Virus record (IMG/VR): IMGVR_UViG_2711768167_000011 | Span: 1-15,286 of that record | Direction: 5' to 3' (one strand) | From: a virus | Taxonomy: Duplodnaviria > Heunggongvirae > Uroviricota > Caudoviricetes | Length of the DNA: 15,286 bases | Shown: piece after piece, positions 1-15,286 of the stretch | How the letters are laid out: the number at the start of each line of letters is the position of its first letter | Numbering within the stretch: position 1 is the first letter of the stretch | Notes under the pieces: generated by a model | What the model was told of the DNA's origin: nothing | The model's input: only the letters and a program-made list of their open reading frames with translations | Databases searched by the model: none | Translations under genes and position numbers: made by a program

Positions 1-141
1 CATTACGTGGGTAGGATCAATTTTCCTGATGACCCCATCGACATAGTATTTTTTCAAAGCAAGAATTGCCTTCTCGCTATGTATTCCTGATAGCTTGATC
101 AGGATATCAAAGTCTCTTTCAGATATATTCCCCTTTGTCAT
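1..141 (-). CDS. hypothetical protein, N-terminal fragment (gene continues past the left window edge)
   Basis: ATG at 141..139 with GGAG (rc of 148..151) 6 nt upstream; frame open for 47 codons to the window edge (MTKGNISERDFDILIKLSG...). Absent from the ORF track because truncated. Confidence 0.35.
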   Translation of the reverse strand, partial: MTKGNISERDFDILIKLSGIHSEKAILALKKYYVDGVIRKIDPTHVM

Positions 142-710
142 GTGTCACTCCATGAATCAAATTTCATAGTAATCAATCTTTCTTTGATCGACTTATAGAT
201 AATAAGATCAGAAATGATAAAAAAGTAACGCATATTTCTTCTCGTCATGTCTACTTATAAAATTCAAATGAACTAACCTGAACTACTTACACTGGAATAT
301 CATTATATTGGAATAATTATAAAACTGAACAAAATGGTCAATGTAATCTGGTTAATTTATAAATATTTACATTGCGTGATGATATTTAATTCCAGTGTTA
401 AGTAATGTCACATGCCTATTATTGGTTACTACTTTGTAGGTGTTTTGGTTCGGCGTTAATATCATTGGTCATAATCACCTGTGAAAGTTTATTCTTGAAA
501 TGTTATAGGTATATTACTTGCAATTAAAAATGAGAAATTTATTATTATTGTGTTTTGCAAATATAATAATTAAAAATTTATTATAAATTATGATTAGAAT
601 TGACAATATAAAAGAATAATAAAACTCAATATGAAAATAATTATCATCTGGTTTGATACTTTTGCTGTTGATTACAGGAATAAAGTGTCAGAATAATATT
701 GTTATTGGGT

Positions 711-738
711 AAAAAAAGCCTCCACTATATGTGGAGGC
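711..738 (-). terminator. rho-independent terminator-like hairpin
   Basis: Perfect 8-bp stem GCCTCCAC (718..725) / GTGGAGGC (731..738), 5-nt loop, preceded on plus strand by A7 (711..717), i.e. a U7 tail on minus-strand RNA. Confidence 0.5.
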
Positions 739-1406
739 AAACCCTTAGATAGTTCTATTGAGGCAAGTATGTTATAAATCTGCCTTATCTTTTATAGCAT
801 ATAAAGATATGTATGCTATATTTTTTTTGAAGAAATTTTTCCAGAAATTACAGTAATACAAGAAATATTAACTGGTGTGATTTTTGGATGTTTAATAAGT
901 ACAGTGTACTTATATTTTTGTAATAAAGATGAACGCGTCCTTTAGATAAACTGAAAAATATTAAGCATGTCTCATGTGGTTTTCTGAATCAAAACTCTTT
1001 TCAGTCTTTGATTTTTTGTTAAAAACAGGTTTATTGCAAGGGTGTTGTTGTGAAATGTGTTTTGGTGTCGTTGTGATTTTATGGTGATAATGTGAATTTT
1101 TATCCTTTCAAGATGGCTCCCTGGACGTTAAATACAGTGGAAATTTATATTAAGATATAAATATAACTATTGCGTTATTTAAATTATTGTCTATTACAGC
1201 TCCAGTTAATAGAGCCTGAAGTAATTTCTTAGTATTTCATCATAAGCGTTTATCTATCGTCTCTTTCTAAATTAACCGGTCGTATTACAAGGTGCTGAAT
1301 CTGATTAAGGAATGATACTTAGGGGATTATGGCTGACTTAATAATTAGATAACTGATAAATGACTATCAGGGGGATATCGTTAAGTCAGCCTTTAAAATC
1401 AAGCGA

Positions 1407-2597
1407 TTATATAGCTGGTGACTCTTTTCGAAGAGCATCAAGGTAGTCAGCGTACCATTGCATCATTTCTCGTCTTCCTTCAAGGTAACGAGCATGGTTG
1501 TATGTACCACGAATGCTGTTTTTGTCCGTATGTGCAAGTTGCATTTCAATCCATGCACTATTGAATCCTTGCTCGTGTAGAACAGTACTCATTGTATGAC
1601 GAAATCCATGCCCGGTAGCTTTTTTGTCATAGCCAATCTTCTTCAAAACCATATTGACGCTTGCATCGCTGATAGGCCTGTTAACATCATTTCTTCCGGC
1701 AAAGATGTATCTGTATCTTCCAGTCAGTTCTTTGAGGATTTGCAGAGACTGGATTGCCTGATCTGACAGAGGGACGATATGCTCCTTCCTCATTTTCATC
1801 CGGGTCGGAGGAACTTCCCATATCTTTTGGGTAAAATCGATCTCACACCATTCCCCCATACGTAATTCTACTGTTCTCAGCCCTGTGAGCATCAACAATT
1901 TTGTAGCTTCACGGGTTACAATACTGCCGGTGTAGTTTTCGAGTTTGTATAAAAACTCTGGTAGTTCAGGAGGAAGCAGGAAAGGGTAATGTGTTCGCTT
2001 ATAGCTTTTCATTGCTATAACCAGATCAGAAGCTGGATTGTATCGTGCCCGACCTGTAACAATGGCATACCGAAACACTTCACCACATCGTTGGCGAACT
2101 TTATTAGCTAGCTCGCAGGCTCCTCGGCTTTCGATACGCTGAAGAACTGCGAGAAGTTCAAGAGGTTCGATTTCACTAATGGGTCTGTTTCCAATGTAGG
2201 GAAACACATTATTTTTGAATGCTCTGTCGACATAATCAGCGTAGCTGGCAGACCAGCCTGAAACTTTTGCGTTGTACCACTCGGTGGCGATTGCGGCAAA
2301 AGTTCTTCCTTCGGAAAGGTTTTTCTCAAGATTTTCAGCTTTCTTGACTTCACCGGGATCTTTACCATCGGCATGTATTTTCTTGGCTTCATCCCGACGT
2401 TTGCGAGCTTCAGCCAATGTAATAGTTGGATAGGTGCCAAATGATAGTTTCTTTTCCTTCCCCGCATAGTGGTACTTCATTCGCCAGTACTTTGAGCCGT
2501 TAGGATTGACCTGAAGGTAGAGCCCACCACCATCGGCAATCTTATAAATTTTATCTTTGGGTTTGGCTGTTTCAACTTGTCGAGCTGTCAGTGGCAT
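1407..2597 (-). CDS. P4-type tyrosine integrase (396 aa)
   Basis: ORF-track 405-aa ORF; preferred start is ATG at 2597 (MPLTARQVETAKPKDK...) with GAGG 7 nt upstream, since the track start at 2624 is TTG. P4-Int-like N-terminus (KP.DK...DGGGLYL.V.P.GSK.WR) and C-terminal catalytic signature GHGFRHT ... RGTYNHARY. Confidence 0.9.
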   Translation of the reverse strand: MPLTARQVETAKPKDKIYKIADGGGLYLQVNPNGSKYWRMKYHYAGKEKKLSFGTYPTITLAEARKRRDEAKKIHADGKDPGEVKKAENLEKNLSEGRTFAAIATEWYNAKVSGWSASYADYVDRAFKNNVFPYIGNRPISEIEPLELLAVLQRIESRGACELANKVRQRCGEVFRYAIVTGRARYNPASDLVIAMKSYKRTHYPFLLPPELPEFLYKLENYTGSIVTREATKLLMLTGLRTVELRMGEWCEIDFTQKIWEVPPTRMKMRKEHIVPLSDQAIQSLQILKELTGRYRYIFAGRNDVNRPISDASVNMVLKKIGYDKKATGHGFRHTMSTVLHEQGFNSAWIEMQLAHTDKNSIRGTYNHARYLEGRREMMQWYADYLDALRKESPAI

Positions 2598-2940
2598 CTG
2601 GGGGCCTCGCAATAGATTGACCAAGATGTGCCCCTAAATAGGCCCCCAAATGTGACTTGATTTACGTTCCCCTGAGGAGAATTAAGGCGACTATTTGAGT
2701 AACATAAGTAAGGGTATGTGCTGATTATAAAGGCTTTTTGTGGGGTATGGTAGATTTCAGGAGAGGTGTGCATGGTGTCCCTGCAGAAATCATCTTAATT
2801 ATTATTATGTTGATTTATATGTAGTTTATTTTTGATTTTTTGTTTTTGTACCCGTTTTGTGCCCGTTTTATTCGATTCCCAATTTAAACTTCGATTCTAG
2901 AAAGGTGAGTAGGGGAGGTTGTCATTTCATGTATCATTAT

Positions 2941-2984
2941 TGTAGACACAGAATAATTACTCGCCTATCCTCACTGTAGACACA
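2941..2984 (+). promoter_or_regulatory. direct repeats upstream of the toxin-antitoxin operon (putative operator)
   Basis: Perfect 10-bp direct repeat TGTAGACACA at 2941..2950 and 2975..2984, 25-60 bp upstream of the antitoxin start; AGGAG at 2996..3000. Confidence 0.3.
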
Positions 2985-3008
2985 CAATAGATACAGGAGT
3001 TAACCCAC

Positions 3009-3257
3009 ATGCGCACACAGGTTGTATTGCAAAAATGGGGTAATAGCATTGCCCTTCGACTAACGGGAAACCTTAAAACCGTTCCGGGGTTTTCAGTGGG
3101 TGATATCGTCAACGTTGAAATTAGTGAAAAGGGGCTTTTTGTAGAAAAGCCTGCACGCCGTCGCCTGAGTGAAGCCGAATTACTCGCCGGGATAACGCCA
3201 GTTACAGCGCACGCGGACGAAATTGCCACCCCATTCAATGAGGAGGTTGATTACTGA
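3009..3257 (+). CDS. MazE/PemI/ChpS-family antitoxin (AbrB/SpoVT-type fold), 82 aa
   Basis: N-terminal KWGNSIALRL motif and C-terminal LAELLAGITP...EEV, resembling MazE as recalled; stop overlaps next start (TGATG at 3255..3259). Confidence 0.85.
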   Translation: MRTQVVLQKWGNSIALRLTGNLKTVPGFSVGDIVNVEISEKGLFVEKPARRRLSEAELLAGITPVTAHADEIATPFNEEVDY

Positions 3258-3601
3258 TGTTTGTACCTAAGCGTGGTGATATTTGCTGGCTGGATTTTGA
3301 GCCGCAGAAAGGAAAAGAGAGCGGAAAGTATCGCCCGGCACTCATACTATCCCATGAGCAATATAACCGACTCACCGGGCTTGTCATATGCTGCCCCATA
3401 AGTACGAGCATACGAAATGCTCCCACAGAAGTTCCGGTAACAAATCTGGACGCCCCCAGCGTGGTAGCAACCACACTCATTCAAACCCTTGACTGGCGTC
3501 AGCGGAAAGCGCGCTTAATCACAGAGGCAGAAGATGGGGTATTTAATGATGTGCTTGAAAGAGTCATTACCCTGATTGGTGGAGAGCATCTGCTTAAGTA
3601 A
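3257..3601 (+). CDS. MazF/PemK-family toxin (endoribonuclease family), 114 aa
   Basis: GDICWLDFEP...GKYRPALILS...LVICCPISTS pattern typical of the PemK/MazF family; translationally coupled to the upstream antitoxin. Confidence 0.85.
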   Translation: MFVPKRGDICWLDFEPQKGKESGKYRPALILSHEQYNRLTGLVICCPISTSIRNAPTEVPVTNLDAPSVVATTLIQTLDWRQRKARLITEAEDGVFNDVLERVITLIGGEHLLK

Positions 3602-3604
3602 AAG

Positions 3605-3622
3605 GAGGGCTGAGAAGCCCTC
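3605..3622. other. intergenic hairpin between convergent genes (weak terminator candidate)
   Basis: 7-bp stem GAGGGCT (3605..3611) / AGCCCTC (3616..3622), 4-nt loop; lies between the toxin stop (3601) and the stop of the convergent 423-aa gene (3645). No clean U-tract on either strand. Confidence 0.25.
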
Positions 3623-3644
3623 AACGTTACCAGAAATTTCCTTG

Positions 3645-4916
3645 CTATTCTTTCCAGTCAATCCCATCCAGTAAGCACCCTGCCTCATATTGCCCAACAA
3701 CCCAGTCAAGATTGCAGGACTCATAGAAAGCGAGGCGATTATACTGTGGCTCGTTTTTTACCAGACCACGAACGGAGCCGCGTTGCCAGTACAGGCACAG
3801 ATTGGCAAGAGGTGTGATCAGCACAGCATTGTCCGGGAAAAATGGAACGGTCACAGCCGGAAGATTCCCCAGCACGGGCTTTTTAATGATTTCCTCGTTA
3901 AGCAAAATTTCCTGATTCATCTGCGATGGATCAAGACGGTTTATCAAAGGCCATTGTTTACGGACCAGAGTATTGTGACTGCATACGGCCACAATGCCTT
4001 CCTGCCACTGTTCATCAATCATGGATTGCCAGGCATCCAGAACAAGTGCATCTATTGTATGGTGTGTACCGCGTGTATTGCTTGTCGGCGATGAAACAGA
4101 AAGACCGCTGATAACCCTTCCCGCTGCTTCGTTTCGAAACTTCTGCAACCATCCGACGCCGCAATCGTCACGGCCCGGATATGTTTCAGGATCAGATTGA
4201 TCGGCATAGTGTGTGCCGTTAAAACCAATCTGAATTAAATCCAGCCATTTCCGGCGTTCAAAAGCGGCACGGGCGCTTCCTTCAAGACCATTTGCGGACG
4301 CGTGAGCATCGACATTGTCGTAGCTCAACGCAAAATCAAAATTAACCTGCTCGCAGCGGTAGCCTCTTGAAACCAGTGAATGCGCCTGTAGTGGCGAACG
4401 GCGCTCGTGAGGTGGCGATGTACGTGCCAACGGCCCCGAAGCGTCTACCAGCACAACCTGACCTGATATATCCGTAACAGGCACGGGGGTTATTTCAGCA
4501 AGGAAATTTGCCTGCCATCCACTGGCAAGCGTTGCACTCTGGCGGGGAACGGGTTCAACTTCTGACGAATAGCGCGCAGTATCACCGGAAAAGTGCAAAT
4601 CCTTCGGATGTTTTCCGGTTATCGACTCGATAGCGCAATTGAAAACCATCTGAGACTGTTGATTTCGTTGTGATACAACATAATCAGCAGTGCAATTATA
4701 ACACTCAATGCCGTCGTTATTACCCCCACCGCTTGCAGTATGCAGGGTGTGAAGCTCAAGCTCACGCTCCAGTTTTTGATATTCATTGTCCAGCGCGCGA
4801 CGCGTCTCATCGCTTATGCTTGCTGTGTTTGCTTTCAGGCGATTCCGGGACATTAACTCCCTGAGTCGGCTCACTATATCAGCGCCGTGCAAATGTGAAA
4901 TATTCAGACCGCCCAT
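3645..4916 (-). CDS. hypothetical protein B (423 aa), downstream gene of the two-gene operon
   Basis: ATG at 4916..4914 overlaps the upstream gene stop (TAATG); corresponds to Met48 of the 470-aa ORF-track entry. Long uninterrupted frame; no Walker A, HNH or PP-loop consensus seen by eye. Confidence 0.7.
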   Translation of the reverse strand: MGGLNISHLHGADIVSRLRELMSRNRLKANTASISDETRRALDNEYQKLERELELHTLHTASGGGNNDGIECYNCTADYVVSQRNQQSQMVFNCAIESITGKHPKDLHFSGDTARYSSEVEPVPRQSATLASGWQANFLAEITPVPVTDISGQVVLVDASGPLARTSPPHERRSPLQAHSLVSRGYRCEQVNFDFALSYDNVDAHASANGLEGSARAAFERRKWLDLIQIGFNGTHYADQSDPETYPGRDDCGVGWLQKFRNEAAGRVISGLSVSSPTSNTRGTHHTIDALVLDAWQSMIDEQWQEGIVAVCSHNTLVRKQWPLINRLDPSQMNQEILLNEEIIKKPVLGNLPAVTVPFFPDNAVLITPLANLCLYWQRGSVRGLVKNEPQYNRLAFYESCNLDWVVGQYEAGCLLDGIDWKE

Positions 4917-5626
4917 TACTGCCACCCCCGGCAGAGTTCTCTGCCCTCCGCAAGGTCGCGCATTTTTTCTGGATTCTGTCGCGCCGCGCTCCATTGTACA
5001 GGTGAAGGGGCGTTCCTGATTGCGTGGCTTACCGAATCCGGCAGTTTCTCCGGGCAATAACGAAGCGGATTGGAGGCATCGCTCTCAATATCGTTAATCC
5101 GGCCGCGAATCAGCCTGACACTTTCAACAATATCTGCCACTTTCAGTGTTTCACATATTTTCTTTTCTGCGTTATACAGCGGCTGGCCAAGCAGCTCACA
5201 TAAACCACGAATCAATAACAGAGCAGGGATCAGCTCGTTAATCAGTCCGGGAAGTGCTTTTGCAAATATCTCTGCCCGCAACTTATTATCAATGCTTTCG
5301 TAAGCACAGCCAGCCTCTGCCGCGTTATAACGACACTCCAGTAACATGATGCGCGCCTCATCATGCAATACCCGCAGACGCTCAAGATTTTCTCGCGCCA
5401 CACCCGCCTGAATGGATAATTTTGCGGAGGCTTCCGTTTTTGCGCCCAGCGCAGACAGGATTGAGTTCTGCCAGTCACGATCGAGAGACTCCAGCTCCCC
5501 TTTCGTCTGTTCGATAGTCGCTTCCAGATTGGTGATTAATGATTCCTGTTCGCTGAGTTTTGCGCTGGCCGTATCAAACTGTGCTTTACATGCCTGATGC
5601 TTGGCGCTTGCCTGAGTTATATCCAT
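4916..5626 (-). CDS. hypothetical protein A (236 aa), predicted helical/coiled-coil N-terminal half
   Basis: ATG at 5626..5624 with AGGAG 6 nt upstream (rc of 5633..5637); heptad-like charged/hydrophobic N-terminus (LSEQESLITNLEATIEQTKGELESLDRDW); stop TAA at 4918..4916 overlaps the start of gene B. Confidence 0.7.
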   Translation of the reverse strand: MDITQASAKHQACKAQFDTASAKLSEQESLITNLEATIEQTKGELESLDRDWQNSILSALGAKTEASAKLSIQAGVARENLERLRVLHDEARIMLLECRYNAAEAGCAYESIDNKLRAEIFAKALPGLINELIPALLLIRGLCELLGQPLYNAEKKICETLKVADIVESVRLIRGRINDIESDASNPLRYCPEKLPDSVSHAIRNAPSPVQWSAARQNPEKMRDLAEGRELCRGWQ

Positions 5627-5676
5627 TGTTTGCTCCTGTAATACATTTTTTACTTACGCGGATTTTTTCCATATTG

Positions 5677-5735
5677 CGTAATACATTCCAGCCGATTTTG
5701 TTCTCGTAATACGCTCACAATACTGTTGTATTACG
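5677..5735. promoter_or_regulatory. divergent promoter/operator region with GTATTACG-family repeats
   Basis: CGTAATAC at 5677..5684 and 5705..5712, GTATTACG at 5728..5735; the last two form a perfect 8-bp inverted repeat with a 15-bp spacer. Sits between the start of gene A (5626, minus) and the small plus-strand gene (5791). Confidence 0.4.
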
Positions 5736-5790
5736 CTTTCTTATATCGCGGGTGTTAAATCCAGGCATAAGCAATCAGGGAGGCAACACG

Positions 5791-6024
5791 ATGAAAAAAC
5801 AAAAGAAAATGCGATACGTATTACGCTGTATTCGTATCCCGCACGAAATCGACCATAAAATAAATCAGATATGTGAGGACAGAGAGATGAACTACTCCCA
5901 GTGCGTCAGAATGTTTATCAGTCAGGGAATTAAGGCCGGGGAAACGCAGGAAGAAGACCGCAACGGGCGCAATGTAGCGGGGGATGTGTGGGCCTGGGCA
6001 AATGACCAGAACTACACGACGTAA
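5791..6024 (+). CDS. small DNA-binding-like protein (77 aa), possible ribbon-helix-helix regulator
   Basis: ATG at 5791 with GGGAGG (5777..5782) upstream; the ORF-track start at 5752 is GTG without an SD. Predicted beta-strand then helices (MRYVLRCIRIPHEIDHKINQICEDRE...), judged by eye only. Confidence 0.5.
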   Translation: MKKQKKMRYVLRCIRIPHEIDHKINQICEDREMNYSQCVRMFISQGIKAGETQEEDRNGRNVAGDVWAWANDQNYTT

Positions 6025-6074
6025 TACAGAAATAACGTAGCCGGTTACACTCGCTGGCTGTGTTATACAAATCA

Positions 6075-6257
6075 CTATGAAGTTTTCAACTTCCTGCGCT
6101 TAGTGATGCGTACAAACGACTCAAGCGTACAAAAACAAGCCCCACACTCAATATTATTGCACTGGTAATACGTTTTGTAGATGTTTTGTTCGTGTTCTTC
6201 CAACGAACGACTACGGGTTCGGGTTGAAGCGCCACAGGCCGGGCAAGGGAAAGACAT
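6075..6257 (-). CDS. Ogr/Delta-family zinc-finger transcriptional activator (60 aa)
   Basis: Four-Cys pattern CPACG...(22 aa)...CNNIECGACF with the conserved YYQCNN-type core of P2 Ogr / P4 Delta as recalled; ATG at 6257 with AGGAG 8 nt upstream. Confidence 0.7.
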   Translation of the reverse strand: MSFPCPACGASTRTRSRSLEEHEQNIYKTYYQCNNIECGACFCTLESFVRITKRRKLKTS

Positions 6258-6618
6258 ATCACGCTCCTCTTACTGGTGTGAAATTTGACCTATTATATCT
6301 TCTGCCGCCCCCTCTGGCTGTATCAAATAAACCCGCAGCAGTCGCCGCGTATTACGCACGGACGCACCGTTCCCATGCTCACTCGTCACATTCCCCGTAT
6401 CAGTTCTCTCTTACCGTAAGAACGGCTCTGGCTGGCGATAAAACTAACCCGGTCGGGCATTCCCGCAGTCTTTAGAGAAAATGTAATTTACCCCCTGAAA
6501 CGCGGGCTGTTCCCCCGTCACCTGCGCGCGAAAAACTCACCGTTTTTTGTGCACGCACGAAATCGCCCTCCGGGTGCGCCAGTACTGGGCTGGATGGGCA
6601 AAAAGTTACTCTAAAAAA

Positions 6619-6645
6619 TTGTGCAAATTTGTGCACTTTTGTGCA
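6619..6645. promoter_or_regulatory. three phased TTGTGCA direct repeats (putative operator or activator site)
   Basis: TTGTGCA at 6619, 6629 and 6639, exactly 10 bp apart; a fourth copy at 6547..6553. Confidence 0.3.
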
Positions 6646-6871
6646 GATGAACAATAGCGTGAAAAAGAGTGCTTTTGAGAGATTTTTTATGGCAACTGCG
6701 CCGCGTGTATTACGTTTTTTACCATCCCCGCCGCGCATGTACATACTTCATTTTTCTGCCAGACAACAGGGCAACTCCCCGTGACTGACAGCCCCAAAAA
6801 ATCAATGATTGATGTTGCATTTTTGTTAAAGGTTAGACCAGTTGTTTTAGGGCTCTGCCTCATAATCCGGT

Positions 6872-7185
6872 GGGGGGTGCGCAAAGCGGTTACAACGGTT
6901 ACAACACTCAAAAACACCACTTAACAGCATGATTTTAATGGATATTGTTTGTAACCGCTTTGCGGTTACACTGCGGTTACAACGGTTACAGGTTTCAAAA
7001 AGCACTTTATTATCAATCAATTAAAAACTTAACCTGTAACCGCCTGTAACCTAACAAAACGGTTACATGTAACCGCGTTGTAACCGCTTTTGTAACTCAT
7101 CGGACCAGTTATAATATATTGATATATAATACAAAAATAAGTAATTTTAAATTTGTAACCGTTGTAACCGCTTTGCGCACCCCCC
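6872..7185. repeat. iteron array (14 copies of GGTTACA/TGTAACC) bounded by 33-bp perfect inverted repeats; candidate replication origin or recombination substrate
   Basis: IR-left 6872..6904 is the exact reverse complement of IR-right 7153..7185, extendable to 36 bp with one mismatch. GGTTACA at 6888, 6897, 6964, 6975, 6984, 7061; TGTAACC at 6950, 7035, 7045, 7068, 7079, 7154, 7163. Internal palindromes GTAACCGCTTTGCGGTTAC (6951..6969) and GGTTACATGTAACC (7061..7074). Confidence 0.6.
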
Positions 7186-7380
7186 CCCAAACTTTAGCGC
7201 GACCCTTTAAAATGTTAATTAAACTCACTTACTCTGTATCTCTCTCGTTAACTTTCTGTTATTGAAATGTATCTCTCCACTGTTTGACTCTTTCTCATAA
7301 TCAGGGGAAGCAAAAAATTGATGGCGGCACTACTGCAATATGGCCACCATTGCATTGCTGTTACCGTTGGTTCTGGCCAA

Positions 7381-7412
7381 CAAAAAAGGTCAGCGGGAAA
7401 CTGACCTCTTTT
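7381..7412 (-). terminator. rho-independent terminator downstream of the primase-integrase operon
   Basis: 7-bp stem AGGTCAG (7387..7393) / CTGACCT (7401..7407), 7-nt loop, flanked by A6 (7382..7387) and TTTT (7409..7412), so bidirectional in form; about 25 nt past the integrase stop at 7437. Confidence 0.6.
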
Positions 7413-7436
7413 GCTGTGAATGCGGCGTTCTGCGGG

Positions 7437-8441
7437 TTACTCTGCTGGCTCTTTTTCTTCGGTGATCACTATGTTGGCTACCGGGTTAAATCTCATGGCA
7501 TCTGCCAGATAATCCGGTGCAAAATGTGCGTATGCCATAGTCTGCTGAATTGTCGCATGCCCAAGGATTTTTTGTAGCGCAAGAATGTTGCCACCGTTCA
7601 TCACAAAGTGACTGGCGAATGTATGCCGCAATACATGCGCAGCCTGCCCCCTCGGTAAATCGGGTTTTATTTTTTTTAATGCCCGGCAAAACTCTCTGTA
7701 CTTCACATCAAACAGTCGCCCGGTTTCTTTTGTTTTTACGGCATCGCATATTTCCTGCGACACAGGCACCGTTCTTTTTCTACCGTTTTTGGTTTCCAGA
7801 AACGTTATTCTGTTATGAACTATTTGCTCTCCATGCAATCTGCTGGCCTCACTCCAGCGGGCTCCGGTACAAAGACACAAGAGCGCAACCCTTCGTTGAT
7901 CTCCATTCAGCCCGTCAAGCAACAATGTGACCTCGTTTTTTGATAAAAAGGCCATTTCCCGCTGCTTTACATAAAGAACAGGAATACCACGAACCGGATG
8001 CTCTGCATCCCACAAACCGATCTTTTTCAGGGCTGTAAACATCCCCGATAATCTGTTCATGTATCTGTTTGCTGAGGACGGCTTTAATCCTTCCGCAATT
8101 TTCTGCGATCGCCATGCAATGATTTTTAATTTGTTGAGTTCTGCCGCAAACATGTCAGCTCCAAGCTCATTAATAATTTTGCCAAGTTGCTGTTTATCCG
8201 TGTTTGCCTTTCGCCTGTGCTGACCGTGATAGACCCACCACAATTCCAGTAAATCGCTAAGCGTTCTCCGGTCGCGATAGCCCTGTATAAACTCGCGCTT
8301 TTCGGCGTTCGCTATGATGTACCGTTCAGTTGCTGTAGCTATCGATTTTTTGTCAAATATTCTTCTGATGCGCTTCCCTTTACGTCCGCATGGCCTGATA
8401 TCGAGCAGCCACCGCCCATCATGCATCTTTCTGATCGGCAT
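7437..8441 (-). CDS. P2-type tyrosine integrase (334 aa)
   Basis: N-terminus MPIRKMHDGRWLLDIRPCGRKGKRIRRIFDKKS closely resembles recalled P2 Int (DGRYEVDIRPTGRNGKRIRRKFDKKS); catalytic HVLRHTFASH and C-terminal Tyr (QTMAYAHF). Start ATG at 8441 with AGGAGG upstream; the ORF-track start at 8477 lacks an SD. Confidence 0.85.
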   Translation of the reverse strand: MPIRKMHDGRWLLDIRPCGRKGKRIRRIFDKKSIATATERYIIANAEKREFIQGYRDRRTLSDLLELWWVYHGQHRRKANTDKQQLGKIINELGADMFAAELNKLKIIAWRSQKIAEGLKPSSANRYMNRLSGMFTALKKIGLWDAEHPVRGIPVLYVKQREMAFLSKNEVTLLLDGLNGDQRRVALLCLCTGARWSEASRLHGEQIVHNRITFLETKNGRKRTVPVSQEICDAVKTKETGRLFDVKYREFCRALKKIKPDLPRGQAAHVLRHTFASHFVMNGGNILALQKILGHATIQQTMAYAHFAPDYLADAMRFNPVANIVITEEKEPAE

Positions 8442-8443
8442 GT

Positions 8444-11113
8444 TTAACTCCCCTCCTTGTAACTGAATATCCGGCATTTCAGTACTTCCGGCTCTCTGGC
8501 CTCGGCGACCCCTCTTCCGGCGTTTGCCTGTCTGGAGACCTCACTACGAATGGTTTTGCGGCCTGTCAAAGGTCGGGAACGTCCGGCTGCGAGCAACTCA
8601 ATCATTTCGCGGTCAGTTCGGATCTCCACGCGGTGGATAGCGGCAGCCTGTGCCAGTTGCGGAATACTGATAGCAATCCCCTCGCGGCATCCCTTGCCGT
8701 AGTGGTTTACACCGTATTTTGTTATGCCGTCCAGATAGTCGAACGCCTCCCAGAACGCTATTACTTCCGGCAAGTCATCCGTTACCGCTTTAACTTGTTC
8801 CGCTGCCATTCGTTCCAGTTCCTGGCATGTGGCATTAAGCCATTCATCCGGGATATCAATAACGCATTTCAGCGCCCTGACCAGCGCAATAAGTTGCGCG
8901 TGATTTTTGGCAATACGGGGATGGAGAATATTTTCGCAACCGCAAAGGCGGGTCGTTTCAGGCTCTGAGAGCGCCAGAAACATTTCCATAATTGCCCGTT
9001 CACGGCTGACTGCCCGATGAATAAACCCTGACACCTTCTCAACGGGGTAGAGTTCCAGTCGTCTCGCCGCCAGCCGGGTATCAGACGAGTGGCGCTTTTT
9101 ATCGGTATATATGCGAATCAGTCGCTCAATAATTGCAAGTGAGGCGTTTACCCTGGCATTCTGTGCAATCACGATAGCGCCCTTAAAATCCGGGTCATAG
9201 GTGTTGTTATTGTTGGTCTTAACGCCACGAACGCCGATACCGCCGCCGTTATAGAGGCTTTTCAGGTTATCGAAGTCAAACGCACCTCTTTTTTGCGCAT
9301 TGCCTCCCCGGTCTGCTTCAATCAGAACAACAGGTAATCCGGCGACCTGTCCAAAGGTGCGCTTCCAGCCCGCCTCTGATCCTTTGGTTGGATCAACGCC
9401 TTCATAGTTGTCACGACCGCACAACCGCCAGCAAAAATCAATCAATGTTGATTTACCCGTTCCGGGCTCCCCGGTGACTTCAAGGAAGGGGAAGGATTCT
9501 TCTTTATCCCGGATTTGTTCGCTGAACAGGGAGCCCAACCAGAAAGCCAGGGTAATAATTCCTTTTTCACCAAAAGCCAGCCAGAGATCTTCCACCCAGG
9601 ACTCTGTAAACTCATCCGGTTTTTTGTAGTTAATCTGTAATGTGGGTTTTTCGCTTAATGGTTTTGCGTTTATGCCATCAATTTCAAAATAATCTTCGTC
9701 ATTGATTTCATAAGTTTTTCCCTTGTAAACAGCAATATCATTAAACAGCCATGCCCCAATCGCCTTGTTGTATCCGATAAAATCCTGACCAATAACCTCT
9801 TTTATTGCGGGAAGGTCATTTTTTATTAATGCGTCAAGGTGCGCAGTTGTTCCGGTATAAATGCCGCCTTTTGCCACATGCAACAGGCGTTTTTTAAATT
9901 CAGATGCGGATGTCAATTGTCCTGATGTAAAGGTGTTTTTCACCGTAGCACCATCCGGGAACGTAACACGGAAGTAATACCATGCTTCATCCGTGTCATT
10001 ATTTCGAATGTAATAAAGCGGCGCTGGGTTACAGTTTGCGATTTCTTTTACTGCGCCAGATTCCTTAAGTGCAATTTTGCGCGCTTCATCCTCATCAACA
10101 CTTCTCTCATTCTTGGCACGCTCTACAGCTTTCATATAGCGCTCAATGTCCAGTTTGAACCAGAAAACACGGTTATCAAAAGTAAAATGAAATTCCTTCC
10201 GCTCACGAAAGGAAAATATTATTAGCGCCTTATCTCTCGGAGATTTCGCCAGCAATAAATCACCGTAATGACGGTATCTTTTCACATCATGGCCACGCAG
10301 CTTTCCGGCGATGTGTAAATCATTCCAGTCGCGTTTATTGTTGTTTTTACCTGGCAACGCCGCTGCCGTTCTCCAGCCGTCTTCGGCGCTGCGTTCTGCA
10401 TGTTTTTTCGCGTAACGCTCACCCGCACGCCCGTTATCCAGCGCCCACACAATAACCGGACGGGGATTATCCCCGCACAGCTTCGCCAGCTCTTCCAGCG
10501 CCTTATCAGGGTAGTTCACGGCAGACATGACAGAAACGGCCGCAATGCCATTCTGGTTAAGGCTGATGGCATCAAAGATGCCCTCACAAATCCAGATTTC
10601 TTTGGCCTTGCTTAAATCTGCTCCCGGATAAGCCCACCACAACCCCTTGTAGCTGCCGGAAAAATTCGCCTTGCGCGCGAAGCGTCCCGGTCTGTCTATG
10701 ATGCGCTCCCACCACACGCCGTCAGCCAGCGTAAAACGCACAGTAGCGGCCTGTTCGCCGTTTTCCTTGTCCTGGTATCGCTCCTGAGTAAATGCGCCCT
10801 TCAGTGGCCCCACAGCAATATTGCGCGCCTCCTGAAGATAAGCTGCCACCGCTGCATATGGCTCGTCTTTCGTGCTGATATAACGATCTGACCATGATGA
10901 AAACACATCCGGGTAAAGTTCTTTGGTCAGCAGGTCTGTACCGCATTTATTTTCGCGCCCACAGTGTACGATGTACGGCCTTTCAAGGCTGGTAAACAAC
11001 TCTTTCTTTCCACATTGCGGACAAACACCATACCGGAGGTAGTTATTTTCTTCTTTGAAGTTGTAATCACGGATAAGACGGTTAATAATCTCTTTTCTGA
11101 TGTCAGATTTCAT
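8444..11113 (-). CDS. bifunctional primase-helicase (P4 alpha-like / PICI pri-rep-like), 889 aa
   Basis: N-terminal zinc-binding CPQCGKK...HCGRENKCG, Toprim-like ICEGIFDAISL, P-loop GEPGTGKST and Walker-B-like VVLIEAD. ATG at 11113 with GGAG 8 nt upstream preferred over the GTG at 11137. Confidence 0.85.
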   Translation of the reverse strand: MKSDIRKEIINRLIRDYNFKEENNYLRYGVCPQCGKKELFTSLERPYIVHCGRENKCGTDLLTKELYPDVFSSWSDRYISTKDEPYAAVAAYLQEARNIAVGPLKGAFTQERYQDKENGEQAATVRFTLADGVWWERIIDRPGRFARKANFSGSYKGLWWAYPGADLSKAKEIWICEGIFDAISLNQNGIAAVSVMSAVNYPDKALEELAKLCGDNPRPVIVWALDNGRAGERYAKKHAERSAEDGWRTAAALPGKNNNKRDWNDLHIAGKLRGHDVKRYRHYGDLLLAKSPRDKALIIFSFRERKEFHFTFDNRVFWFKLDIERYMKAVERAKNERSVDEDEARKIALKESGAVKEIANCNPAPLYYIRNNDTDEAWYYFRVTFPDGATVKNTFTSGQLTSASEFKKRLLHVAKGGIYTGTTAHLDALIKNDLPAIKEVIGQDFIGYNKAIGAWLFNDIAVYKGKTYEINDEDYFEIDGINAKPLSEKPTLQINYKKPDEFTESWVEDLWLAFGEKGIITLAFWLGSLFSEQIRDKEESFPFLEVTGEPGTGKSTLIDFCWRLCGRDNYEGVDPTKGSEAGWKRTFGQVAGLPVVLIEADRGGNAQKRGAFDFDNLKSLYNGGGIGVRGVKTNNNNTYDPDFKGAIVIAQNARVNASLAIIERLIRIYTDKKRHSSDTRLAARRLELYPVEKVSGFIHRAVSRERAIMEMFLALSEPETTRLCGCENILHPRIAKNHAQLIALVRALKCVIDIPDEWLNATCQELERMAAEQVKAVTDDLPEVIAFWEAFDYLDGITKYGVNHYGKGCREGIAISIPQLAQAAAIHRVEIRTDREMIELLAAGRSRPLTGRKTIRSEVSRQANAGRGVAEAREPEVLKCRIFSYKEGS

Positions 11114-11161
11114 ATATAAAACTCCACCCCACTGCACCTTTTGCCGTGGGGTTTTTATTAA

Positions 11162-11461
11162 TTACTCGTTACTTATTGCTTTGGCAATCCCGGCGGTTTC
11201 AGCACTATGCCATGAAAAAATTCCGCCAGAAGTATGCATTCCTGACTTAATCACTCGTAATTCCCGATAAAGAATGTTAGTTAATGATTCCATTTCATTA
11301 ATTTGCACTGGCATTCTCTCACTGGTATTAATTTCACCTGTCAATGCTGAAAGGAGCGCAATAACATTTATTACATCTTCAAGATTCTCAATGGAATCTT
11401 CCGTGAAAAAACCAGCGTATTCTTTTTTGTATATATTGCGGATATTCTGATTTTTAGACAT
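11162..11461 (-). CDS. hypothetical protein (99 aa)
   Basis: ATG at 11461 with GGGGAG 5 nt upstream; sits immediately upstream of the primase on the same strand. Confidence 0.5.
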   Translation of the reverse strand: MSKNQNIRNIYKKEYAGFFTEDSIENLEDVINVIALLSALTGEINTSERMPVQINEMESLTNILYRELRVIKSGMHTSGGIFSWHSAETAGIAKAISNE

Positions 11462-11528
11462 AAAAACTCCCCGACCCGTTAAGATCGAAATATAAATTTA
11501 ATTCAGTTATCAGTTGGTAATTCGGTAA

Positions 11529-11747
11529 TCAGTCGGAAAGCTGCGTCACCTTCAACGCTTTGAAATGTGTCATTCCCAGCTCTTCCAGCCCTTCGGCTGC
11601 GCGGCGTATGGCTTCGCCCGGTCCTGTTCCGTATACCGTTGCATGTGCATGTTTGGTTAACCCACGTTTATTAACGGCATAACCCAACACAAAGAAACGT
11701 TTTTCACCACTGCCATTATTTTTACGGGATATTGAACGGCTTTTCAT
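11529..11747 (-). CDS. hypothetical small protein (72 aa)
   Basis: ATG at 11747 overlaps the upstream stop (ATGA), indicating translational coupling. Confidence 0.45.
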   Translation of the reverse strand: MKSRSISRKNNGSGEKRFFVLGYAVNKRGLTKHAHATVYGTGPGEAIRRAAEGLEELGMTHFKALKVTQLSD

Positions 11748-11932
11748 TTCTTCACCTTTACCACTGATGCTGTGAGTTCTTCTTCTGGCAATTGATATTT
11801 CGGCGCAATTTCTTCCGTATACCTGATAGCGTCCCTTGCCGCTTTTCCTTTTGATTTATATTTACGTATCGTGTGGAAGTTTTCTTCCTCTCCTGTTACC
11901 ACATTACGCAATTTAATATGAATCTCGTACAT
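11744..11932 (-). CDS. hypothetical small protein (62 aa)
   Basis: ATG at 11932 (Met11 of the ORF-track entry, MYEIHIKL...) with GGAGG 7 nt upstream; 2 nt after the upstream stop. Confidence 0.45.
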   Translation of the reverse strand: MYEIHIKLRNVVTGEEENFHTIRKYKSKGKAARDAIRYTEEIAPKYQLPEEELTASVVKVKK

Positions 11933-11934
11933 CG

Positions 11935-12117
11935 TTACCCCTCCATGATTTTTACTGCGCATTTGTGGGTTAATCGCCCCTGTTTGTCATTGCGGGAATA
12001 TGCCATACGACAGGCATCAAGCCATACATCGTCATAAGTCGGATATTCCCGGGAATGAATCATCTGGCGAACGTCGCCGTTCTGGTAGTTAATCAGGGTG
12101 ATAAGGAGCTTAAACAT
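11935..12117 (-). CDS. hypothetical small protein (60 aa)
   Basis: ATG at 12117 (Met27 of the ORF-track entry, MFKLLITLINY...) with GGGAGG 6 nt upstream; overlaps the 3' end of the Icd-like gene by 8 nt. Confidence 0.4.
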   Translation of the reverse strand: MFKLLITLINYQNGDVRQMIHSREYPTYDDVWLDACRMAYSRNDKQGRLTHKCAVKIMEG

Positions 12118-12283
12118 GGCACGCCTCCCGGACACGGATACGGGCAACAAAGACCAGACGAGATGCCGGAAGCAGGGCGCGCGCTTCGCGCTCACTGGCA
12201 GCGGTAACGGTATGAAGGCGGATATTTTTACCGTGGCACTGCATAAAGCGCCAGATAAAATCAGGGCGTGTTGATATAGCCAT
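12110..12283 (-). CDS. Icd-like cell-division-inhibitor family small protein (57 aa)
   Basis: C-terminal 57 aa of the 175-aa ORF-track entry, starting at ATG 12283 with AAGGAG 8 nt upstream; FIWRF...SEREARALL...LVFVARI pattern resembles Icd-like proteins of P4-like elements as I recall them. Confidence 0.5.
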   Translation of the reverse strand: MAISTRPDFIWRFMQCHGKNIRLHTVTAASEREARALLPASRLVFVARIRVREACHV

Positions 12284-12699
12284 TTTGGCGGCTCCTTCTA
12301 CTGATTTACGGAGTCTCGCCAGCACGCTGCTAAACATGGTGGCGGGACGTAACAGGGTTAGCAGACTGGCGTAGAAGAAACCAGCGAGCGCAAAGGCTCC
12401 CCCATTACGCCCCGCCATAATACGGGGTAGGGTGGAATTACGGGCACAAAAAAACCGCATTACGGAAATATAGCGGCTACCCGCTTCTACTATCAGGCTG
12501 CTAAACCCGGCACCCGCTTTATGAGGTGCGGGCAAACGATACGCCATGACAAAAAAGCGAGTCAAGCAATATTGCAAATTATTTTTGGGCGATTGCGCTG
12601 AGTGATTGATTTTTAAGAGTAAAAAAGTCATAATCATTTCTGGCTATTGTTTCTTATTGTTGATTTCAGGTGCACTAAATGCACATCCTTGACTGGTTG

Positions 12700-12729
12700 G
12701 CTCGCTGGCTTTAGCGAGCTTCTTTTTTG
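12700..12729 (+). terminator. plus-strand intrinsic-terminator-like hairpin with no plus-strand CDS upstream
   Basis: 7-bp stem GCTCGCT (12700..12706) / AGCGAGC (12713..12719), 6-nt loop, followed by TTCTTTTTTG (12720..12729). Confidence 0.3.
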
Positions 12730-13190
12730 CTCTGCTGTCAGTGATCGGCCTCCTTCCCTCATATGTAGTCATGTGCTCATTCCAGTCAGGTGGATAATGC
12801 TGTATTACCGGACATCCGGTTATGATGTTTAAAGCGTTTGTTTGTTTATGCCACGTGGAGAATATACCCCCACCGCCATTACTTGTATTTATCATAACAG
12901 TTCACCCAATTCGGTTAATGTAACCGGAATAACTCAATTTCATACACTGTAAATAAATGCTGATTTTAAACTTAGCTCCTTGGAATATATTTCTTACGTG
13001 TGACGCACAGGTGAAAATATCCCTCTGATAGTCCATTTTCTTTTATTTTGTCACATCTGTTTACTCCGGTTCCCTTAACAAGGGTAGAGCATCTTTTAAA
13101 CCATGAATGCATCTTCGGTTAAGTGATGTTTCTTATTGTATGAAATATTTAGGCGCATATCGCGCCATGCTGACTATAAAATGAAAATAA

Positions 13191-13412
13191 TTAAGCCTGA
13201 AAACGTTGTTGTTTTCTTTCTTCTATCCAGTCGATAATTTCCTCTTCAACCCATGCAACCGCGCGAGGGCCTATTTTTATTGGTTTGGGGAATATATCAG
13301 ATTTTATATCTTCGTAAATTCGAGCTCTTGATCTCCCTGTGATTTCAATGACTCTGGGGAGTCTTATTAATTTTTGAATCCGCCTTTCGCTGGTCTGTGA
13401 GTATGCTGACAT
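13191..13412 (-). CDS. alpA: AlpA-family (excisionase-like) phage transcriptional regulator (73 aa)
   Basis: LIRLPRVIEITGRSRARIYEDIK...FPKPIKIGPRAVAWVEEEI matches the AlpA/Xis-like helix-turn-helix pattern; ATG at 13412 with AGGAGG 5 nt upstream. Confidence 0.85.
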   Translation of the reverse strand: MSAYSQTSERRIQKLIRLPRVIEITGRSRARIYEDIKSDIFPKPIKIGPRAVAWVEEEIIDWIEERKQQRFQA

Positions 13413-13942
13413 ATTGGCCTCCTGTATATGCTGACATTTTACGTTAGCTCACAGCGGGAGCATGTAAGATCTCGCGGTCGTCTGCGGGACGAGAAAAATC
13501 ATAAACAACGAAAAGCGGATTTGTAAATCAGGTCGATTTTCAGGCGGGGTTGACAGGGACAGTGAGATTTGTTCCATGTGTGCAATATACATTTTAGGAC
13601 CACTTTAAGCCACTTTAAACCGCCAGAAAGCGACAAAGAATAACAAGTTAGTGCCAGAAAGGTTTGCTGACTTACCCTTTTAGGTACCAGAAAAAGCCCT
13701 TTCAGGTCGGTGTAATGCTTGTGAACGCTGAAATAGTGGTTTCTGAAAACAAAAAAAGAATTGAAAATGCGATACATATCACAAAATAATATCGATAAAA
13801 TAGTTTGATTTTTTTTGTTTTTATTAAAAGCACTGGTTAATTGTAAAAAATTAATTATAAATCAAATGGATATATCTGTTTTTTTAGGGTAAAAATCACT
13901 AGGTGCTTTTAGCAGTATCTTATTCTATTGATTTTAAAAGAT

Positions 13943-13976
13943 AAAAAAATCGGCGTGTCCACATATTGTCCACGCC
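13943..13976 (-). terminator. rho-independent terminator candidate downstream of the right-hand integrase
   Basis: Stem GGCGTG (13952..13957) / CACGCC (13971..13976), preceded on plus strand by A7 (13943..13949), i.e. a U7 tail on the minus strand; about 50 nt past the integrase stop at 14024. Confidence 0.45.
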
Positions 13977-14023
13977 TTGAGTTTAATTCAGCCGCTTGGG
14001 ATAGTTTAGTTTGTTGAGTTGAT

Positions 14024-15286
14024 TCAGTCTGTTTCGTTAGTCCATTTAAAATCATAGGGGGAAATATATGCCGTCTTGCAGGTGTCGAGATAATCAGCCC
14101 ACCATTGCAACATTCGGCGGCGTTCCTGCATATGTTCAGCTCTGTGAACGTATGCAGCCCGGACACTGCCTCTTTCCCTGTGACTCATCTGAAGCTCAAC
14201 GGCTTCTCTTGTCCACCTGCCTGACTCTGTCAGCGCCGAACAGGCCATGGTCCTGAATCCGTGACCACAAATATCTTTTTTTGTGTCGTATCCCATGTGG
14301 CGTAATGCCTTGTTAATGGTGTTTTCGCTCATTGGTTTTATCTGGTAATGGTCGCTGGGGAAAATAAACACTTCATCACCGGATATATTTCTTATATCGT
14401 CAAGAAGCTGCATGGCCTGAGTGGGTAAAGGGATGGCGTGAGGGGTTCCCATTTTCGTTCCACGATATGAATATTTTACGCCTTCTATTTTTTCGCGTTC
14501 TGCTGGTATTACCCACATTGATTTATCAAAGTCAATTTCATTCCAACGAGCAAAACGCAATTCACTTGAGCGAATAAAAATTAATAAATTTAATTTTAGT
14601 GCAAATTGCGTTAATAACCGTCCATTCATCTTATGGTGGTAATCATTTATTTTGCCAAGTAATTCAGGTAATCGCTCAAGGGGAAGAGCGGGGCGATGTT
14701 TGGTTTTATTAGTTTCGATTGCACCGTTCAGTTCCTGCGCTGGATTGTATTTAATCATTCCATTCTGTACAGCGTAGCGCATAATGGCGTTCATTCGCTG
14801 CTTGTTACGTGATGCTGTCTCAAGCACTCCTTTGTCTTCCATTTTGCGTAAAGGAATCAGTAGATCCATGGTTGTGATCTCGTTAATTGGCCTTTTACCA
14901 AGAATGGGGAAGATGTGGTTTTCCAGGTCTTTTAAGACTTTTTGCGCGTGTAATTCGCTCCACCCCTTTTTCCGGCTGTGCCATTCTCTGGCAACGTCTT
15001 CAAAAAGCACTATTTGAGGTTTTGGTGTGTGCAGTGGGTCAATGCCTTTAGCCAGGCTCGCCAGATATTCATCACGAGCGTTCCTTGCCTGTGCAAGTGT
15101 TACGGCAGGATAAATGCCTAAAGCTCGGGTCGTTTCTTTACCGTTGATAACCTTGCGAAAGCGCCAGTATTTTGAGCCGTTGGGGTGAACATAGAGATAC
15201 AGGCCTTTCCCGTCACGAAGTTTTTTAATTTTATTGTTGTCCTTATCTGGTTTGGCGTTACGTACAGCTATATCAGTCAGTTTCAT
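14024..15286 (-). CDS. P4-type tyrosine integrase (420 aa)
   Basis: N-terminus MKLTDIAVRNAKPDKD...GKGLYLYVHPNGSKYWRF typical of P4-family integrases; catalytic GHGFRTMA and C-terminal RAAYVHRAEH; the start codon is the last 3 nt of the window, so RBS and upstream att lie outside. Confidence 0.9.
   Translation of the reverse strand: MKLTDIAVRNAKPDKDNNKIKKLRDGKGLYLYVHPNGSKYWRFRKVINGKETTRALGIYPAVTLAQARNARDEYLASLAKGIDPLHTPKPQIVLFEDVAREWHSRKKGWSELHAQKVLKDLENHIFPILGKRPINEITTMDLLIPLRKMEDKGVLETASRNKQRMNAIMRYAVQNGMIKYNPAQELNGAIETNKTKHRPALPLERLPELLGKINDYHHKMNGRLLTQFALKLNLLIFIRSSELRFARWNEIDFDKSMWVIPAEREKIEGVKYSYRGTKMGTPHAIPLPTQAMQLLDDIRNISGDEVFIFPSDHYQIKPMSENTINKALRHMGYDTKKDICGHGFRTMACSALTESGRWTREAVELQMSHRERGSVRAAYVHRAEHMQERRRMLQWWADYLDTCKTAYISPYDFKWTNETD

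Follow-up and report, generated by a model that had tools for sequence, protein, structure and literature searches.

A P4-like phage satellite carrying a helper-type integrase in its replication operon, in apparent tandem with a genomic island at argW of Escherichia

The window (the whole stretch of DNA analysed, 15,286 nt; IMGVR_UViG_2711768167_000011:1-15286) encodes three tyrosine recombinases, all on the minus strand and each open from start to stop, as a preliminary description had recognised. Pfam domains agree with its division of these enzymes into two divergent P4-type integrases, which are 38% identical to one another, and one P2-type integrase. The left P4-type integrase (396 aa; 1407..2597, minus strand; Arm-DNA-bind_3, Phage_int_M and Phage_integrase) belongs to an argW-targeting genomic island and faces the att site. 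To its left lies DNA (142..1406) that is AT-rich, as previously described (GC 0.25-0.34 over 1-1500), and nearly devoid of long ORFs, with a single ORF of at least 40 aa (405-527; 40 aa). The window start then cuts a further piece of island cargo, a PapB/FocB-family regulator gene of which the 5' part remains (1..141, minus strand). This gene is annotated as a CDS in O26:H11 str. 11368, to which positions 1-2797 are 99.8% identical, and nine of the ten contigs read have a PF03333 (PapB) match at the corresponding position. On the other side of the integrase, the proximal end of the island (2598..2771) is the same, by eye, as the interval between integrase and argW in L066. The window holds only the integrase end of this island and some of its AT-rich cargo.

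To the right lies a P4-like phage satellite (2772..15286, minus strand), about 12.7 kb when complete, which would reach argW some 180-200 nt beyond the end of the window. It is 99.3-99.5% identical to elements of ECCNB12-2 and GF60 that are bounded by the repeat and tRNA-Arg. Its terminal gene, int1, encodes an argW-specific P4-type integrase (420 aa; 14024..15286, minus strand) with the same three Pfam domains as the left integrase, and lies about 180 nt from tRNA-Arg in ECCNB12-2, TOE17 and E92. Next to it is a gene for an AlpA/Vis-like helix-turn-helix excisionase or regulator (13191..13412, minus strand), assigned by PHROG excisionase/regulator families and by PF05930 on its orthologues. 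At the opposite end, a mazE/mazF-like toxin-antitoxin pair (3009..3601, plus strand; genes at 3009-3257 and 3257-3601; PemK_toxin, a weak MazE match and RefSeq annotation) sits between att and a gene for a divergent homologue of the P2-family major capsid protein (423 aa; 3645..4916, minus strand; PF05125, E = 1e-73), which is only 33-39% identical to phage capsids. Directly upstream of the capsid gene is that of a 236-aa protein (4916..5626, minus strand) with no significant match in Pfam, PHROG or NCBIfam, only a sub-threshold one to tropomyosin; from its position, it is possibly scaffold-like or Sid-like. These are followed by an Ogr/Delta-type zinc-finger late-gene activator (6075..6257, minus strand; PF04606) and, further along, the satellite replication protein, a primase-helicase (889 aa; 8444..11113, minus strand; Toprim domains and a weak DUF5906 match). 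Small ORFs at 11162-11962 match no family.

Several non-coding features complete the satellite. A cos-like packaging region (6486..6646) is common to P88-like phages only: 19 phage records match it at about 80% identity, every one of them P88-like or a close relative, and the alignment runs across the point where the end of the linear P88_4B11 record meets its start. Unannotated, the segment occurs in about 1100 E. coli genomes. Because it resembles the cos region of P88-like (Xuanwuvirus) P2-family phages, these are the probable helpers of the satellite. A putative replication origin (6869..7188) consists of an iteron field with 13 copies of GGTTACA/TGTAACC, an AT-rich stretch and 36-nt inverted end repeats; the motif occurs 17 times in the window against 1.6 expected, with 13 occurrences inside 6888-7169, and at most of these positions the relative L006 carries GGTCACA. 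A P4-type RNA immunity region is overlapped by an Icd-like ORF (12110..12631, minus strand; NF033153), and contains a C4 antisense RNA (12335-12422; Rfam RF01695, 73 bits) and isrK (12448-12529; Rfam RF01394, 50.6 bits).

This element resembles the known P4-like satellites in its terminal P4-type integrase, AlpA and Delta/Ogr activator, in an immunity region that combines a C4-type antisense RNA with an Icd-like ORF, in a cos that copies the one of a P2-family helper, in its length of about 12.7 kb and in having a slot for variable cargo beside att. Its primase-helicase with iterons may likewise correspond to their alpha-type replicase. It differs from P4 itself in four respects. Psu and Sid, neither of which was matched in the satellite by Pfam, PHROGs or NCBIfam, are replaced at that end by the divergent capsid gene and the 236-aa protein. 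The primase is nearest to that of the P2-like Evevirus ESSI2_ev239 (51% identity), with P4 not among the 12 best phage matches listed. The gene order is different, with int1 next to alpA rather than psu, and a second, helper-type integrase follows the primase. Some satellites go beyond redirecting the capsid of the helper and encode their own, as do the capsid-forming PICIs, which this satellite resembles in having a capsid gene. However, PICIs of that kind belong to a different family with a different type of helper, and here only the capsid homologue and one upstream protein were identified, with no portal, terminase or head-tail genes.

The second integrase gene, int2 (7437..8441, minus strand; 334 aa), encodes a P2/P88-type enzyme with Int_N and Phage_integrase domains. 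It shares 51% identity with P2 Int and 81% with the Xuanwuvirus P88_4B11 integrase, and has no meaningful similarity to the P4-type pair. It shares with P2-family integrases (P2, 186 and the P88-like Xuanwuvirus) both the Int_N plus catalytic architecture and the R-H-R-H-Y residues, which are invariant in Int2 (R195, H269, R272, H295 and Y304); its C-terminal tail (...EEKEPAE), in contrast, is satellite-specific. The genetic setting also differs from that in the phages, where int forms an operon with the C gene and attP, with arm repeats and core, lies directly downstream. Only 2 nt separate int2 from the stop codon of the primase gene, and the Shine-Dalgarno sequence of int2 (AAGGAGG) lies within the last primase codons. 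int2 has no recognisable attP; it is translationally linked to the primase gene and part of the satellite replication operon. Just past its stop codon is a hairpin with T-runs on both strands (7387..7407), kept in five satellites, which is probably the terminator of the primase-int2 operon. Primase followed by int2 was found in 15 of the 15 E. coli-type satellites examined, at both argW and hpt/gcd sites and whatever the terminal integrase, and two relatives from Salmonella whose primase is of another family have the same order. The gene is under purifying selection, with dN/dS of 0.03-0.14 in pairs with enough differences and synonymous to non-synonymous differences of 21:5, 23:3 and 6:2. int2 is therefore a conserved internal gene of the satellite, neither a third island nor a boundary marker. 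The earlier description, which took three recombinases as a sign of tandem or composite islands and did not account for the P2-type integrase, needs amending on this one point.

There are at least four alleles of int2, the others being 47-55% identical to that of the window. Three of these (A, B and C; mutually 47-54% identical) were searched against phages, and each mirrors another of the P88-like phage integrases: the Int of P88_4B11 and Chuche for allele A (81% identity), that of 569R5 and 705R2 for allele B (85%) and that of P88 for allele C (77%). The next-best phage integrases reach only 53-58%. The swapped block, at about 7667-8392 (to 8434), is the sole allele-linked difference between satellites that are otherwise 92-98% identical. 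The exchanged cassette is the DNA-reading part of Int2 (codons ~17-258). The sites of the phage counterparts differ, with type A at the 5' end of pdxB and type B beside dmsA. DNA homology to the phage counterpart does not extend beyond the int2 ORF and does not include the helper attP, and the core of the type-A helper, AAAATCCTTGTTGAKGAAAATA, occurs nowhere in the window, even if three mismatches are permitted. As the alleles show only about 74% DNA identity to known phage genes, the exchanges are old or their donors unsampled.

The two P4-type elements meet at 2772..2791 (plus strand), where the 3' end of argW recurs as a degenerate direct repeat; this is both the attL of the satellite and an att copy of the island. 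The preliminary description had proposed two islands in tandem at one attachment site, with the right one reaching leftward to about 2.6-3.0 kb, and predicted an att-like repeat in 2598..3008. The repeat lies inside that interval, and ARAGORN finds no tRNA gene in the window, as had been noted. The repeat reads ATGGTGTCCC-TGCAGAAATC, its tRNA counterpart ATGGTGTCCCCTGCAGGAATC, and it aligns to the 3' end of tRNA-Arg(CCU) argW with one mismatch and a 1-nt deletion, the only match of this quality in the window, against none in 200 shuffles. From the repeat at 2772 to the start of the left integrase gene the distance is 175 nt.

Genomes that lack one of the elements bear out both halves of this arrangement. 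In other genomes, homology to the satellite begins exactly at 2772, regardless of whether the left neighbour is the UpaE region, dsdC, the csc genes or the IntS prophage; among E. coli relatives, the satellite without the island adjoins the core genes dsdC or csc, or is elsewhere paired with the IntS prophage. Conversely, the left island is alone beside yfdC-argW in all ten contigs read, in which a protein identical to the left integrase adjoins yfdC and tRNA-Arg and the sequence is identical through 2771 and then continues into the intact tRNA; the left integrase does, as suggested, start a second island. O26:H11 str. 11368 carries the island between two argW-3'-end repeats 26.7 kb apart, with an apparent prophage starting with torI in the place of the satellite. 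The att site of the right integrase had been placed beyond 15286, and in ECCNB12-2, with its 99.3%-identical copy of the satellite, the repeat and argW flank the element and tRNA-Arg starts 178 nt beyond the int1 start codon. Because the window stops at that codon, argW is placed in the source genome by reference to these 99%-identical relatives, and would lie beyond 15286. All testable predictions of the preliminary description were borne out, and the pattern it had named as contrary to the tandem reading, an interval 2598..3008 free of any att repeat with one pair of direct repeats enclosing the whole region, does not apply.

These comparisons support the view that the window is the inner part of a tandem array, in which two independent integrative elements share argW, the tRNA-Arg(CCU) gene, on an Escherichia chromosome; they demonstrate both the architecture and the tandem origin. 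In such an array, each P4-type integrase would recombine the attP of its element with the terminal ~20 bases of argW. An incoming element would enter at the intact copy of the tRNA and displace the older element outward, and a partial copy of the tRNA end would remain between the elements, here at 2772-2791. From this geometry, we infer that the satellite arrived later than the island. argW is a hotspot that serves as the site for KplE1/CPS-53, Stx phages and islands, and arrays at this gene are mentioned in the literature. The tandem elements of E. coli at argW share with the present ones P4-type integrases about 175-180 nt from the tRNA 3' end, tRNA-end direct repeats around each element and stacking of arrivals on the tRNA-proximal side. 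There is no difference in kind from known tandem tRNA arrays, and stacking of an island and a satellite at one E. coli tRNA-Arg gene is ordinary; only the exact pairing of this PapB island with this satellite was absent from 5426 complete RefSeq E. coli genomes, in which the best coverage is 82%. What is not ordinary is a satellite-borne int2 that copies the integrases of the likely helper phages.

The joint explanation that best accounts for the locus, to which we assign a probability of roughly 85%, is that island and satellite lie head to tail at argW, that int2 is built into the satellite and that Int2 acts in trans. Because nothing else varies with the allele and there is no helper attP core, Int2 would most likely act on the attachment sites of helper phages, or more broadly on helper or host att sites in trans. 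Its likeliest contribution would be to supply integrase activity, for excision or integration of the helper, while the satellite replication operon is on. Against this reading, pdxB is unoccupied in one genome that carries a satellite, so a resident matched helper is not required.

It is unlikely that int2 instead provides a second integration module, by which the satellite would enter a helper site (pdxB, dmsA or others) when argW is unavailable. The gene is intact, selected and of a true integrase type, P2-like phages carry attP just downstream of int, and the 250 nt that follow int2 are non-coding and highly conserved, all of which would suit such a module. However, this downstream DNA does not differ between alleles A, B and C, with no other block linked to the allele, its conserved part has no arm repeats and the type-A core is missing, as described above; all satellites examined are collinear and inserted via the terminal P4-type integrase. 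Somewhat less likely again is a role in plasmid-style maintenance, in which Int2 would resolve satellite multimers or invert the origin segment at the iteron and inverted-repeat region. The order of primase, int2 and iteron origin does resemble that of rep, resolvase and ori modules, and 36-nt inverted repeats surround the iteron field. Yet iteron type (GGTTACA or GGTCACA) is independent of the int2 allele, with L085 and L086 combining GGTTACA with alleles B and C, and the segment is inverted in none of six relatives. Nor would such a function need to track the integrase alleles of the helper, and any site it used would need to vary along with the cassette.

int2 could also be read as the trace of a nested third element, left by a P88-like prophage that entered the satellite and later decayed. 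A published survey of P4-like elements interpreted the rare integrases beside alpha as belonging to neighbouring mobile elements (PMC8628076), and the int2 alleles are 77-85% identical to integrases of P88-like phages. This origin is nonetheless very improbable: the phage DNA homology is limited to the ORF (8441-7498), without phage flanks, attP or att repeats, and the tight coupling to the primase gene, the occurrence in every satellite examined at two chromosomal sites and the purifying selection all speak against it. Finally, a single composite island, in which one pair of repeats bounds all three recombinases and 2772-2791 matches by chance, would fit three recombinase genes on one strand within 15 kb and the lack of the exact combination among complete genomes in the collection, but is contradicted by the separate occurrence of each half at argW with a breakpoint at exactly 2772, by a repeat that no shuffle reproduced and by the differing composition and relatives of the halves, and can be given almost no weight.

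An exact direct repeat, TGTCCAC-N4-TGTCCAC (13956..13973, plus strand), lies 50 nt beyond the int1 stop codon; exact pairs of this form occurred in 0 of 500 shuffles. The pair resembles the arm-site pairs of P88-like attP, and accompanies the argW int1 module regardless of the int2 allele.

The preliminary description named three tyrosine recombinase genes and no tRNA gene within the window, and both points held on ORF listing and family scans: the three genes are intact, all on the minus strand, and no tRNA gene was found. Two encode P4-type integrases with arm-binding, central and catalytic domains, namely the left integrase (1407-2597; 396 aa), downstream of which the first 1.4 kb of the window is AT-rich (GC 0.25-0.34), and the terminal integrase int1 (14024-15286; 420 aa). 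These share 38% identity. The third gene, int2 (7437-8441; 334 aa), encodes a P2-type integrase with Int_N and catalytic domains, unrelated to the other two past the fold. Comparison of the window with 5426 complete E. coli genomes by megablast split it cleanly into two parts. Positions 2772-15286 form a 12.5-kb element that is 99.3-99.5% identical in strains GF60 and ECCNB12-2 and is matched at 92-95% in many further E. coli genomes, the match invariably starting at 2772; positions 1-2797 are 99.8% identical to another set of genomes. In ECCNB12-2, the 12.5-kb element is ended by a tRNA-Arg gene adjoining yfdC, with the 3' end ATGGTGTCCCCTGCAGGAATC, and its far end (window 2772-2791) reads ATGGTGTCCC-TGCAGAAATC, a degenerate copy of that tRNA end. 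A single copy of this 20-mer lies in the window, and 200 shuffles gave none. The tandem-island reading proposed earlier, with an att-like repeat expected somewhere within 2598-3008, is thus supported, with both repeat and junction placed at 2772-2791. The outer att of the right element appears to be argW, the tRNA-Arg(CCU) gene.

Both elements occur in settings of their own. An exact look-up of the left-integrase protein in public assemblies found it directly adjoining yfdC and tRNA-Arg(CCU) in all ten contigs read, with a PapB gene (called in nine of them) and further cargo on the other flank. From the start codon of the left integrase to the tRNA, the DNA there is identical to window 2598-2771; beyond the equivalent of 2771 it runs into the intact tRNA, where the window has the degenerate copy. 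In O26:H11 str. 11368, a pair of tRNA-end copies separated by 26.7 kb delimits the left island, and an apparent prophage starting with torI stands in place of the right element. The left-integrase copy of this strain (L002 7407-8597) is marked in RefSeq as a pseudogene with an internal stop; the window's gene is open and full-length, and an identical protein is present in 11,757 blocks of the assembly collection. The right element, a phage satellite, is found on its own next to the core genes dsdC or csc (L076, L079, L081, L083, L085), beside an IntS prophage (L077, L080, L086) or beside an UpaE region (L001), and related satellites with another terminal integrase occupy a second site, hpt/gcd (L004-L006, L009, L074). 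The exact pairing of island and satellite was absent among the contexts recovered with the left integrase or MazF. Since each has its own settings elsewhere, the array is an accretion of independent argW-specific elements, and their separate occurrence excludes a single composite element. The satellite lies closer to the tRNA and was therefore probably the second to arrive. Tandem elements at integration hotspots are textbook biology and accretion is known behaviour of the argW locus; the array itself is ordinary. Its practical worth lies in the exact element boundaries (2772-2791), and it demonstrates that counting integrases is not counting islands.

More useful than the array is the right element, a P4-like satellite in its lifestyle and in most of its parts. 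Read from left to right, it begins with MazE and MazF, followed within 3645-5626 by a divergent homologue of P2-family major capsid proteins (423 aa; 33-39% identity to phage capsids) that has an N-terminal extension of ~90-130 aa, and by a 236-aa protein of no assigned family whose gene is read just ahead of the capsid gene. An Ogr/Delta zinc finger precedes a 160-nt segment (6486-6646) that matches only P88-like phages (Xuanwuvirus, of the P2 family) and bridges the two ends of the linear P88_4B11 record, and which is therefore probably cos. Then come an iteron field of 13 GGTTACA copies with an AT-rich stretch (6869-7188), probably the origin, int2, a Toprim primase-helicase (8444-11113; 889 aa), small ORFs, an Icd-like ORF (12110-12631), an AlpA-like regulator and finally int1. 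Because two Rfam matches, to the C4 antisense RNA and isrK, overlap the Icd-like ORF, much of 12110-12631 may be an RNA-coding immunity region rather than protein-coding. The departures from P4 number three. The places of psu and sid in P4 are taken in the satellite by a capsid gene of its own and the 236-aa protein (family scans gave no match to Psu or Sid among its proteins), and the gene order differs from that of P4. Its primase is nearest to the replication primase of the P2-like Evevirus ESSI2_ev239 (51% identity), with primases of Ralstonia P2-like phages at 44% and P4 not among the best 12 phage matches listed. In three relatives (L005, L006, L090), the capsid gene is instead located between alpA and the Icd-like ORF.

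Several lines of evidence indicate that int2 is a fixed satellite gene. It starts 2 nt past the primase stop codon, is preceded by an AAGGAGG embedded within the last primase codons, and is followed by a hairpin, its probable terminator. The order primase-int2 was retained in all 15 E. coli-type satellites examined, across two chromosomal sites, and in two Salmonella elements with another primase family. In these latter elements (L091 and L092, from Salmonella and relatives), a Zn_Ribbon_Prim/DUF927 primase is followed by a P2-type integrase 75% identical to the window's int2 allele, so the arrangement extends beyond Escherichia; both also carry a terminal P4-type integrase, AlpA and MazEF, and L091 a capsid homologue. 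Within the satellite lineage, synonymous to non-synonymous changes in int2 number 21:5, 23:3 and 6:2 (dN/dS 0.03-0.14; 0.56 in one close pair with just six differences), and none of the catalytic R, H, R, H and Y residues varies. By these measures int2 looks functional. DNA similarity to the nearest phage gene ends at the ORF edges and, without phage flanks, int2 is neither a prophage remnant nor an island boundary. Its only close relative in a one-genome-per-species collection belongs to an hpt/gcd-type satellite (L009). A survey of P4-like elements recorded an 'integrase next to alpha' class (<1%) and attributed it to neighbouring mobile elements (PMC8628076); apart from this remark, literature searches yielded no second integrase in P4-like satellites and no Xuanwuvirus satellites. 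Automated annotation, like that survey, would overlook this satellite family or take it for a neighbouring mobile element.

The unexpected part is a helper-type integrase cassette within a capsid-bearing P4-like satellite. Satellites that are otherwise 92-98% identical diverge in a single block, from window 7667 to 8392/8434, which corresponds to int2 codons ~17-258 and takes in both DNA-binding domains (arm and core) together with the catalytic domain up to its midpoint. The alleles number at least four, show 47-55% identity to that of the window, and each terminates in a tail peculiar to the satellites, ...E(E/Q)K(E/K)PAE. The best phage matches of allele A (window) are the integrases of P88_4B11 and Chuche (81%), those of allele B (L006, L085) are 569R5 and 705R2 (85%), and that of allele C (L086, L074) is P88 itself (77%); allele D is represented by L090 (P0036). 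For the three alleles searched (A, B and C), the next-best phage integrases reach only 53-58%, and it is with these matching phages that the satellite has its cos region in common. At the DNA level, the satellite alleles are only ~74% identical to known phage genes. Phage counterparts of type A use the 5' end of pdxB as their site and have TGTCCAC arm repeats; those of type B are inserted adjoining dmsA and have TGTCCAT arm repeats. The alleles are shuffled relative to both terminal integrase type and iteron type.

The best-supported, still tentative, reading of these patterns is that the att sites on which Int2 acts lie in trans, in the helper or the host. A competing explanation, that int2 serves self-integration of the satellite at a helper-type site, would require such a site within the satellite, and sites of this kind should vary with the cassette; nothing else varies, which argues against self-integration. 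The 22-nt pdxB core of type-A helpers had no match in the window with up to three mismatches allowed, and when the attP regions of P88_4B11, Chuche and 569R5 were compared with the satellites by blastn-short, only chance matches of 11-13 nt resulted. The sole match touching a core, AAAAATCCTTG (7562-7572), falls in the QKILG codons of int2 and has no extension. Furthermore, every satellite copy seen had been inserted via its terminal P4-type integrase. Action on a local resolution or inversion site is opposed by the same lack of any satellite site that varies with the int2 cassette. A fim-like invertible segment, bounded by the 36-nt inverted repeats near int2 (6869-6904 and 7153-7188), is rejected, given that no inverted copy occurs among six relatives, all of them collinear, and that the repeat arms are built of replication iterons, varying with iteron type and not int2 allele.

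Action in trans would fit a broader proposal, to which we give a probability of roughly 0.3: in an Escherichia/Salmonella clade of satellites, the replication operon carries an exchangeable specificity cassette encoding the DNA-recognition part of a helper integrase, which acts in trans on the helper att. Derepressed P2-type prophages produce little Int, and the satellite would therefore supply matched Int to its helper. Int2 could thereby release from the chromosome a derepressed helper prophage that makes too little Int of its own or, alternatively, promote the integration or excision of an infecting helper. The replication operon would deliver the matched activity, excising or integrating the helper, and allele swapping would retune the satellite to other helper lineages. 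If true, satellites would have a means of manipulating their helpers that has not been described before, and satellite-helper specificity would gain a site-specific recombination component. A resident matched helper prophage was sought in the satellite-bearing strain ECCNB12-2, where the pdxB site is empty.

Two further repeat families were considered as Int2 sites and rejected. The iterons do not follow the int2 allele: GGTTACA is retained in both L085 (allele B) and L086 (allele C), and GGTCACA is confined to L006. In this last satellite, from STEC313, most of the window's GGTTACA copies (6869-7188) are replaced by GGTCACA at the same position and orientation (L006 7420-7750); such a coordinated change suggests co-evolution with the 90%-identical primase of the STEC313 satellite. 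The second candidate is a non-random exact direct repeat, TGTCCAC-N4-TGTCCAC (13956-13973), which lies 50 nt past the int1 stop and resembles the arm-site pairs of P88-like attP. All four argW-type satellites read across the int1-proximal flank have it, be they of allele A, B or C, as do none of the four hpt/gcd-type satellites scanned (three of allele A, one of allele B). Its presence follows site type rather than int2 allele, and the pair therefore belongs to the int1 module. Flanked by GGCG/CGCC and then a T-run on the minus strand, it could contribute to a terminator hairpin for int1.

A non-coding stretch of ~250 nt (7189-7436) separates the iteron field from int2. It is ~90% conserved, a level kept even by L006, the most divergent relative, and could function as a promoter, as a small RNA or in cis in replication. 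The 160-nt cos-like segment is also widespread, being held, unannotated and at ~82% identity, by ~1100 of the 5426 complete E. coli genomes, compared with just 66 that have this satellite's primase; it may serve as a marker for P88-like phages and their satellites.

Follow-up and report, generated by a model that had tools for sequence, protein, structure and literature searches.

P4-type satellites are the textbook example of a parasite with no structural proteins of its own. In reviews, their helper-subversion proteins are described as having no phage homologues, and Sid as having no sequence homologues. A P4-like satellite has seven core components: int, psu, delta, sid, alpA, epsilon/ash and alpha (PMC10085698). 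The helper protein gpN and Sid build small shells without gpO (PMC7552001), Sid being bound to hexamers only. In SaPIbov5, a satellite-encoded capsid homologue, Ccm, is built into small capsids, and Ccm alone cannot form shells (PMC8569155). cf-PICIs encode a full capsid, protease, portal, adaptors and terminase subunits. Neither a capsid-carrying P4-type satellite nor a satellite of P88-like phages was found in the literature, where most subscription papers lay outside the search and absence is not proof.

The window (the whole 15,286-nt stretch of DNA that was analysed) was found to contain an integrative E. coli phage satellite of ~12.7 kb with the following gene pair:

4916..5626, minus strand: gene A, 236 aa, predicted all-helical; candidate for an external scaffold or size-determination protein, remotely Sid-like
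3645..4916, minus strand: gene B, 423 aa; satellite-type paralogue of the P2-family major capsid protein (HK97 fold)

A-B is read here as the capsid-morphogenesis module of a P4-related satellite parasitising P88-like phages, and this full model is given a probability of about 0.55. Both open reading frames, listed earlier by a sequence-only reading, were present on the minus strand, and the same two CDSs are called by RefSeq/PGAP in 57 of 5426 complete E. coli genomes. The stop codon of A overlaps the ATG of B in a TAATG (CATTA on the plus strand at 4914..4918), and an AGGAG ribosome-binding site lies 7 nt 5' of the A ATG, both as previously described. One comparison, with an allele of 96% identity, gave dN/dS values of 0.32 (A) and 0.05 (B core), indicating purifying selection. 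The divergence of A and B was correlated (r 0.81).

The sequence-only reading had recognised neither protein. For B this does not hold: the PGAP annotation already names it, and a single Pfam scan returned PF05125 (Phage_cap_P2) with 248.7 bits (cutoff 27; E 1.1e-73) over profile positions 38-327. Further matches were obtained to PHROG_70 (E 6e-78) and to gpN of PDB 7jw1 (E 7e-56). Identity was 34% to P2 GpN, 35% to the P88 capsid protein and 33-39% to phage capsid proteins overall. An AF2 model of B, computed with MSA, reached pLDDT 75. Using Foldseek, the best match of this model was 7jw1 gpN from the P4 procapsid (TM 0.74-0.78); 7jw1 gpN and 7oz4 (phiRSA1) were matched at E 1e-26 to 1e-21 and TM 0.72-0.78, and a distant match was to the capsid of cf-PICI EcCI2. 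B is thus a P2-family major capsid protein homologue with HK97 fold.

With the P2-family capsid proteins (GpN, P88), B shares the Pfam family, the fold and conserved core positions, including 17 invariant and 35 near-invariant columns common to phage capsid proteins. In contrast to B, these proteins have no N-terminal domain of ~85 aa. The equivalog cutoff of NCBIfam TIGR01551 (219.65) was missed by B with 136.5 bits, whereas the P88 capsid protein passed with 256.6 bits. B was placed in a deep, monophyletic, satellite-only clade, which joins the P88-type capsid proteins as its nearest phage relatives (NJ bootstrap 96%). Compared with phage capsid proteins, B carries an 8-aa insertion in the N-arm and also departs in the N-arm/cleavage region. 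Its sir-loop equivalent is remodelled and shorter, with the clade-specific signature V(I/V)SGLSV(S/A). When a head-module location (gpQ-gpP / gpO-gpN-gpM) was looked for, neither the element nor any of 7 related loci showed a portal, terminase, protease or scaffold gene, and B never stood beside gpO, gpM or gpQ.

The part of B that lies ahead of the capsid homology is:

4662..4916, minus strand: B N-terminal extension, codons 1-85, absent from phage capsid proteins (AF2 model with MSA)

Likeness to GpN starts at B residue 86, which pairs with GpN residue 3. The extension was predicted to form two helices (12-29 and 36-61) followed by a disordered Gly-rich linker; across satellites, the helix motifs are kept and the linker is variable. 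Substitutions within it were 5 non-synonymous versus 1 synonymous. From the model, the extension is possibly a built-in scaffold resembling a delta domain. Derivation from a fused GpO scaffolding domain was rejected: aligned by BLASTP, B(17-67) and the GpO C-terminus were 28-30% identical at E 0.35-2.5, with a similar GGG tail, and the profile-profile probability was 0.1%. In P24A7b, scaffold and capsid are covered by a single tblastn piece because both genes are in one reading frame. A small gene of the related locus L012, lying between its A-like gene and its capsid gene, was considered as a detached B extension and was rejected, as no resemblance was seen by eye.

For A, homologues of ~240 aa were remote (24-40% identity). 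Aligned with hhalign, the A family profile matched the P4 Sid family with 82% probability (E 1e-5), collinear over 1-241 versus 1-245; against the single Sid sequence, 58% was obtained (E 1e-4). By tblastn and phmmer no match between A and Sid was found, BLAST and HMMER being blind to this link. The only invariant residues of A are P207/S208, with Q211 near-invariant, and these three pair with Sid 219-222, in the segment (219-224) that contacts the gpN sir loop. Modelled by AF2 from its own sequence only, A was all-helical: long helices make up the N-terminal part, and past a non-helical linker one more helix closes the C-terminus. Of the coiled-coil N-terminal half predicted earlier, the helical character was recovered (long helices 3-59 and 65-104), in a model of low confidence (pLDDT 50). 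A showed no similarity to Psu and no match to GpO. Profile comparison argues, with moderate confidence in the homology, for A as a remote relative of P4 Sid.

The surroundings of A-B were compared between the window and its relatives. One end of the element and the genes next to it are:

2772..2791, plus strand: attR, where the tRNA-Arg 3' end recurs in degenerate form and the element ends; aligned with the NZ_CP033635 tRNA-Arg region
3009..3601, plus strand: MazE/MazF toxin-antitoxin pair between B and attR (PemK_toxin E 1e-24, PGAP annotation)
3605..3622, minus strand: terminator-like hairpin 3' of B, common to the convergent mazF

Homology to the NZ_CP033635 element stops at 2772. The slot downstream of B is variable, holding MazEF here and HigBA, RelBE/ParE, Hok or nothing in relatives. 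A and B, on the other hand, were adjacent in 7 remote relative lineages, with Ogr/Delta, the small regulator and the cos-region block as neighbours, and their order was kept at 24-50% identity; the lineages range over E. coli, Salmonella, Klebsiella, Erwinia and Pectobacterium. This bears out the co-occurrence of the two genes as a unit, which the sequence-only reading had named as a check. The exception was one lineage (L004/L005), in which an A-like gene (40% identity) is not followed by a capsid gene. Since A-B is conserved as core with variable toxin-antitoxin cargo downstream of B, the pair is best taken as a core morphogenesis module. The neighbourhood given earlier was found as described: the toxin-antitoxin module (MazE/MazF) occupies 3009..3601 and the small divergent gene 5791..6024, with the primase upstream; the cargo position once assigned to A-B belongs to the interval between B and attR.

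Several features tie the element to P4. Like P4, it is integrative and of similar size (~12 kb; P4 11.6 kb) and has a P4-type integrase (53% identical to P4 Int), an AlpA/Vis protein (36% identity to Vis), a C4/CI-type RNA and an Icd-like gene. Phage_AlpA and Ogr_Delta were detected in the element by Pfam, C4 antisense RNA (73.3 bits) and isrK (50.6 bits) by Rfam at 12335..12529, and the Icd-like ORF by NCBIfam phage_ICD_like (52.7 bits). A resembles Sid in length (236 versus 244 aa), in its predicted all-helical structure and collinear profile, in a W/G motif in the stem and in a conserved (S/T)PxQ segment where Sid touches gpN. As in P4, an Ogr/Delta gene and a late-type promoter dyad lie beside the Sid-like gene. 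Differences were equally evident. P4 lacks a capsid gene and relies on the gpN of its helper; in the element, translation of the Sid-like gene is coupled to that of a capsid paralogue. Psu and epsilon gave no tblastn match in the element, its small ORFs had no Pfam match, and both components are regarded as lacking, unlike in P4; Ash or Derepression domains were present in some relatives. Delta is represented by a single 60-aa unit. The primase, a Toprim protein of 897 aa that matches DUF5906 weakly, is no BLAST-level homologue of alpha (a match of just 27 aa), and the gene order departs from psu-delta-sid. The cos region is P88-type, not P2/P4-type. A P2-type integrase gene, int2, lies near A-B, and in the related locus L009 cox/C-like genes are also nearby.

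Upstream of A, the following elements were identified:

5627..5790, no strand assigned: divergent control region separating A from the small regulator
5791..6024, plus strand: small divergent gene, 77 aa, family-wide; ribbon-helix-helix-like motif LRxIRIPHEID..YSxCV
6075..6257, minus strand: Ogr/Delta-type zinc-finger late-gene activator (Pfam PF04606, E 3.4e-10)

GTATTAC/GTAATAC boxes were located at 5638-5644, 5678-5684, 5706-5712 and 5728-5734, with a fifth at 5818-5824. An exact TGT-N12-ACA dyad, resembling activator sites as at P4 Psid, was present in 6 of 9 family regions, at a distance of 90-122 nt 5' of the A-like ATG; in 5000 shuffles the mean was 0.39 and the maximum 3, and 6 of 9 was never reached. 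In the window no exact dyad was found upstream of A, where only the degenerate variant TGT-N15-ACA occurs (within 5698-5720, minus strand). No good candidate for a sigma-70 promoter was seen upstream of A. The Ogr/Delta gene adjoins the A-B module in all family loci. Homologues of the 77-aa gene occupy the equivalent position in L006, L009, L012, L013, L015 and L017. Its matches to ribbon-helix-helix families were weak and sub-threshold (RelB/DinJ, ORF56); judged by motif and position, the protein probably regulates the A-B promoter.

The only nucleotide similarity of the element to any phage record was found in a short block beyond the activator gene:

6480..6646, no strand assigned: cos-like block, 78-83% nucleotide similarity to P88-like phages

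P88-like phages carry this block just past the portal gene, the usual place of a P2-family cos, and in all family loci it stands between int2 and Ogr/Delta. It contains a near-identical 44-nt core (6486-6529) with a P2-cos-like 19-mer (6504-6522). Further along lie the counterpart of the P884B11 genome terminus (~6587-6600) and, at 6613-6636, a conserved box. The P2/P4 cos site GGCGAGGCGGGGAAAGCAC was not matched in the element within 3 mismatches; the best match, with 6 mismatches, is at chance level, as is the P2-like 19-mer taken alone. By its similarity and position, the block is a copied P88-type cos region.

In the proposed model, helpers would be P88-like (Xuanwuvirus/Gemsvirus) P2-family phages. 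With an active helper, an Ogr/Delta-type activator, either the satellite's or the helper's, would turn on the A-B operon, which the 77-aa ribbon-helix-helix-like protein would probably tune via the GTATTAC boxes. B would act as a structural subunit with HK97/GpN fold, assembled into satellite-specific small shells. A, elongated and helical like Sid, would grip the 'sir loop' of the B A-domain via its conserved C-terminal PSPxQ segment and tie hexamers into a small lattice, probably T=4. The two-helix N-terminal domain of B may serve as an internal scaffold that is cut off by the GpO-type protease of the helper. The helper would further provide portal, terminase, head completion and tail, and its terminase would pack satellite DNA through the copied cos region. 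Established for this model are the homologies, purifying selection, the conserved order of the genes, the size of the element and its copy of the cos region; the presence of B in particles, A-B binding, small capsids and N-terminal scaffolding are what we infer. A more ambitious version falls somewhat short of even odds: an unrecognised, Enterobacterales-wide family of P4-related satellites on P88-like phages would make its own self-scaffolding capsid shells with a co-evolving Sid-like cage, using only portal, protease, terminase and tail of the helper.

Both other satellite systems with capsid genes offer partial parallels. SaPIbov5 is likewise a cos-type satellite, and Ccm a satellite copy of the helper-family HK97-fold capsid protein with an N-terminal (delta-like) extension. 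There, a diverged capsid copy serves to obtain small capsids, as B would here. The likeness is one of role: Ccm and B have only the fold in common and are not close sequence relatives. Ccm moreover acts alone, at pentamers, in a Gram-positive siphovirus system where prolate heads become isometric, whereas B has a Sid-like partner and belongs to a P2-family (myovirus) system. Like cf-PICIs, the element encodes its own HK97-fold capsid protein; in contrast to their full set of head and packaging genes, only capsid and Sid-like protein are encoded here, so portal, protease and terminase must come from the helper.

Chimeric capsids as with Ccm are the alternative that survives best, and we consider them unlikely rather than implausible. 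B would then occupy special positions, e.g. pentamers, among helper hexamers and force a small isometric lattice, while A would bind helper hexamers as Sid does in P4. The lineage with A and no capsid gene suggests that A may act on helper capsid protein and that B may be dispensable; the restriction of Sid binding to hexamers fits as well, and since Ccm is unable to form shells alone, B need not either. On the other side stand the full set of P2-family core positions conserved in B and the satellite-specific Sid-contact loop of B together with A-B co-divergence, which is easier to explain if A binds B; binding of the Sid type is to hexamers.

Pure interference or defence is a weaker contender and was judged improbable. 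Here B would be a dominant-negative 'poison' subunit with A as cofactor, aborting P2-family head assembly and protecting host or satellite while yielding no transmissible particle. Helper interference is common among satellites, B is unlike phage capsid proteins in the N-arm/cleavage region and sir loop, and the element has no portal, protease or terminase genes. The conserved copy of the helper cos region beside the module, the P4-like size and the late-promoter dyads nevertheless point to packaging and transfer. Purifying selection is strong over the whole B core and not at interfaces alone, and PADLOC gave no match.

A novel anti-phage defence system apart from capsid assembly, as the sequence-only reading had mainly proposed for the supposed cargo slot, is very improbable. 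In its favour are the adjoining toxin-antitoxin pair and the defence hotspots that satellites are known to carry (PMC9122126). Against it stand the capsid identity of B and the likeness of A to Sid; moreover, A-B forms part of the core, the hotspot being located downstream of B. PADLOC assigned neither protein to a defence system: in PADLOC-DB, A matched only the coiled-coil-type JetC at E 0.003 (13.5 bits) and B had no match. The P2 capsid and Sid homologies belong to a characterised system, the kind of finding which that reading had itself named as contradicting it; its second suggestion, interference with a helper by redirecting capsids or packaging, is the one favoured by the evidence. Decay of a P2-like prophage head module into functionless remnants, which a phage-derived B, the nearby int2 and the cox/C-like genes of L009 might suggest, is effectively refuted by the conservation data: neither frame is broken in the 57 E. 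coli genomes or across genera, dN/dS values are 0.05 and 0.32, gene order is kept at 24-50% identity, the clade is monophyletic and deep, and no further head-gene remnants are present.

In this lineage, a Sid-like protein is coupled with a capsid paralogue of phage origin and with a copy of a P88-type cos region. Marker-based satellite finders probably miss or misclassify such elements, whose capsid gene makes prophage predictors call a 'P2-like prophage remnant'. If the capsid-morphogenesis model is true, P88-like phages and this satellite family would be a new, unstudied helper-satellite pair, and the Sid family would reach far beyond P4. The module would parallel SaPIbov5 Ccm on the Gram-negative side and mark a plausible step towards capsid-forming satellites. 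If shells are self-built, the family would be an evolutionary intermediate between capsid-remodelling (P4) and capsid-forming (cf-PICI) satellites, and the satellite would escape the effect of 'sir'-type capsid escape mutations in its helper.

The two minus-strand genes A and B predicted by the sequence-only reading were confirmed as genuine reading frames. The predicted overlap was also present, the TAA of A overlapping the ATG of B (CATTA on the plus strand at 4914-4918). AGGAG is located 7 nt 5' of the ATG of A.

4916..5626, minus strand: A, 236-aa open reading frame
3645..4916, minus strand: B, 423-aa open reading frame
5791..6024, plus strand: small divergent gene, conserved, ribbon-helix-helix-like, 77 aa

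Both genes were called as CDSs by RefSeq in 57 of 5426 complete E. coli genomes, with 90-99% nucleotide identity. Against a 96%-identical allele, A had a dN/dS of 0.32 and the B core one of 0.05; on the strength of these values, from a single allele pair, A and B are considered functional genes.

B had been taken for an unknown protein, which proved wrong. It was matched by Pfam Phage_cap_P2 (248.7 bits, E 1.1e-73), by PHROG_70 ('major head protein') and by the chain of the P2 capsid protein gpN in the P4 procapsid (7jw1, E 7e-56), and from residue 86 onward it aligned with P2 GpN from residue 3 onward at 34% identity. An AlphaFold model, calculated using 41 homologues (pLDDT 75), structurally resembled P4 procapsid gpN and the phiRSA1 capsid most closely (TM about 0.75). 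All of these identify B as a P2-family capsid protein, as the PGAP annotation already calls it. Judged by sequence, B is not an ordinary phage capsid orthologue. Identity to the closest phage record was at most about 39%, and the NCBIfam equivalog TIGR01551 gave B 136.5 bits, under the cutoff of 219.65 (P88 capsid protein, 256.6). In a database search, B recovered a clade of proteins with 41-52% identity (265-908 bits, 341-497 aa) from E. coli, Salmonella, Klebsiella, Erwinia, Pectobacterium and Symbiopectobacterium. In the same search the scores of normal phage capsid proteins did not exceed 204 bits, leaving a clear gap below the clade. In neighbor-joining trees the clade was monophyletic (100% bootstrap), and together with P88-type capsid proteins it was separated from all other P2-family capsid proteins with 96%.

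The clade departs from phage capsid proteins at three places. The first is an N-terminal extension (about 85 aa in the window), predicted to form two helices and, after them, a disordered linker rich in Gly; across the clade the helix motifs are conserved and the linker is variable. The second is an 8-aa insertion with altered sequence near the site at which gpN is cleaved by gpO, the P2 protease/scaffold. The third corresponds to the gpN 'sir loop', where the clade has a shorter loop bearing a signature of its own, V(I/V)SGLSV(S/A). In three B homologues of 451-497 aa (P0121-P0123) tandem low-complexity repeats (…SSxHSE(S/P)GEFS…) enlarge the helix-to-core linker, so its length is free to vary.

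Word-based searches with A returned near-identical E. coli proteins only. Exhaustive HMMER searching of 1.84 billion representatives yielded about ten full-length relatives (roughly 240 aa, 24-40% identity), in whose alignment P207 and S208 were the only invariant residues apart from the start Met, and Q211, W52 and G61 were nearly invariant. The family profile matched the single P4 Sid sequence (244 aa) with 58% probability and a 20-member Sid alignment with 82% probability (E 1e-5). With a relaxed alignment threshold, the family and Sid were collinear end to end (1-241 vs 1-245). The same profile matched neither Psu nor GpO. In the P4 procapsid, Sid trimerises through a coiled-coil stem and dimerises through its body; a linker loop spans 200-219, and residues 219-224 of the C-terminal helix touch the sir loop of gpN (PMC7552001). 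The invariant PSPxQ of A lines up with T219-P220-x-Q222 of Sid. A is therefore held to be a likely but not proven remote homologue of Sid, since the relationship escaped BLAST and phmmer and the structure model of A was poor.

Gene contexts were retrieved for remote homologues of B and of A (the latter at 24-33% identity). Seven lineages had an A-like gene (237-253 aa) with a Phage_cap_P2 gene (345-456 aa) directly after it or, in one of the seven, after an intervening 78-aa gene. A gene for the zinc-finger late-gene activator Ogr/Delta was near the pair in every lineage, and a homologue of the small ribbon-helix-helix-like gene was upstream of it in most lineages with sufficient flank. Pairwise identities of A and B correlated across loci (r = 0.81). 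What differed between lineages was the DNA after the capsid gene, with HigBA, RelBE/ParE, Hok, MazEF or nothing there; hence the toxin-antitoxin pair represents the cargo and A-B, previously assigned to the cargo position, the core. Two related loci (L004 and L005) form an exception: after their A-like gene (40% identity) comes a gene for a MazE-type antitoxin instead of a capsid gene, hence a Sid-like-only variant of the family exists. The A-like protein encoded there (276 aa; region 1725..2806 of L004, and L005) is the closest relative of A outside the E. coli type, and its gene comes after two Ogr/Delta genes.

The region from 2772 to 15286 is a single element, 99.3% identical to the tRNA-Arg island of E. 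coli NZ_CP033635. Its attR (2772-2791), in which the tRNA 3'-end is repeated in degenerate form, sets its size at about 12.7 kb. From the tRNA side, the order is P4-type integrase (53% identical to P4 Int), AlpA/Vis, C4/isrK-type RNAs with an Icd-like ORF, small ORFs, Toprim primase, a second, P2-type integrase (int2), a 1.2-kb non-coding region, Ogr/Delta, the small divergent gene, A, B, MazEF and attR.

12335..12422 and 12448..12529, minus strand: Rfam matches to C4 antisense RNA and isrK
12110..12637, minus strand: Icd-like ORF, overlapped by these RNA matches
7437..8477, minus strand: int2, tyrosine recombinase of P2 type with 346 aa (Int_N + Phage_integrase), next to the primase on its downstream side
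6869..7188: iteron array
6480-6646: 167-nt non-coding block, with a near-identical 44-nt core (6486-6529) and further parts at 6587..6600 and 6613..6636

By its sequence features, the C4/isrK region with the Icd-like ORF is a P4/P1-type RNA immunity region. The iteron array, situated in the gap between Ogr/Delta and int2, comprises at least 14 octamers (CGGTTACA/TGTAACCG) in both orientations with a 36-nt inverted repeat at its bounds, and probably serves as replication origin in the manner of P4 ori/crr. In four related loci (L008, L013, L015, L017) int2 is kept at the same position, alongside the P4-type integrase of the tRNA end. A further P4-type integrase (1407..2624, minus strand) immediately outside attR indicates a second island in tandem at the pseudo-tRNA end; this island is missing from NZ_CP033635 at that position.

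P2/P4 cos sequence was not found in the element. Comparison of the whole element with 50,697 phage records gave nucleotide similarity solely in the block 6480-6646 (78-83% identical). The matching phages were P88-like Peduoviridae (P88, vB_EcoM-569R5, PhiR44_2, 500465-2, 520873 and Citrobacter Shae_phiSM), with weaker matches in Klebsiella 3LV2017 and Enterobacter phiT5282H. In these phages the block is located a few hundred bases beyond the portal gene, in the interval from gpQ to the gpA side, the location of cos in P2. For Xuanwuvirus P884B11 there is a linear record, collinear with P2, whose termini lie within the block, at the equivalent of window position ~6590. The best P2-cos-like 19-mer of the window (6504-6522, 13/19 matches) is inside the block, and every family locus with sufficient flank carries the block, always between int2 and Ogr/Delta. 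Such a pattern would be expected of cos mimicry, like that of P4 toward P2, and the block is probably the cos of the satellite. Block and capsid tree agree in pointing to P88-like phages as helpers. A 90-aa ORF overlapping the block (6472..6744, minus strand; PGAP hypothetical protein) is probably spurious; in most of the phage records the block is unannotated non-coding DNA. One genome (L008, 10929..16726) has a related satellite directly adjoining a prophage of 186/P2-like type (with CI repressor, CP76, Fil and DUF2732) that may be a resident helper.

No sigma-70-like promoter was found upstream of A. An exact TGT-N12-ACA dyad (TTGTTGT...ACAAC) was present 90-122 nt upstream of the A-like start in six of nine family regions (shuffles: mean 0.39 regions, maximum 3) and also upstream of P4 sid; the dyad of the window is an N15 variant (5698-5720). 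Five GTATTAC/GTAATAC boxes, four within 5638..5734 between A and the small divergent gene and one at 5818..5824, are placed around the A promoter and the beginning of the 77-aa gene, and related lineages have their own variant, GTTATAC. This suggests that boxes and 77-aa protein form a lineage-specific operator-repressor pair controlling A-B. We infer late, Ogr/Delta-dependent expression of A-B, modulated by the small regulator.

Capsid redirection, the alternative offered by the sequence-only reading, is supported and can be worded more specifically, in functional steps that we infer. Upon activation of the helper, Ogr/Delta would switch on A-B, and B would build satellite-specific shells. 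The C-terminal PSPxQ helix of A would bind the A-domain loop of B and, Sid-like, tie hexamers into a small lattice. The N-terminal helical domain of B would act as a built-in scaffold, cleaved off by the helper protease. Portal, protease, terminase, head completion and tail would come from the helper, which would package the ~12.7-kb genome via the copied cos. This mechanism is plausible because small shells are assembled by gpN and Sid, gpO not being needed (PMC7552001), because P4-size heads have a capacity of about 12 kb, and because there is a precedent in SaPIbov5 Ccm, a diverged satellite copy of the helper capsid protein with a delta domain that is built into T=4 capsids (PMC8569155). 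The chief competing explanation is a Ccm-like chimeric capsid in which B takes special positions only and A acts on helper hexamers; it is favoured by the A-only lineage, whereas co-divergence of A and B and the satellite-specific Sid-contact loop of B favour binding of A to B. Much lower likelihood attaches to pure interference, a relic or an unrelated defence system, and the reading of A-B as novel defence cargo is not supported, B being a P2-family capsid protein, A probably Sid-like and the pair core.

P4-like satellites have been described as without capsid genes, and their subversion proteins as without phage homologues. Unlike these, the element is missing Psu, epsilon, BLAST-level alpha and P2 cos, and it is without the head module by which cf-PICIs are defined. 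An incomplete literature search found no capsid-carrying P4-like satellites or satellites of P88-like phages, and an earlier description is possible. On the sequence evidence, the element is filed as a satellite of P4 type that combines a Sid-like gene with a capsid paralogue of its own and a cos region of P88 type.

Follow-up and report, generated by a model that had tools for sequence, protein, structure and literature searches.

A cluster of palindromes over a predicted P2-type late promoter of an Escherichia coli satellite: probable operators of a small Arc-like protein

What is read by a short motif that recurs within about one kilobase of a viral sequence and is missing from the remainder? 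In the stretch analysed here (the window, 15,286 nucleotides or 15.3 kb), the exact 8-mer GTATTACG/CGTAATAC is present in seven copies between 5677 and 6714 and in none elsewhere, as compared to an expectation of 0.39. All seven positions reported in the initial annotation for ~1 kb of this DNA were recovered, and the comparison with shuffled sequence that it had proposed yielded no count as high as seven in 200 dinucleotide shuffles. For the 7-bp core GTAWTAC, the window contains 14 copies as against 1.43 expected, and nine of these copies fall into the 1.1 kb from 5638 to 6713. They include the GTAATAC at 5638, which had already been listed as a related sequence, and a copy at 6165, which was absent from that list. 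Every copy is a 9-bp palindrome of the form YGTAWTACR with an odd centre, and the full form CGTAWTACG is found at 5705, 5817 and 6348. The inverted repeat with a 15-bp spacer described earlier, CGTAATAC-N15-GTATTACG at 5705-5735, is indeed present and perfect; the functional unit, however, is the 9-bp palindrome and not this 31-bp repeat, whose left arm falls within an Ogr box and is specific to the lineage of the window. Our literature searches found no description of the motif or of the type of satellite that carries it.

Judged from its gene content, the window is an E. coli P2-dependent satellite with a P4-like backbone and a P2-family capsid gene of its own. The backbone comprises an integrase next to a tRNA gene, an AlpA-like gene, an Icd-like gene and a large primase, and isrK as well as the C4/CI RNA immunity region were matched in Rfam. 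The element contains a second tyrosine recombinase and has its cos in mid-element. Among the proteins scanned we found no sid, psu or recognisable epsilon, and the P4 core set (int, alpA, alpha primase, delta, sid, psu, epsilon) is incomplete in the window; by the same kind of evidence, the element is a relative of P4-like satellites with a different morphogenesis module. The operon next to the cluster, previously annotated as unknown, can now be identified as gene A plus a P2-family capsid gene (Table 1). The capsid protein is 34% identical to P2 gpN. Gene A does not resemble gpO, the scaffold protein of P2, and gave nothing significant against Pfam, PHROGs and NCBIfam. Of the complete E. coli genomes, ~1% harbour a satellite of this group, and hundreds of Salmonella contigs are on record with one relative.

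Table 1 Features of the capsid operon, the divergent control region and the cos region (window coordinates; start points and promoters are predicted).
Feature	Position	Strand	Remarks
Regulated operon	3645..5626	minus	gene A + P2-family major capsid gene
Major capsid gene	3645-4916	minus	Pfam Phage_cap_P2, E = 1.5e-73; RefSeq annotation of L001
Gene A	4916-5626	minus	236 aa, coiled coil, no known family
Palindrome TGTAATACA	5637..5645		directly upstream of gene A Shine-Dalgarno; ~+15 from predicted gene A start
-10-like hexamer AAAAAT, gene A	5662..5667	minus	PWM scan; predicted start near 5655
Exact GTATTACG/CGTAATAC copies	5677, 5705, 5728, 5818, 6020, 6349, 6707	-, -, +, +, -, +, +	
Palindrome CGTAATACA	5677..5685		~-26 of predicted gene A promoter, within -35/-10 spacer
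Ogr/Delta box-like dyad TTCT-N12-ACAA	5701..5720		centre 5710.5; one mismatch from TTGT-N12-ACAA
Full palindrome CGTAATACG	5705..5713		within Ogr box spacer; window lineage only
Palindrome TGTATTACG	5727..5735		~-76 of gene A promoter; ~-34 of predicted 77-aa gene promoter
-10-like hexamer TTAAAT, 77-aa gene	5755..5760	plus	predicted start near 5767
77-aa ribbon-helix-helix-like protein gene	5791..6024	plus	proposed palindrome binder
Full palindrome CGTATTACG	5817..5825		inside 77-aa gene; Val-Leu-Arg codons of predicted beta strand
Palindrome CGTAATACA	6020..6028		overlaps 77-aa gene stop codon; least conserved copy
Ogr/Delta-like zinc-finger gene, 60 aa	6075..6257	minus	Pfam Ogr_Delta, E = 3.4e-10
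GGTAATACG	6164-6172		within Ogr-like gene; encodes conserved YYQC of Ogr proteins
Full palindrome CGTATTACG	6348..6356		~95 bp upstream of Ogr-like start codon; ~160 bp left of cosN
P2-type cos region	6480..6646		bracketed by palindromes at 6349 and 6707
Palindrome TGTATTACG	6706..6714		61 bp right of cos TTGTGCA repeats

The palindromes stand out in an alignment of the window with 13 related E. coli loci of 91-99% identity, from which one locus with a deletion (L015) was excluded. Only one of 63 core positions is variable, compared to 189 of 1071 other positions (18%; Fisher p = 1e-4). The copies at 6349 and 6707 are intact within flanks in which 14 of 50 and 34 of 50 positions vary, respectively, and the 6707 copy together with the T run following it is kept in L009 and L013 despite diverged flanks on both sides. 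The 5637..5645 copy is unchanged across 14 relatives. The only copy lost is the one at 6020, through G6021A in three aligned loci (L009, L013 and L014); the viral contig L021 likewise lacks it. As far as alignment can tell, the palindrome sites are under selection and at fixed positions. Complete E. coli genomes contained no diverged relatives of the Ogr-like gene or of the region as a whole. Within the close family, conservation was seen and co-variation was not.

Between gene A and the divergent 77-aa gene, the palindromes lie around a second element. An exact TGT-N12-ACA was not found near the cluster in the window, but this search is misleading, because the window box carries one mismatch, at the G of TGT, and is recognised only by alignment with distant lineages. 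There, the dyad aligns with an exact TTGT-N12-ACAA in L027, L023 and L022; the exact box is additionally found in L030, L033 and L034, that is in six lineages, with 1-2 occurrences per locus. Its centre is 80-101 bp away from either start codon, a spacing shared with P2 pO/pP and a helper-type prophage. We infer that the dyad is an activator site common to two divergent late promoters. The predicted -10-like hexamers place it at -55 relative to the gene A start and at ~-56 relative to the start of the 77-aa gene, and the hexamers aligned in other lineages read GATAAT, TATAAC and AAAAAT for gene A and GACAAT, GATAAT and GAATAT for the 77-aa gene. A consensus sigma-70 scan of the divergent region returned no strong promoter, only weak predicted elements, which fits a dependence on an activator at these putative start points.

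With respect to the box, the palindromes keep their places. The 5677 copy lies -28.5 to -29.5 bp from the box centre in the window, L027, L023 and L029; the same offset follows from the coordinates of L030 and L033, and in L032 the aligned position is occupied by a copy. The 5727 copy is centred 20.5-21.5 bp from the box centre, with L030 and L033 arranged alike, and 60-61 bp upstream of the 77-aa start codon in the window, L027, L023 and L022. An equivalent of the Shine-Dalgarno-adjacent copy at 5637..5645 is present in L027 (TGTAAGACA), L022 and L033. The palindrome at 5705..5713 is absent at the corresponding position in the other lineages. Most likely, the sites fall on the core of a late promoter of P2 type ahead of gene A and the capsid gene, which agrees with the earlier suggestion that the motif may gate this operon.

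Which protein might bind there? Protein searches by word index, with the 77-aa protein or gene A as the query, returned near-identical E. coli sequences only. An exhaustive HMMER search and a profile search revealed a small family, with distant members from E. coli, Salmonella and metagenomes at 28-38% identity. All relatives looked up share a module of capsid gene, ~240-aa gene and divergent small protein, in most cases accompanied by an Ogr-like gene, cos and a primase. UniRef names one Salmonella relative 'Arc family DNA-binding protein'. No curated ribbon-helix-helix (RHH) family of Pfam or NCBIfam matched above threshold (best in Pfam, CopG_antitoxin, E = 0.072 and 14.3 bits vs a cutoff of 28; best in NCBIfam, RelB_DinJ, 17.4 bits vs 45.65), and the sub-threshold matches over residues 14-50 were all to RHH families (CopG_antitoxin, RelB/DinJ, ORF56 and others). 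PHROGs contained no match for the 77-aa protein, and PDB sequence searches with this protein and gene A gave nothing significant; PDB profile matches to Mdm35 were rejected as merely reflecting a CX9C-like cysteine spacing.

The AF2 model of the monomer, built from a seven-sequence alignment, shows residues 1-17 extended, followed by helices at 18-31 and 35-57, with a pLDDT of 87-90 over residues 21-40 and a mean of 71. The strand region is disordered in this model, as expected for an RHH monomer. A Foldseek search of the PDB returned RHH proteins for nearly all of the top ~47 matches (the Arc-operator complex, CopG, NikA, AmrZ and others), at probabilities of up to 0.96 but E-values of 0.16-2. 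The alignment-based model was required for this result; a single-sequence model gave uninformative matches. We thus have moderate confidence in a predicted beta-alpha-alpha fold of the RHH type over ~45 residues, and the protein is most likely a small, previously unclassified Arc-like member of this class. Arc and Mnt of P22, MetJ and CopG are likewise small (~50-80 aa), with a basic N-terminal tail, a Pro-ending beta strand and two helices, and the predicted fold matches the Arc-operator and CopG-DNA structures. MetJ uses one short, roughly palindromic site per dimer (the metbox has 8 bp), and by this analogy each 9-bp palindrome could serve one dimer. As in these systems, several candidate sites lie over promoter cores, and the 77-aa gene is probably autoregulated. 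In contrast to Arc, MetJ and CopG, the 77-aa protein carries an additional helix at its C-terminus, with an invariant Trp and a conserved Cys pair; its candidate sites are spread over 1.1 kb instead of forming one compact operator, and its putative target is an activator-dependent late promoter.

Around the 77-aa-type gene, lineage-specific 9-bp palindromes form a cluster in every one of the eight lineages analysed (window, L022, L023, L027, L029, L030, L032 and L033/34), and across these relatives of 28-38% identity the palindrome changes along with the protein strand, the Ogr box being constant. A strand reading VLRCIRIP goes with CGTAWTACG in the window, VLR[T/S]xRIP with TGTAWTACA in L027, L023, L030 and L033 (6-8 copies each), VLRAMRVP with TGTATAACA in L022 (three copies) and IRRTIRIP with TGTCWGACA in L029 and L032. 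As the flanking base, C is found in 10 of 16 half-sites of the window and in 4 of 26 of L027 and L023 taken together (p = 0.003). All these variants sit at the same fixed offsets from the canonical TTGT-N12-ACAA box. L029 is a mosaic with window-like flanks (88-90% identity) and a swapped central module, and its intergenic palindrome tracks the central module. The number of independent motif types is only ~3-4, and the co-variation points to the module and not uniquely to the 77-aa protein, since its gene is passed on as a unit with gene A, the capsid gene and the Ogr-like gene. Co-variation and RHH model both speak for the initial proposal of a regulon under one DNA-binding protein, plausibly the 77-aa protein, and the palindromes are most likely its operators.

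Further copies lie outside the divergent region. One was correctly placed in the 5' coding region of the 77-aa gene (5818); its codons GTA TTA CGN recur in L027, L022 and L030, with GTA TTG CGC in L023 and L033, and at 5817..5825 operator function is inseparable from coding constraint. The copy at 6020, which had been positioned just past the stop of this gene, actually overlaps the stop codon. The remaining two, 6349 and 6707, were originally described as upstream of the Ogr-like gene. Only 6349 is close to it, and both are better regarded as flanking cos. The segment 6480-6646 is ~81% identical to the DNA that directly follows the portal gene in P2-like prophages of ~1100 E. coli genomes, and we assign it as a P2-type cos site by its similarity to this portal-adjacent cohesive-end region, the similarity to P2's own cos being weak. 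It contains a cosN-like sequence and three TTGTGCA repeats. Copies of the lineage's own type are found left of cos in L027, L023, L029, L030, L032 and L033, and on the right, at 47-61 bp from the repeats, in L022, L023, L027, L030 and L033. The right-hand copy of L029 is of the window type and mismatches the palindrome of L029 itself, and is uninformative rather than supportive.

Taking these results together, we consider it fairly probable that the palindromes are operators through which the 77-aa RHH protein represses two divergent Ogr-dependent late promoters of this P2-dependent satellite. The region between gene A and the 77-aa gene would be of the P2 pO/pP type, in which a single Ogr/Delta box lies ~55 bp upstream of two divergent late starts, at ~5655 leftward and ~5767 rightward. 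Dimers of the 77-aa protein would occupy YGTAWTACR operators at promoter position -26 for gene A and -34 for their own gene, in the Ogr box and beside the gene A ribosome-binding site, and would repress both promoters in competition with Ogr-type activation. Such repression could act as a gate that holds the capsid operon shut until the helper late phase, or as a negative-feedback brake after Ogr has switched the region on; copies left and right of cos would belong to the same regulon. Binding, start points and the sign of regulation are what we infer from sequence. The Ogr-like protein is presumed to be an activator at the Ogr box and not at the palindromes.

P2 and P4 are the textbook helper-satellite pair, and their late promoters are thought to be simple switches activated by Ogr/Delta, which act at TGT-N12-ACA centred near -55 in P2 pO/pP and P4 Psid. 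The window likewise has one dyad box midway in a ~165-bp divergent region before a capsid-type operon and encodes an Ogr/Delta-family gene nearby. To our knowledge, P2 and P4 late promoters have not been described as carrying repressor operators; the window palindromes, in contrast, bracket the box and, in the window lineage, invade it. The window box also differs by its one mismatch, and one arm would drive a small regulator, not terminase and portal genes as in P2 pO/pP. With P4 as a whole, the window shares integrase/tRNA, AlpA-like gene, isrK, C4/CI RNA, Icd-like gene, primase, Ogr/Delta-like gene and a P2-type cos. It differs in its satellite-encoded P2-family capsid gene and coiled-coil gene A, the mid-element cos, the second tyrosine recombinase, and a late operon with a proposed extra layer of control by a small RHH-like protein. 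A further parallel is Stl of the SaPIs. This helix-turn-helix protein governs excision and replication, and its control is lifted by proteins of the helper. Here too, a satellite-encoded, putative DNA binder is found at a divergent control region, where it could hold morphogenesis genes off until the helper acts; unlike for Stl, the target would be a late capsid promoter and the predicted fold is RHH.

Related satellites with a capsid gene of their own thus appear to put a lineage-specific set of repressor-type operators on their late switch and around their packaging site. Should this be confirmed, it would reveal how a satellite sets the time or the extent of its own capsid production relative to its helper, and would provide a defined set of sites for satellite induction experiments. 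It would also introduce a small, sequence-novel RHH family with naturally diversified specificities (CGTAWTACG, TGTAWTACA, TGTATAACA and TGTCWGACA), useful for studies of DNA recognition by beta-sheets or as orthogonal repressor/operator pairs. A broader version is doubtful as a whole, namely that these elements form an undescribed class of P2-parasitic satellites with their own gpN-like capsids, in which the RHH protein is the master switch. In this case, the protein may hold an Ogr-inducible capsid operon shut, the sites on both sides of cos may tie late transcription to whether the packaging site is available, and, by analogy with SaPI Stl, a helper protein may bring about release via the conserved C-terminal Trp helix.

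Promoter control leaves the cos-flanking and coding-sequence copies unaccounted for. The 77-aa protein might bind the sites and yet have its main job at cos, where it would loop, mark or mask the packaging site, satellite DNA thereby being chosen for, or withheld from, the helper terminase. This agrees with the own-type copies on the left side of cos and, at a distance of 47-61 bp, beyond the TTGTKCA repeats on its right side, which are present in the window, L023, L027, L030 and L033 and, for the right side alone, in L022. It also agrees with the survival of the 6707 copy in L009 and L013 amid diverged flanks. However, the best-conserved positions lie over the two divergent promoters, and the island has no terminase-like partner or known RHH packaging factor; a mainly architectural role is therefore unlikely, and is in any case compatible with the transcriptional one, the two not being mutually exclusive. 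We judge it just as unlikely that the sites are read by a helper-phage or host protein, e.g. a helper early regulator or a host factor sensing the state of the cell. Satellites are commonly under the control of helper proteins (P2 Cox acts on P4), and the palindrome type could in principle follow the helper type. P2 and the cos-matched P2-like prophage, however, contain three scattered GTAWTAC each and no cluster, and helper-derived sites were rejected on these grounds. Moreover, L029 shares the cos/ori segment of the window (90%), presumably with the same helper packaging specificity, but has a different intergenic palindrome. We know of no E. coli regulator with this site, and recognised by eye neither a LexA box nor another operator of the host known to us.

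Considerably less probable is that the palindromes are diverged P2 late-promoter activator sites, bound by the Ogr-like zinc finger of the island or by helper Ogr. The Ogr-like gene does lie within the cluster, YGT-N3-ACR recalls the TGT...ACA half-sites, and the exact dyad is missing nearby in the window. Yet the GTATTACG palindromes themselves lack the TGT-N12-ACA dyad of an Ogr/Delta site, and a separate TTGT-N12-ACAA box, aligned to the one-mismatch box of the window, is kept in other lineages. Because this conserved box exists and the palindromes beside it, at fixed offsets, vary by lineage with the box unchanged, the palindromes are very probably not Ogr sites. In agreement, the Ogr-like gene of L027 and L028 is interrupted by a stop codon within its first CxxC, yet seven TGTAWTACR palindromes, six of them full TGTAWTACA, are retained there, and P2 late promoters contain no such palindromes. 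There is a negligible probability that the cluster arose through chance, base composition or coding constraint. Two copies do have coding roles, the one at 6165 for YYQC of Ogr and the one at 5818 for VLR of the 77-aa protein, and the 6020 copy is dispensable in some relatives. Six copies are non-coding, though, and for these the shuffles (0/200 reaching the observed counts), the conservation amid variable flanks and the equivalent lineage-specific clusters in seven other lineages examined effectively refute such an origin. The 6165 copy is probably a coding coincidence, as GTAATAC is found at this place in a helper-type ogr gene and is missing from the Salmonella relative.

The window is a phage satellite integrated beside tRNA-Arg (see table), and the operon next to the palindromes, left as unknown in the initial annotation, can be identified as a satellite-encoded capsid module made up of gene A and a P2-family capsid gene. 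Judging from sequence, this region (3645-5626) and the related loci L022-L034 form a family of P2-dependent satellites with their own gpN-like capsid gene. The family has the P4-like backbone in common with P4, but it lacks sid and psu and instead carries the gpN-like capsid gene and a ~240-aa coiled-coil gene. It is widespread in Salmonella enterica, with one relative recorded on 589 contigs, and our literature search found no paper describing a capsid-carrying P2-dependent satellite family. The capsid protein has an N-terminal extension of ~85 aa relative to P2 gpN. At the place equivalent to that of MazE/MazF, relatives carry HicAB, ParE/RelB or CcdAB, so that this cargo place beside the capsid gene looks like a toxin-antitoxin hotspot. 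The iteron field, which includes 36-nt inverted arms (6869-6904 and 7153-7188), probably serves the toprim primase as its replication origin; the repeated word varies by lineage (CATTACA in L022, AGGTAACA in L033). The second tyrosine recombinase is also kept in several lineages (L027, L030, L032 and L033).

Features of the satellite and its surroundings (window positions unless a locus is named)
Feature	Position	Strand	Remarks
Additional integrase gene	1407-2624	-	left of the satellite; absent from the related locus L001
MazE/MazF pair	3009-3601	+	cargo; adjoins capsid gene
P2-family major capsid gene			after gene A; 34% identical to gpN
Gene A			236 aa, coiled coil, no known family; divergent from 77-aa gene
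Ogr box	5701-5720
Full-form palindromes CGTAWTACG	5705, 5817, 6348
77-aa gene	5791-6024	+
Ogr/Delta-like zinc-finger gene	6075-6257	-
P2-type cos site	6480-6646		167 bp; ~81% identical to DNA past the portal gene of P2-like prophages in ~1100 E. coli genomes
cosN-like sequence CTGTTCCCCCGTCACCTGCGCG	6508-6530
TTGTGCA repeats	6619-6645		three
GGTTACA/TGTAACC iterons	6869-7188		at least 20 copies, dense; lone copy at 6042-6051
Second tyrosine recombinase	7437-8477	-	Int_N and Phage_integrase domains; between primase and iterons
Toprim primase			~890 aa; after Icd-like gene, right to left
Icd-like gene			after isrK/C4 region, right to left
C4 antisense RNA (73 bits), isrK (50.6 bits)	12335-12529	-	Rfam; P4-type CI RNA immunity region
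Integrase and AlpA-like gene			first in right-to-left order
Second exact TTGT-N12-ACAA box	L023 4451-4470		~90 bp upstream of the L023 Ogr-like gene, beside two palindromes

Across the 15.3-kb window, exact matches to the word GTATTACG or its complement are limited to seven positions (5677, 5705, 5728, 5818, 6020, 6349 and 6707). The initial annotation had considered this cluster far above chance, which holds: 0.39 copies are expected, and none of 200 dinucleotide-preserving shuffles reached seven. The 7-bp core GTAWTAC is present 14 times against 1.43 expected, nine copies lying within 5638-6713. With one extra base on each side, all copies become 9-bp palindromes with an odd centre, YGTAWTACR. 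The perfect inverted repeat proposed earlier (5705-5735, 15-bp spacer) is likewise found; this 31-bp structure arises from an extra copy (5705-5713) in the lineage of the window.

The region was found in 57 of 5426 complete E. coli genomes, with an identity of 95-99% in every case. In an alignment of 14 E. coli loci, only 1 of 63 core positions was variable compared to 189 of 1071 other positions in 5627-6760 (p = 1e-4; L015, which carries a deletion, was excluded from these counts). The 6349 copy is unchanged amid 14 variable positions out of 50 flanking ones, and the 6707 copy and the T run after it are unchanged in the close relatives L009 and L013, although the sequence on either side is essentially unalignable there. 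The sole copy lost is that at 6020, which is missing in three aligned loci and in the viral contig L021.

Word-indexed protein searches returned near-identical proteins only, while an exhaustive HMMER search yielded relatives of the 77-aa protein at 28-37% identity and a later profile search brought in further Salmonella and E. coli members. All relatives looked up share the module order of P2-family capsid gene, ~240-aa gene and divergent small protein, and in most of them the module continues with the Ogr-like gene, cos, iterons and primase. Every lineage is enriched for its own 9-bp palindrome. The window, with the predicted strand VLRCIRIP, has CGTAWTACG; L027, L023, L030 and L033/34 (VLR[T/S]xRIP) have six to eight copies of TGTAWTACA; L022 (VLRAMRVP) has three copies of TGTATAACA; and L029 and L032 (IRRTIRIP) have TGTCWGACA. 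In the window, C is the base beside the core at 10 of 16 half-sites, compared with 4 of 26 in L027 and L023 together (p = 0.003).

An alignment of five lineages revealed a conserved TTGT-N12-ACAA block in the divergent intergenic regions; this sequence is that of the canonical Ogr/Delta site. Exact copies are present in L027, L023, L022, L030, L033 and L034, with a single exact match per locus in all of these except L023, whose second box suggests Ogr auto-activation in that lineage. L029 and L032 read TTGT-N12-AGAA, and the box of the window was missed by the exact-match search because it reads TTCT-N12-ACAA. Upstream of the window's Ogr-like gene no box of this type was found; a perfect TATAAT lies there (6292-6297, minus strand) without a good -35 element. 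Both divergent genes have their start codon at a distance of 80-101 bp from the box centre. This is the layout of P2 pO/pP, where by the P2 annotation one activator site is common to the divergent promoters, and the O/P intergenic region of the cos-matched prophage has the same box-to-start-codon layout. With -10-like hexamers conserved at aligned positions across lineages, start points would lie near 5655 (gene A) and 5767 (77-aa gene), both ~55 bp from the box.

The lineage-specific palindromes keep fixed offsets from the box centre. On the gene A side the distance is 28.5-29.5 bp (window, L027, L023, L029, L030 and L033), corresponding to about -26 of the putative gene A promoter; on the other side it is 20.5-21.5 bp (window, L027, L023, L022, L030 and L033), corresponding to about -34 of the putative 77-aa gene promoter and to a distance of 60-61 bp from the start codon of that gene. 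In the window, L027, L022 and L033, a third palindrome directly adjoins the Shine-Dalgarno sequence of gene A. Only in the window lineage does the additional palindrome sit in the middle of the Ogr box.

Which protein might bind these sites? Ogr-type proteins have their own box, which is constant while the palindromes differ between lineages. The Ogr-like gene of the Salmonella lineage L027/L028 (L027 6251-6470) contains a stop codon, yet seven TGTAWTACR sites are kept, six of them full TGTAWTACA. This in-frame stop lies inside the first CxxC zinc-binding motif and is seen in two independent assemblies. An origin of the sites from the helper is disfavored by just three scattered GTAWTAC each in P2 and the cos-matched P2-like prophage. 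The mosaic locus L029 narrows the search: its two flanks, the MazEF/capsid end and the cos/ori part, match the window at 88-90% identity, the central segment with the capsid gene, gene A, the small protein and the Ogr-like gene is divergent, and the intergenic palindrome goes with this central segment. The binder would thus be encoded in that segment and not be tied to the cos/ori/primase part, and the small ribbon-helix-helix (RHH)-like 77-aa protein is the sole remaining candidate there with a predicted DNA-binding fold. In L029, a 126-bp sequence is also repeated three times in tandem between its Ogr-like gene and its cos site (3760-4140), with a TGTCAGACA palindrome in two of the repeats.

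The significance of two copies is doubtful as they encode protein sequence, namely that at 6165 (the YYQC motif of Ogr proteins) and that at 5818 (Val-Leu-Arg of the 77-aa protein). Against a plain coding reading of the latter, the rare codons GTA TTA are shared at this site by the window, L027, L022 and L030, although protein identity among these lineages is ~35%.

The 77-aa protein gave no significant match to any curated family; its weak matches over residues 14-50 were all to RHH families (CopG antitoxin, RelB/DinJ, ORF56 and TraM). AlphaFold with the family alignment predicted helices 18-31 and 35-57 after an extended N-terminus (core pLDDT 87-90). Among the top ~47 PDB matches from Foldseek, almost all were RHH proteins, including the Arc-operator complex, CopG-DNA, NikA, AmrZ, SvtR, CdbA and several antitoxins, at probabilities of at most 0.96 and E-values from 0.16. 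UniRef lists one Salmonella relative under the name 'Arc family DNA-binding protein'. An RHH fold is therefore probable on the basis of these models. Most relatives share a pair of Cys residues (28 and 38, CX9C-like spacing) where helix A ends and helix B begins. Trp69, invariant in all relatives, lies in a C-terminal helix that is not part of the RHH core and could be an interaction or sensing surface.

We infer that the palindromes are bound by the 77-aa protein in dimeric form. By covering the promoter cores and, in the window lineage, also the activator site itself, the dimers would repress two divergent late promoters that depend on Ogr; the sign of regulation is likewise deduced. Since both promoters look Ogr-dependent, the protein may be mainly a negative-feedback brake from the onset of the late phase. 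If it is instead made at a basal level, it may act as a gate keeping the capsid operon closed. Taken singly, the components have precedents: RHH repressors that use short palindromic operators, late promoters of the P2 type and P4-like satellite backbones are all familiar. Our literature searches did not find their combination, in which a sequence-novel RHH family has its candidate operators on both sides of an Ogr box and of cos, in satellites with their own P2-family capsid gene.

The match of 6480-6646 to DNA beyond the portal gene of P2-like prophages identifies a P2-type cos site, which sits mid-element; the RefSeq 90-aa 'hypothetical protein' over it (6472-6744, minus strand) is probably not a gene. 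The two copies placed upstream of the Ogr-like gene in the initial annotation are real but bracket cos. Own-type copies lie 47-61 bp to the right of the cos TTGTKCA repeats in the window, L022, L023, L027, L030 and L033, and own-type copies also occur to the left of cos. A role of the cos-flanking copies in packaging-site architecture is possible. A terminator-like hairpin (6334-6349, minus strand) abuts the 6349 palindrome, and substitutions in relatives at 6337/6346 and 6338/6345 leave it pairable.

Follow-up and report, generated by a model that had tools for sequence, protein, structure and literature searches.

An Ogr/Delta-type gene points to a possible new P4-like parasite of P88-type phages

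Ogr and Delta proteins are known as late activators in P2/P4 biology (PMC8628076). A short open reading frame in the window analyzed here (the whole 15,286-nt stretch of viral DNA) raises the question of whether a gene of this family is carried by a helper-dependent island and, if so, which phage would be the helper and which genes would respond to the activator. We addressed this through the gene itself, the element that carries it, a packaging-type site beside it, and the adjoining operon.

The Ogr/Delta-type gene and its island

The gene and the island features discussed with it are the following:
6075–6257, minus strand: ogr/Delta-type zinc-finger gene, 60 aa (Pfam PF04606, invariant residues, PGAP name)
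14024–15286, minus strand: P4-type integrase at the end of the island that borders tRNA-Arg (417 aa aligned with P4 Int at 53% identity)
13191–13412, minus strand: AlpA/Vis-type regulator (Pfam Phage_AlpA, E 5.5e-17; 34% identity to P4 orf88)
12335–12529, minus strand: isrK plus C4 antisense RNA immunity module (Rfam RF01695, 73.3 bits; RF01394, 50.6 bits)
Between the isrK/C4 RNAs and the primase gene: small ORFs, in the minus-strand reading of the island
8444–11113, minus strand: Toprim primase/replicase (PHROG 1139, E 2e-297)
7437–8441, minus strand: P2-type second integrase (Pfam Int_N and Phage_integrase; 48% identity to P2 Int)
6888–7169, no strand: likely replication origin, an AT-rich core surrounded by 13 GGTTACA iterons in both orientations
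3009–3601, plus strand: MazE/MazF toxin–antitoxin pair, accessory cargo (Pfam PemK_toxin, E 1e-24; PGAP names)

The ogr reading frame starts with an ATG at 6257 and ends at 6075 on the minus strand (60 codons and a stop codon); a GAGGAG ribosome-binding site lies 7 nt 5′ of the ATG, and the translated product is MSFPCPACGASTRTRSRSLEEHEQNIYKTYYQCNNIECGACFCTLESFVRITKRRKLKTS. In a profile search, this product matched Pfam PF04606 (Ogr_Delta) with 40.1 bits (E 3.4e-10), the curated cut-off (gathering score) of the family being 26.3 bits. The match spanned residues 5–51, covering 46 of the 47 profile positions, and is far beyond chance; a match to PHROG 603, "transcriptional regulator," was also obtained (E 9e-10). 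When the window protein was aligned with seven island homologues, each half of P4 Delta, and the Ogr proteins of P2 and P88, Cys-5, Cys-8, Arg-15, Cys-33, Cys-38, and Phe-42 proved invariant, and the window protein carries the cysteine pattern CxxC-N24-CxxxxC, with an arginine after the first pair and a phenylalanine after the second. The assignment to the Ogr/Delta family, proposed earlier from the letters alone, is borne out by a profile score above threshold and by the presence of all four cysteines, and we regard the 60-aa gene as a real Ogr/Delta-type zinc-finger regulator. At the gene level, this annotation is already known from PGAP, and the gene itself is ordinary: in an E. coli chromosome that is 99.3–99.4% identical (L001), RefSeq/PGAP names it "ogr/Delta-like zinc finger family protein" (WP_071791179.1).

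Of these proteins from P2, P88, and P4, P88 Ogr resembles the window Ogr most (50% identity), followed by P2 Ogr (40%) and P4 Delta (31–38%). A related island (L010) encodes an Ogr that shares 78% identity with that of P88. The nearest relative outside the islands (P0014) sits after gpD in a P88-like prophage. A word-indexed protein search with Ogr and with the Sid-like protein described below returned close E. coli relatives only. Among the close relatives, ogr shows only 6–7 substitutions, with a dN/dS of 0.55–0.68 that is uninformative on purifying selection; the reading frame and its motifs are retained in homologues as distant as 37% identity.

The element that carries ogr could be delimited from the E. 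coli chromosome L001. The window is 99.3% identical to this chromosome over 2772–15286 and the identity stops at 2772, so that the island comprises ~12.7 kb, about one third of the 35.8-kb P88 genome. A second P4-type integrase at 1407–2624, below this boundary, begins something else. At the other end, the reading frame of the P4-type integrase extends to the last base of the window, tRNA-Arg lying just beyond it in L001, and the MazEF pair sits at the island end opposite this integrase. Att repeats of at least 12 nt were not detected at the island ends. The primase showed only local matches to P4 alpha (E 0.001–0.03) and does not belong to the alpha family; its gene is under strong purifying selection, as judged from a dN/dS comparison of close relatives. 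GGTTACA occurs 17 times in the window against 1.6 expected copies, and the placement of the likely origin downstream of the primase gene matches the origins of Gram-negative PICIs (GN-PICIs; PMC10111431). The P2-type integrase gene has a dN/dS of 0.09 and its DNA is 74% identical to P88 int over 161 bp, and the same isrK/C4 RNA pair is present in P88 (at 5028–5225). No portal, protease, or terminase domain was found among the window ORFs scanned, and the window ORFs showed no similarity to P4 epsilon (the Ash derepressor), P88 gp14, or the epsilon-like protein of L010.

The island core was found at two chromosomal sites, argW and gcd–hpt, with different integrases and intact ORFs. Between gcd and hpt, in STEC379 among others, the core is 97% identical and stands behind a different integrase, and therefore the element moves.

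A cos-type element and the likely helper

The site bearing on the helper is the following:
6486–6645, no strand: cos-type packaging element of the P88-like type (81.5% identity to P88 over 162 bp)

This non-coding element of ~160 bp lies 230 bp upstream of ogr and matches P88 10903–11062, a non-coding stretch just 5′ of the portal gene. All 18 phage records that match it are P88-like. The linear record NC_049391 (P88_4B11) has a P2-like layout with the portal gene at its left end, and its ends fall within the element, at about window 6600/6601. Based on the P88 match and the position of these ends, we read 6486–6645 as a P88-type cos region. An annotated 90-aa ORF overlies the element (6472–6744); it is probably spurious because its dN/dS is 1.28. 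A cos-type element was present upstream of ogr in every one of the 11 related loci with sequence at that place.

Potential helpers are common in E. coli. Of 5426 complete E. coli genomes, 1164 have the cos-type element and 1125 have P88-type portal/terminase DNA. In JJ1887, the portal gene of a P88-like prophage is followed by one small ORF and then, ~900 bp further on, by the element, and NZ_CP080223.1 carries both the island and a P88-like prophage.

A P2/P4-type cos in the island was also considered and rejected, as the window and its relatives gave only chance matches of at most 11 nt to the P2/P4 cos. Since no P2/P4 cos was found, the helper is likely to be a P88-like phage rather than P2 itself, and the P2 background against which the sequence-only reading had placed the island needs to be revised accordingly in this one respect. 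Its broader proposal, that the island is a helper-dependent satellite, gained independent support from the P88-type cos beside ogr, the P88-type relatives of its Ogr, the island size, and the mobility of the element.

The adjoining operon and its control region

The genes and sites around the operon next to ogr are the following:
6292–6355, minus strand: putative ogr promoter, read from the sequence (TATAAT at 6297–6292, no −35 hexamer)
5791–6024, plus strand: small ribbon-helix-helix (RHH)-like gene, 77 aa, facing ogr in convergent orientation and transcribed away from the Sid-like operon
5627–5790, no strand: divergent regulatory region between the RHH gene and the Sid-like operon, with operator-type sites, a dyad, and a late-promoter-type box
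4916–5626, minus strand: remote P4 Sid homologue, 236 aa (PHROG matches and profile–profile comparison)
3645–4916, minus strand: P2-family major capsid protein homologue, 423 aa (Pfam Phage_cap_P2, E 1.5e-73)

The 236-aa protein gave no match in BLASTP comparisons with Sid, Psu, and gpO or in a tblastn search of 50,697 phage records, and its homology to Sid emerged only with family profiles and structure. An exhaustive phmmer search placed it in a family of ~240-aa proteins with 24–40% identity. Eleven of the 14 aligned family members match the PHROG of P4 Sid (best E 1.9e-6), and a profile–profile comparison of this family with the Sid family alignment gave a probability of 82% (E 1e-5), colinear over 98 columns. 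A Foldseek search of the PDB ranked Sid fifth and Psu sixth at an E of 0.16, which is non-significant alone; a single-sequence AlphaFold2 model (pLDDT 50) was unusable. The C-terminal half, with a conserved PSPxQ...LAxGxExCRG, is unlike Sid. From the profile evidence, we conclude that the 236-aa protein is a remote Sid homologue. A relationship of this family to Psu was rejected (hhalign probability 0.3%), and Psu itself gave no BLASTP, Pfam, or PHROG match among the window ORFs scanned. The earlier statement that no Sid- or Psu-like genes are visible in the window, let alone next to ogr, therefore holds for Psu among the window ORFs scanned, and fails for Sid, a remote homologue of which is encoded by the first gene of the adjacent operon.

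The start of the capsid gene overlaps the Sid-like stop codon by one base. From residue 86 onwards, its product is 34–36% identical to P2 gpN, this part being preceded by an N-terminal helical extension of ~85 aa. It is 31–39% identical to the phage capsid proteins among the matches listed and less than 60% identical to all 499 matching records, and a dN/dS of 0.09 indicates strong purifying selection on the gene. The N-terminal extension and the C-terminal tail of gpO have a ...GGGG...C motif in common and aligned with an E of 0.26 in a two-sequence search; homology between them is not established, and the resemblance is suggestive only. Since the genes for a Sid-like protein and a P2-family major capsid protein have been identified in it, the operon adjoining ogr can no longer be called unknown, as it was before.

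Between ogr and this operon, the 77-aa protein showed a weak match to CopG_antitoxin (E 0.07). Its motif xRxxRIPHxxD, together with the position and orientation of its gene, is kept in L010, L013, and L016, and the gene was found in the same place and orientation in all eight enterobacterial genome loci with flanking sequence. The RHH-like protein is a candidate repressor or operator-binding protein.

We collected related loci from the contexts of distant Sid-like proteins and from a one-genome-per-species scan with an alignment of the island capsid. In HMM searches, the order Ogr, RHH (reverse), Sid-like, capsid was found in 8 of 8 enterobacterial loci with flanks and in L010, L013, and L014. 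The cassette occurs in Escherichia, Klebsiella (K. spallanzanii and K. indica), Enterobacter (E. hormaechei), Kluyvera, Izhakiella, and Apirhabdus; a truncated locus in Candidatus Erwinia dacicola has the Sid-like and capsid genes only, and one further locus comes from a metagenome-assembled genome labelled Bacillota. In two metagenomic loci, L015 and L016, the Sid-like gene comes first, then the capsid gene, and then Ogr. In L011, two tandem Ogr genes directly precede the Sid-like gene, which recalls the two-domain P4 Delta. The cassette of Ogr, RHH, Sid-like, and P2-type capsid genes is a conserved unit. Since the cassette and the upstream cos-type element recur across the related loci, we consider ogr to be a core gene of the island family and not a stray one.

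The TGT-N12-ACA consensus, centered at about −55, belongs to the established background of P2/P4 late promoters. An exact TGT-N12-ACA was absent from the intergenic DNA of the window; the single match lies inside the integrase gene, below chance. The regulatory region 5′ of the Sid-like gene has instead a TGT-N15-ACA dyad at 5719–5699, centered ~83 bp 5′ of the ATG of the Sid-like gene, together with AGAACAAAA at 5704–5696, a one-mismatch copy of the P88 late-promoter box ACAACAAAA; this copy is weak evidence alone, as matches to ACAACAAAA with at most one mismatch occur 24 times in the 15 kb. The relatives are more regular. Exact TGT-N12-ACA is centered 82–92 bp before the Sid-like ATG in L010, L015, and L016, and L010, L014, and the Klebsiella/Enterobacter group (L024–L027/L031) have an exact ACAACAAAA 86–107 bp 5′ of the start of the Sid-like gene. 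P88 has four exact copies of ACAACAAAA, two of them within its two divergent late-promoter regions, and the Sid-like promoters of the relatives resemble the P88 late promoter over short stretches only (14–24 nt, E 0.07–1.1).

A second motif, YGTAWTACR, is present in 14 copies in the window against 1.5 expected, a nine-fold enrichment. Nine of the 14 copies fall in 5638–6713, around ogr, the RHH gene, and the Sid-like promoter; four lie within 5627–5790 (at 5638, 5678, 5706, and 5728), and one copy lies within the TGT-N15-ACA dyad. The operator-type site CGTAATACG is located at 6349–6355, ~67 bp 5′ of the inferred ogr start, and an equivalent site is found 5′ of ogr in L010; in L010 and in the Klebsiella/Enterobacter group, YGTAWTACR is likewise seen at the corresponding positions. 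The GTAATAC copy inside ogr is there because of Tyr-Tyr codons. Neither YGTAWTACR nor GTAATAC was found in the late-promoter regions of P88, P2, and P4, and this absence rules out GTAATAC as an Ogr site shared with the helpers.

The distribution of this motif would also suit an Ogr that controls island genes only, for example via YGTAWTACR read as TGT-N3-ACA, while the helper relies on its own Ogr for its late genes. The local enrichment, the recurrence in the relatives, the TGT/ACA half-sites of Ogr-type sites, and the absence from helper late promoters all agree with such a regulator. However, the divergent, conserved RHH protein is a more conventional binder of short tandem or inverted operators and is the most economical candidate for binding YGTAWTACR. 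In addition, the island Ogr proteins track P88 Ogr, with up to 78% identity, which suggests common targets. We therefore consider a purely island-internal role unlikely, and an Ogr that would act on helper and island promoters alike remains our preferred reading.

Proposed role of the island Ogr and comparison with known systems

Starting from the observed family membership, conserved cassette, cos homology, Sid and capsid homologies, and mobility, we propose that ogr probably encodes a single-domain Ogr/Delta activator at the core of a ~12.7-kb helper-dependent island; its DNA binding, its activating function, and the promoters responding to it are inferred from the comparisons above. The island would combine a GN-PICI-like backbone (P4-type integrase, AlpA, primase, and iteron origin) with a P4-like morphogenesis module. 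When a P88-like phage (Xuanwuvirus, P2-family) grows in the cell, the island Ogr would act as P4 Delta does, activating sigma-70 promoters that lack a −35 element and have a TGT...ACA-type upstream site. One set of responders would be the helper late operons, supplying portal, terminase, tails, and lysis functions, and the other would be the island operon, supplying the Sid-like external scaffold and the divergent P2-type major capsid protein. By binding, as is probable, to the YGTAWTACR operators 5′ of ogr and to those flanking or overlapping the Sid-like promoter, the RHH protein would keep the module silent in the integrated state. Island DNA would be cut and packaged at the P88-type cos, presumably into small, P4-like capsids.

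The size of the protein allows the opposite interpretation, in which the 60-aa Ogr competes with the helper Ogr for late-promoter sites or for RNA polymerase alpha so that late transcription of the helper is delayed or stopped, either in defence or as a brake on parasitism; a variant would have the island Ogr fire the helper late genes prematurely. The window Ogr is shorter than P2 Ogr (72 aa) and P88 Ogr (71–85 aa) and does not have their C-terminal tail, so that an activation determinant could be missing. Satellites are known to disturb helper late gene expression, as in the SaPI example (PMC6893505), and the island has other defence-like cargo in MazEF. Nevertheless, the conserved core of Ogr (residues 1–50) is intact, the gene is kept beside the Sid-like/capsid operon, where the relatives' promoters carry activator-type sites, and an island that needs the portal, terminase, and tails of its helper has nothing to gain from a block of late transcription. 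These points make an interference factor quite improbable.

That ogr, cos, the P2-type integrase, and the capsid gene are decaying relics of a broken-down P88-like prophage that joined a PICI-like island, with ogr lacking a current role like ogrK in E. coli K-12, would explain why these P2-family pieces co-occur (including the second integrase, with its resemblance to P2 Int and to P88 int DNA) and why the dN/dS of ogr is not clearly below 1, but it is very improbable in view of a gene order unlike that of P2/P88 (D–ogr–att–int), a cassette kept across at least six genera at 30–50% protein identity, strong purifying selection on the capsid, second integrase, and primase genes, the intact ORFs at both insertion sites, and a capsid protein that is as distant from every phage gpN as P2 is from P88 and therefore was not recently captured.

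Beyond the activator itself, our preferred reading can be extended to a bolder one, which we offer tentatively: these islands may be unrecognised, multi-genus satellites of P88-like phages that build a small capsid from their own P2-type protein, with a fused scaffold-like N-terminal domain, shaped by the Sid homologue, so that only portal, terminase, and tails would be stolen, under a late switch formed by Ogr and RHH in which Ogr cross-activates the helper. If this were true, the islands would represent a state intermediate between P4 and the capsid-forming PICIs. The importance of the locus lies in the context that ogr revealed rather than in the gene itself. To our knowledge, P4 is so far the only worked-out model for the hijacking of P2-family phages. 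The island family has kept Delta and a very diverged Sid, dropped Psu, and added its own capsid protein, and it offers a natural experiment on the co-evolution of external scaffolds with capsid proteins and on how a satellite that steals capsids becomes one that makes them. Because Psu, epsilon, and alpha are required by the satellite finders now in use, these programs would probably miss the family. Since P88-type helpers are present in about a fifth of complete E. coli genomes, the islands could often move their cargo, which may include toxin–antitoxin or defence genes. Experiments can be aimed at precise sites, namely the cos element, the operator copies, and the promoter boxes.

Compared with known systems, the window Ogr shares the zinc-finger family, CxxC-N24-CxxxxC, Arg-15, and Phe-42 with the Delta proteins of the P4/phiR73 type, P2 Ogr, and P88 Ogr. 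It is a single-domain protein of 60 aa, unlike P4 Delta, which has two domains and 166 aa, and its gene stands alone, downstream of cos and convergent with the RHH gene, unlike the sid–delta–psu operon of P4. As in P4, the element carries a P4-type integrase, an AlpA/Vis regulator, a Sid homologue, and a cos that matches a helper. According to Moura de Sousa and Rocha, the core of P4-like satellites reportedly consists of integrase, Psu, Delta, Sid, AlpA, epsilon, and alpha; the island has the P4-type integrase, Delta (as a single domain), Sid, and AlpA, and three of the seven (Psu, epsilon, and alpha) are missing. It resembles P4-like satellites in size (~12.7 versus 11.6 kb), in its C4-family immunity RNA, and in its helper-type cos, and differs from them in having a P2-family capsid gene, an RHH gene, and a P2-type second integrase, in a cos of the P88 rather than the P2/P4 type, and in operon layout.

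GN-PICIs are defined by an integrase, alpA, a primase, an origin, and late or accessory genes within 10–20 kb, and 21 of the 29 reference elements have a major capsid gene (PMC10111431). The island has the GN-PICI order and size, with integrase, AlpA, primase, and downstream iterons in ~12.7 kb. However, the capsid genes of described GN-PICIs (EcCICFT073 type) and capsid-forming PICIs (cf-PICIs) are of the lambda/HK97 type, whereas that of the island is of the P2 family, and Ogr was not mentioned in the PICI literature searched. The cf-PICIs encode a full capsid and packaging set (capsid, protease, portal, connectors, and small terminase); the island has the capsid homologue and the Sid-like protein only and falls outside that group. 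A satellite-borne, diverged capsid protein is also known from SaPIbov5, whose Ccm, a homologue of the helper capsid protein with 23% identity, redirects capsid size (PMC6893505). The island protein is similar to Ccm in this respect, being 36–37% identical to P2 and P88 gpN; unlike Ccm, it belongs to another phage family and host, its gene is translationally coupled to the Sid-like gene, and it has the N-terminal helical extension. A literature search, incomplete in coverage, returned no description of the Ogr/Sid-like/P2-capsid cassette or of a P88-type satellite. Together, these comparisons suggest that the island is a P4-like parasite of P88-type phages of a kind apparently not described before, and ogr appears to point to a new variation on the P4/PICI theme.

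Integration modules and the sequence below 2772

The island, which already has a P4-type integrase, carries a second integrase of the P2 type, and another P4-type integrase gene lies below the region that matches the E. coli reference strain.
Window 7437-8441: second integrase inside the island, P2-type, 48% identity to P2 Int
Window 1407-2624: another P4-type integrase, 44% identity to P4 Int

The P2-type integrase gene, which is under purifying selection, showed 74% DNA identity over 161 bp to int of the presumed helper P88. The enzyme was also present in the related loci L013, L014, and L020 and absent from L010. The island core, from MazEF through the Icd-like gene, was found at a second chromosomal site, E. 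coli gcd-hpt (L019, L020, L021, and L013), where these copies had a different 399-aa integrase in front and a different AlpA. The integration module of the island core has been exchanged there.

Below 2772 (window 1-2771) the sequence no longer matches the reference strain and opens with the other P4-type integrase, which suggests a second island in tandem. Neither a tRNA nor an att repeat of at least 12 nt was found.

Probable replication origin and the reading frame over the cos-like element

Two features were located at and near the cos-like element.
Window 6472-6744: 90-aa "hypothetical protein" (PGAP annotation), overlapping the cos-like element
Window 6888-7169: GGTTACA iteron cluster, 13 copies in both orientations around an AT-rich core

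The PGAP-annotated reading frame displayed a dN/dS of 1.28 against a 97% relative and is probably not a gene. The iteron cluster is situated downstream of the primase gene and enclosed by inverted G-rich arms; GGTTACA occurs 17 times in the whole window versus 1.6 expected, and L013 has the same iterons. The cluster is probably the island's replication origin.

Immunity RNAs and a derepressor-like protein

The following features concern immunity and derepression.
Window 12335-12529, minus strand: island isrK and C4 antisense RNA pair
P88 (L005) 5028-5225: isrK and C4 antisense RNA pair
L010 (related island) 4646-4927: epsilon-like protein, 93 aa

An isrK/C4 RNA pair, of the P1/P7/P4 type of RNA immunity, is common to the island and its presumed helper; the two pairs are 93% identical across a 27-nt stretch, and cross-talk between satellite and helper immunity via these RNAs is conceivable. 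The L010 protein resembles both the "derepression protein" of P88 and P4 epsilon, sharing an FSY..DD motif with them. No counterpart was detectable at the same position in the window, which is occupied by a 99-aa ORF (11162-11461).

Capsid, cargo, and Ogr genes compared with known systems

Three further features invite comparison with P2- and P4-type elements.
Window 3645-4916 product, residues 1-85: N-terminal helical extension of the capsid homologue, followed by a Gly-rich linker
Window 3009-3601: MazE/MazF toxin-antitoxin pair at the island's distal end
L011 1291-1705: two separate tandem Ogr_Delta genes (72 and 64 aa), directly upstream of a Sid-like gene

The extension and linker are common to the capsid proteins of the window, L010, L013, and L014. 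The extension bears a weak resemblance to P2-type gpO scaffolds in their C-terminal tail (ASGGGNN...C vs ATGGGGD...C) and could be a fused scaffolding domain, comparable to the HK97 delta domain. Relatives have HigBA or other cargo in place of MazE/MazF, and this distal position resembles the variable hotspot of P4-like satellites. The tandem Ogr_Delta genes of L011 may correspond, in unfused form, to P4 Delta with its two domains.

Follow-up and report, generated by a model that had tools for sequence, protein, structure and literature searches.

A 320-bp iteron module linked to a phrog_1139 primase is the probable cis-acting replication site of a P4-like satellite

What is a dense array of 7-bp repeats doing in a non-coding gap of a satellite genome, downstream of its primase gene? 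The array lies in a 15,286-nucleotide stretch of viral DNA (hereafter the window, meaning the whole stretch analysed) that is 99% identical to a tRNA-Arg island of Escherichia coli ECCNB12-2. The element is a P4-like satellite, and its primase does not belong to the alpha family. On the minus strand, a P4-type integrase gene (14024-15286) is followed by an AlpA-like regulator gene, an Icd-like region, small ORFs and the primase gene. Past the primase come a recombinase gene (rec), a non-coding gap of about 690 bp with the array, a 90-aa ORF (6472-6744) and an Ogr/Delta zinc-finger gene (6075-6257), and beyond these the genes for a coiled-coil protein and a P2-family capsid homologue; MazEF is encoded on the plus strand. 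The element extends from the tRNA-Arg to about 2900, which places the array in its interior. An iteron origin beside its initiator is a well-known kind of element, and a sequence-only reading of this DNA had proposed the array as a replication site of the adjacent primase. The linkage between array and primase and the covariation between the two, described below, support that proposal. The module that contains the array probably serves the primase encoded by the satellite as its cognate cis-acting site for replication, most likely as the origin.

The window contains 17 copies of GGTTACA, both strands taken together, against 1.58 expected, and none of 200 shuffled sequences reached that number. 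Thirteen exact copies are packed between positions 6888 and 7169, six as GGTTACA on the plus strand and seven as TGTAACC, i.e. on the minus strand. The earlier count of seven and seven must be corrected to six and seven exact copies, but its total of 14 holds if one includes TGTAACT, which has one mismatch and is replaced by an exact copy in three relatives (L005, L006 and L007). The tandem pairs and palindromes reported earlier are indeed there, with GGTTACAACGGTTACA at 6888-6903 and 6975-6990, its reverse complement at 7154-7169, and the palindromic pair GGTTACATGTAACC in the second half of the array. As a C precedes 12 of the 13 exact copies, the iteron unit can be extended to (G)CGGTTACA(A). 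With up to one mismatch allowed, there is no second iteron cluster in the window, where the background is 0.6 matches per 300 bp and the maximum elsewhere is three. Among five E. coli variants, 73% of the columns in iteron cores are invariant, compared with 37% of the non-core columns (Fisher p = 2e-8). The distance to the primase stop codon (8444) is about 1.26 kb, in line with the 1.3 kb estimated before.

The array is bounded by an inverted repeat of 36 nt whose arms are 97% complementary, and together they form a module that also includes two AT-rich blocks (Table 1). The sequence-only reading had placed one AT-rich stretch next to the array; the stretch is real, but the array encloses it. 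The second block, the inverted repeat, the extended unit and the presence of rec between primase and array were all absent from that reading. Each block contains a match to the IHF consensus used here, WATCAANNNNTTR, which identifies such sites by sequence only; of 22 arrays, 15 carry a match of this kind, where 0.85 would be expected. The TGATATATAA core of block 1 is conserved in alignment A1, and the ATTATCAAT core of block 2 is invariant in it. No DnaA box (TTATNCACA, up to one mismatch) was found in 6745-7436, and Rfam detected no RNA family across the array, whose strong single-strand fold (z = -12.6) is due to the inverted repeats. The part of each arm that lies beyond the terminal iteron pair (6869-6887 and 7170-7188) includes a G-run and the motif T(C/G)CG(G/C)AAA. 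This motif is conserved across genera and stays the same when the iteron changes (also in L005, L009, L010, L002 and L027).

Table 1. Coordinates of the module, its repeats and the neighbouring genes in the window
Feature	Position	Strand	Remarks
Whole origin-like module	6869-7188	.	320 bp, 61% A+T, inverted repeats at both ends
Primase-distal arm	6869-6904	+	G-run, GCGCAAAGC, iteron pair 9 bp apart
Two tandem GGTTACA	6888-6903	+	6888-6894, 6897-6903
Single iteron	6950-6956	-	TGTAACC on plus strand
Three GGTTACA	6964-6990	+	starts at 6964, 6975, 6984; spacing 11 and 9 bp
AT-rich block 2	6991-7034	.	75% A+T
IHF-consensus match TATCAATCAATTA	7011-7023	+	in AT-rich block 2
Two iterons	7035-7051	-	7035-7041, 7045-7051
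Palindromic iteron pair GGTTACATGTAACC	7061-7074	.	GGTTACA from 7061, TGTAACC from 7068
Single iteron	7079-7085	-	
Degenerate iteron TGTAACT	7091-7097	-	14th copy, one mismatch
AT-rich block 1	7097-7152	.	82% A+T, candidate unwinding element
IHF-consensus match	7112-7124	-	in AT-rich block 1
Primase-proximal arm	7153-7188	-	iteron pair, GCTTTGCGC, C-run
Two tandem iterons	7154-7169	-	7154-7160, 7163-7169
rec gene	7437-8441	-	334-aa P2-Int-like tyrosine recombinase, between primase and array
Primase C-terminal domain	8447-8698	-	residues 806-889, proposed iteron-binding domain
Primase gene	8444-11113	-	phrog_1139; 889 aa from ATG at 11113; proposed initiator

As for the primase, its domains run from a Zn-ribbon through Toprim and a P-loop NTPase to the C-terminal domain, and it matches phrog_1139 over its full length (E = 2e-297). 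The closest phage primases are those of ESSI2_ev239 (51%), RSY1, Dobby and phiCTX, all Peduoviridae. BLASTP against P4 alpha aligned only the Walker A (27 aa, E = 2e-4) and Toprim (E = 0.004) regions, in the same order. On these similarities, the primase is a member of the phiCTX/ESSI2 family and only remotely related to P4 alpha. Comparison with solved structures gave weak matches to the Toprim domain of DnaG and none to the origin-binding domain of P4 alpha. A helicase activity is suggested by the Walker A motif, a sub-threshold match to DUF5906 and the short match to P4 alpha. In the searchable literature, the coverage of which is limited, we found no description of an origin for a phrog_1139/phiCTX-type primase.

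Relatives were collected from GTDB genomes, from contigs encoding chosen homologues and from IMG/VR. A module of the same plan accompanies a phrog_1139 primase in 43 scored satellites and P2-like phages, so that the comparison with related islands suggested earlier bears out the association across genera. The plan begins with a G-run followed by T(C/G)CG(G/C)AAA and an iteron pair. An AT block and mixed iterons come next, then a second AT block, further iterons and a spacer, and at the far end an inverted iteron pair and a C-run. The module adjoins the primase in satellites of E. coli, Yersinia, Salmonella, Enterobacter, Klebsiella and Pectobacterium, and it is also found in P2-like prophages of Providencia and Proteus, one of which (L009) has a portal gene downstream. 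The primases of module-bearing relatives are 52-94% identical, and the orientation of the module relative to the primase gene is constant. In many of them the array directly follows the primase, and in L008 and L028 the module is located between primase and rec. In phage ESSI2_ev239 it is found 4.5 kb upstream of the primase, nearer the integrase gene (L002:520-835). Within E. coli, the gap (692 bp) was found in 66 of 5426 complete genomes, always on the chromosome; the module occurs in 62-66 of these genomes, at a median of one place per genome and a maximum of two. We found no meaningful overlap between ESSI2-type origins and the satellite as co-residents of E. coli genomes. No TxACA arrays were present in the fetched flanks of more distant primase relatives from Pseudomonas, Ralstonia and Burkholderia (37-49% identity). 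In Paraburkholderia (L014), the gene for a 46%-identical primase is followed by two clusters of a 20-bp palindrome, CATCGTCAGAAATGACGATG, about 700 bp apart (8776-8855 and 9550-9748), which may represent a differently built counterpart of the origin. Two Providencia loci contain 2.5 and 1.5 modules in tandem (L011, 8760-9700, and L020, 8850-9350) downstream of a single primase gene, and these modules differ in their iterons, GGTTACA and CGTTACA.

The iteron is not the same in all relatives, and where it changes it does so in concert across the array. Arrays of GGTCACA are found in L007 (E. coli STEC313), L031, L032 and L040, GGTAACA in L034, CGTTACA in L011b, YATTACA in L010 and L012, and CATCACA in L033 and ESSI2; further elements have YGTTACA throughout. 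Such concerted change is what would be expected of a set of sites evolving together with the protein that binds them. In the L007 primase, 12 of 23 unique substitutions fall within the last 115 residues, which are also the most variable part of the protein. L007 and ESSI2, both with TCACA-type iterons, share a Thr at position 877, where TTACA elements all have Val or Ile (in the window Val877, codon at 8483-8485). When 22 primases are aligned, a single column out of 918, that of residue 877, distinguishes iterons with T at base 4 from those with another base: Val or Ile goes with T, and Thr accompanies C or A. The idea had arisen with L007 and ESSI2; for the test, four homologues (P0024, P0034, P0028 and P0016) were then selected solely for the presence of Thr877. 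All four proved to be associated with non-T iterons (GTCACA, GTCACA, ATCACA and GGTAACA, i.e. C, C, C and A at base 4), and the nearest relative of each, at 73-88% identity, has Val and a TTACA array. Another 21 elements from IMG/VR fit as well (Val goes with T in 20 of them, Thr with C in the remaining one), so that the rule holds in 43 of 43 elements, across at least five independent switches. The relationship is a correlation, and specificity may depend on further residues as well. Several columns that separate the variants of iteron bases 1 and 2 were also seen, among them residue 863 (His or Tyr where base 1 is not G), but the independent lineages were too few to retain them.

These observations lead to the following model. 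The C-terminal domain of the primase (approximately residues 806-889) would read the 7-bp iteron GGTTACA, and the 14 sites, spaced by 7-11 bp within clusters and arranged with overall dyad symmetry, would gather many primase molecules on the module. A host bending protein might act at the IHF-consensus sites of both AT blocks and wrap the DNA. The block with 82% A+T (7097-7152) would be the place of melting, where the P-loop motor and the Toprim primase could be loaded and prime synthesis. The overall dyad symmetry would suit bidirectional loading.

The systems to which the module can be compared resemble it to various extents. According to the P4 record, the type I octamer is TGTTCACC, in agreement with the sequence-only reading; the octamer is bound by alpha and forms pairs 9 bp apart in crr. 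In P4, crr is a required helper site immediately downstream of alpha, and initiation occurs at ori, 4.5 kb away. Like P4, the element is a P2-dependent satellite with a primase composed of Zn-ribbon, Toprim, P-loop and C-terminal domain. Its iterons, 7-8 bp long, are found on both strands and include pairs 9 bp apart, and their block is located downstream of the primase gene as for crr. The P4 core GGTGAACA also bears a loose resemblance to GGTTACA. However, the initiator is of the alpha family there and a phrog_1139 protein here, and P4 has two sites 4.5 kb apart, whereas the window has one cluster. Over 15 kb, TGTTCACC has one exact match and 15 one-mismatch matches, which are scattered, form no cluster and do not fall in the array. 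Moreover, crr has direct repeats of 120 bp, which are missing here, where the 36-nt inverted repeat and its G-runs bound the module instead. Iteron, initiator family and number of sites all differ from those of P4, and the module is therefore not a member of the P4 system. The parallel with P4 drawn earlier thus needs amending on two counts, since the primase is not of the alpha family and, by analogy of position, the P4 counterpart would be crr rather than ori.

The parallel with phage-inducible chromosomal islands (PICIs, SaPIs) that was drawn at the same time stands: functional PICI origins lie 3' of pri-rep and consist of an AT-rich region with iteron sets on its flanks (PMC6092414). In the module, too, iteron sets flank AT-rich DNA on the 3' side of the initiator gene. 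Nevertheless, the initiator belongs to another family, the helper is P2-like rather than lambdoid, the iterons are shorter and of mixed orientation, there are two AT blocks instead of one, and a recombinase gene is inserted between initiator and origin.

The iteron origins of plasmids and phages such as pSC101, R6K gamma and P1 oriR also combine multiple initiator-binding repeats with an AT-rich unwinding region and an IHF site. Plasmid iterons are direct repeats of 17-22 bp read by a dedicated Rep protein, usually together with DnaA boxes. Repeats, AT-rich DNA and IHF-consensus matches are all found in the module, but its units are of 7-9 bp and in both orientations, it has no DnaA box, and the proposed initiator is a primase. 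Short units arranged as dyads around AT-rich DNA are known from the GAGGC pentamers of SV40 large T and the E1 sites of papillomaviruses. In these viruses with SF3 helicases, a DNA-binding domain attached to the replicative motor reads the units of the origin. The likeness suggests head-to-head assembly and bidirectional replication by analogy, with no claim of homology between the DNA-binding domains, and the 14 sites of the module are far more numerous than those of the viral origins.

Which other roles could the array play? Since the P4 block downstream of alpha is crr and not ori, position alone does not prove that replication starts within the module. It might be a crr-like cis element, that is, a replication enhancer bound by the primase or a copy-number site acting by handcuffing, with synthesis starting elsewhere in the element. 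The same location downstream of the primase gene and the octamer pairs of crr, 9 bp apart, in both orientations and distinct from ori, speak for such a role, and plasmid iteron arrays that titrate initiators are well known. Nonetheless, the window offers no second iteron cluster as the true origin, and the module itself has features of a start site, namely the iteron-flanked block with 82% A+T and the IHF-consensus sites. PICI origins of similar design are self-sufficient (PMC6092414). We therefore consider the crr-like role unlikely. Another possibility is that the array is an operator or regulatory array that controls transcription instead of replication and binds another protein, for instance the Ogr/Delta-like activator, the product of the 90-aa ORF or a protein of the helper phage. 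It does lie upstream of the minus-strand 90-aa ORF and ogr/delta genes, and weak promoter-like matches are seen in and beside it. These matches number three, however, which is not above the 2.0 expected from shuffled sequences, and the module occurs in phage contexts that lack those neighbours (L009, ESSI2). Fourteen sites arranged as dyads with AT blocks would be atypical of an operator, and a column that follows the iteron was found in the primase alone among the proteins compared. A regulatory array is thus very unlikely. As to a MITE-like non-autonomous mobile element with 36-nt terminal inverted repeats, such termini are present, the position of the module relative to neighbouring genes varies and tandem copies exist in L011 and L020; yet no target-site duplication was seen at the module ends, the internal iterons covary with the primase, and the module is confined to few E. 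coli genomes at one or two places each, every inspected locus being beside a phrog_1139 primase. We regard this as extremely improbable.

The neighbouring rec gene deserves closer attention, as the repeats might be bound by its product, whether as arm-type sites in an attP, at a resolution site or at the ends of an invertible switch. The gene ends 248 bp from the array, its product is 53% identical to the integrase of the P2-like phage ESSI2_ev239, and in P2-type phages attP adjoins the 3' end of int; furthermore, 248 bp separate the arms of the 36-nt inverted repeat, a layout that would fit an invertible element. Against this, six satellites have the module and no rec homologue in the locus (L010, L012, L026, L027, L029 and L033), in a seventh (L034) rec is reduced to an 82-aa remnant, and in L009-type prophages the rec-type integrase gene lies beyond the primase, at a distance of about 5 kb from the module. 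Neither do rec alleles follow the iteron: among E. coli satellites with the same iteron, primase identity is about 90%, against only about 50% for rec, and conversely L005 and L007 have rec proteins that are 90% identical and iterons that differ. Only two columns of rec separate iteron types, both with mixed residue sets. All 65 full E. coli matches consist of a single colinear piece, and hence no inverted version was seen. The repeat that adjoins int in ESSI2 and L009 is a different one, GTCCACA, and no arm sites of P2 Int resembling TGTGGACA were found in 6700-7500. Invertible switches of the fimS type are found in both orientations and in obligate linkage to their recombinase, and integrase arm-type repeats track the integrase and sit at the attachment site; the module does none of these. 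The alternative named in the sequence-only reading, arm-type sites bound only by an integrase, is accordingly disfavoured, and any role as rec sites is highly improbable. Because the module is present without rec and changes in step with a primase residue, it is to the primase that we tie it.

With the module taken as the primase's replication site, a cis-acting site is assigned to phrog_1139, a widespread primase family that serves P2-like phages as well as a class of Enterobacterales satellites. The 320-bp fragment should permit the construction of mini-replicons, and the many iteron dialects suggest that replicon incompatibility or cross-talk is a force in the evolution of satellites and their helpers. 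It is tempting to go further and speculate that the primase C-terminal domain and the iteron module constitute an interchangeable specificity cassette, common to P2-like phages and the satellites that exploit them, in at least eight dialects. One residue, 877, would set the base accepted at position 4, and both the repeated, independent switches and the tandem modules of different dialect in L011 and L020 would result from selection to avoid or exploit cross-replication and incompatibility. We put this forward tentatively, as a possibility that is less likely than not; if true, it would amount to a simple recognition code for a whole initiator family.

Several other features of the element came to light. 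The satellite with rec also encodes the P4-type integrase, and TGTATCTCTC occurs twice (7235 and 7268) in the 248 bp between the rec stop codon and the array (7189-7436). Four copies of TGCACAA lie within and downstream of the 90-aa ORF (6526-6875), together with the palindrome GTGCACAAATTTGCAC at 6621-6636, and L010 and L012 have similar TGCACAA repeats after the array. The divergent intergenic region between the genes at 4916-5626 (minus strand) and 5752-6024 (plus strand) contains five copies of GTAATAC (5626-5975), which are kept in L005, L006 and L019 and may be a set of sites for a regulator, perhaps Ogr/Delta. The P2/P4 cos sequence GGCGAGGCGGGGAAAGCAC has no match with up to three mismatches in the whole window. 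A second P4-type integrase gene (1407-2624, minus strand) is followed by DNA of 24-30% G+C (1-1200); positions 1-2900 correspond to a separate island that abuts the MazEF end of the satellite and is absent from that place in a 99% identical E. coli locus (L001). On the minus strand, Rfam matches to the C4 antisense RNA (12335-12422, 73 bits) and to isrK (12448-12529, 50.6 bits), which overlap the ORF annotated as Icd-like, indicate a P4-type RNA immunity region. Finally, the 423-aa homologue of the P2-family major capsid protein (3645-4916, minus strand; Pfam E = 1.5e-73) and the adjoining 236-aa coiled-coil protein without family match (4916-5626, minus strand) occupy the position of P4 sid and psu, and this pair is kept in satellites of Klebsiella, Enterobacter, Yersinia and Salmonella (L010, L012, L024, L027 and L033).

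Follow-up and report, generated by a model that had tools for sequence, protein, structure and literature searches.

A P2-family integrase gene directly downstream of the primase-helicase gene is a core gene of a satellite family, with alleles resembling those of different P2-like phages

The window (the whole 15,286-nucleotide stretch of DNA that was analysed) contained a satellite that parasitises P2-like phages and has a Gram-negative PICI/P4-related layout. Directly downstream of its primase-helicase gene was int2, a core gene of this satellite family, encoding a predicted P2-family integrase (Int2). Allele comparisons indicated that the body of Int2, with its core-binding and catalytic domains, was swapped repeatedly for alleles of different P2-like phage lineages, and that the ribosome-binding junction and the satellite-specific C-terminal tail stayed unchanged through these swaps. 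The presence of helper-matched versions in different island copies suggests an enzyme aimed at helper DNA and not at the island.

The island was ordered as follows: int1 and AlpA; a C4-type immunity RNA and an Icd-like ORF; small ORFs; the primase; the origin; and an Ogr gene, a scaffold-like gene and a P2-type capsid gene. Features outside the replication region were:

2772-2791, plus strand: int1 attachment repeat, a copy of the tRNA-Arg 3' end, at the satellite left end (E. coli matches begin at 2772)
3009-3601, plus strand: MazE/MazF-type toxin-antitoxin pair at the satellite distal end (Pfam PemK_toxin, 1e-24; RefSeq names)
3645-4916, minus strand: P2-family major capsid homologue, 423 aa as annotated (Pfam Phage_cap_P2, 1.5e-73; tblastn; RefSeq CDS)
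4916-5626, minus strand: coiled-coil protein of 236 aa, encoded upstream of the capsid gene; only its position is scaffold-like (weak coiled-coil-type match only)
6075-6257, minus strand: Ogr/Delta-like zinc-finger late activator (RefSeq name; Pfam Ogr_Delta in related loci)
12110-12637, minus strand: Icd-like ORF overlapping the immunity RNA region (RefSeq "host cell division inhibitor Icd-like protein"; PHROG repressor-type families)
12335-12542, minus strand: P4/P1-type immunity RNAs (C4 antisense RNA, an isrK/seqA-like element and an a1b1 target) heading the operon that ends in Int2 (Rfam)
13191-13412, minus strand: AlpA-family regulator/excisionase-like protein (Pfam Phage_AlpA, 5.5e-17)
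14024-15286, minus strand: int1, the island's own P4-type integrase, beside tRNA-Arg (Pfam Arm-DNA-bind_3, Phage_int_M, Phage_integrase)

Rfam bit scores were 73 for C4 (gathering score 45), 50.6 for isrK (gathering score 50) and 27.6 for c4-a1b1. The capsid homologue was about 36% identical to the capsids of P2-like phages, and its gene was invariably paired with the gene for the 236-aa coiled-coil protein. A tRNA-Arg gene was found about 180 nt past int1 in identical E. coli loci. Integration of the island, at the tRNA-Arg or a gcd-hpt site, is carried out by int1, the P4-type integrase that the initial annotation had correctly placed at the far end of the island, and is not the job of Int2. 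A further P4-type integrase in the window, at 1407-2624, is part of an older neighbouring island.

The replication region contained the following features:

6869-7190, no strand assigned: replication origin, AT-rich at its centre and edged by 36-nt inverted repeats, with CGGTTACAA iterons in both orientations (sequence)
about 7385-7412, minus strand: terminator of the primase-Int2 operon, a hairpin with a T-run (sequence; stem found by scanner)
7437-8441, minus strand: Int2 (334 aa, allele type A), a heterobivalent tyrosine integrase of the P2 family, predicted to be intact; its C-terminal tail is specific to the satellites (Pfam, structure matches, alignments)
8439-8457, minus strand: coupling junction AGGAGGGGAGTTAAACATG, comprising a Shine-Dalgarno (SD) sequence in the primase ORF, the primase TAA, a 2-nt gap and the Int2 ATG (sequence)
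8444-11113, minus strand: primase-helicase, 889 aa, with an N-terminal zinc ribbon, Toprim and P-loop helicase (Pfam, RefSeq)
11162-11461, minus strand: orfU, a 99-aa helical protein immediately upstream of the primase (alleles compared; helical model, pLDDT 69)

The minus strand around the primase/Int2 junction reads ...ACAAGGAGGGGAGTTAAACATGCCG..., in which the primase TAA (8446-8444) and the Int2 ATG (8441-8439) are separated by two nucleotides. AGGAGG (8457-8452) lies within the primase ORF, 10 nt 5' of the Int2 ATG. A promoter scan found no promoter-like site on the minus strand between primase and int2. The terminator on the gene strand consists of GGTCAG-N7-CTGACC followed by TTTTTTG; its stem is palindromic and was reported by the scanner on the plus strand. 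Because of the 2-nt gap, the SD inside the primase, the lack of an intervening promoter-like site and the terminator that follows, int2 appears to close the immunity-controlled early/replication operon as its final cistron, beginning 2 nt past the primase stop. The spacing, the position of AGGAGG inside the primase coding sequence and the terminator had all been described in the initial annotation and were confirmed, and its proposal of a single operon with tight translational coupling was supported. Within 11 of 11 extracted satellites, of types A, B and D, ACAAGGAGGGGnnTAAnnATG and the 2-nt gap were retained.

The primase-helicase is the satellite replication protein. Its start agreed with RefSeq, where it is named "toprim domain-containing protein". 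Pfam matches were to Toprim_2 (7e-13), Toprim_3 (4e-9) and, weakly, DUF5906, and the Walker A motif GEPGTGKS was present. Similarity to P4 alpha was at the motif level only; the domain order was identical. The orfU product had no match in Pfam or PHROG, and its relatives numbered only about 90, in E. coli and Salmonella. The centre of orfU was hypervariable, and its allele mostly followed Int2 type (20 of 21 concordant).

Int2 matched Pfam Int_N (5e-24) and Phage_integrase (7.5e-20), the solved chains 5c6k (5e-80) and 5dor (9e-58), both labelled only "Integrase", and the HP1 integrase 1aih (4e-48). Its identity was 51% with the P2 integrase and 81% with Xuanwuvirus-type phage integrases. These matches and identities make the earlier label of "P2-type integrase" correct, and with it the claim of a second recombinase of a lineage unlike that of the island's P4-type integrase. 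In the ORF list this frame starts further upstream, from an ATG at 8477; RefSeq, for identical DNA, starts the 334-aa protein at the 8441 ATG. The catalytic R, K, H-x-x-R, H and Y were complete and the motifs were retained across types A-D. Int2 thus appears to be an intact enzyme, predicted to retain arm-binding, core-binding and catalytic domains. Within satellites the dN/dS of int2 was 0.06-0.08, at dS up to 0.63; two type B genes (L009 and L010) differed by a dS of 0.63 and a dN of 0.048 (dN/dS 0.077), and the window and L011 genes by 21 synonymous and 5 non-synonymous changes. The possibility that the gene at 7437-8441 is a decayed remnant did not hold, as the catalytic residues and the dN/dS values show.

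Adjacency of primase and integrase recurred throughout the family, in E. coli, Salmonella and metagenome contigs, and so is not a recent insertion unique to one strain. An integrase gene was directly 3' of the primase gene in every satellite examined of the clade with primases at least 59% identical, and also in relatives with an unrelated primase. These included: E. coli loci L001, L002 and L006-L011; IMG/VR and metagenome loci L015-L019, L095-L100 and L102; and L177 and L179-L182. Locus L101 ends at the primase, leaving the downstream gene out of view. The arrangement was also present where the primase was of the DUF927 type (Salmonella L175 and L176, and E. coli L181), and BLASTP found no similarity between the L181 and window primases. 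In 60 of 60 listed E. coli genomes the match to the origin segment extended into an annotated integrase gene.

At least six Int2 types, about 50% identical to one another, occurred in near-identical backbones. L100 (type B) and L018 (type D), for example, were 95-100% identical except in int2, orfU and one 200-bp patch. The closest phage integrases differed by type: type A Int2 was 81% identical to the integrases of Xuanwuvirus P884B11/Chuche, type B 87% to that of vB_EcoM-569R5, and type C 82.5% to those of SEN4/SEN5; for types D and E no known phage counterpart exceeded 58% identity. Between Int2 and its cognate phage enzyme the core-binding domain was 77-90% and the catalytic domain 84-96% identical, against 32-51% and 58-66%, respectively, between satellite types. 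The satellite tail ...FNPVAN..EKEPAE was conserved over types A, B, D and C2; the type C (L008) tail was phage-like. The primase C-terminus, int2 and the origin formed one haplotype block. Site specificity in P2-like phages is set by the core-binding domain, and Int, C and Cox form a single evolutionary module (PMC3448106). This integrase allelism, with alleles matching different helper-phage lineages, was missed in the initial annotation.

Homology to the phages ended at the limits of the int2 ORF. In Chuche and 569R5 the phage P-arm repeats at the int 3' end are part of the coding tail (SVHxVST), and in SEN5 they lie just past the stop; they were absent from the satellite tail, which is a replacement. 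The cognate pdxB core had no match in the window at up to 3 mismatches, and neither cognate arm clusters nor att k-mers shared above chance were found. A single arm-repeat pair was present:

13953-13976, plus strand: GCGTGTCCACATATTGTCCACGCC, one P2-group Int arm-type repeat pair, doubling as the int1 terminator hairpin (sequence; consensus)

The consensus for arm-type repeats is tgTGGaCa (PMC3448106). This pair was confined to satellites with an argW-type int1 and was wholly absent from those with a gcd/hpt-type int1. No non-coding segment co-varied with Int2 type between near-identical backbones. All 11 of 11 copies with inspected host flanks were at int1-type sites, with int1 at the junction. 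As far as the letters of the island can tell, Int2 would have no attachment site there; the earlier suggestion of an extra excision route was not supported, since neither an arm cluster adjoining int2 nor a cognate core was found and the flanked copies were all at int1-type sites.

The role we tentatively propose, and regard as possible rather than probable, is that of an orphan integrase matched to the helper: Int2 would be produced together with the replication operon and act in trans on helper att sites, with excision of a derepressed P2-like prophage as the most plausible outcome. Derepression of the satellite would lead to production of Int2; we infer that it would then work in trans on the att sites of the cognate P2-like helper, and that Int2, host IHF and helper Cox would most plausibly excise the helper prophage. 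The P4 E protein binds C, thereby derepressing P2 (PMC2995052). Cox represses Pc, the driver of C and integrase, is required for excision and activates P4 (PMC3936717). A derepressed P2-type prophage would make Cox and so shut the Pc operon, and because this operon encodes C and Int, the prophage would be short of integrase. A type-matched integrase supplied by the satellite would free the helper genome for replication and for expression of the late genes on which the satellite depends. To our knowledge, helper excision is not required by P4, the best-studied P2 satellite, which counts against trans-excision. As identity to the phage enzymes is 81-87% and not near-identity, a shared core specificity is likely but unproven. 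One type A carrier had an empty pdxB site and one type B carrier had no other P2-type integrase gene, so the satellite is often without a cognate prophage. Because of the haplotype block, the allele pattern could partly reflect linkage and not helper-matching selection. The early operon is probably also expressed briefly after infection, a timing equally compatible with a role in integration.

An integrase carried by a mobile element would by default serve to integrate it, and Int2 could be a second integration/excision system of the satellite, used for entry at the attB of a P2-like phage or at a secondary site if the int1 site cannot be used. In favour of this reading, elements change their insertion sites by swapping alleles, and the early operon would be switched on transiently on entry to a new cell, when integration is needed. 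In the P4 genome record, moreover, alpha, terminator, crr, attP and int follow one another on a single strand, and satellites with an argW-type int1 carry one P2-type arm-repeat pair. We nevertheless consider this unlikely, given that no attP or cognate core was found, that phage homology stops at the ORF with the int 3' arm repeats replaced, that gcd/hpt-type satellites have no arm pair, that no non-coding segment follows Int2 type between near-identical backbones, and that all 11 copies with visible host flanks sit at int1 sites. Far less probable still is passive capture, in which a helper gene, functionless now, is retained only through its place between primase and origin. PICIs do take helper genes, occasionally integrases (PMC10111431), and int2 is linked in one block to the primase 3' end and the origin; however, the low dN/dS, the intact ORFs, the SD and spacing conserved in every member, and the persistence of int2 while its allele was replaced at least six times and the primase family changed argue against it.

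Other readings connect Int2 with the origin or with the helper's own integrase. P2 and P4 package monomeric circles, and Int2, located between the replication gene and the origin, co-translated with the primase and kept in position even where the primase family was replaced, might resolve satellite multimers or process replication products near the origin, maintaining the monomeric circles that P2-type terminases package. This seems improbable: a resolution site should co-vary with types only 32-51% identical in the core-binding domain, yet the spacer after int2 was about 90-95% conserved over types A, B and D, one origin allele was common to types B and D, and L010 (type B) had a different one. 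The arm-binding domain, absent from simple resolvase-type tyrosine recombinases, was kept, and the match to different helper-phage integrases would go unexplained. About as doubtful is an interference weapon that occupies helper att sites, or that joins the helper integrase in mixed multimers by its matched body and disables them by its altered tail, blocking helper excision or integration and lessening capsid competition. The helper-matched body with a conserved satellite-specific tail (types A, B, D and C2) would fit, helper impairment is common among satellites, and the part of a tyrosine recombinase that follows the catalytic Tyr touches neighbouring protomers. Purifying selection on all catalytic residues would be needless for a pure blocker, though, recombination breakpoints in the conserved 3' catalytic coding region are a simpler cause of the conserved tail, and the L008 tail is phage-like. 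The iteron segment beside the integrase, with many CGGTTACAA copies, is real, and its inverted repeats (36 nt, 97% complementary) enclose 248 nt directly 3' of int2; the initial annotation had considered a dedicated recombinase for this segment. Such an invertase is close to refuted: the segment was whole and colinear in 63 of 63 E. coli genomes holding it, as a single piece in one orientation there and in all loci aligned, and the inverted repeats consist of iterons, which vary independently of Int2 type.

Among known systems, Gram-negative PICIs (Tommasini, Mageeney & Williams 2023, PMC10111431) share a four-zone layout with the island: int/AlpA; a dynamic zone with C4/isrK RNAs; primase and origin; and captured helper late genes, often capsid. 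Extra PICI integrases resemble helper-prophage integrases, so helper-related extra integrases are already known, noted once, in a single passing sentence (PMC10111431). There they are occasional and in the late zone, whereas Int2 is a constant core gene in the replication operon between primase and origin, under purifying selection, without an apparent att site and repeatedly re-matched to different P2-like phages.

P4 and the island are both parasites of P2-like phages with a P4-type integrase at a tRNA gene, an AlpA/Vis-type regulator, C4/CI-type RNA immunity, a primase-helicase followed by terminator and iterons, and an Ogr/Delta-type activator. P4 manipulates the helper immunity module in trans, epsilon acting on C; searches including Pfam and PHROG detected no Psu, Sid, epsilon or Pox_D5-type alpha in the island. 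Unlike P4, the island has its own P2-family capsid homologue and, additional to its P4-type integrase, a helper-type (P2-family) integrase without a detected attP beside the replication gene. The initial annotation's placement of integrase and alpha at opposite ends holds for the P4 prophage; the order given above for the P4 genome record means that a rep-int neighbourhood is not foreign to such elements. The unusual feature is a helper-type integrase next to the replication gene without an att site.

P2-family phage integrases (P2, HP1, Xuanwuvirus P884B11/Chuche, vB_EcoM-569R5, SEN4/SEN5) and Int2 have the same three-domain architecture and catalytic residues. The phage int gene follows the C repressor gene in the Pc operon, abuts attP and has P-arm repeats at its 3' end, whereas int2 follows the primase, has a different tail and adjoins no attP. 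The Vibrio cholerae PLE is said, in work by McKitterick and Seed from 2018, to use the helper protein PexA as a directionality factor. In PLE and in the role proposed for Int2 the recombination machinery is split over two genomes, so that recombination would occur only with both partners present. The two differ in direction: PLE's own serine integrase excises the satellite with a helper protein, whereas Int2, a satellite tyrosine integrase, would act on the helper with helper Cox.

The primase-helicase gene and the gene for the P2-family tyrosine integrase (Int2) were found to be directly coupled, as the initial annotation had claimed, and a survey of related loci showed the pair to be a trait of a satellite family and not of one strain. 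The minus-strand junction reads ACAAGGAGGGGAGTTAAACATG. The primase stop codon (8446-8444) and the Int2 ATG (8441-8439) are separated by 2 nt, and an AGGAGG motif (8457-8452) lies within the primase ORF upstream of Int2. The junction ACAAGGAGGGGnnTAAnnATG was identical in Int2 alleles of types A (the type in the window), B and D, and no promoter-like site was found between primase and int2. A hairpin (GGTCAG-N7-CTGACC) with a T run lies 3' of int2 and is followed by a 320-nt block of CGGTTACAA iterons flanking an AT-rich centre. The primase (8444-11113, 889 aa) contains a zinc ribbon (CxxC), a Toprim domain (Pfam Toprim_2, 7e-13) and the P-loop GEPGTGKS; only these motifs, in the same order, are common to it and P4 alpha.

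Both genes belong to a unit spanning 2772-15286 that recurs in E. coli, adjoining tRNA-Arg and yfdC. Besides the primase and Int2, its features are as follows.

Features of the satellite, in minus-strand order after the tRNA copy
2772-2791: 20-nt copy of the tRNA 3' end
14024-15286, minus strand, first in order: int1, a P4-type integrase
After int1, minus strand: AlpA
12335-12542: C4 antisense RNA (Rfam, 73 bits), with isrK (Rfam, 50.6 bits) and a1b1 as its partners
Between the immunity RNA and the primase, minus strand: one Icd-like and several small ORFs
After Int2, minus strand: the origin, then an Ogr/Delta zinc finger
3645-5626: a 236-aa coiled-coil protein and a P2-family major capsid homologue, the capsid gene 3' of the coiled-coil gene
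Distal to the capsid homologue, last in order: MazEF

The C4 and isrK scores both exceeded the Rfam gathering scores, and both matches fall between alpA and pri. By its matches to C4, isrK and the a1/b1 target, the satellite uses P4/P1-type RNA immunity, and these elements head the operon whose last gene is int2. Int2 is made from an immunity-controlled operon that also encodes replication proteins. The capsid homologue is diverged (about 36% identity to phage capsids), and in related satellites the capsid and coiled-coil pair is placed instead between the AlpA-like and Icd-like genes. From its Ogr/Delta gene and P2-family capsid homologue, the satellite is predicted to be induced and packaged by a helper phage. 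In the satellite, the P2 cos 19-mer was absent and P2 cox-boxes showed no enrichment. About ten copies of a motif, GTATTACG / CGTAATAC, occur near gene starts of the late zone within 5637-6722 (at 5637-5740, 5817, 6019, 6164, 6348 and 6706) and may be regulator binding sites.

Positions 1-2771 of the window, outside the satellite, make up another island of greater age, which encodes a P4-type integrase itself (1407-2624) and has a PapB/FocB-type regulator region. In other strains of E. coli this older island directly adjoins tRNA-Arg; the satellite is inserted between the two, giving a tandem array.

The primase gene was present over at least 80% of its length in 67 complete E. coli genomes. 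The origin segment was present in 63, and among these 63 genomes the match extended into an annotated integrase gene in all 60 of the matches listed. The primase-integrase pair occurred at both the argW and the gcd-hpt insertion sites, whose int1 genes differ, in satellites with either placement of the capsid module, and in the lineage of related locus L008, where the primase gene is 64% identical in DNA. Scanning viral and metagenome contigs by alignment yielded 160 relatives of the primase. Where the primase was at least 59% identical and downstream sequence was available, an integrase always lay 2-15 nt past the primase stop; none of the relatives with primases 41-52% identical had an integrase directly after the primase. 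Five loci with primases 50-52% identical (L020-L024) lie on viral contigs of 10-38 kb (30-38 kb in four cases), each of which ends in a P2-type integrase encoded on the other strand; the satellite therefore shares its replication module with some P2-like phages. At three further loci, E. coli L181 (4865-8542) and Salmonella L175 and L176 (5876-9990), the Toprim_2-type primase is replaced by one of Zn_Ribbon_Prim/DUF927 type, which in L181 had no BLASTP similarity to the window primase. Int2 still lies downstream of it, at 10 nt in L181 and at 455 nt in the Salmonella loci.

Int2 (334 aa) matched the Pfam Phage_integrase catalytic domain (7.5e-20) and the P2/HP1-type core-binding domain (Int_N, 5e-24, residues 57-154). 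The catalytic R, K, H-x-x-R, H and Y of tyrosine recombinases are all present, and the motifs TGARW, TKNGxxR, HVLRHTF and LGH...YAH were found in types A-D. Residues 49-322 matched a solved integrase chain, 5c6k, at 5e-80, and a second chain, 5dor, matched at 9e-58. Identity to the P2 integrase was 51%, and alignment with phage integrases was full-length, residues 1-55 included; the N-terminal arm-binding domain is present. Int2 is accordingly classed as a P2-family heterobivalent tyrosine integrase, and its recombination module appears incomplete in cis.

By its sequence, the gene is functional. Between the window and related locus L011, int2 differed by 21 synonymous and 5 non-synonymous changes, and two satellite copies of type B gave a dS of 0.63, a dN of 0.048 and a dN/dS of 0.077. 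With this ratio, and with catalytic motifs undamaged across all types, int2 does not fit the decayed remnant that the initial annotation had considered. Judged from its sequence, int2 is intact and under selection, with the arm-binding domain retained.

The Int2 types found were A, A' (Salmonella), B, C, C2, D and E. Identity between types was 47-58%, with A/A' and C/C2 closer at 74-75%. Types have been exchanged on nearly constant backbones: outside int2, orfU (the ORF that immediately precedes the primase gene) and a single patch of 200 bp, L100 (type B) and L018 (type D) share 95-100% identity.

Closest phage integrases of the Int2 types, and identity by domain
Type A (window): integrases of Xuanwuvirus P884B11, Chuche, PhiR44_2 and Shae_phiSM, 81%
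Type B: integrases of vB_EcoM-569R5 and vB_EcoM-705R2, 87%
Type C: integrases of SEN4, SEN5 and phiT5282H, 82.5%
Type D: no phage integrase above 58%
Type E: none above 50% among three reference phage integrases
Int2 versus cognate phage: core-binding 77-90%; catalytic 84-96%; C-terminal tail 23-33% (types A and B) and 64% (type C)
Between satellite Int2 types: core-binding 32-51%; catalytic 58-66%; C-terminal tail 64-73% (A vs B, A vs D)

P2-like phages use the core-binding domain to set their integration site (PMC3448106). By these comparisons, Int2 is matched in its predicted specificity-determining domains to particular P2-like phages.

In the phages, P-arm repeats (TGTCCAC, TGTCCAT or TGTCTAC, twice, in 11-bp register) occur at the 3' end of int. 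They lie inside the coding tail (SVHxVST) in Chuche and 569R5 and just past the stop codon in SEN5, and the core and P' arm follow within 300 bp. Int2 types A, B, D and C2 carry a satellite tail (...FNPVAN..EKEPAE), from which the arm repeats are absent. A cognate attP, with tgTGGaCa arm repeats flanking an attB-identical core, was not found beside int2. DNA similarity to the closest phages was confined to the ORF, and a downstream alignment with phage attP was at chance level; an attP beside int2 was rejected. Mapping placed the crossover core of the phage group closest to type A at the 5' end of pdxB; a search of the window that allowed up to 3 mismatches found no copy of this core. Shared 11-mers between the satellite and three phage att regions were at chance level, one of them lying within int2 itself, where it codes for 'KIL'. 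Cognate arm heptamers showed no clustering in the satellites. In all, no candidate Int2 site was found in the island, and all 11 of the satellite copies with visible host flanks occupied int1 sites.

Two repeat pairs resembling integrase arm sites were observed elsewhere in the island. The first, GCGTGTCCACATATTGTCCACGCC (13953-13976, repeats at 13956-13973), is a perfect P2-group arm-type pair in 11-bp register just past the int1 stop, and matches the P arm of phage Chuche at 18 of 20 bases. On the gene strand it forms a hairpin with a T run, doubling as the int1 terminator. It was found only with the argW-type int1 module, irrespective of Int2 type, and satellites of gcd/hpt type were without it; it therefore cannot account for a family-wide Int2 and was rejected as an Int2 site. 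The second consists of two GTGTCTAC repeats (minus-strand reading), 34 nt apart, at 2942-2983 just upstream of mazE. These resemble SEN5-type integrase arm repeats and are more likely an antitoxin operator.

The origin segment next to int2 was also considered as a substrate. The initial annotation had suggested a recombinase dedicated to this repeat-flanked segment, a suggestion not upheld by the 63 E. coli genomes, in all of which the segment was whole, colinear and never inverted. On the same count an invertible switch like those of FimB/FimE or Rci was rejected, and an origin invertase is barely credible as the role of Int2. The layout of the origin repeats is like that of the P4 ori and crr iteron arrays. 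Iteron sequence co-varied with the primase C-terminus and not with Int2 type: type A has CGGTTACAA, types B and D have GGGTTACAA/AGGTTACAA in common, and L010, also of type B, has GGTCACAA. With one origin allele in B and D and another in L010, the iterons were rejected as Int2 sites. The last ~300 nt of the primase gene (8444-8750) and the iteron block (6869-7190) diverge jointly between satellite lineages, as would be expected if iteron recognition lies in the primase C-terminus.

We infer that the substrates of Int2 are the att sites of the cognate helper. Cox is required for excision, yet it represses the Pc operon encoding C and Int (PMC3936717), so a derepressed P2-type prophage would be short of integrase. 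Abortive induction of P2 was, according to a citation in PMC2995052, described long ago. In the most coherent version of the helper-directed reading, which we rate above its rivals though less likely than not, Int2 would act in trans: the satellite would supply a type-matched integrase to an integrase-poor, derepressed helper prophage, which would then exit the chromosome, replicate and express its late genes. Several observations stand against this reading. P4 is not known to need helper excision. Int2 is 81-87% identical to known phage integrases, short of near-identity, and two types are without a known phage partner. The cognate prophage is often missing from satellite carriers, and in one carrier, strain ECCNB12-2, pdxB is unoccupied. 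Int2 is also linked in one block with the origin and the 3' end of the primase gene, and the pattern may partly reflect hitch-hiking.

Other roles are less likely. Int2 might integrate the satellite itself at a second site, which is rather unlikely with every flanked copy at an int1 site and no Int2 site seen in the island. It might resolve multimers for P2-type packaging, or it might interfere with helper recombination; both are improbable, and to the same degree. That a gene under selection is a functionless passenger is very improbable.

The helper-directed reading may extend to orfU (11162-11461, 99 aa), directly upstream of the primase. This ORF has conserved ends and a hypervariable centre, and its allele tracked Int2 type in 20 of 21 satellites (the exception being L180), across the intervening conserved 2.7-kb primase gene. 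It had no family match in Pfam or PHROG, and its relatives number just about 90, from E. coli and Salmonella; its AlphaFold model is helical, with moderate confidence (pLDDT 69). Comparison with P4 epsilon and ORF106 revealed no sequence similarity. The antirepressor of P4 is encoded in the alpha operon, two ORFs upstream of alpha. Int, C and Cox of P2-like phages form one co-evolving regulatory module (PMC3448106), in which C and int are neighbour genes, and P4 acts on helper immunity in trans through its E protein on C (PMC2995052). From the antirepressor position and the C-int adjacency, orfU and Int2 could target one helper module; that they are two tools against it is speculation, in which orfU could be an antirepressor-like partner of Int2. 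In its fullest and quite doubtful form, the pair would be a helper-matched 'prophage activation kit': orfU, in a role likened to that of P4 epsilon on the C repressor, would neutralise the cognate C, and Int2 would supply the missing integrase, so that a non-inducible helper is induced and excised. The joint evolution of adjacent C and int genes in P2-like phages would then explain why orfU and Int2 alleles travel together.

If Int2 acts on helper att sites, satellites would have a novel way of interacting with helpers: the parasite would seize site-specific recombination in the helper, on top of transcription, packaging or capsid size. The source of a usable helper genome for satellites of non-inducible P2-like prophages would then also be explained. 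The swapped alleles would be a ready set of comparable integrases with different core specificities on one scaffold, useful for studying or engineering target choice in heterobivalent integrases. In the searchable literature, the only mention found of a second or helper-type integrase in P2 satellites was one sentence noting occasional extra integrases, akin to helper prophage integrases, in PICI late zones (PMC10111431). No description was found there of a constant integrase in a P2-directed family, of its fusion to the replication operon, of att-site loss, or of repeated re-matching to different phage lineages.

Canonical P4-like satellites, as defined in SatelliteFinder, carry Psu, Sid, epsilon and a PF03288-type alpha with Delta, AlpA and integrase (PMC8628076). 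Psu, epsilon and Pox_D5 families had no match among the ten island proteins scanned with Pfam (a set omitting the Ogr/Delta ORF and two short ORFs) or among those scanned with PHROG. The family, as tested here, falls outside this component set, and current satellite catalogues may therefore miss its members. Whatever the mechanism, a second integrase, of helper type, is a core gene throughout a family of E. coli and Salmonella satellites that encode a P2-type capsid protein themselves. As in Gram-negative PICIs, int, alpA and pri have the same direction, the origin is downstream of pri, and the insertion site is specific. Gram-negative PICIs have a four-zone layout with captured helper late genes (PMC10111431); the island shares this layout, with late genes of P2 type.

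Follow-up and report, generated by a model that had tools for sequence, protein, structure and literature searches.

The window analysed here, a stretch of viral DNA of 15,286 nucleotides, holds a helper-dependent island that encodes an integrase, an AlpA-family protein, a primase, an Ogr/Delta protein and a P2-family capsid homologue. The element is a P4-type satellite of Enterobacteria whose early operon is opened by five small ORFs. The core set of a canonical P4-like satellite consists of int, alpA, alpha, epsilon, delta, sid and psu (PMC8628076). From this set, an arm-type integrase, the AlpA-like gene (Phage_AlpA, 5.5e-17) and an activator of the delta/Ogr type (Ogr_Delta, 3.4e-10) are present. 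A comparison of the window ORFs with Pfam, and of most of them also with PHROGs, yielded no Sid, Psu or epsilon match, and the P2-family capsid homologue is present instead. The primase is not of the P4-alpha type. This 889-aa Toprim primase/helicase-like replication protein (8444..11113, minus strand; phrog_1139, 2.4e-297; Toprim_2, 7e-13) is the downstream gene of the same operon and a distant relative of alpha with only marginal similarity, the two being alike only at the toprim and P-loop motifs. Upstream of the operon lies the AlpA-family regulator/excisionase (13191..13412, minus strand), a homologue of P4 ORF88 (BLASTP, 34% identity, E 1.4e-13). The island is a satellite of about 12 kb with a P4-type architecture and a different protein set. 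It further encodes MazF/PemK, and its relatives encode Hok. The region is covered to at least 80% in 58 of 5426 complete E. coli genomes. The same five small CDS are annotated by NCBI in the sister islands examined, except for L004 with four (ORF2 and ORF3 being fused). In the literature we found nothing on the RefSeq protein accessions of the chain, nor on a satellite family with a P2 capsid homologue.

The five small ORFs (57, 60, 62, 72 and 99 aa) are all encoded on the minus strand between positions 11162 and 12283, where coding sequence accounts for 1053 of 1122 nt. The initial annotation had described them as a chain joined by overlaps or short gaps, each gene having its own Shine-Dalgarno sequence, and our analysis bears out both points. 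ORF1 and ORF2 overlap by 8 nt (ATGTTTAA), ORF2 and ORF3 are 2 nt apart (TAA-CG-ATG), and ORF3 and ORF4 have an ATGA in common (4-nt overlap). Wider gaps are found ahead of ORF5 (67 nt) and between ORF5 and the primase ATG at 11113 (48 nt). Each start codon is preceded at 5-8 nt by a Shine-Dalgarno sequence, which from ORF1 to ORF5 reads AAGGAG, GGGAGG, GGAGGGG, AAGGTG and GGGGAG. In the Klebsiella island, the same 8-nt '...HV*/M[YF]K' junction occurs three times over. A terminator between ORF4 and ORF5 was considered and rejected, the hairpin at 11490..11469 having only three G-C pairs and containing the Shine-Dalgarno sequence of ORF5. In-frame pN/pS values were 0.16 for ORF1, 0.40 for ORF3, 0.29 for ORF4 and 0.32 for ORF5, versus approximately 0.7-2.2 in the other two frames; the value for ORF2 (0.70) derives from only 9 variable sites among close copies. 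Conservation in related islands, on which the initial annotation had made its proposal depend, was indeed found, with protein homologues of the chain ORFs in Yersinia, Klebsiella and Enterobacter islands. According to our analysis, all five ORFs are very probably coding. The architecture of the chain is ordinary, while the protein families are new.

ORF1 (57 aa; 12110..12283, minus strand) is an Icd-like leader ORF, corresponding to a Kil-like short form. It matches NCBIfam NF033153 (3.1e-14, 52.7 bits against a cut-off of 25) over residues 127-169 of a longer form, that is, inside the 57-aa ORF1. As had been proposed, it is the only Icd-like member of the chain, ORF2 to ORF5 matching no family. 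The 'cI137' ORF of P4 matches NF033153 as well (7.8e-21), and the ORF1 protein is nearly identical in Yersinia. The longer form is an in-frame ORF of 175 aa (12110..12637, minus strand), which runs over the two RNA genes described below and ends as ORF1. It is the form annotated by NCBI, and the 173-aa 'Icd-like' CDS in RefSeq consequently spans two RNA genes, which is an annotation issue. The long frame is uninterrupted in L012, L014, L015, L016 and P4 as well, and PHROG 'repressor' families align to its residues 29-174. By analogy, the long form is possibly the equivalent of P4 eta, which is nested with kil.

Directly upstream of ORF1 lies a pair of RNA genes, one isrK-like and one C4/CI-like, that was absent from the initial annotation. 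The isrK-like leader RNA (12448..12529, minus strand; Rfam RF01394), a relative of the P4 seqA region, scored 50.6 bits and thus marginally above the gathering score of 50. The isrK-C4 tandem is also found in P4 and in four sister loci, where isrK reaches 52-61 bits, and the isrK and C4 models are known to pick up relatives of P4 seqA and CI (PMC10111431). The C4/CI-type antisense immunity RNA (12335..12422, minus strand; RF01695) scored 73.3 bits against a gathering score of 45 (E 5e-13) and covers model positions 1-87 of 87. Just upstream of the start of the isrK-like RNA (12529), a consensus scan placed a sigma-70-like promoter pattern (TTGACT-18-TATCGT; 12536..12565, minus strand; 9/12 matches). 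As a pattern only, this site is a candidate for the early promoter, analogous to P4 PLE.

The C4 RNA has two segments as recognition elements: CUUCUAC in the hairpin loop (RNA positions 46-52) and CUGCUAA, which is single-stranded (59-65). Both are unpaired in the MFE fold. Pairing with targets was judged by exact complementary runs. Both unpaired segments have perfect complements of 7-10 nt upstream and again at the ribosome-binding site of ORF1. The upstream boxes lie inside the isrK-like RNA (TTAGCAG, 12504..12498; GTAGAAG, 12490..12484), and the downstream bipartite target (12292..12333, minus strand) consists of the perfect 7-nt complements TTAGCAG (12333..12327) and GTAGAAG (12301..12295), the latter overlapping the ORF1 Shine-Dalgarno sequence AAGGAG (12297..12292). 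Loop and target co-vary, with at least eight specificity types in the island family. Examples of co-varying pairs are CTTCTGC/GCAGAAG, CTTTGTC/GACAAAG, CTCTAAC/GTTAGAG, CCTTGATT/AATCAAGG, CTTTGGT/ACCAAAG, CTCTTAC/GTAAGAG and CCCAATT/AATTGGG, and further types outside the family are found in P4 (CCTGTGAA/TTCACAGG), L015 (CCGATAAC/GTTATCGG) and L016 (CCTGTAAC/GTTACAGG). The second C4 target box co-varies likewise. The RNA genes and their covariation with the targets are directly established, and we consider it highly likely that an RNA gate operates at ORF1. Because the RNA pair precedes ORF1, has complements at its ribosome-binding site and co-varies with them, we read the chain as an immunity-gated early operon. 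Since the C4 RNA pairs with the ribosome-binding site of ORF1, the overlaps between the ORFs become functionally meaningful.

ORF5 (99 aa; 11162..11461, minus strand) is acidic, predicted to be helical and an orphan, and forms a hypervariable cassette directly upstream of the primase. Its GC content is 36%. The family comprises 46 clusters with 59-97% identity in E. coli and Salmonella, and shows the conserved motifs GFFTE, DVIN, YREL and KSGMHxSGGIFSW around a variable middle. Along the gene, pN/pS amounts to 0.70 in the middle, to 0.29-0.47 in most flanking segments and to 0.83 in the first 14 codons. In L002 and L003, ORF5 shows approximately 62% and 30% amino acid identity, respectively, against about 90% nucleotide identity of the primase in either island. 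In L003, identity to the window at the nucleotide level is 95.8% over ORF1-4 and 90% over the primase, but the body of ORF5 has no nucleotide similarity at all. Allele types of ORF5 and loop types of the C4 RNA occur in free combination. No Pfam match was obtained for ORF5 and 18 relatives at E up to 10, including PF25738 and DUF5375, and tblastn with ORF5 found nothing in 50,697 phage records. AF2 modelled ORF5 poorly (pLDDT 52).

In other satellites, the slot of ORF5 is occupied by other genes. In an Enterobacter hormaechei island (L016), homologues of ORF2, ORF3 and ORF4 are followed by a homologue of P4 epsilon (PF25738 'Derepression', 1.4e-19; 45% identity to P4 epsilon) in place of ORF5. 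This slot replacement is observed directly. Epsilon homologues fill the same slot in L018, L021, L026 and L029, and islands with epsilon in this slot include those of Y. pekkanenii, Pectobacterium and Samsonia; L016 is the one island in which ORF2-4 occur together with epsilon. In further lineages the slot holds zinc-finger transcription factors of the TraR/DksA and Ogr/Delta types, in Cedecea a ParE-like toxin domain, and elsewhere other unrelated genes. In P4 itself, it is cnr, not epsilon, that immediately precedes the primase. ORF5 as a diverged epsilon was considered and dropped, the hhalign probability against the epsilon alignment being 0.4%, and only the shared slot was retained; in unfiltered searches, HMM scores between ORF5 and epsilon were around 0 bits, with a single local motif match of 5 bits confined to the Klebsiella variant. 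ORF5 does lie where epsilon would be expected, in an early operon under CI/C4 control and upstream of the primase. The sharing of a slot is weak evidence for a shared function, and by analogy with epsilon we posit, tentatively and at less than even odds, that ORF5 may be a derepressor of the helper. The initial annotation had noted that such small early genes often serve host takeover, derepression or anti-defence, and the slot position of ORF5 is the sole concrete evidence that touches this idea.

The same position also invites comparison with P4 cnr. Cnr is a protein of about 100 aa, encoded immediately upstream of alpha, which limits copy number via the primase. ORF5, and perhaps the basic ORF4, might accordingly have an accessory role in regulating the neighbouring primase or origin. 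ORF5 (99 aa) indeed sits at the position of P4 cnr/ORF106 (106 aa), directly before the primase, many islands with the same primase family likewise have an ORF of approximately 85-112 aa whose end lies 10-80 nt ahead of the primase, and the pI of 10.3 and the basic tail of ORF4 are compatible with nucleic-acid binding. However, ORF5 has no similarity to Cnr or DUF5375 (BLASTP against Cnr gave nothing, whereas P4 ORF106 itself matches DUF5375 at 2.9e-63), and its divergence in L002 and L003 is uncoupled from that of the primase. The recurring pre-primase ORFs of other lineages belong to unrelated families. In the Enterobacter island, moreover, epsilon fills the slot and ORF5 is absent, hence the primase family does not need ORF5. 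We therefore consider a role in replication control unlikely, and retain the helper-directed reading of ORF5 as the better candidate.

ORF2 (60 aa; 11935..12117, minus strand), whose start overlaps the stop of ORF1 by the 8 nt given above, and ORF3 (62 aa; 11744..11932, minus strand), whose stop overlaps the start of ORF4, are tandem paralogues. The paralogy is directly established by profile comparison (hhalign probability 86.6%, E 4.5e-6, columns 1-41 in register), and the joint alignment is gapless. Islands carry between one and three copies of this type. ORF3 is predicted to be a small beta-beta-alpha-beta protein (AF2 model, pLDDT 88.6); an alternative start that would extend it to 72 aa lacks a Shine-Dalgarno sequence and is not conserved in Yersinia. 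The ORF3 family has 7 representatives in a library of 1.84e9 proteins and is kept in Yersinia, Klebsiella and Enterobacter. The ORF2 family appeared to be restricted to E. coli in a word-indexed protein search; with local profile searches it was also detected in Klebsiella, in Enterobacter and in an island of an Escherichia sp. The HMM matches in the Klebsiella and Enterobacter islands (E 8e-23 and 6e-22) are found where nucleotide similarity is gone, and the Yersinia island is without ORF2.

ORF4 (72 aa; 11529..11747, minus strand) is a basic protein (pI 10.3) with an N-terminal basic tail and belongs to an orphan family that always follows ORF3. The family comprises 15 clusters, including Yersinia at 68% identity, with homologues in Klebsiella and Enterobacter (E 3e-12 to 5e-16) and the conserved core RFxVxGYAVxxKGxT...FKALKV. 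A beta-beta-alpha-beta-like pattern in ORF4 is a by-eye impression only. The candidate assignment of ORF4 as a third ORF2/ORF3 paralogue found no support in the comparison with the ORF2 and ORF3 profiles and was rejected. Profile sequence searches with ORF2-5 and their relatives gave no Pfam, PHROG, NCBIfam or PADLOC matches and no PDB relatives, and BLASTP of ORF2-5 against P4 epsilon, orf151, cnr, the 'cI137' ORF, ORF88 and alpha gave nothing significant.

ORF2 and ORF3, together with ORF4, might be read as small inhibitors (anti-restriction, anti-CRISPR-like or other) that shield the satellite or its helper on entry, rather than as proteins acting on the helper. Fold searches with the ORF3 model gave generic matches only; the model matches the anti-CRISPR protein AcrIC8 at a Foldseek E of 0.43 and 15% sequence identity, and PurS and a topoisomerase subdomain score equally well or better. 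In view of this generic fold, of the missing PADLOC or Pfam links, and of the slower evolution of ORF2-4 than of ORF5 between E. coli copies, where inhibitors in an arms race would be expected to behave differently, a dedicated role in anti-defence or host takeover seems distinctly unlikely. ORF3 and ORF4, with their 4-nt ATGA overlap, their sizes of 62 and 72 aa and their constant adjacency in all five genera or loci, also recall a toxin-antitoxin-like stabilisation pair. Both proteins are basic, however, and neither matches any TA family, the island already has MazF/PemK and its relatives Hok, and a TA pair that an immunity RNA keeps silent while the island is resident would not act as a stabiliser, all of which makes an addiction module very improbable. 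That some or all of the ORFs are non-coding, chance-open stretches of a long structured leader is barely credible: in ORF2 alone, the variable sites of close E. coli copies are spread evenly over the codon positions (3, 3 and 3; pN/pS as above), and ORF2 is absent in Yersinia and, in one strain, joined to ORF3 through a 1-nt indel, but purifying selection is frame-specific in ORF1, ORF3, ORF4 and ORF5, indels in ORF4 and ORF5 are in-frame, all four families are conserved as proteins across genera where the DNA no longer aligns, and no start lacks a Shine-Dalgarno sequence.

The reading of the locus as an RNA-gated early operon can be set against known systems. The P4 left operon has the order ORF88/Vis - seqA - CI RNA - kil/eta - epsilon - orf151 - cnr - alpha, and the interplay of CI and seqA with kil/eta through termination control has been summarised (PMC10111431). 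P4 and the island agree in their order: the AlpA-like gene comes first, followed by a leader of the isrK type, an RNA of the C4 type, the Icd-like ORF together with its nested long form, a set of small genes and finally the primase. In both, the gene that follows the Icd-like ORF overlaps it by 8 nt, and bipartite RNA/target complementarity co-varies at the ribosome-binding site of the Icd-like ORF. Unlike in P4, ORF2-5 of the island are without similarity to epsilon, orf151 and cnr, the primase family is different, and a P2-type capsid homologue is present, with no sid or psu found.

The immI region of phages P1 and P7 (c4 RNA - icd - ant) shares with the island the RNA family (RF01695), the Icd family (NF033153) and the geometry. 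In P1, an antisense RNA reportedly blocks translation of icd, and the downstream antirepressor depends on icd translation via overlapping reading frames. In contrast to P1, the Icd-like ORF of the island is followed by four orphan small genes and a primase rather than by a large Ant antirepressor, and the element is a satellite and not a phage. In the isrK - orf45 - anrP region of Salmonella Gifsy-1, translation of the anti-repressor requires that of a short upstream ORF via an AUGA overlap (PMC4825925). The island resembles it in its isrK-family leader and in its AUGA or 8-nt overlaps, whereas in Gifsy-1 IsrK activates in trans, no C4 RNA has been described, and the proteins are unrelated to those of the island. 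The chain also resembles the 'Bro zone' of Gram-negative PICIs, a variable zone between Int/AlpA and the replication genes that is rich in anti-repressor-type genes and sometimes holds C4 and isrK immunity RNAs and Icd-like ORFs (PMC10111431), in being a variable zone between integration and replication genes with immunity RNAs and an Icd-like ORF. As no Pfam family matched ORF2-5, no Bro-network Pfam domain was found in them. The late module of the island is P2-like (capsid homologue, Ogr/Delta), while the model PICIs have lambda-like helpers (PMC10111431).

Taken together, we favour, as moderately probable, the explanation that the chain is an RNA-gated, translationally coupled early operon, in which ORF5 is the best helper-directed candidate. 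The five ORFs would be the promoter-proximal genes of the early ("left") satellite operon. Transcription would start near 12565..12536 and proceed through the isrK/seqA-like leader and then the C4/CI-type immunity RNA, whose two unpaired segments would pair with the bipartite boxes upstream and downstream, the downstream box overlapping the ORF1 Shine-Dalgarno sequence. In the immune resident state, this pairing would block translation of the Icd-like ORF1. ORF2, ORF3 and ORF4 would fall silent too through translational coupling, which is expected because they are joined to ORF1 by the 8-nt, 2-nt and 4-nt junctions. Given the 67-nt gap, ORF5 cannot be translationally coupled to ORF4; the untranslated leader RNA may, however, also lead to transcription termination, as in P4, so that ORF5 and the primase would be off. 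Once the RNA block is overcome, the whole chain would be made together with the primase. We infer the operation of coupling and of termination, as well as every protein function beyond the family assignment of ORF1.

Within this operon, ORF1 would be an Icd/Kil-type protein and the gate. ORF5 would be the best candidate for a function of the epsilon kind, that is, inactivation of the repressor of the helper prophage, because it occupies the slot of epsilon, is a swappable hypervariable cassette and reassorts freely against immunity type and primase. ORF2 and ORF3, as a duplicated beta-beta-alpha-beta protein, and their constant partner ORF4 may be small binding or inhibitor proteins directed against helper or host targets. 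In its most far-reaching form, ORF5 would represent a new, fast-evolving derepressor family that replaces epsilon non-homologously in one P2-parasitising lineage, ORF2/ORF3, perhaps with ORF4, would be an expandable inhibitor family, and all would be released by one RNA-gated coupling chain that has diversified into many heteroimmune types. In this full combination we regard the proposal as speculative and rather unlikely.

To take over a helper phage, satellites use a small set of tiny early proteins, and to our knowledge targets are known only for P4 epsilon and a few others among such proteins. The locus adds three families of uncharacterised proteins, conserved in satellites of four to five enterobacterial genera and placed behind a switch whose logic is apparent from the sequence. 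The loop/target series, with at least eight types in near-identical islands, represents a clean natural data set on how the specificity of RNA immunity diversifies. ORF5 lies at the position expected of a derepressor and varies like a specificity determinant. If it is a derepressor, unrelated proteins can supply this function, and ORF5 would provide a handle on the helpers that the satellite lineage exploits.

Read 5' to 3' on the minus strand, the window carries an arm-type integrase gene (15286..14024, truncated by the window end), an AlpA-family gene (13412..13191), an AT-rich spacer of 660 nt, two RNA genes, five small ORFs and a toprim primase gene (11113..8444, 889 aa). The five small ORFs listed in the initial annotation were confirmed on this strand with the same positions and sizes, namely ORF1 (12283..12110, 57 aa), ORF2 (12117..11935, 60 aa), ORF3 (11932..11744, 62 aa), ORF4 (11747..11529, 72 aa) and ORF5 (11461..11162, 99 aa). 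The chaining that it described also agrees with the junction sequences: ORF1 and ORF2 overlap by 8 nt (ATGTTTAA), ORF2 and ORF3 are separated by a 2-nt gap (TAA-CG-ATG), ORF3 and ORF4 overlap by 4 nt (ATGA), and a Shine-Dalgarno sequence is present at all five starts. The start of a longer, 72-aa version of ORF3 from a mechanical listing has no Shine-Dalgarno sequence, and Yersinia does not conserve it. A stem-loop (CCCCAC, 13-nt loop, GTGGGG; 11127..11151, minus strand) follows the ORF5 stop, ahead of the Shine-Dalgarno sequence of the primase, and might be a modulator of primase translation or an attenuator.

Both RNA genes, on the minus strand and overlooked in the initial annotation, belong to Rfam families according to the gathering scores. 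These are a C4 antisense RNA (12422..12335; 73.3 bits, gathering score 45) immediately upstream of ORF1, and an isrK-family RNA (12529..12448) whose 50.6 bits are only marginally above the gathering score of 50; a candidate sigma-70-like promoter was found by pattern match at 12565..12536 (minus strand). P4 displays the same two matches in the same order ahead of its Icd-like ORF, the pair also occurs in the Yersinia, Klebsiella, Enterobacter and Escherichia sp. islands, and the isrK and C4 models are known to detect relatives of P4 seqA and CI (PMC10111431). In the predicted fold of the C4 RNA, a hairpin loop (CUUCUAC) and a second segment (CUGCUAA) are unpaired. Each has perfect 7-nt complements in the isrK region (12490..12484 for the loop, 12504..12498 for the segment) and downstream (12301..12295 and 12333..12327, respectively), and the downstream complement of the loop, GTAGAAG, overlaps the ORF1 Shine-Dalgarno sequence AAGGAG. 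The C4 loop and its targets co-vary across the islands: eight or more loop/target types were distinguished among islands that are nearly identical otherwise, with further types in P4, Klebsiella and Enterobacter; the second target box co-varies as well. This loop/target covariation is the strongest result of our analysis and, as judged from comparison among islands, shows that the C4 RNA pairs with the ribosome-binding site of ORF1 and identifies the ATG at 12283 as the start under regulation. The second box is found in two types, in several combinations with the loop types (C4 at 12335..12422 and homologous sites in the related loci L001-L010, L012, L014 and L078-L092).

ORF1 matches the Icd-like model and is thus a member of the Icd family, as is the P4 ORF at the same position. 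A RefSeq CDS of 173 aa annotated as 'Icd-like' (12110..12637, minus strand) crosses both the isrK and the C4 gene, and its frame is open in 6/6 elements (the window, four sister loci and P4). The long frame and ORF1 are reminiscent of the nesting of eta and kil that PMC10111431 summarises for P4, and could represent either a nested pair of this type or an artefact of annotating across a conserved RNA region.

In P1, icd is blocked by C4 RNA and ant is coupled to icd. In P4, the CI RNA has a downstream target, seqC, at the ribosome-binding site of kil/eta, in addition to seqA. Pairing of P4 CI with the seqA site leads to early transcription termination, which is prevented by translation of eta (PMC10111431). 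In Gifsy-1, the anti-repressor gene anrP is linked through AUGA to a short ORF ahead of it, orf45, and cannot be translated unless orf45 is (PMC4825925). By analogy, these three systems most likely share their logic with the chain in the window. Whereas pairing is shown by the covariation, we infer coupling of ORF2-4 to ORF1 from the 8-nt, 2-nt and 4-nt junctions and from a Klebsiella island, in which an 8-nt overlap ('...HV*/M[YF]K') is found three times in succession. Blocking ORF1 would then silence ORF2-4 through lost translational coupling, and ORF5 and the primase would probably also be silenced by polarity.

According to our analysis, we conclude from frame conservation and homology that all five ORFs are protein-coding, with ORF2 the least certain. 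Of 5426 complete E. coli genomes, 58 carry the 1.6-kb region at a coverage of at least 80%, with approximately 88-99.6% identity and on the chromosome every time. Among eleven copies, pN/pS in the annotated frame versus the other two frames was 0.16 versus 2.16 and 2.11 for ORF1, 0.40 versus 1.16 and 0.70 for ORF3, 0.29 versus 1.25 and 1.00 for ORF4, and 0.32 versus 1.30 and 0.84 for ORF5; ORF2 (0.70 from 9 sites) had too few differences for the frame test. In-frame indels separate alleles of ORF5 and likewise of ORF4. The ORF4 His-Ala repeat at codons 33-36 (11640..11651, minus strand) varies in number (HAHA, HAHAHA or HAHAHAHA) through an in-frame 6-nt CATGCA repeat. The NCBI pipeline annotates these five CDS in the sister islands that were examined, except that it calls four in E. 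coli CFSAN027346, with ORF2 and ORF3 fused. In the latter (locus L004, 945..1319), a 1-nt indel turns them into a single 124-aa CDS.

Lack of conservation in related islands, which the initial annotation had named as speaking against the cluster, was not observed. Database searches yielded four narrow families: ORF2 (8 clusters, E. coli only), ORF3 (7 representatives among 1.84 billion proteins), ORF4 (15 clusters, Yersinia enterocolitica among them) and ORF5 (46 clusters from E. coli and Salmonella, identity down to 59%). Profile searches of 63 fetched loci encoding primase relatives extended ORF3 and ORF4 to Yersinia, Klebsiella indica, Enterobacter hormaechei and an Escherichia sp., ORF2-type copies to Klebsiella, Enterobacter and the Escherichia sp. 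(none was found in the Yersinia island), and ORF5-type proteins to Yersinia, Klebsiella and the Escherichia sp. Over these genes the Klebsiella and Enterobacter islands show no DNA alignment to the window, the similarity being at the protein level.

ORF2 and ORF3 are paralogues by profile comparison: their profiles match each other (hhalign probability 86.6%, E 4.5e-6), with residue 1 onwards in register, they form a gapless joint alignment, and each profile also hit the other family in the searches of the fetched loci. Yersinia has a single copy, Escherichia and Enterobacter have two and Klebsiella has three. A confident AF2 model built on the joint alignment (pLDDT 88.6) predicts strands at 2-10, 16-20 and 51-59 and a helix at 28-46. 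Foldseek returned nothing significant against PDB and, against BFVD, many uncharacterised phage proteins of about 60 aa with borderline E-values; we draw no function from these modelled fold matches. ORF4 is basic, has a conserved core and always directly follows ORF3; database, profile and family-library searches detected no relatives outside its own family.

ORF5 is acidic and predicted to be helical (AF2 model poor, pLDDT 52), with invariant GFFTE, DVIN, YREL and SGGIFSW motifs on either side of a variable middle. Among E. coli copies, no other gene of the chain varies nearly as much. In E. coli ETEC1716, nucleotide identity to the window is 90% for the primase and 95.8% for ORF1-4, but nucleotide similarity is absent over the body of ORF5, and the ORF5 proteins share only about 30% identity. 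Within ORF5, pN/pS is 0.70 in the middle third versus 0.29-0.47 in most flanking segments, with the first 14 codons at 0.83. Allele types of ORF5 occur in free combination with those of C4 specificity, immunity type reassorting independently. The Enterobacter hormaechei island, which has the primase (52%), orf90, Ogr/Delta and the coiled-coil ORF in common with the window, encodes homologues of ORF2, ORF3 and ORF4 followed, in place of ORF5, by an 85-aa protein that is 45% identical to P4 epsilon (E 2e-18) and matches Pfam PF25738 'Derepression protein family' (1.4e-19). Epsilon homologues occupy the same slot directly upstream of the primase in Yersinia pekkanenii, Pectobacterium and Samsonia islands, and other lineages hold TraR/DksA-type or Ogr/Delta-type zinc-finger proteins there, or in one case a ParE-like domain. 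From slot position, cassette-like variability and independence from the island's primase and immunity type, we tentatively posit that ORF5 is a functional stand-in for epsilon, inactivating the repressor of a P2-like helper, a reading we hold at somewhat less than even odds. Neither hhalign nor HMM searches detected homology to epsilon, and ORF5 falls outside that family. In the main rival reading, ORF5 would regulate the primase in the manner of Cnr, as cnr is the P4 gene directly upstream of alpha, but BLASTP and Pfam detected no homology to Cnr and ORF5 is not a member of its family.

Architecturally, the chain corresponds to the left operon of P4 and the immI operon of P1. The island itself does not qualify as a canonical P4-like element. 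Genes for int, alpA and Ogr/Delta are present, but sid, psu and epsilon were not found, the primase belongs to a different family, and a P2-family major capsid homologue is encoded. The capsid ORF (3645..5626, minus strand; Pfam Phage_cap_P2 1.5e-73, phrog_70 6e-78) has an N-terminal extension and is preceded by a 236-aa coiled-coil ORF; the Ogr/Delta zinc-finger gene lies at 6075..6257 (minus strand). Unlike in the window, the capsid pair is located between AlpA and the RNA leader in L002, L003 (ETEC1716) and L012 (Yersinia), so the capsid module has moved. No description of a satellite type with its own P2-family capsid homologue was found in the literature searched. A second tyrosine-recombinase gene (7437..8477, minus strand; Int_N and Phage_integrase, phrog_1) has a 34-nt overlap with the primase stop, is apparently part of the replication operon and may resolve multimers. 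Islands of E. coli and Yersinia enterocolitica carry this gene, which was not found in the Klebsiella and Enterobacter loci examined. Another arm-type integrase (1407..2624, minus strand) beyond the island end points to a possible second, tandem island; in Yersinia (L012) there is likewise a further integrase, starting at 15775. The island end carries a type II toxin-antitoxin pair (3009..3601, plus strand; an 82-aa ORF and a PemK/MazF toxin, 1.1e-24), in place of which sister islands have Hok/Gef. The closest relative, E. coli GF60 (L001, 99.6% identity), contains, between the Ogr/Delta gene and the 90-aa ORF, an IS21-family insertion (5630..7937) that is absent from the window.

P4-like satellites have already been noted to carry small genes without known function in the interval from epsilon to alpha (PMC8628076), so that a chain of such early genes is to be expected. 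Our literature search found no paper mentioning these ORF proteins. What is new is the content, namely three orphan families, the ORF2/3 duplication series, the exchange of ORF5 and epsilon in one slot, and the co-varying immunity types. As read from the loop/target covariation, this island family has diversified into many immunity specificities.
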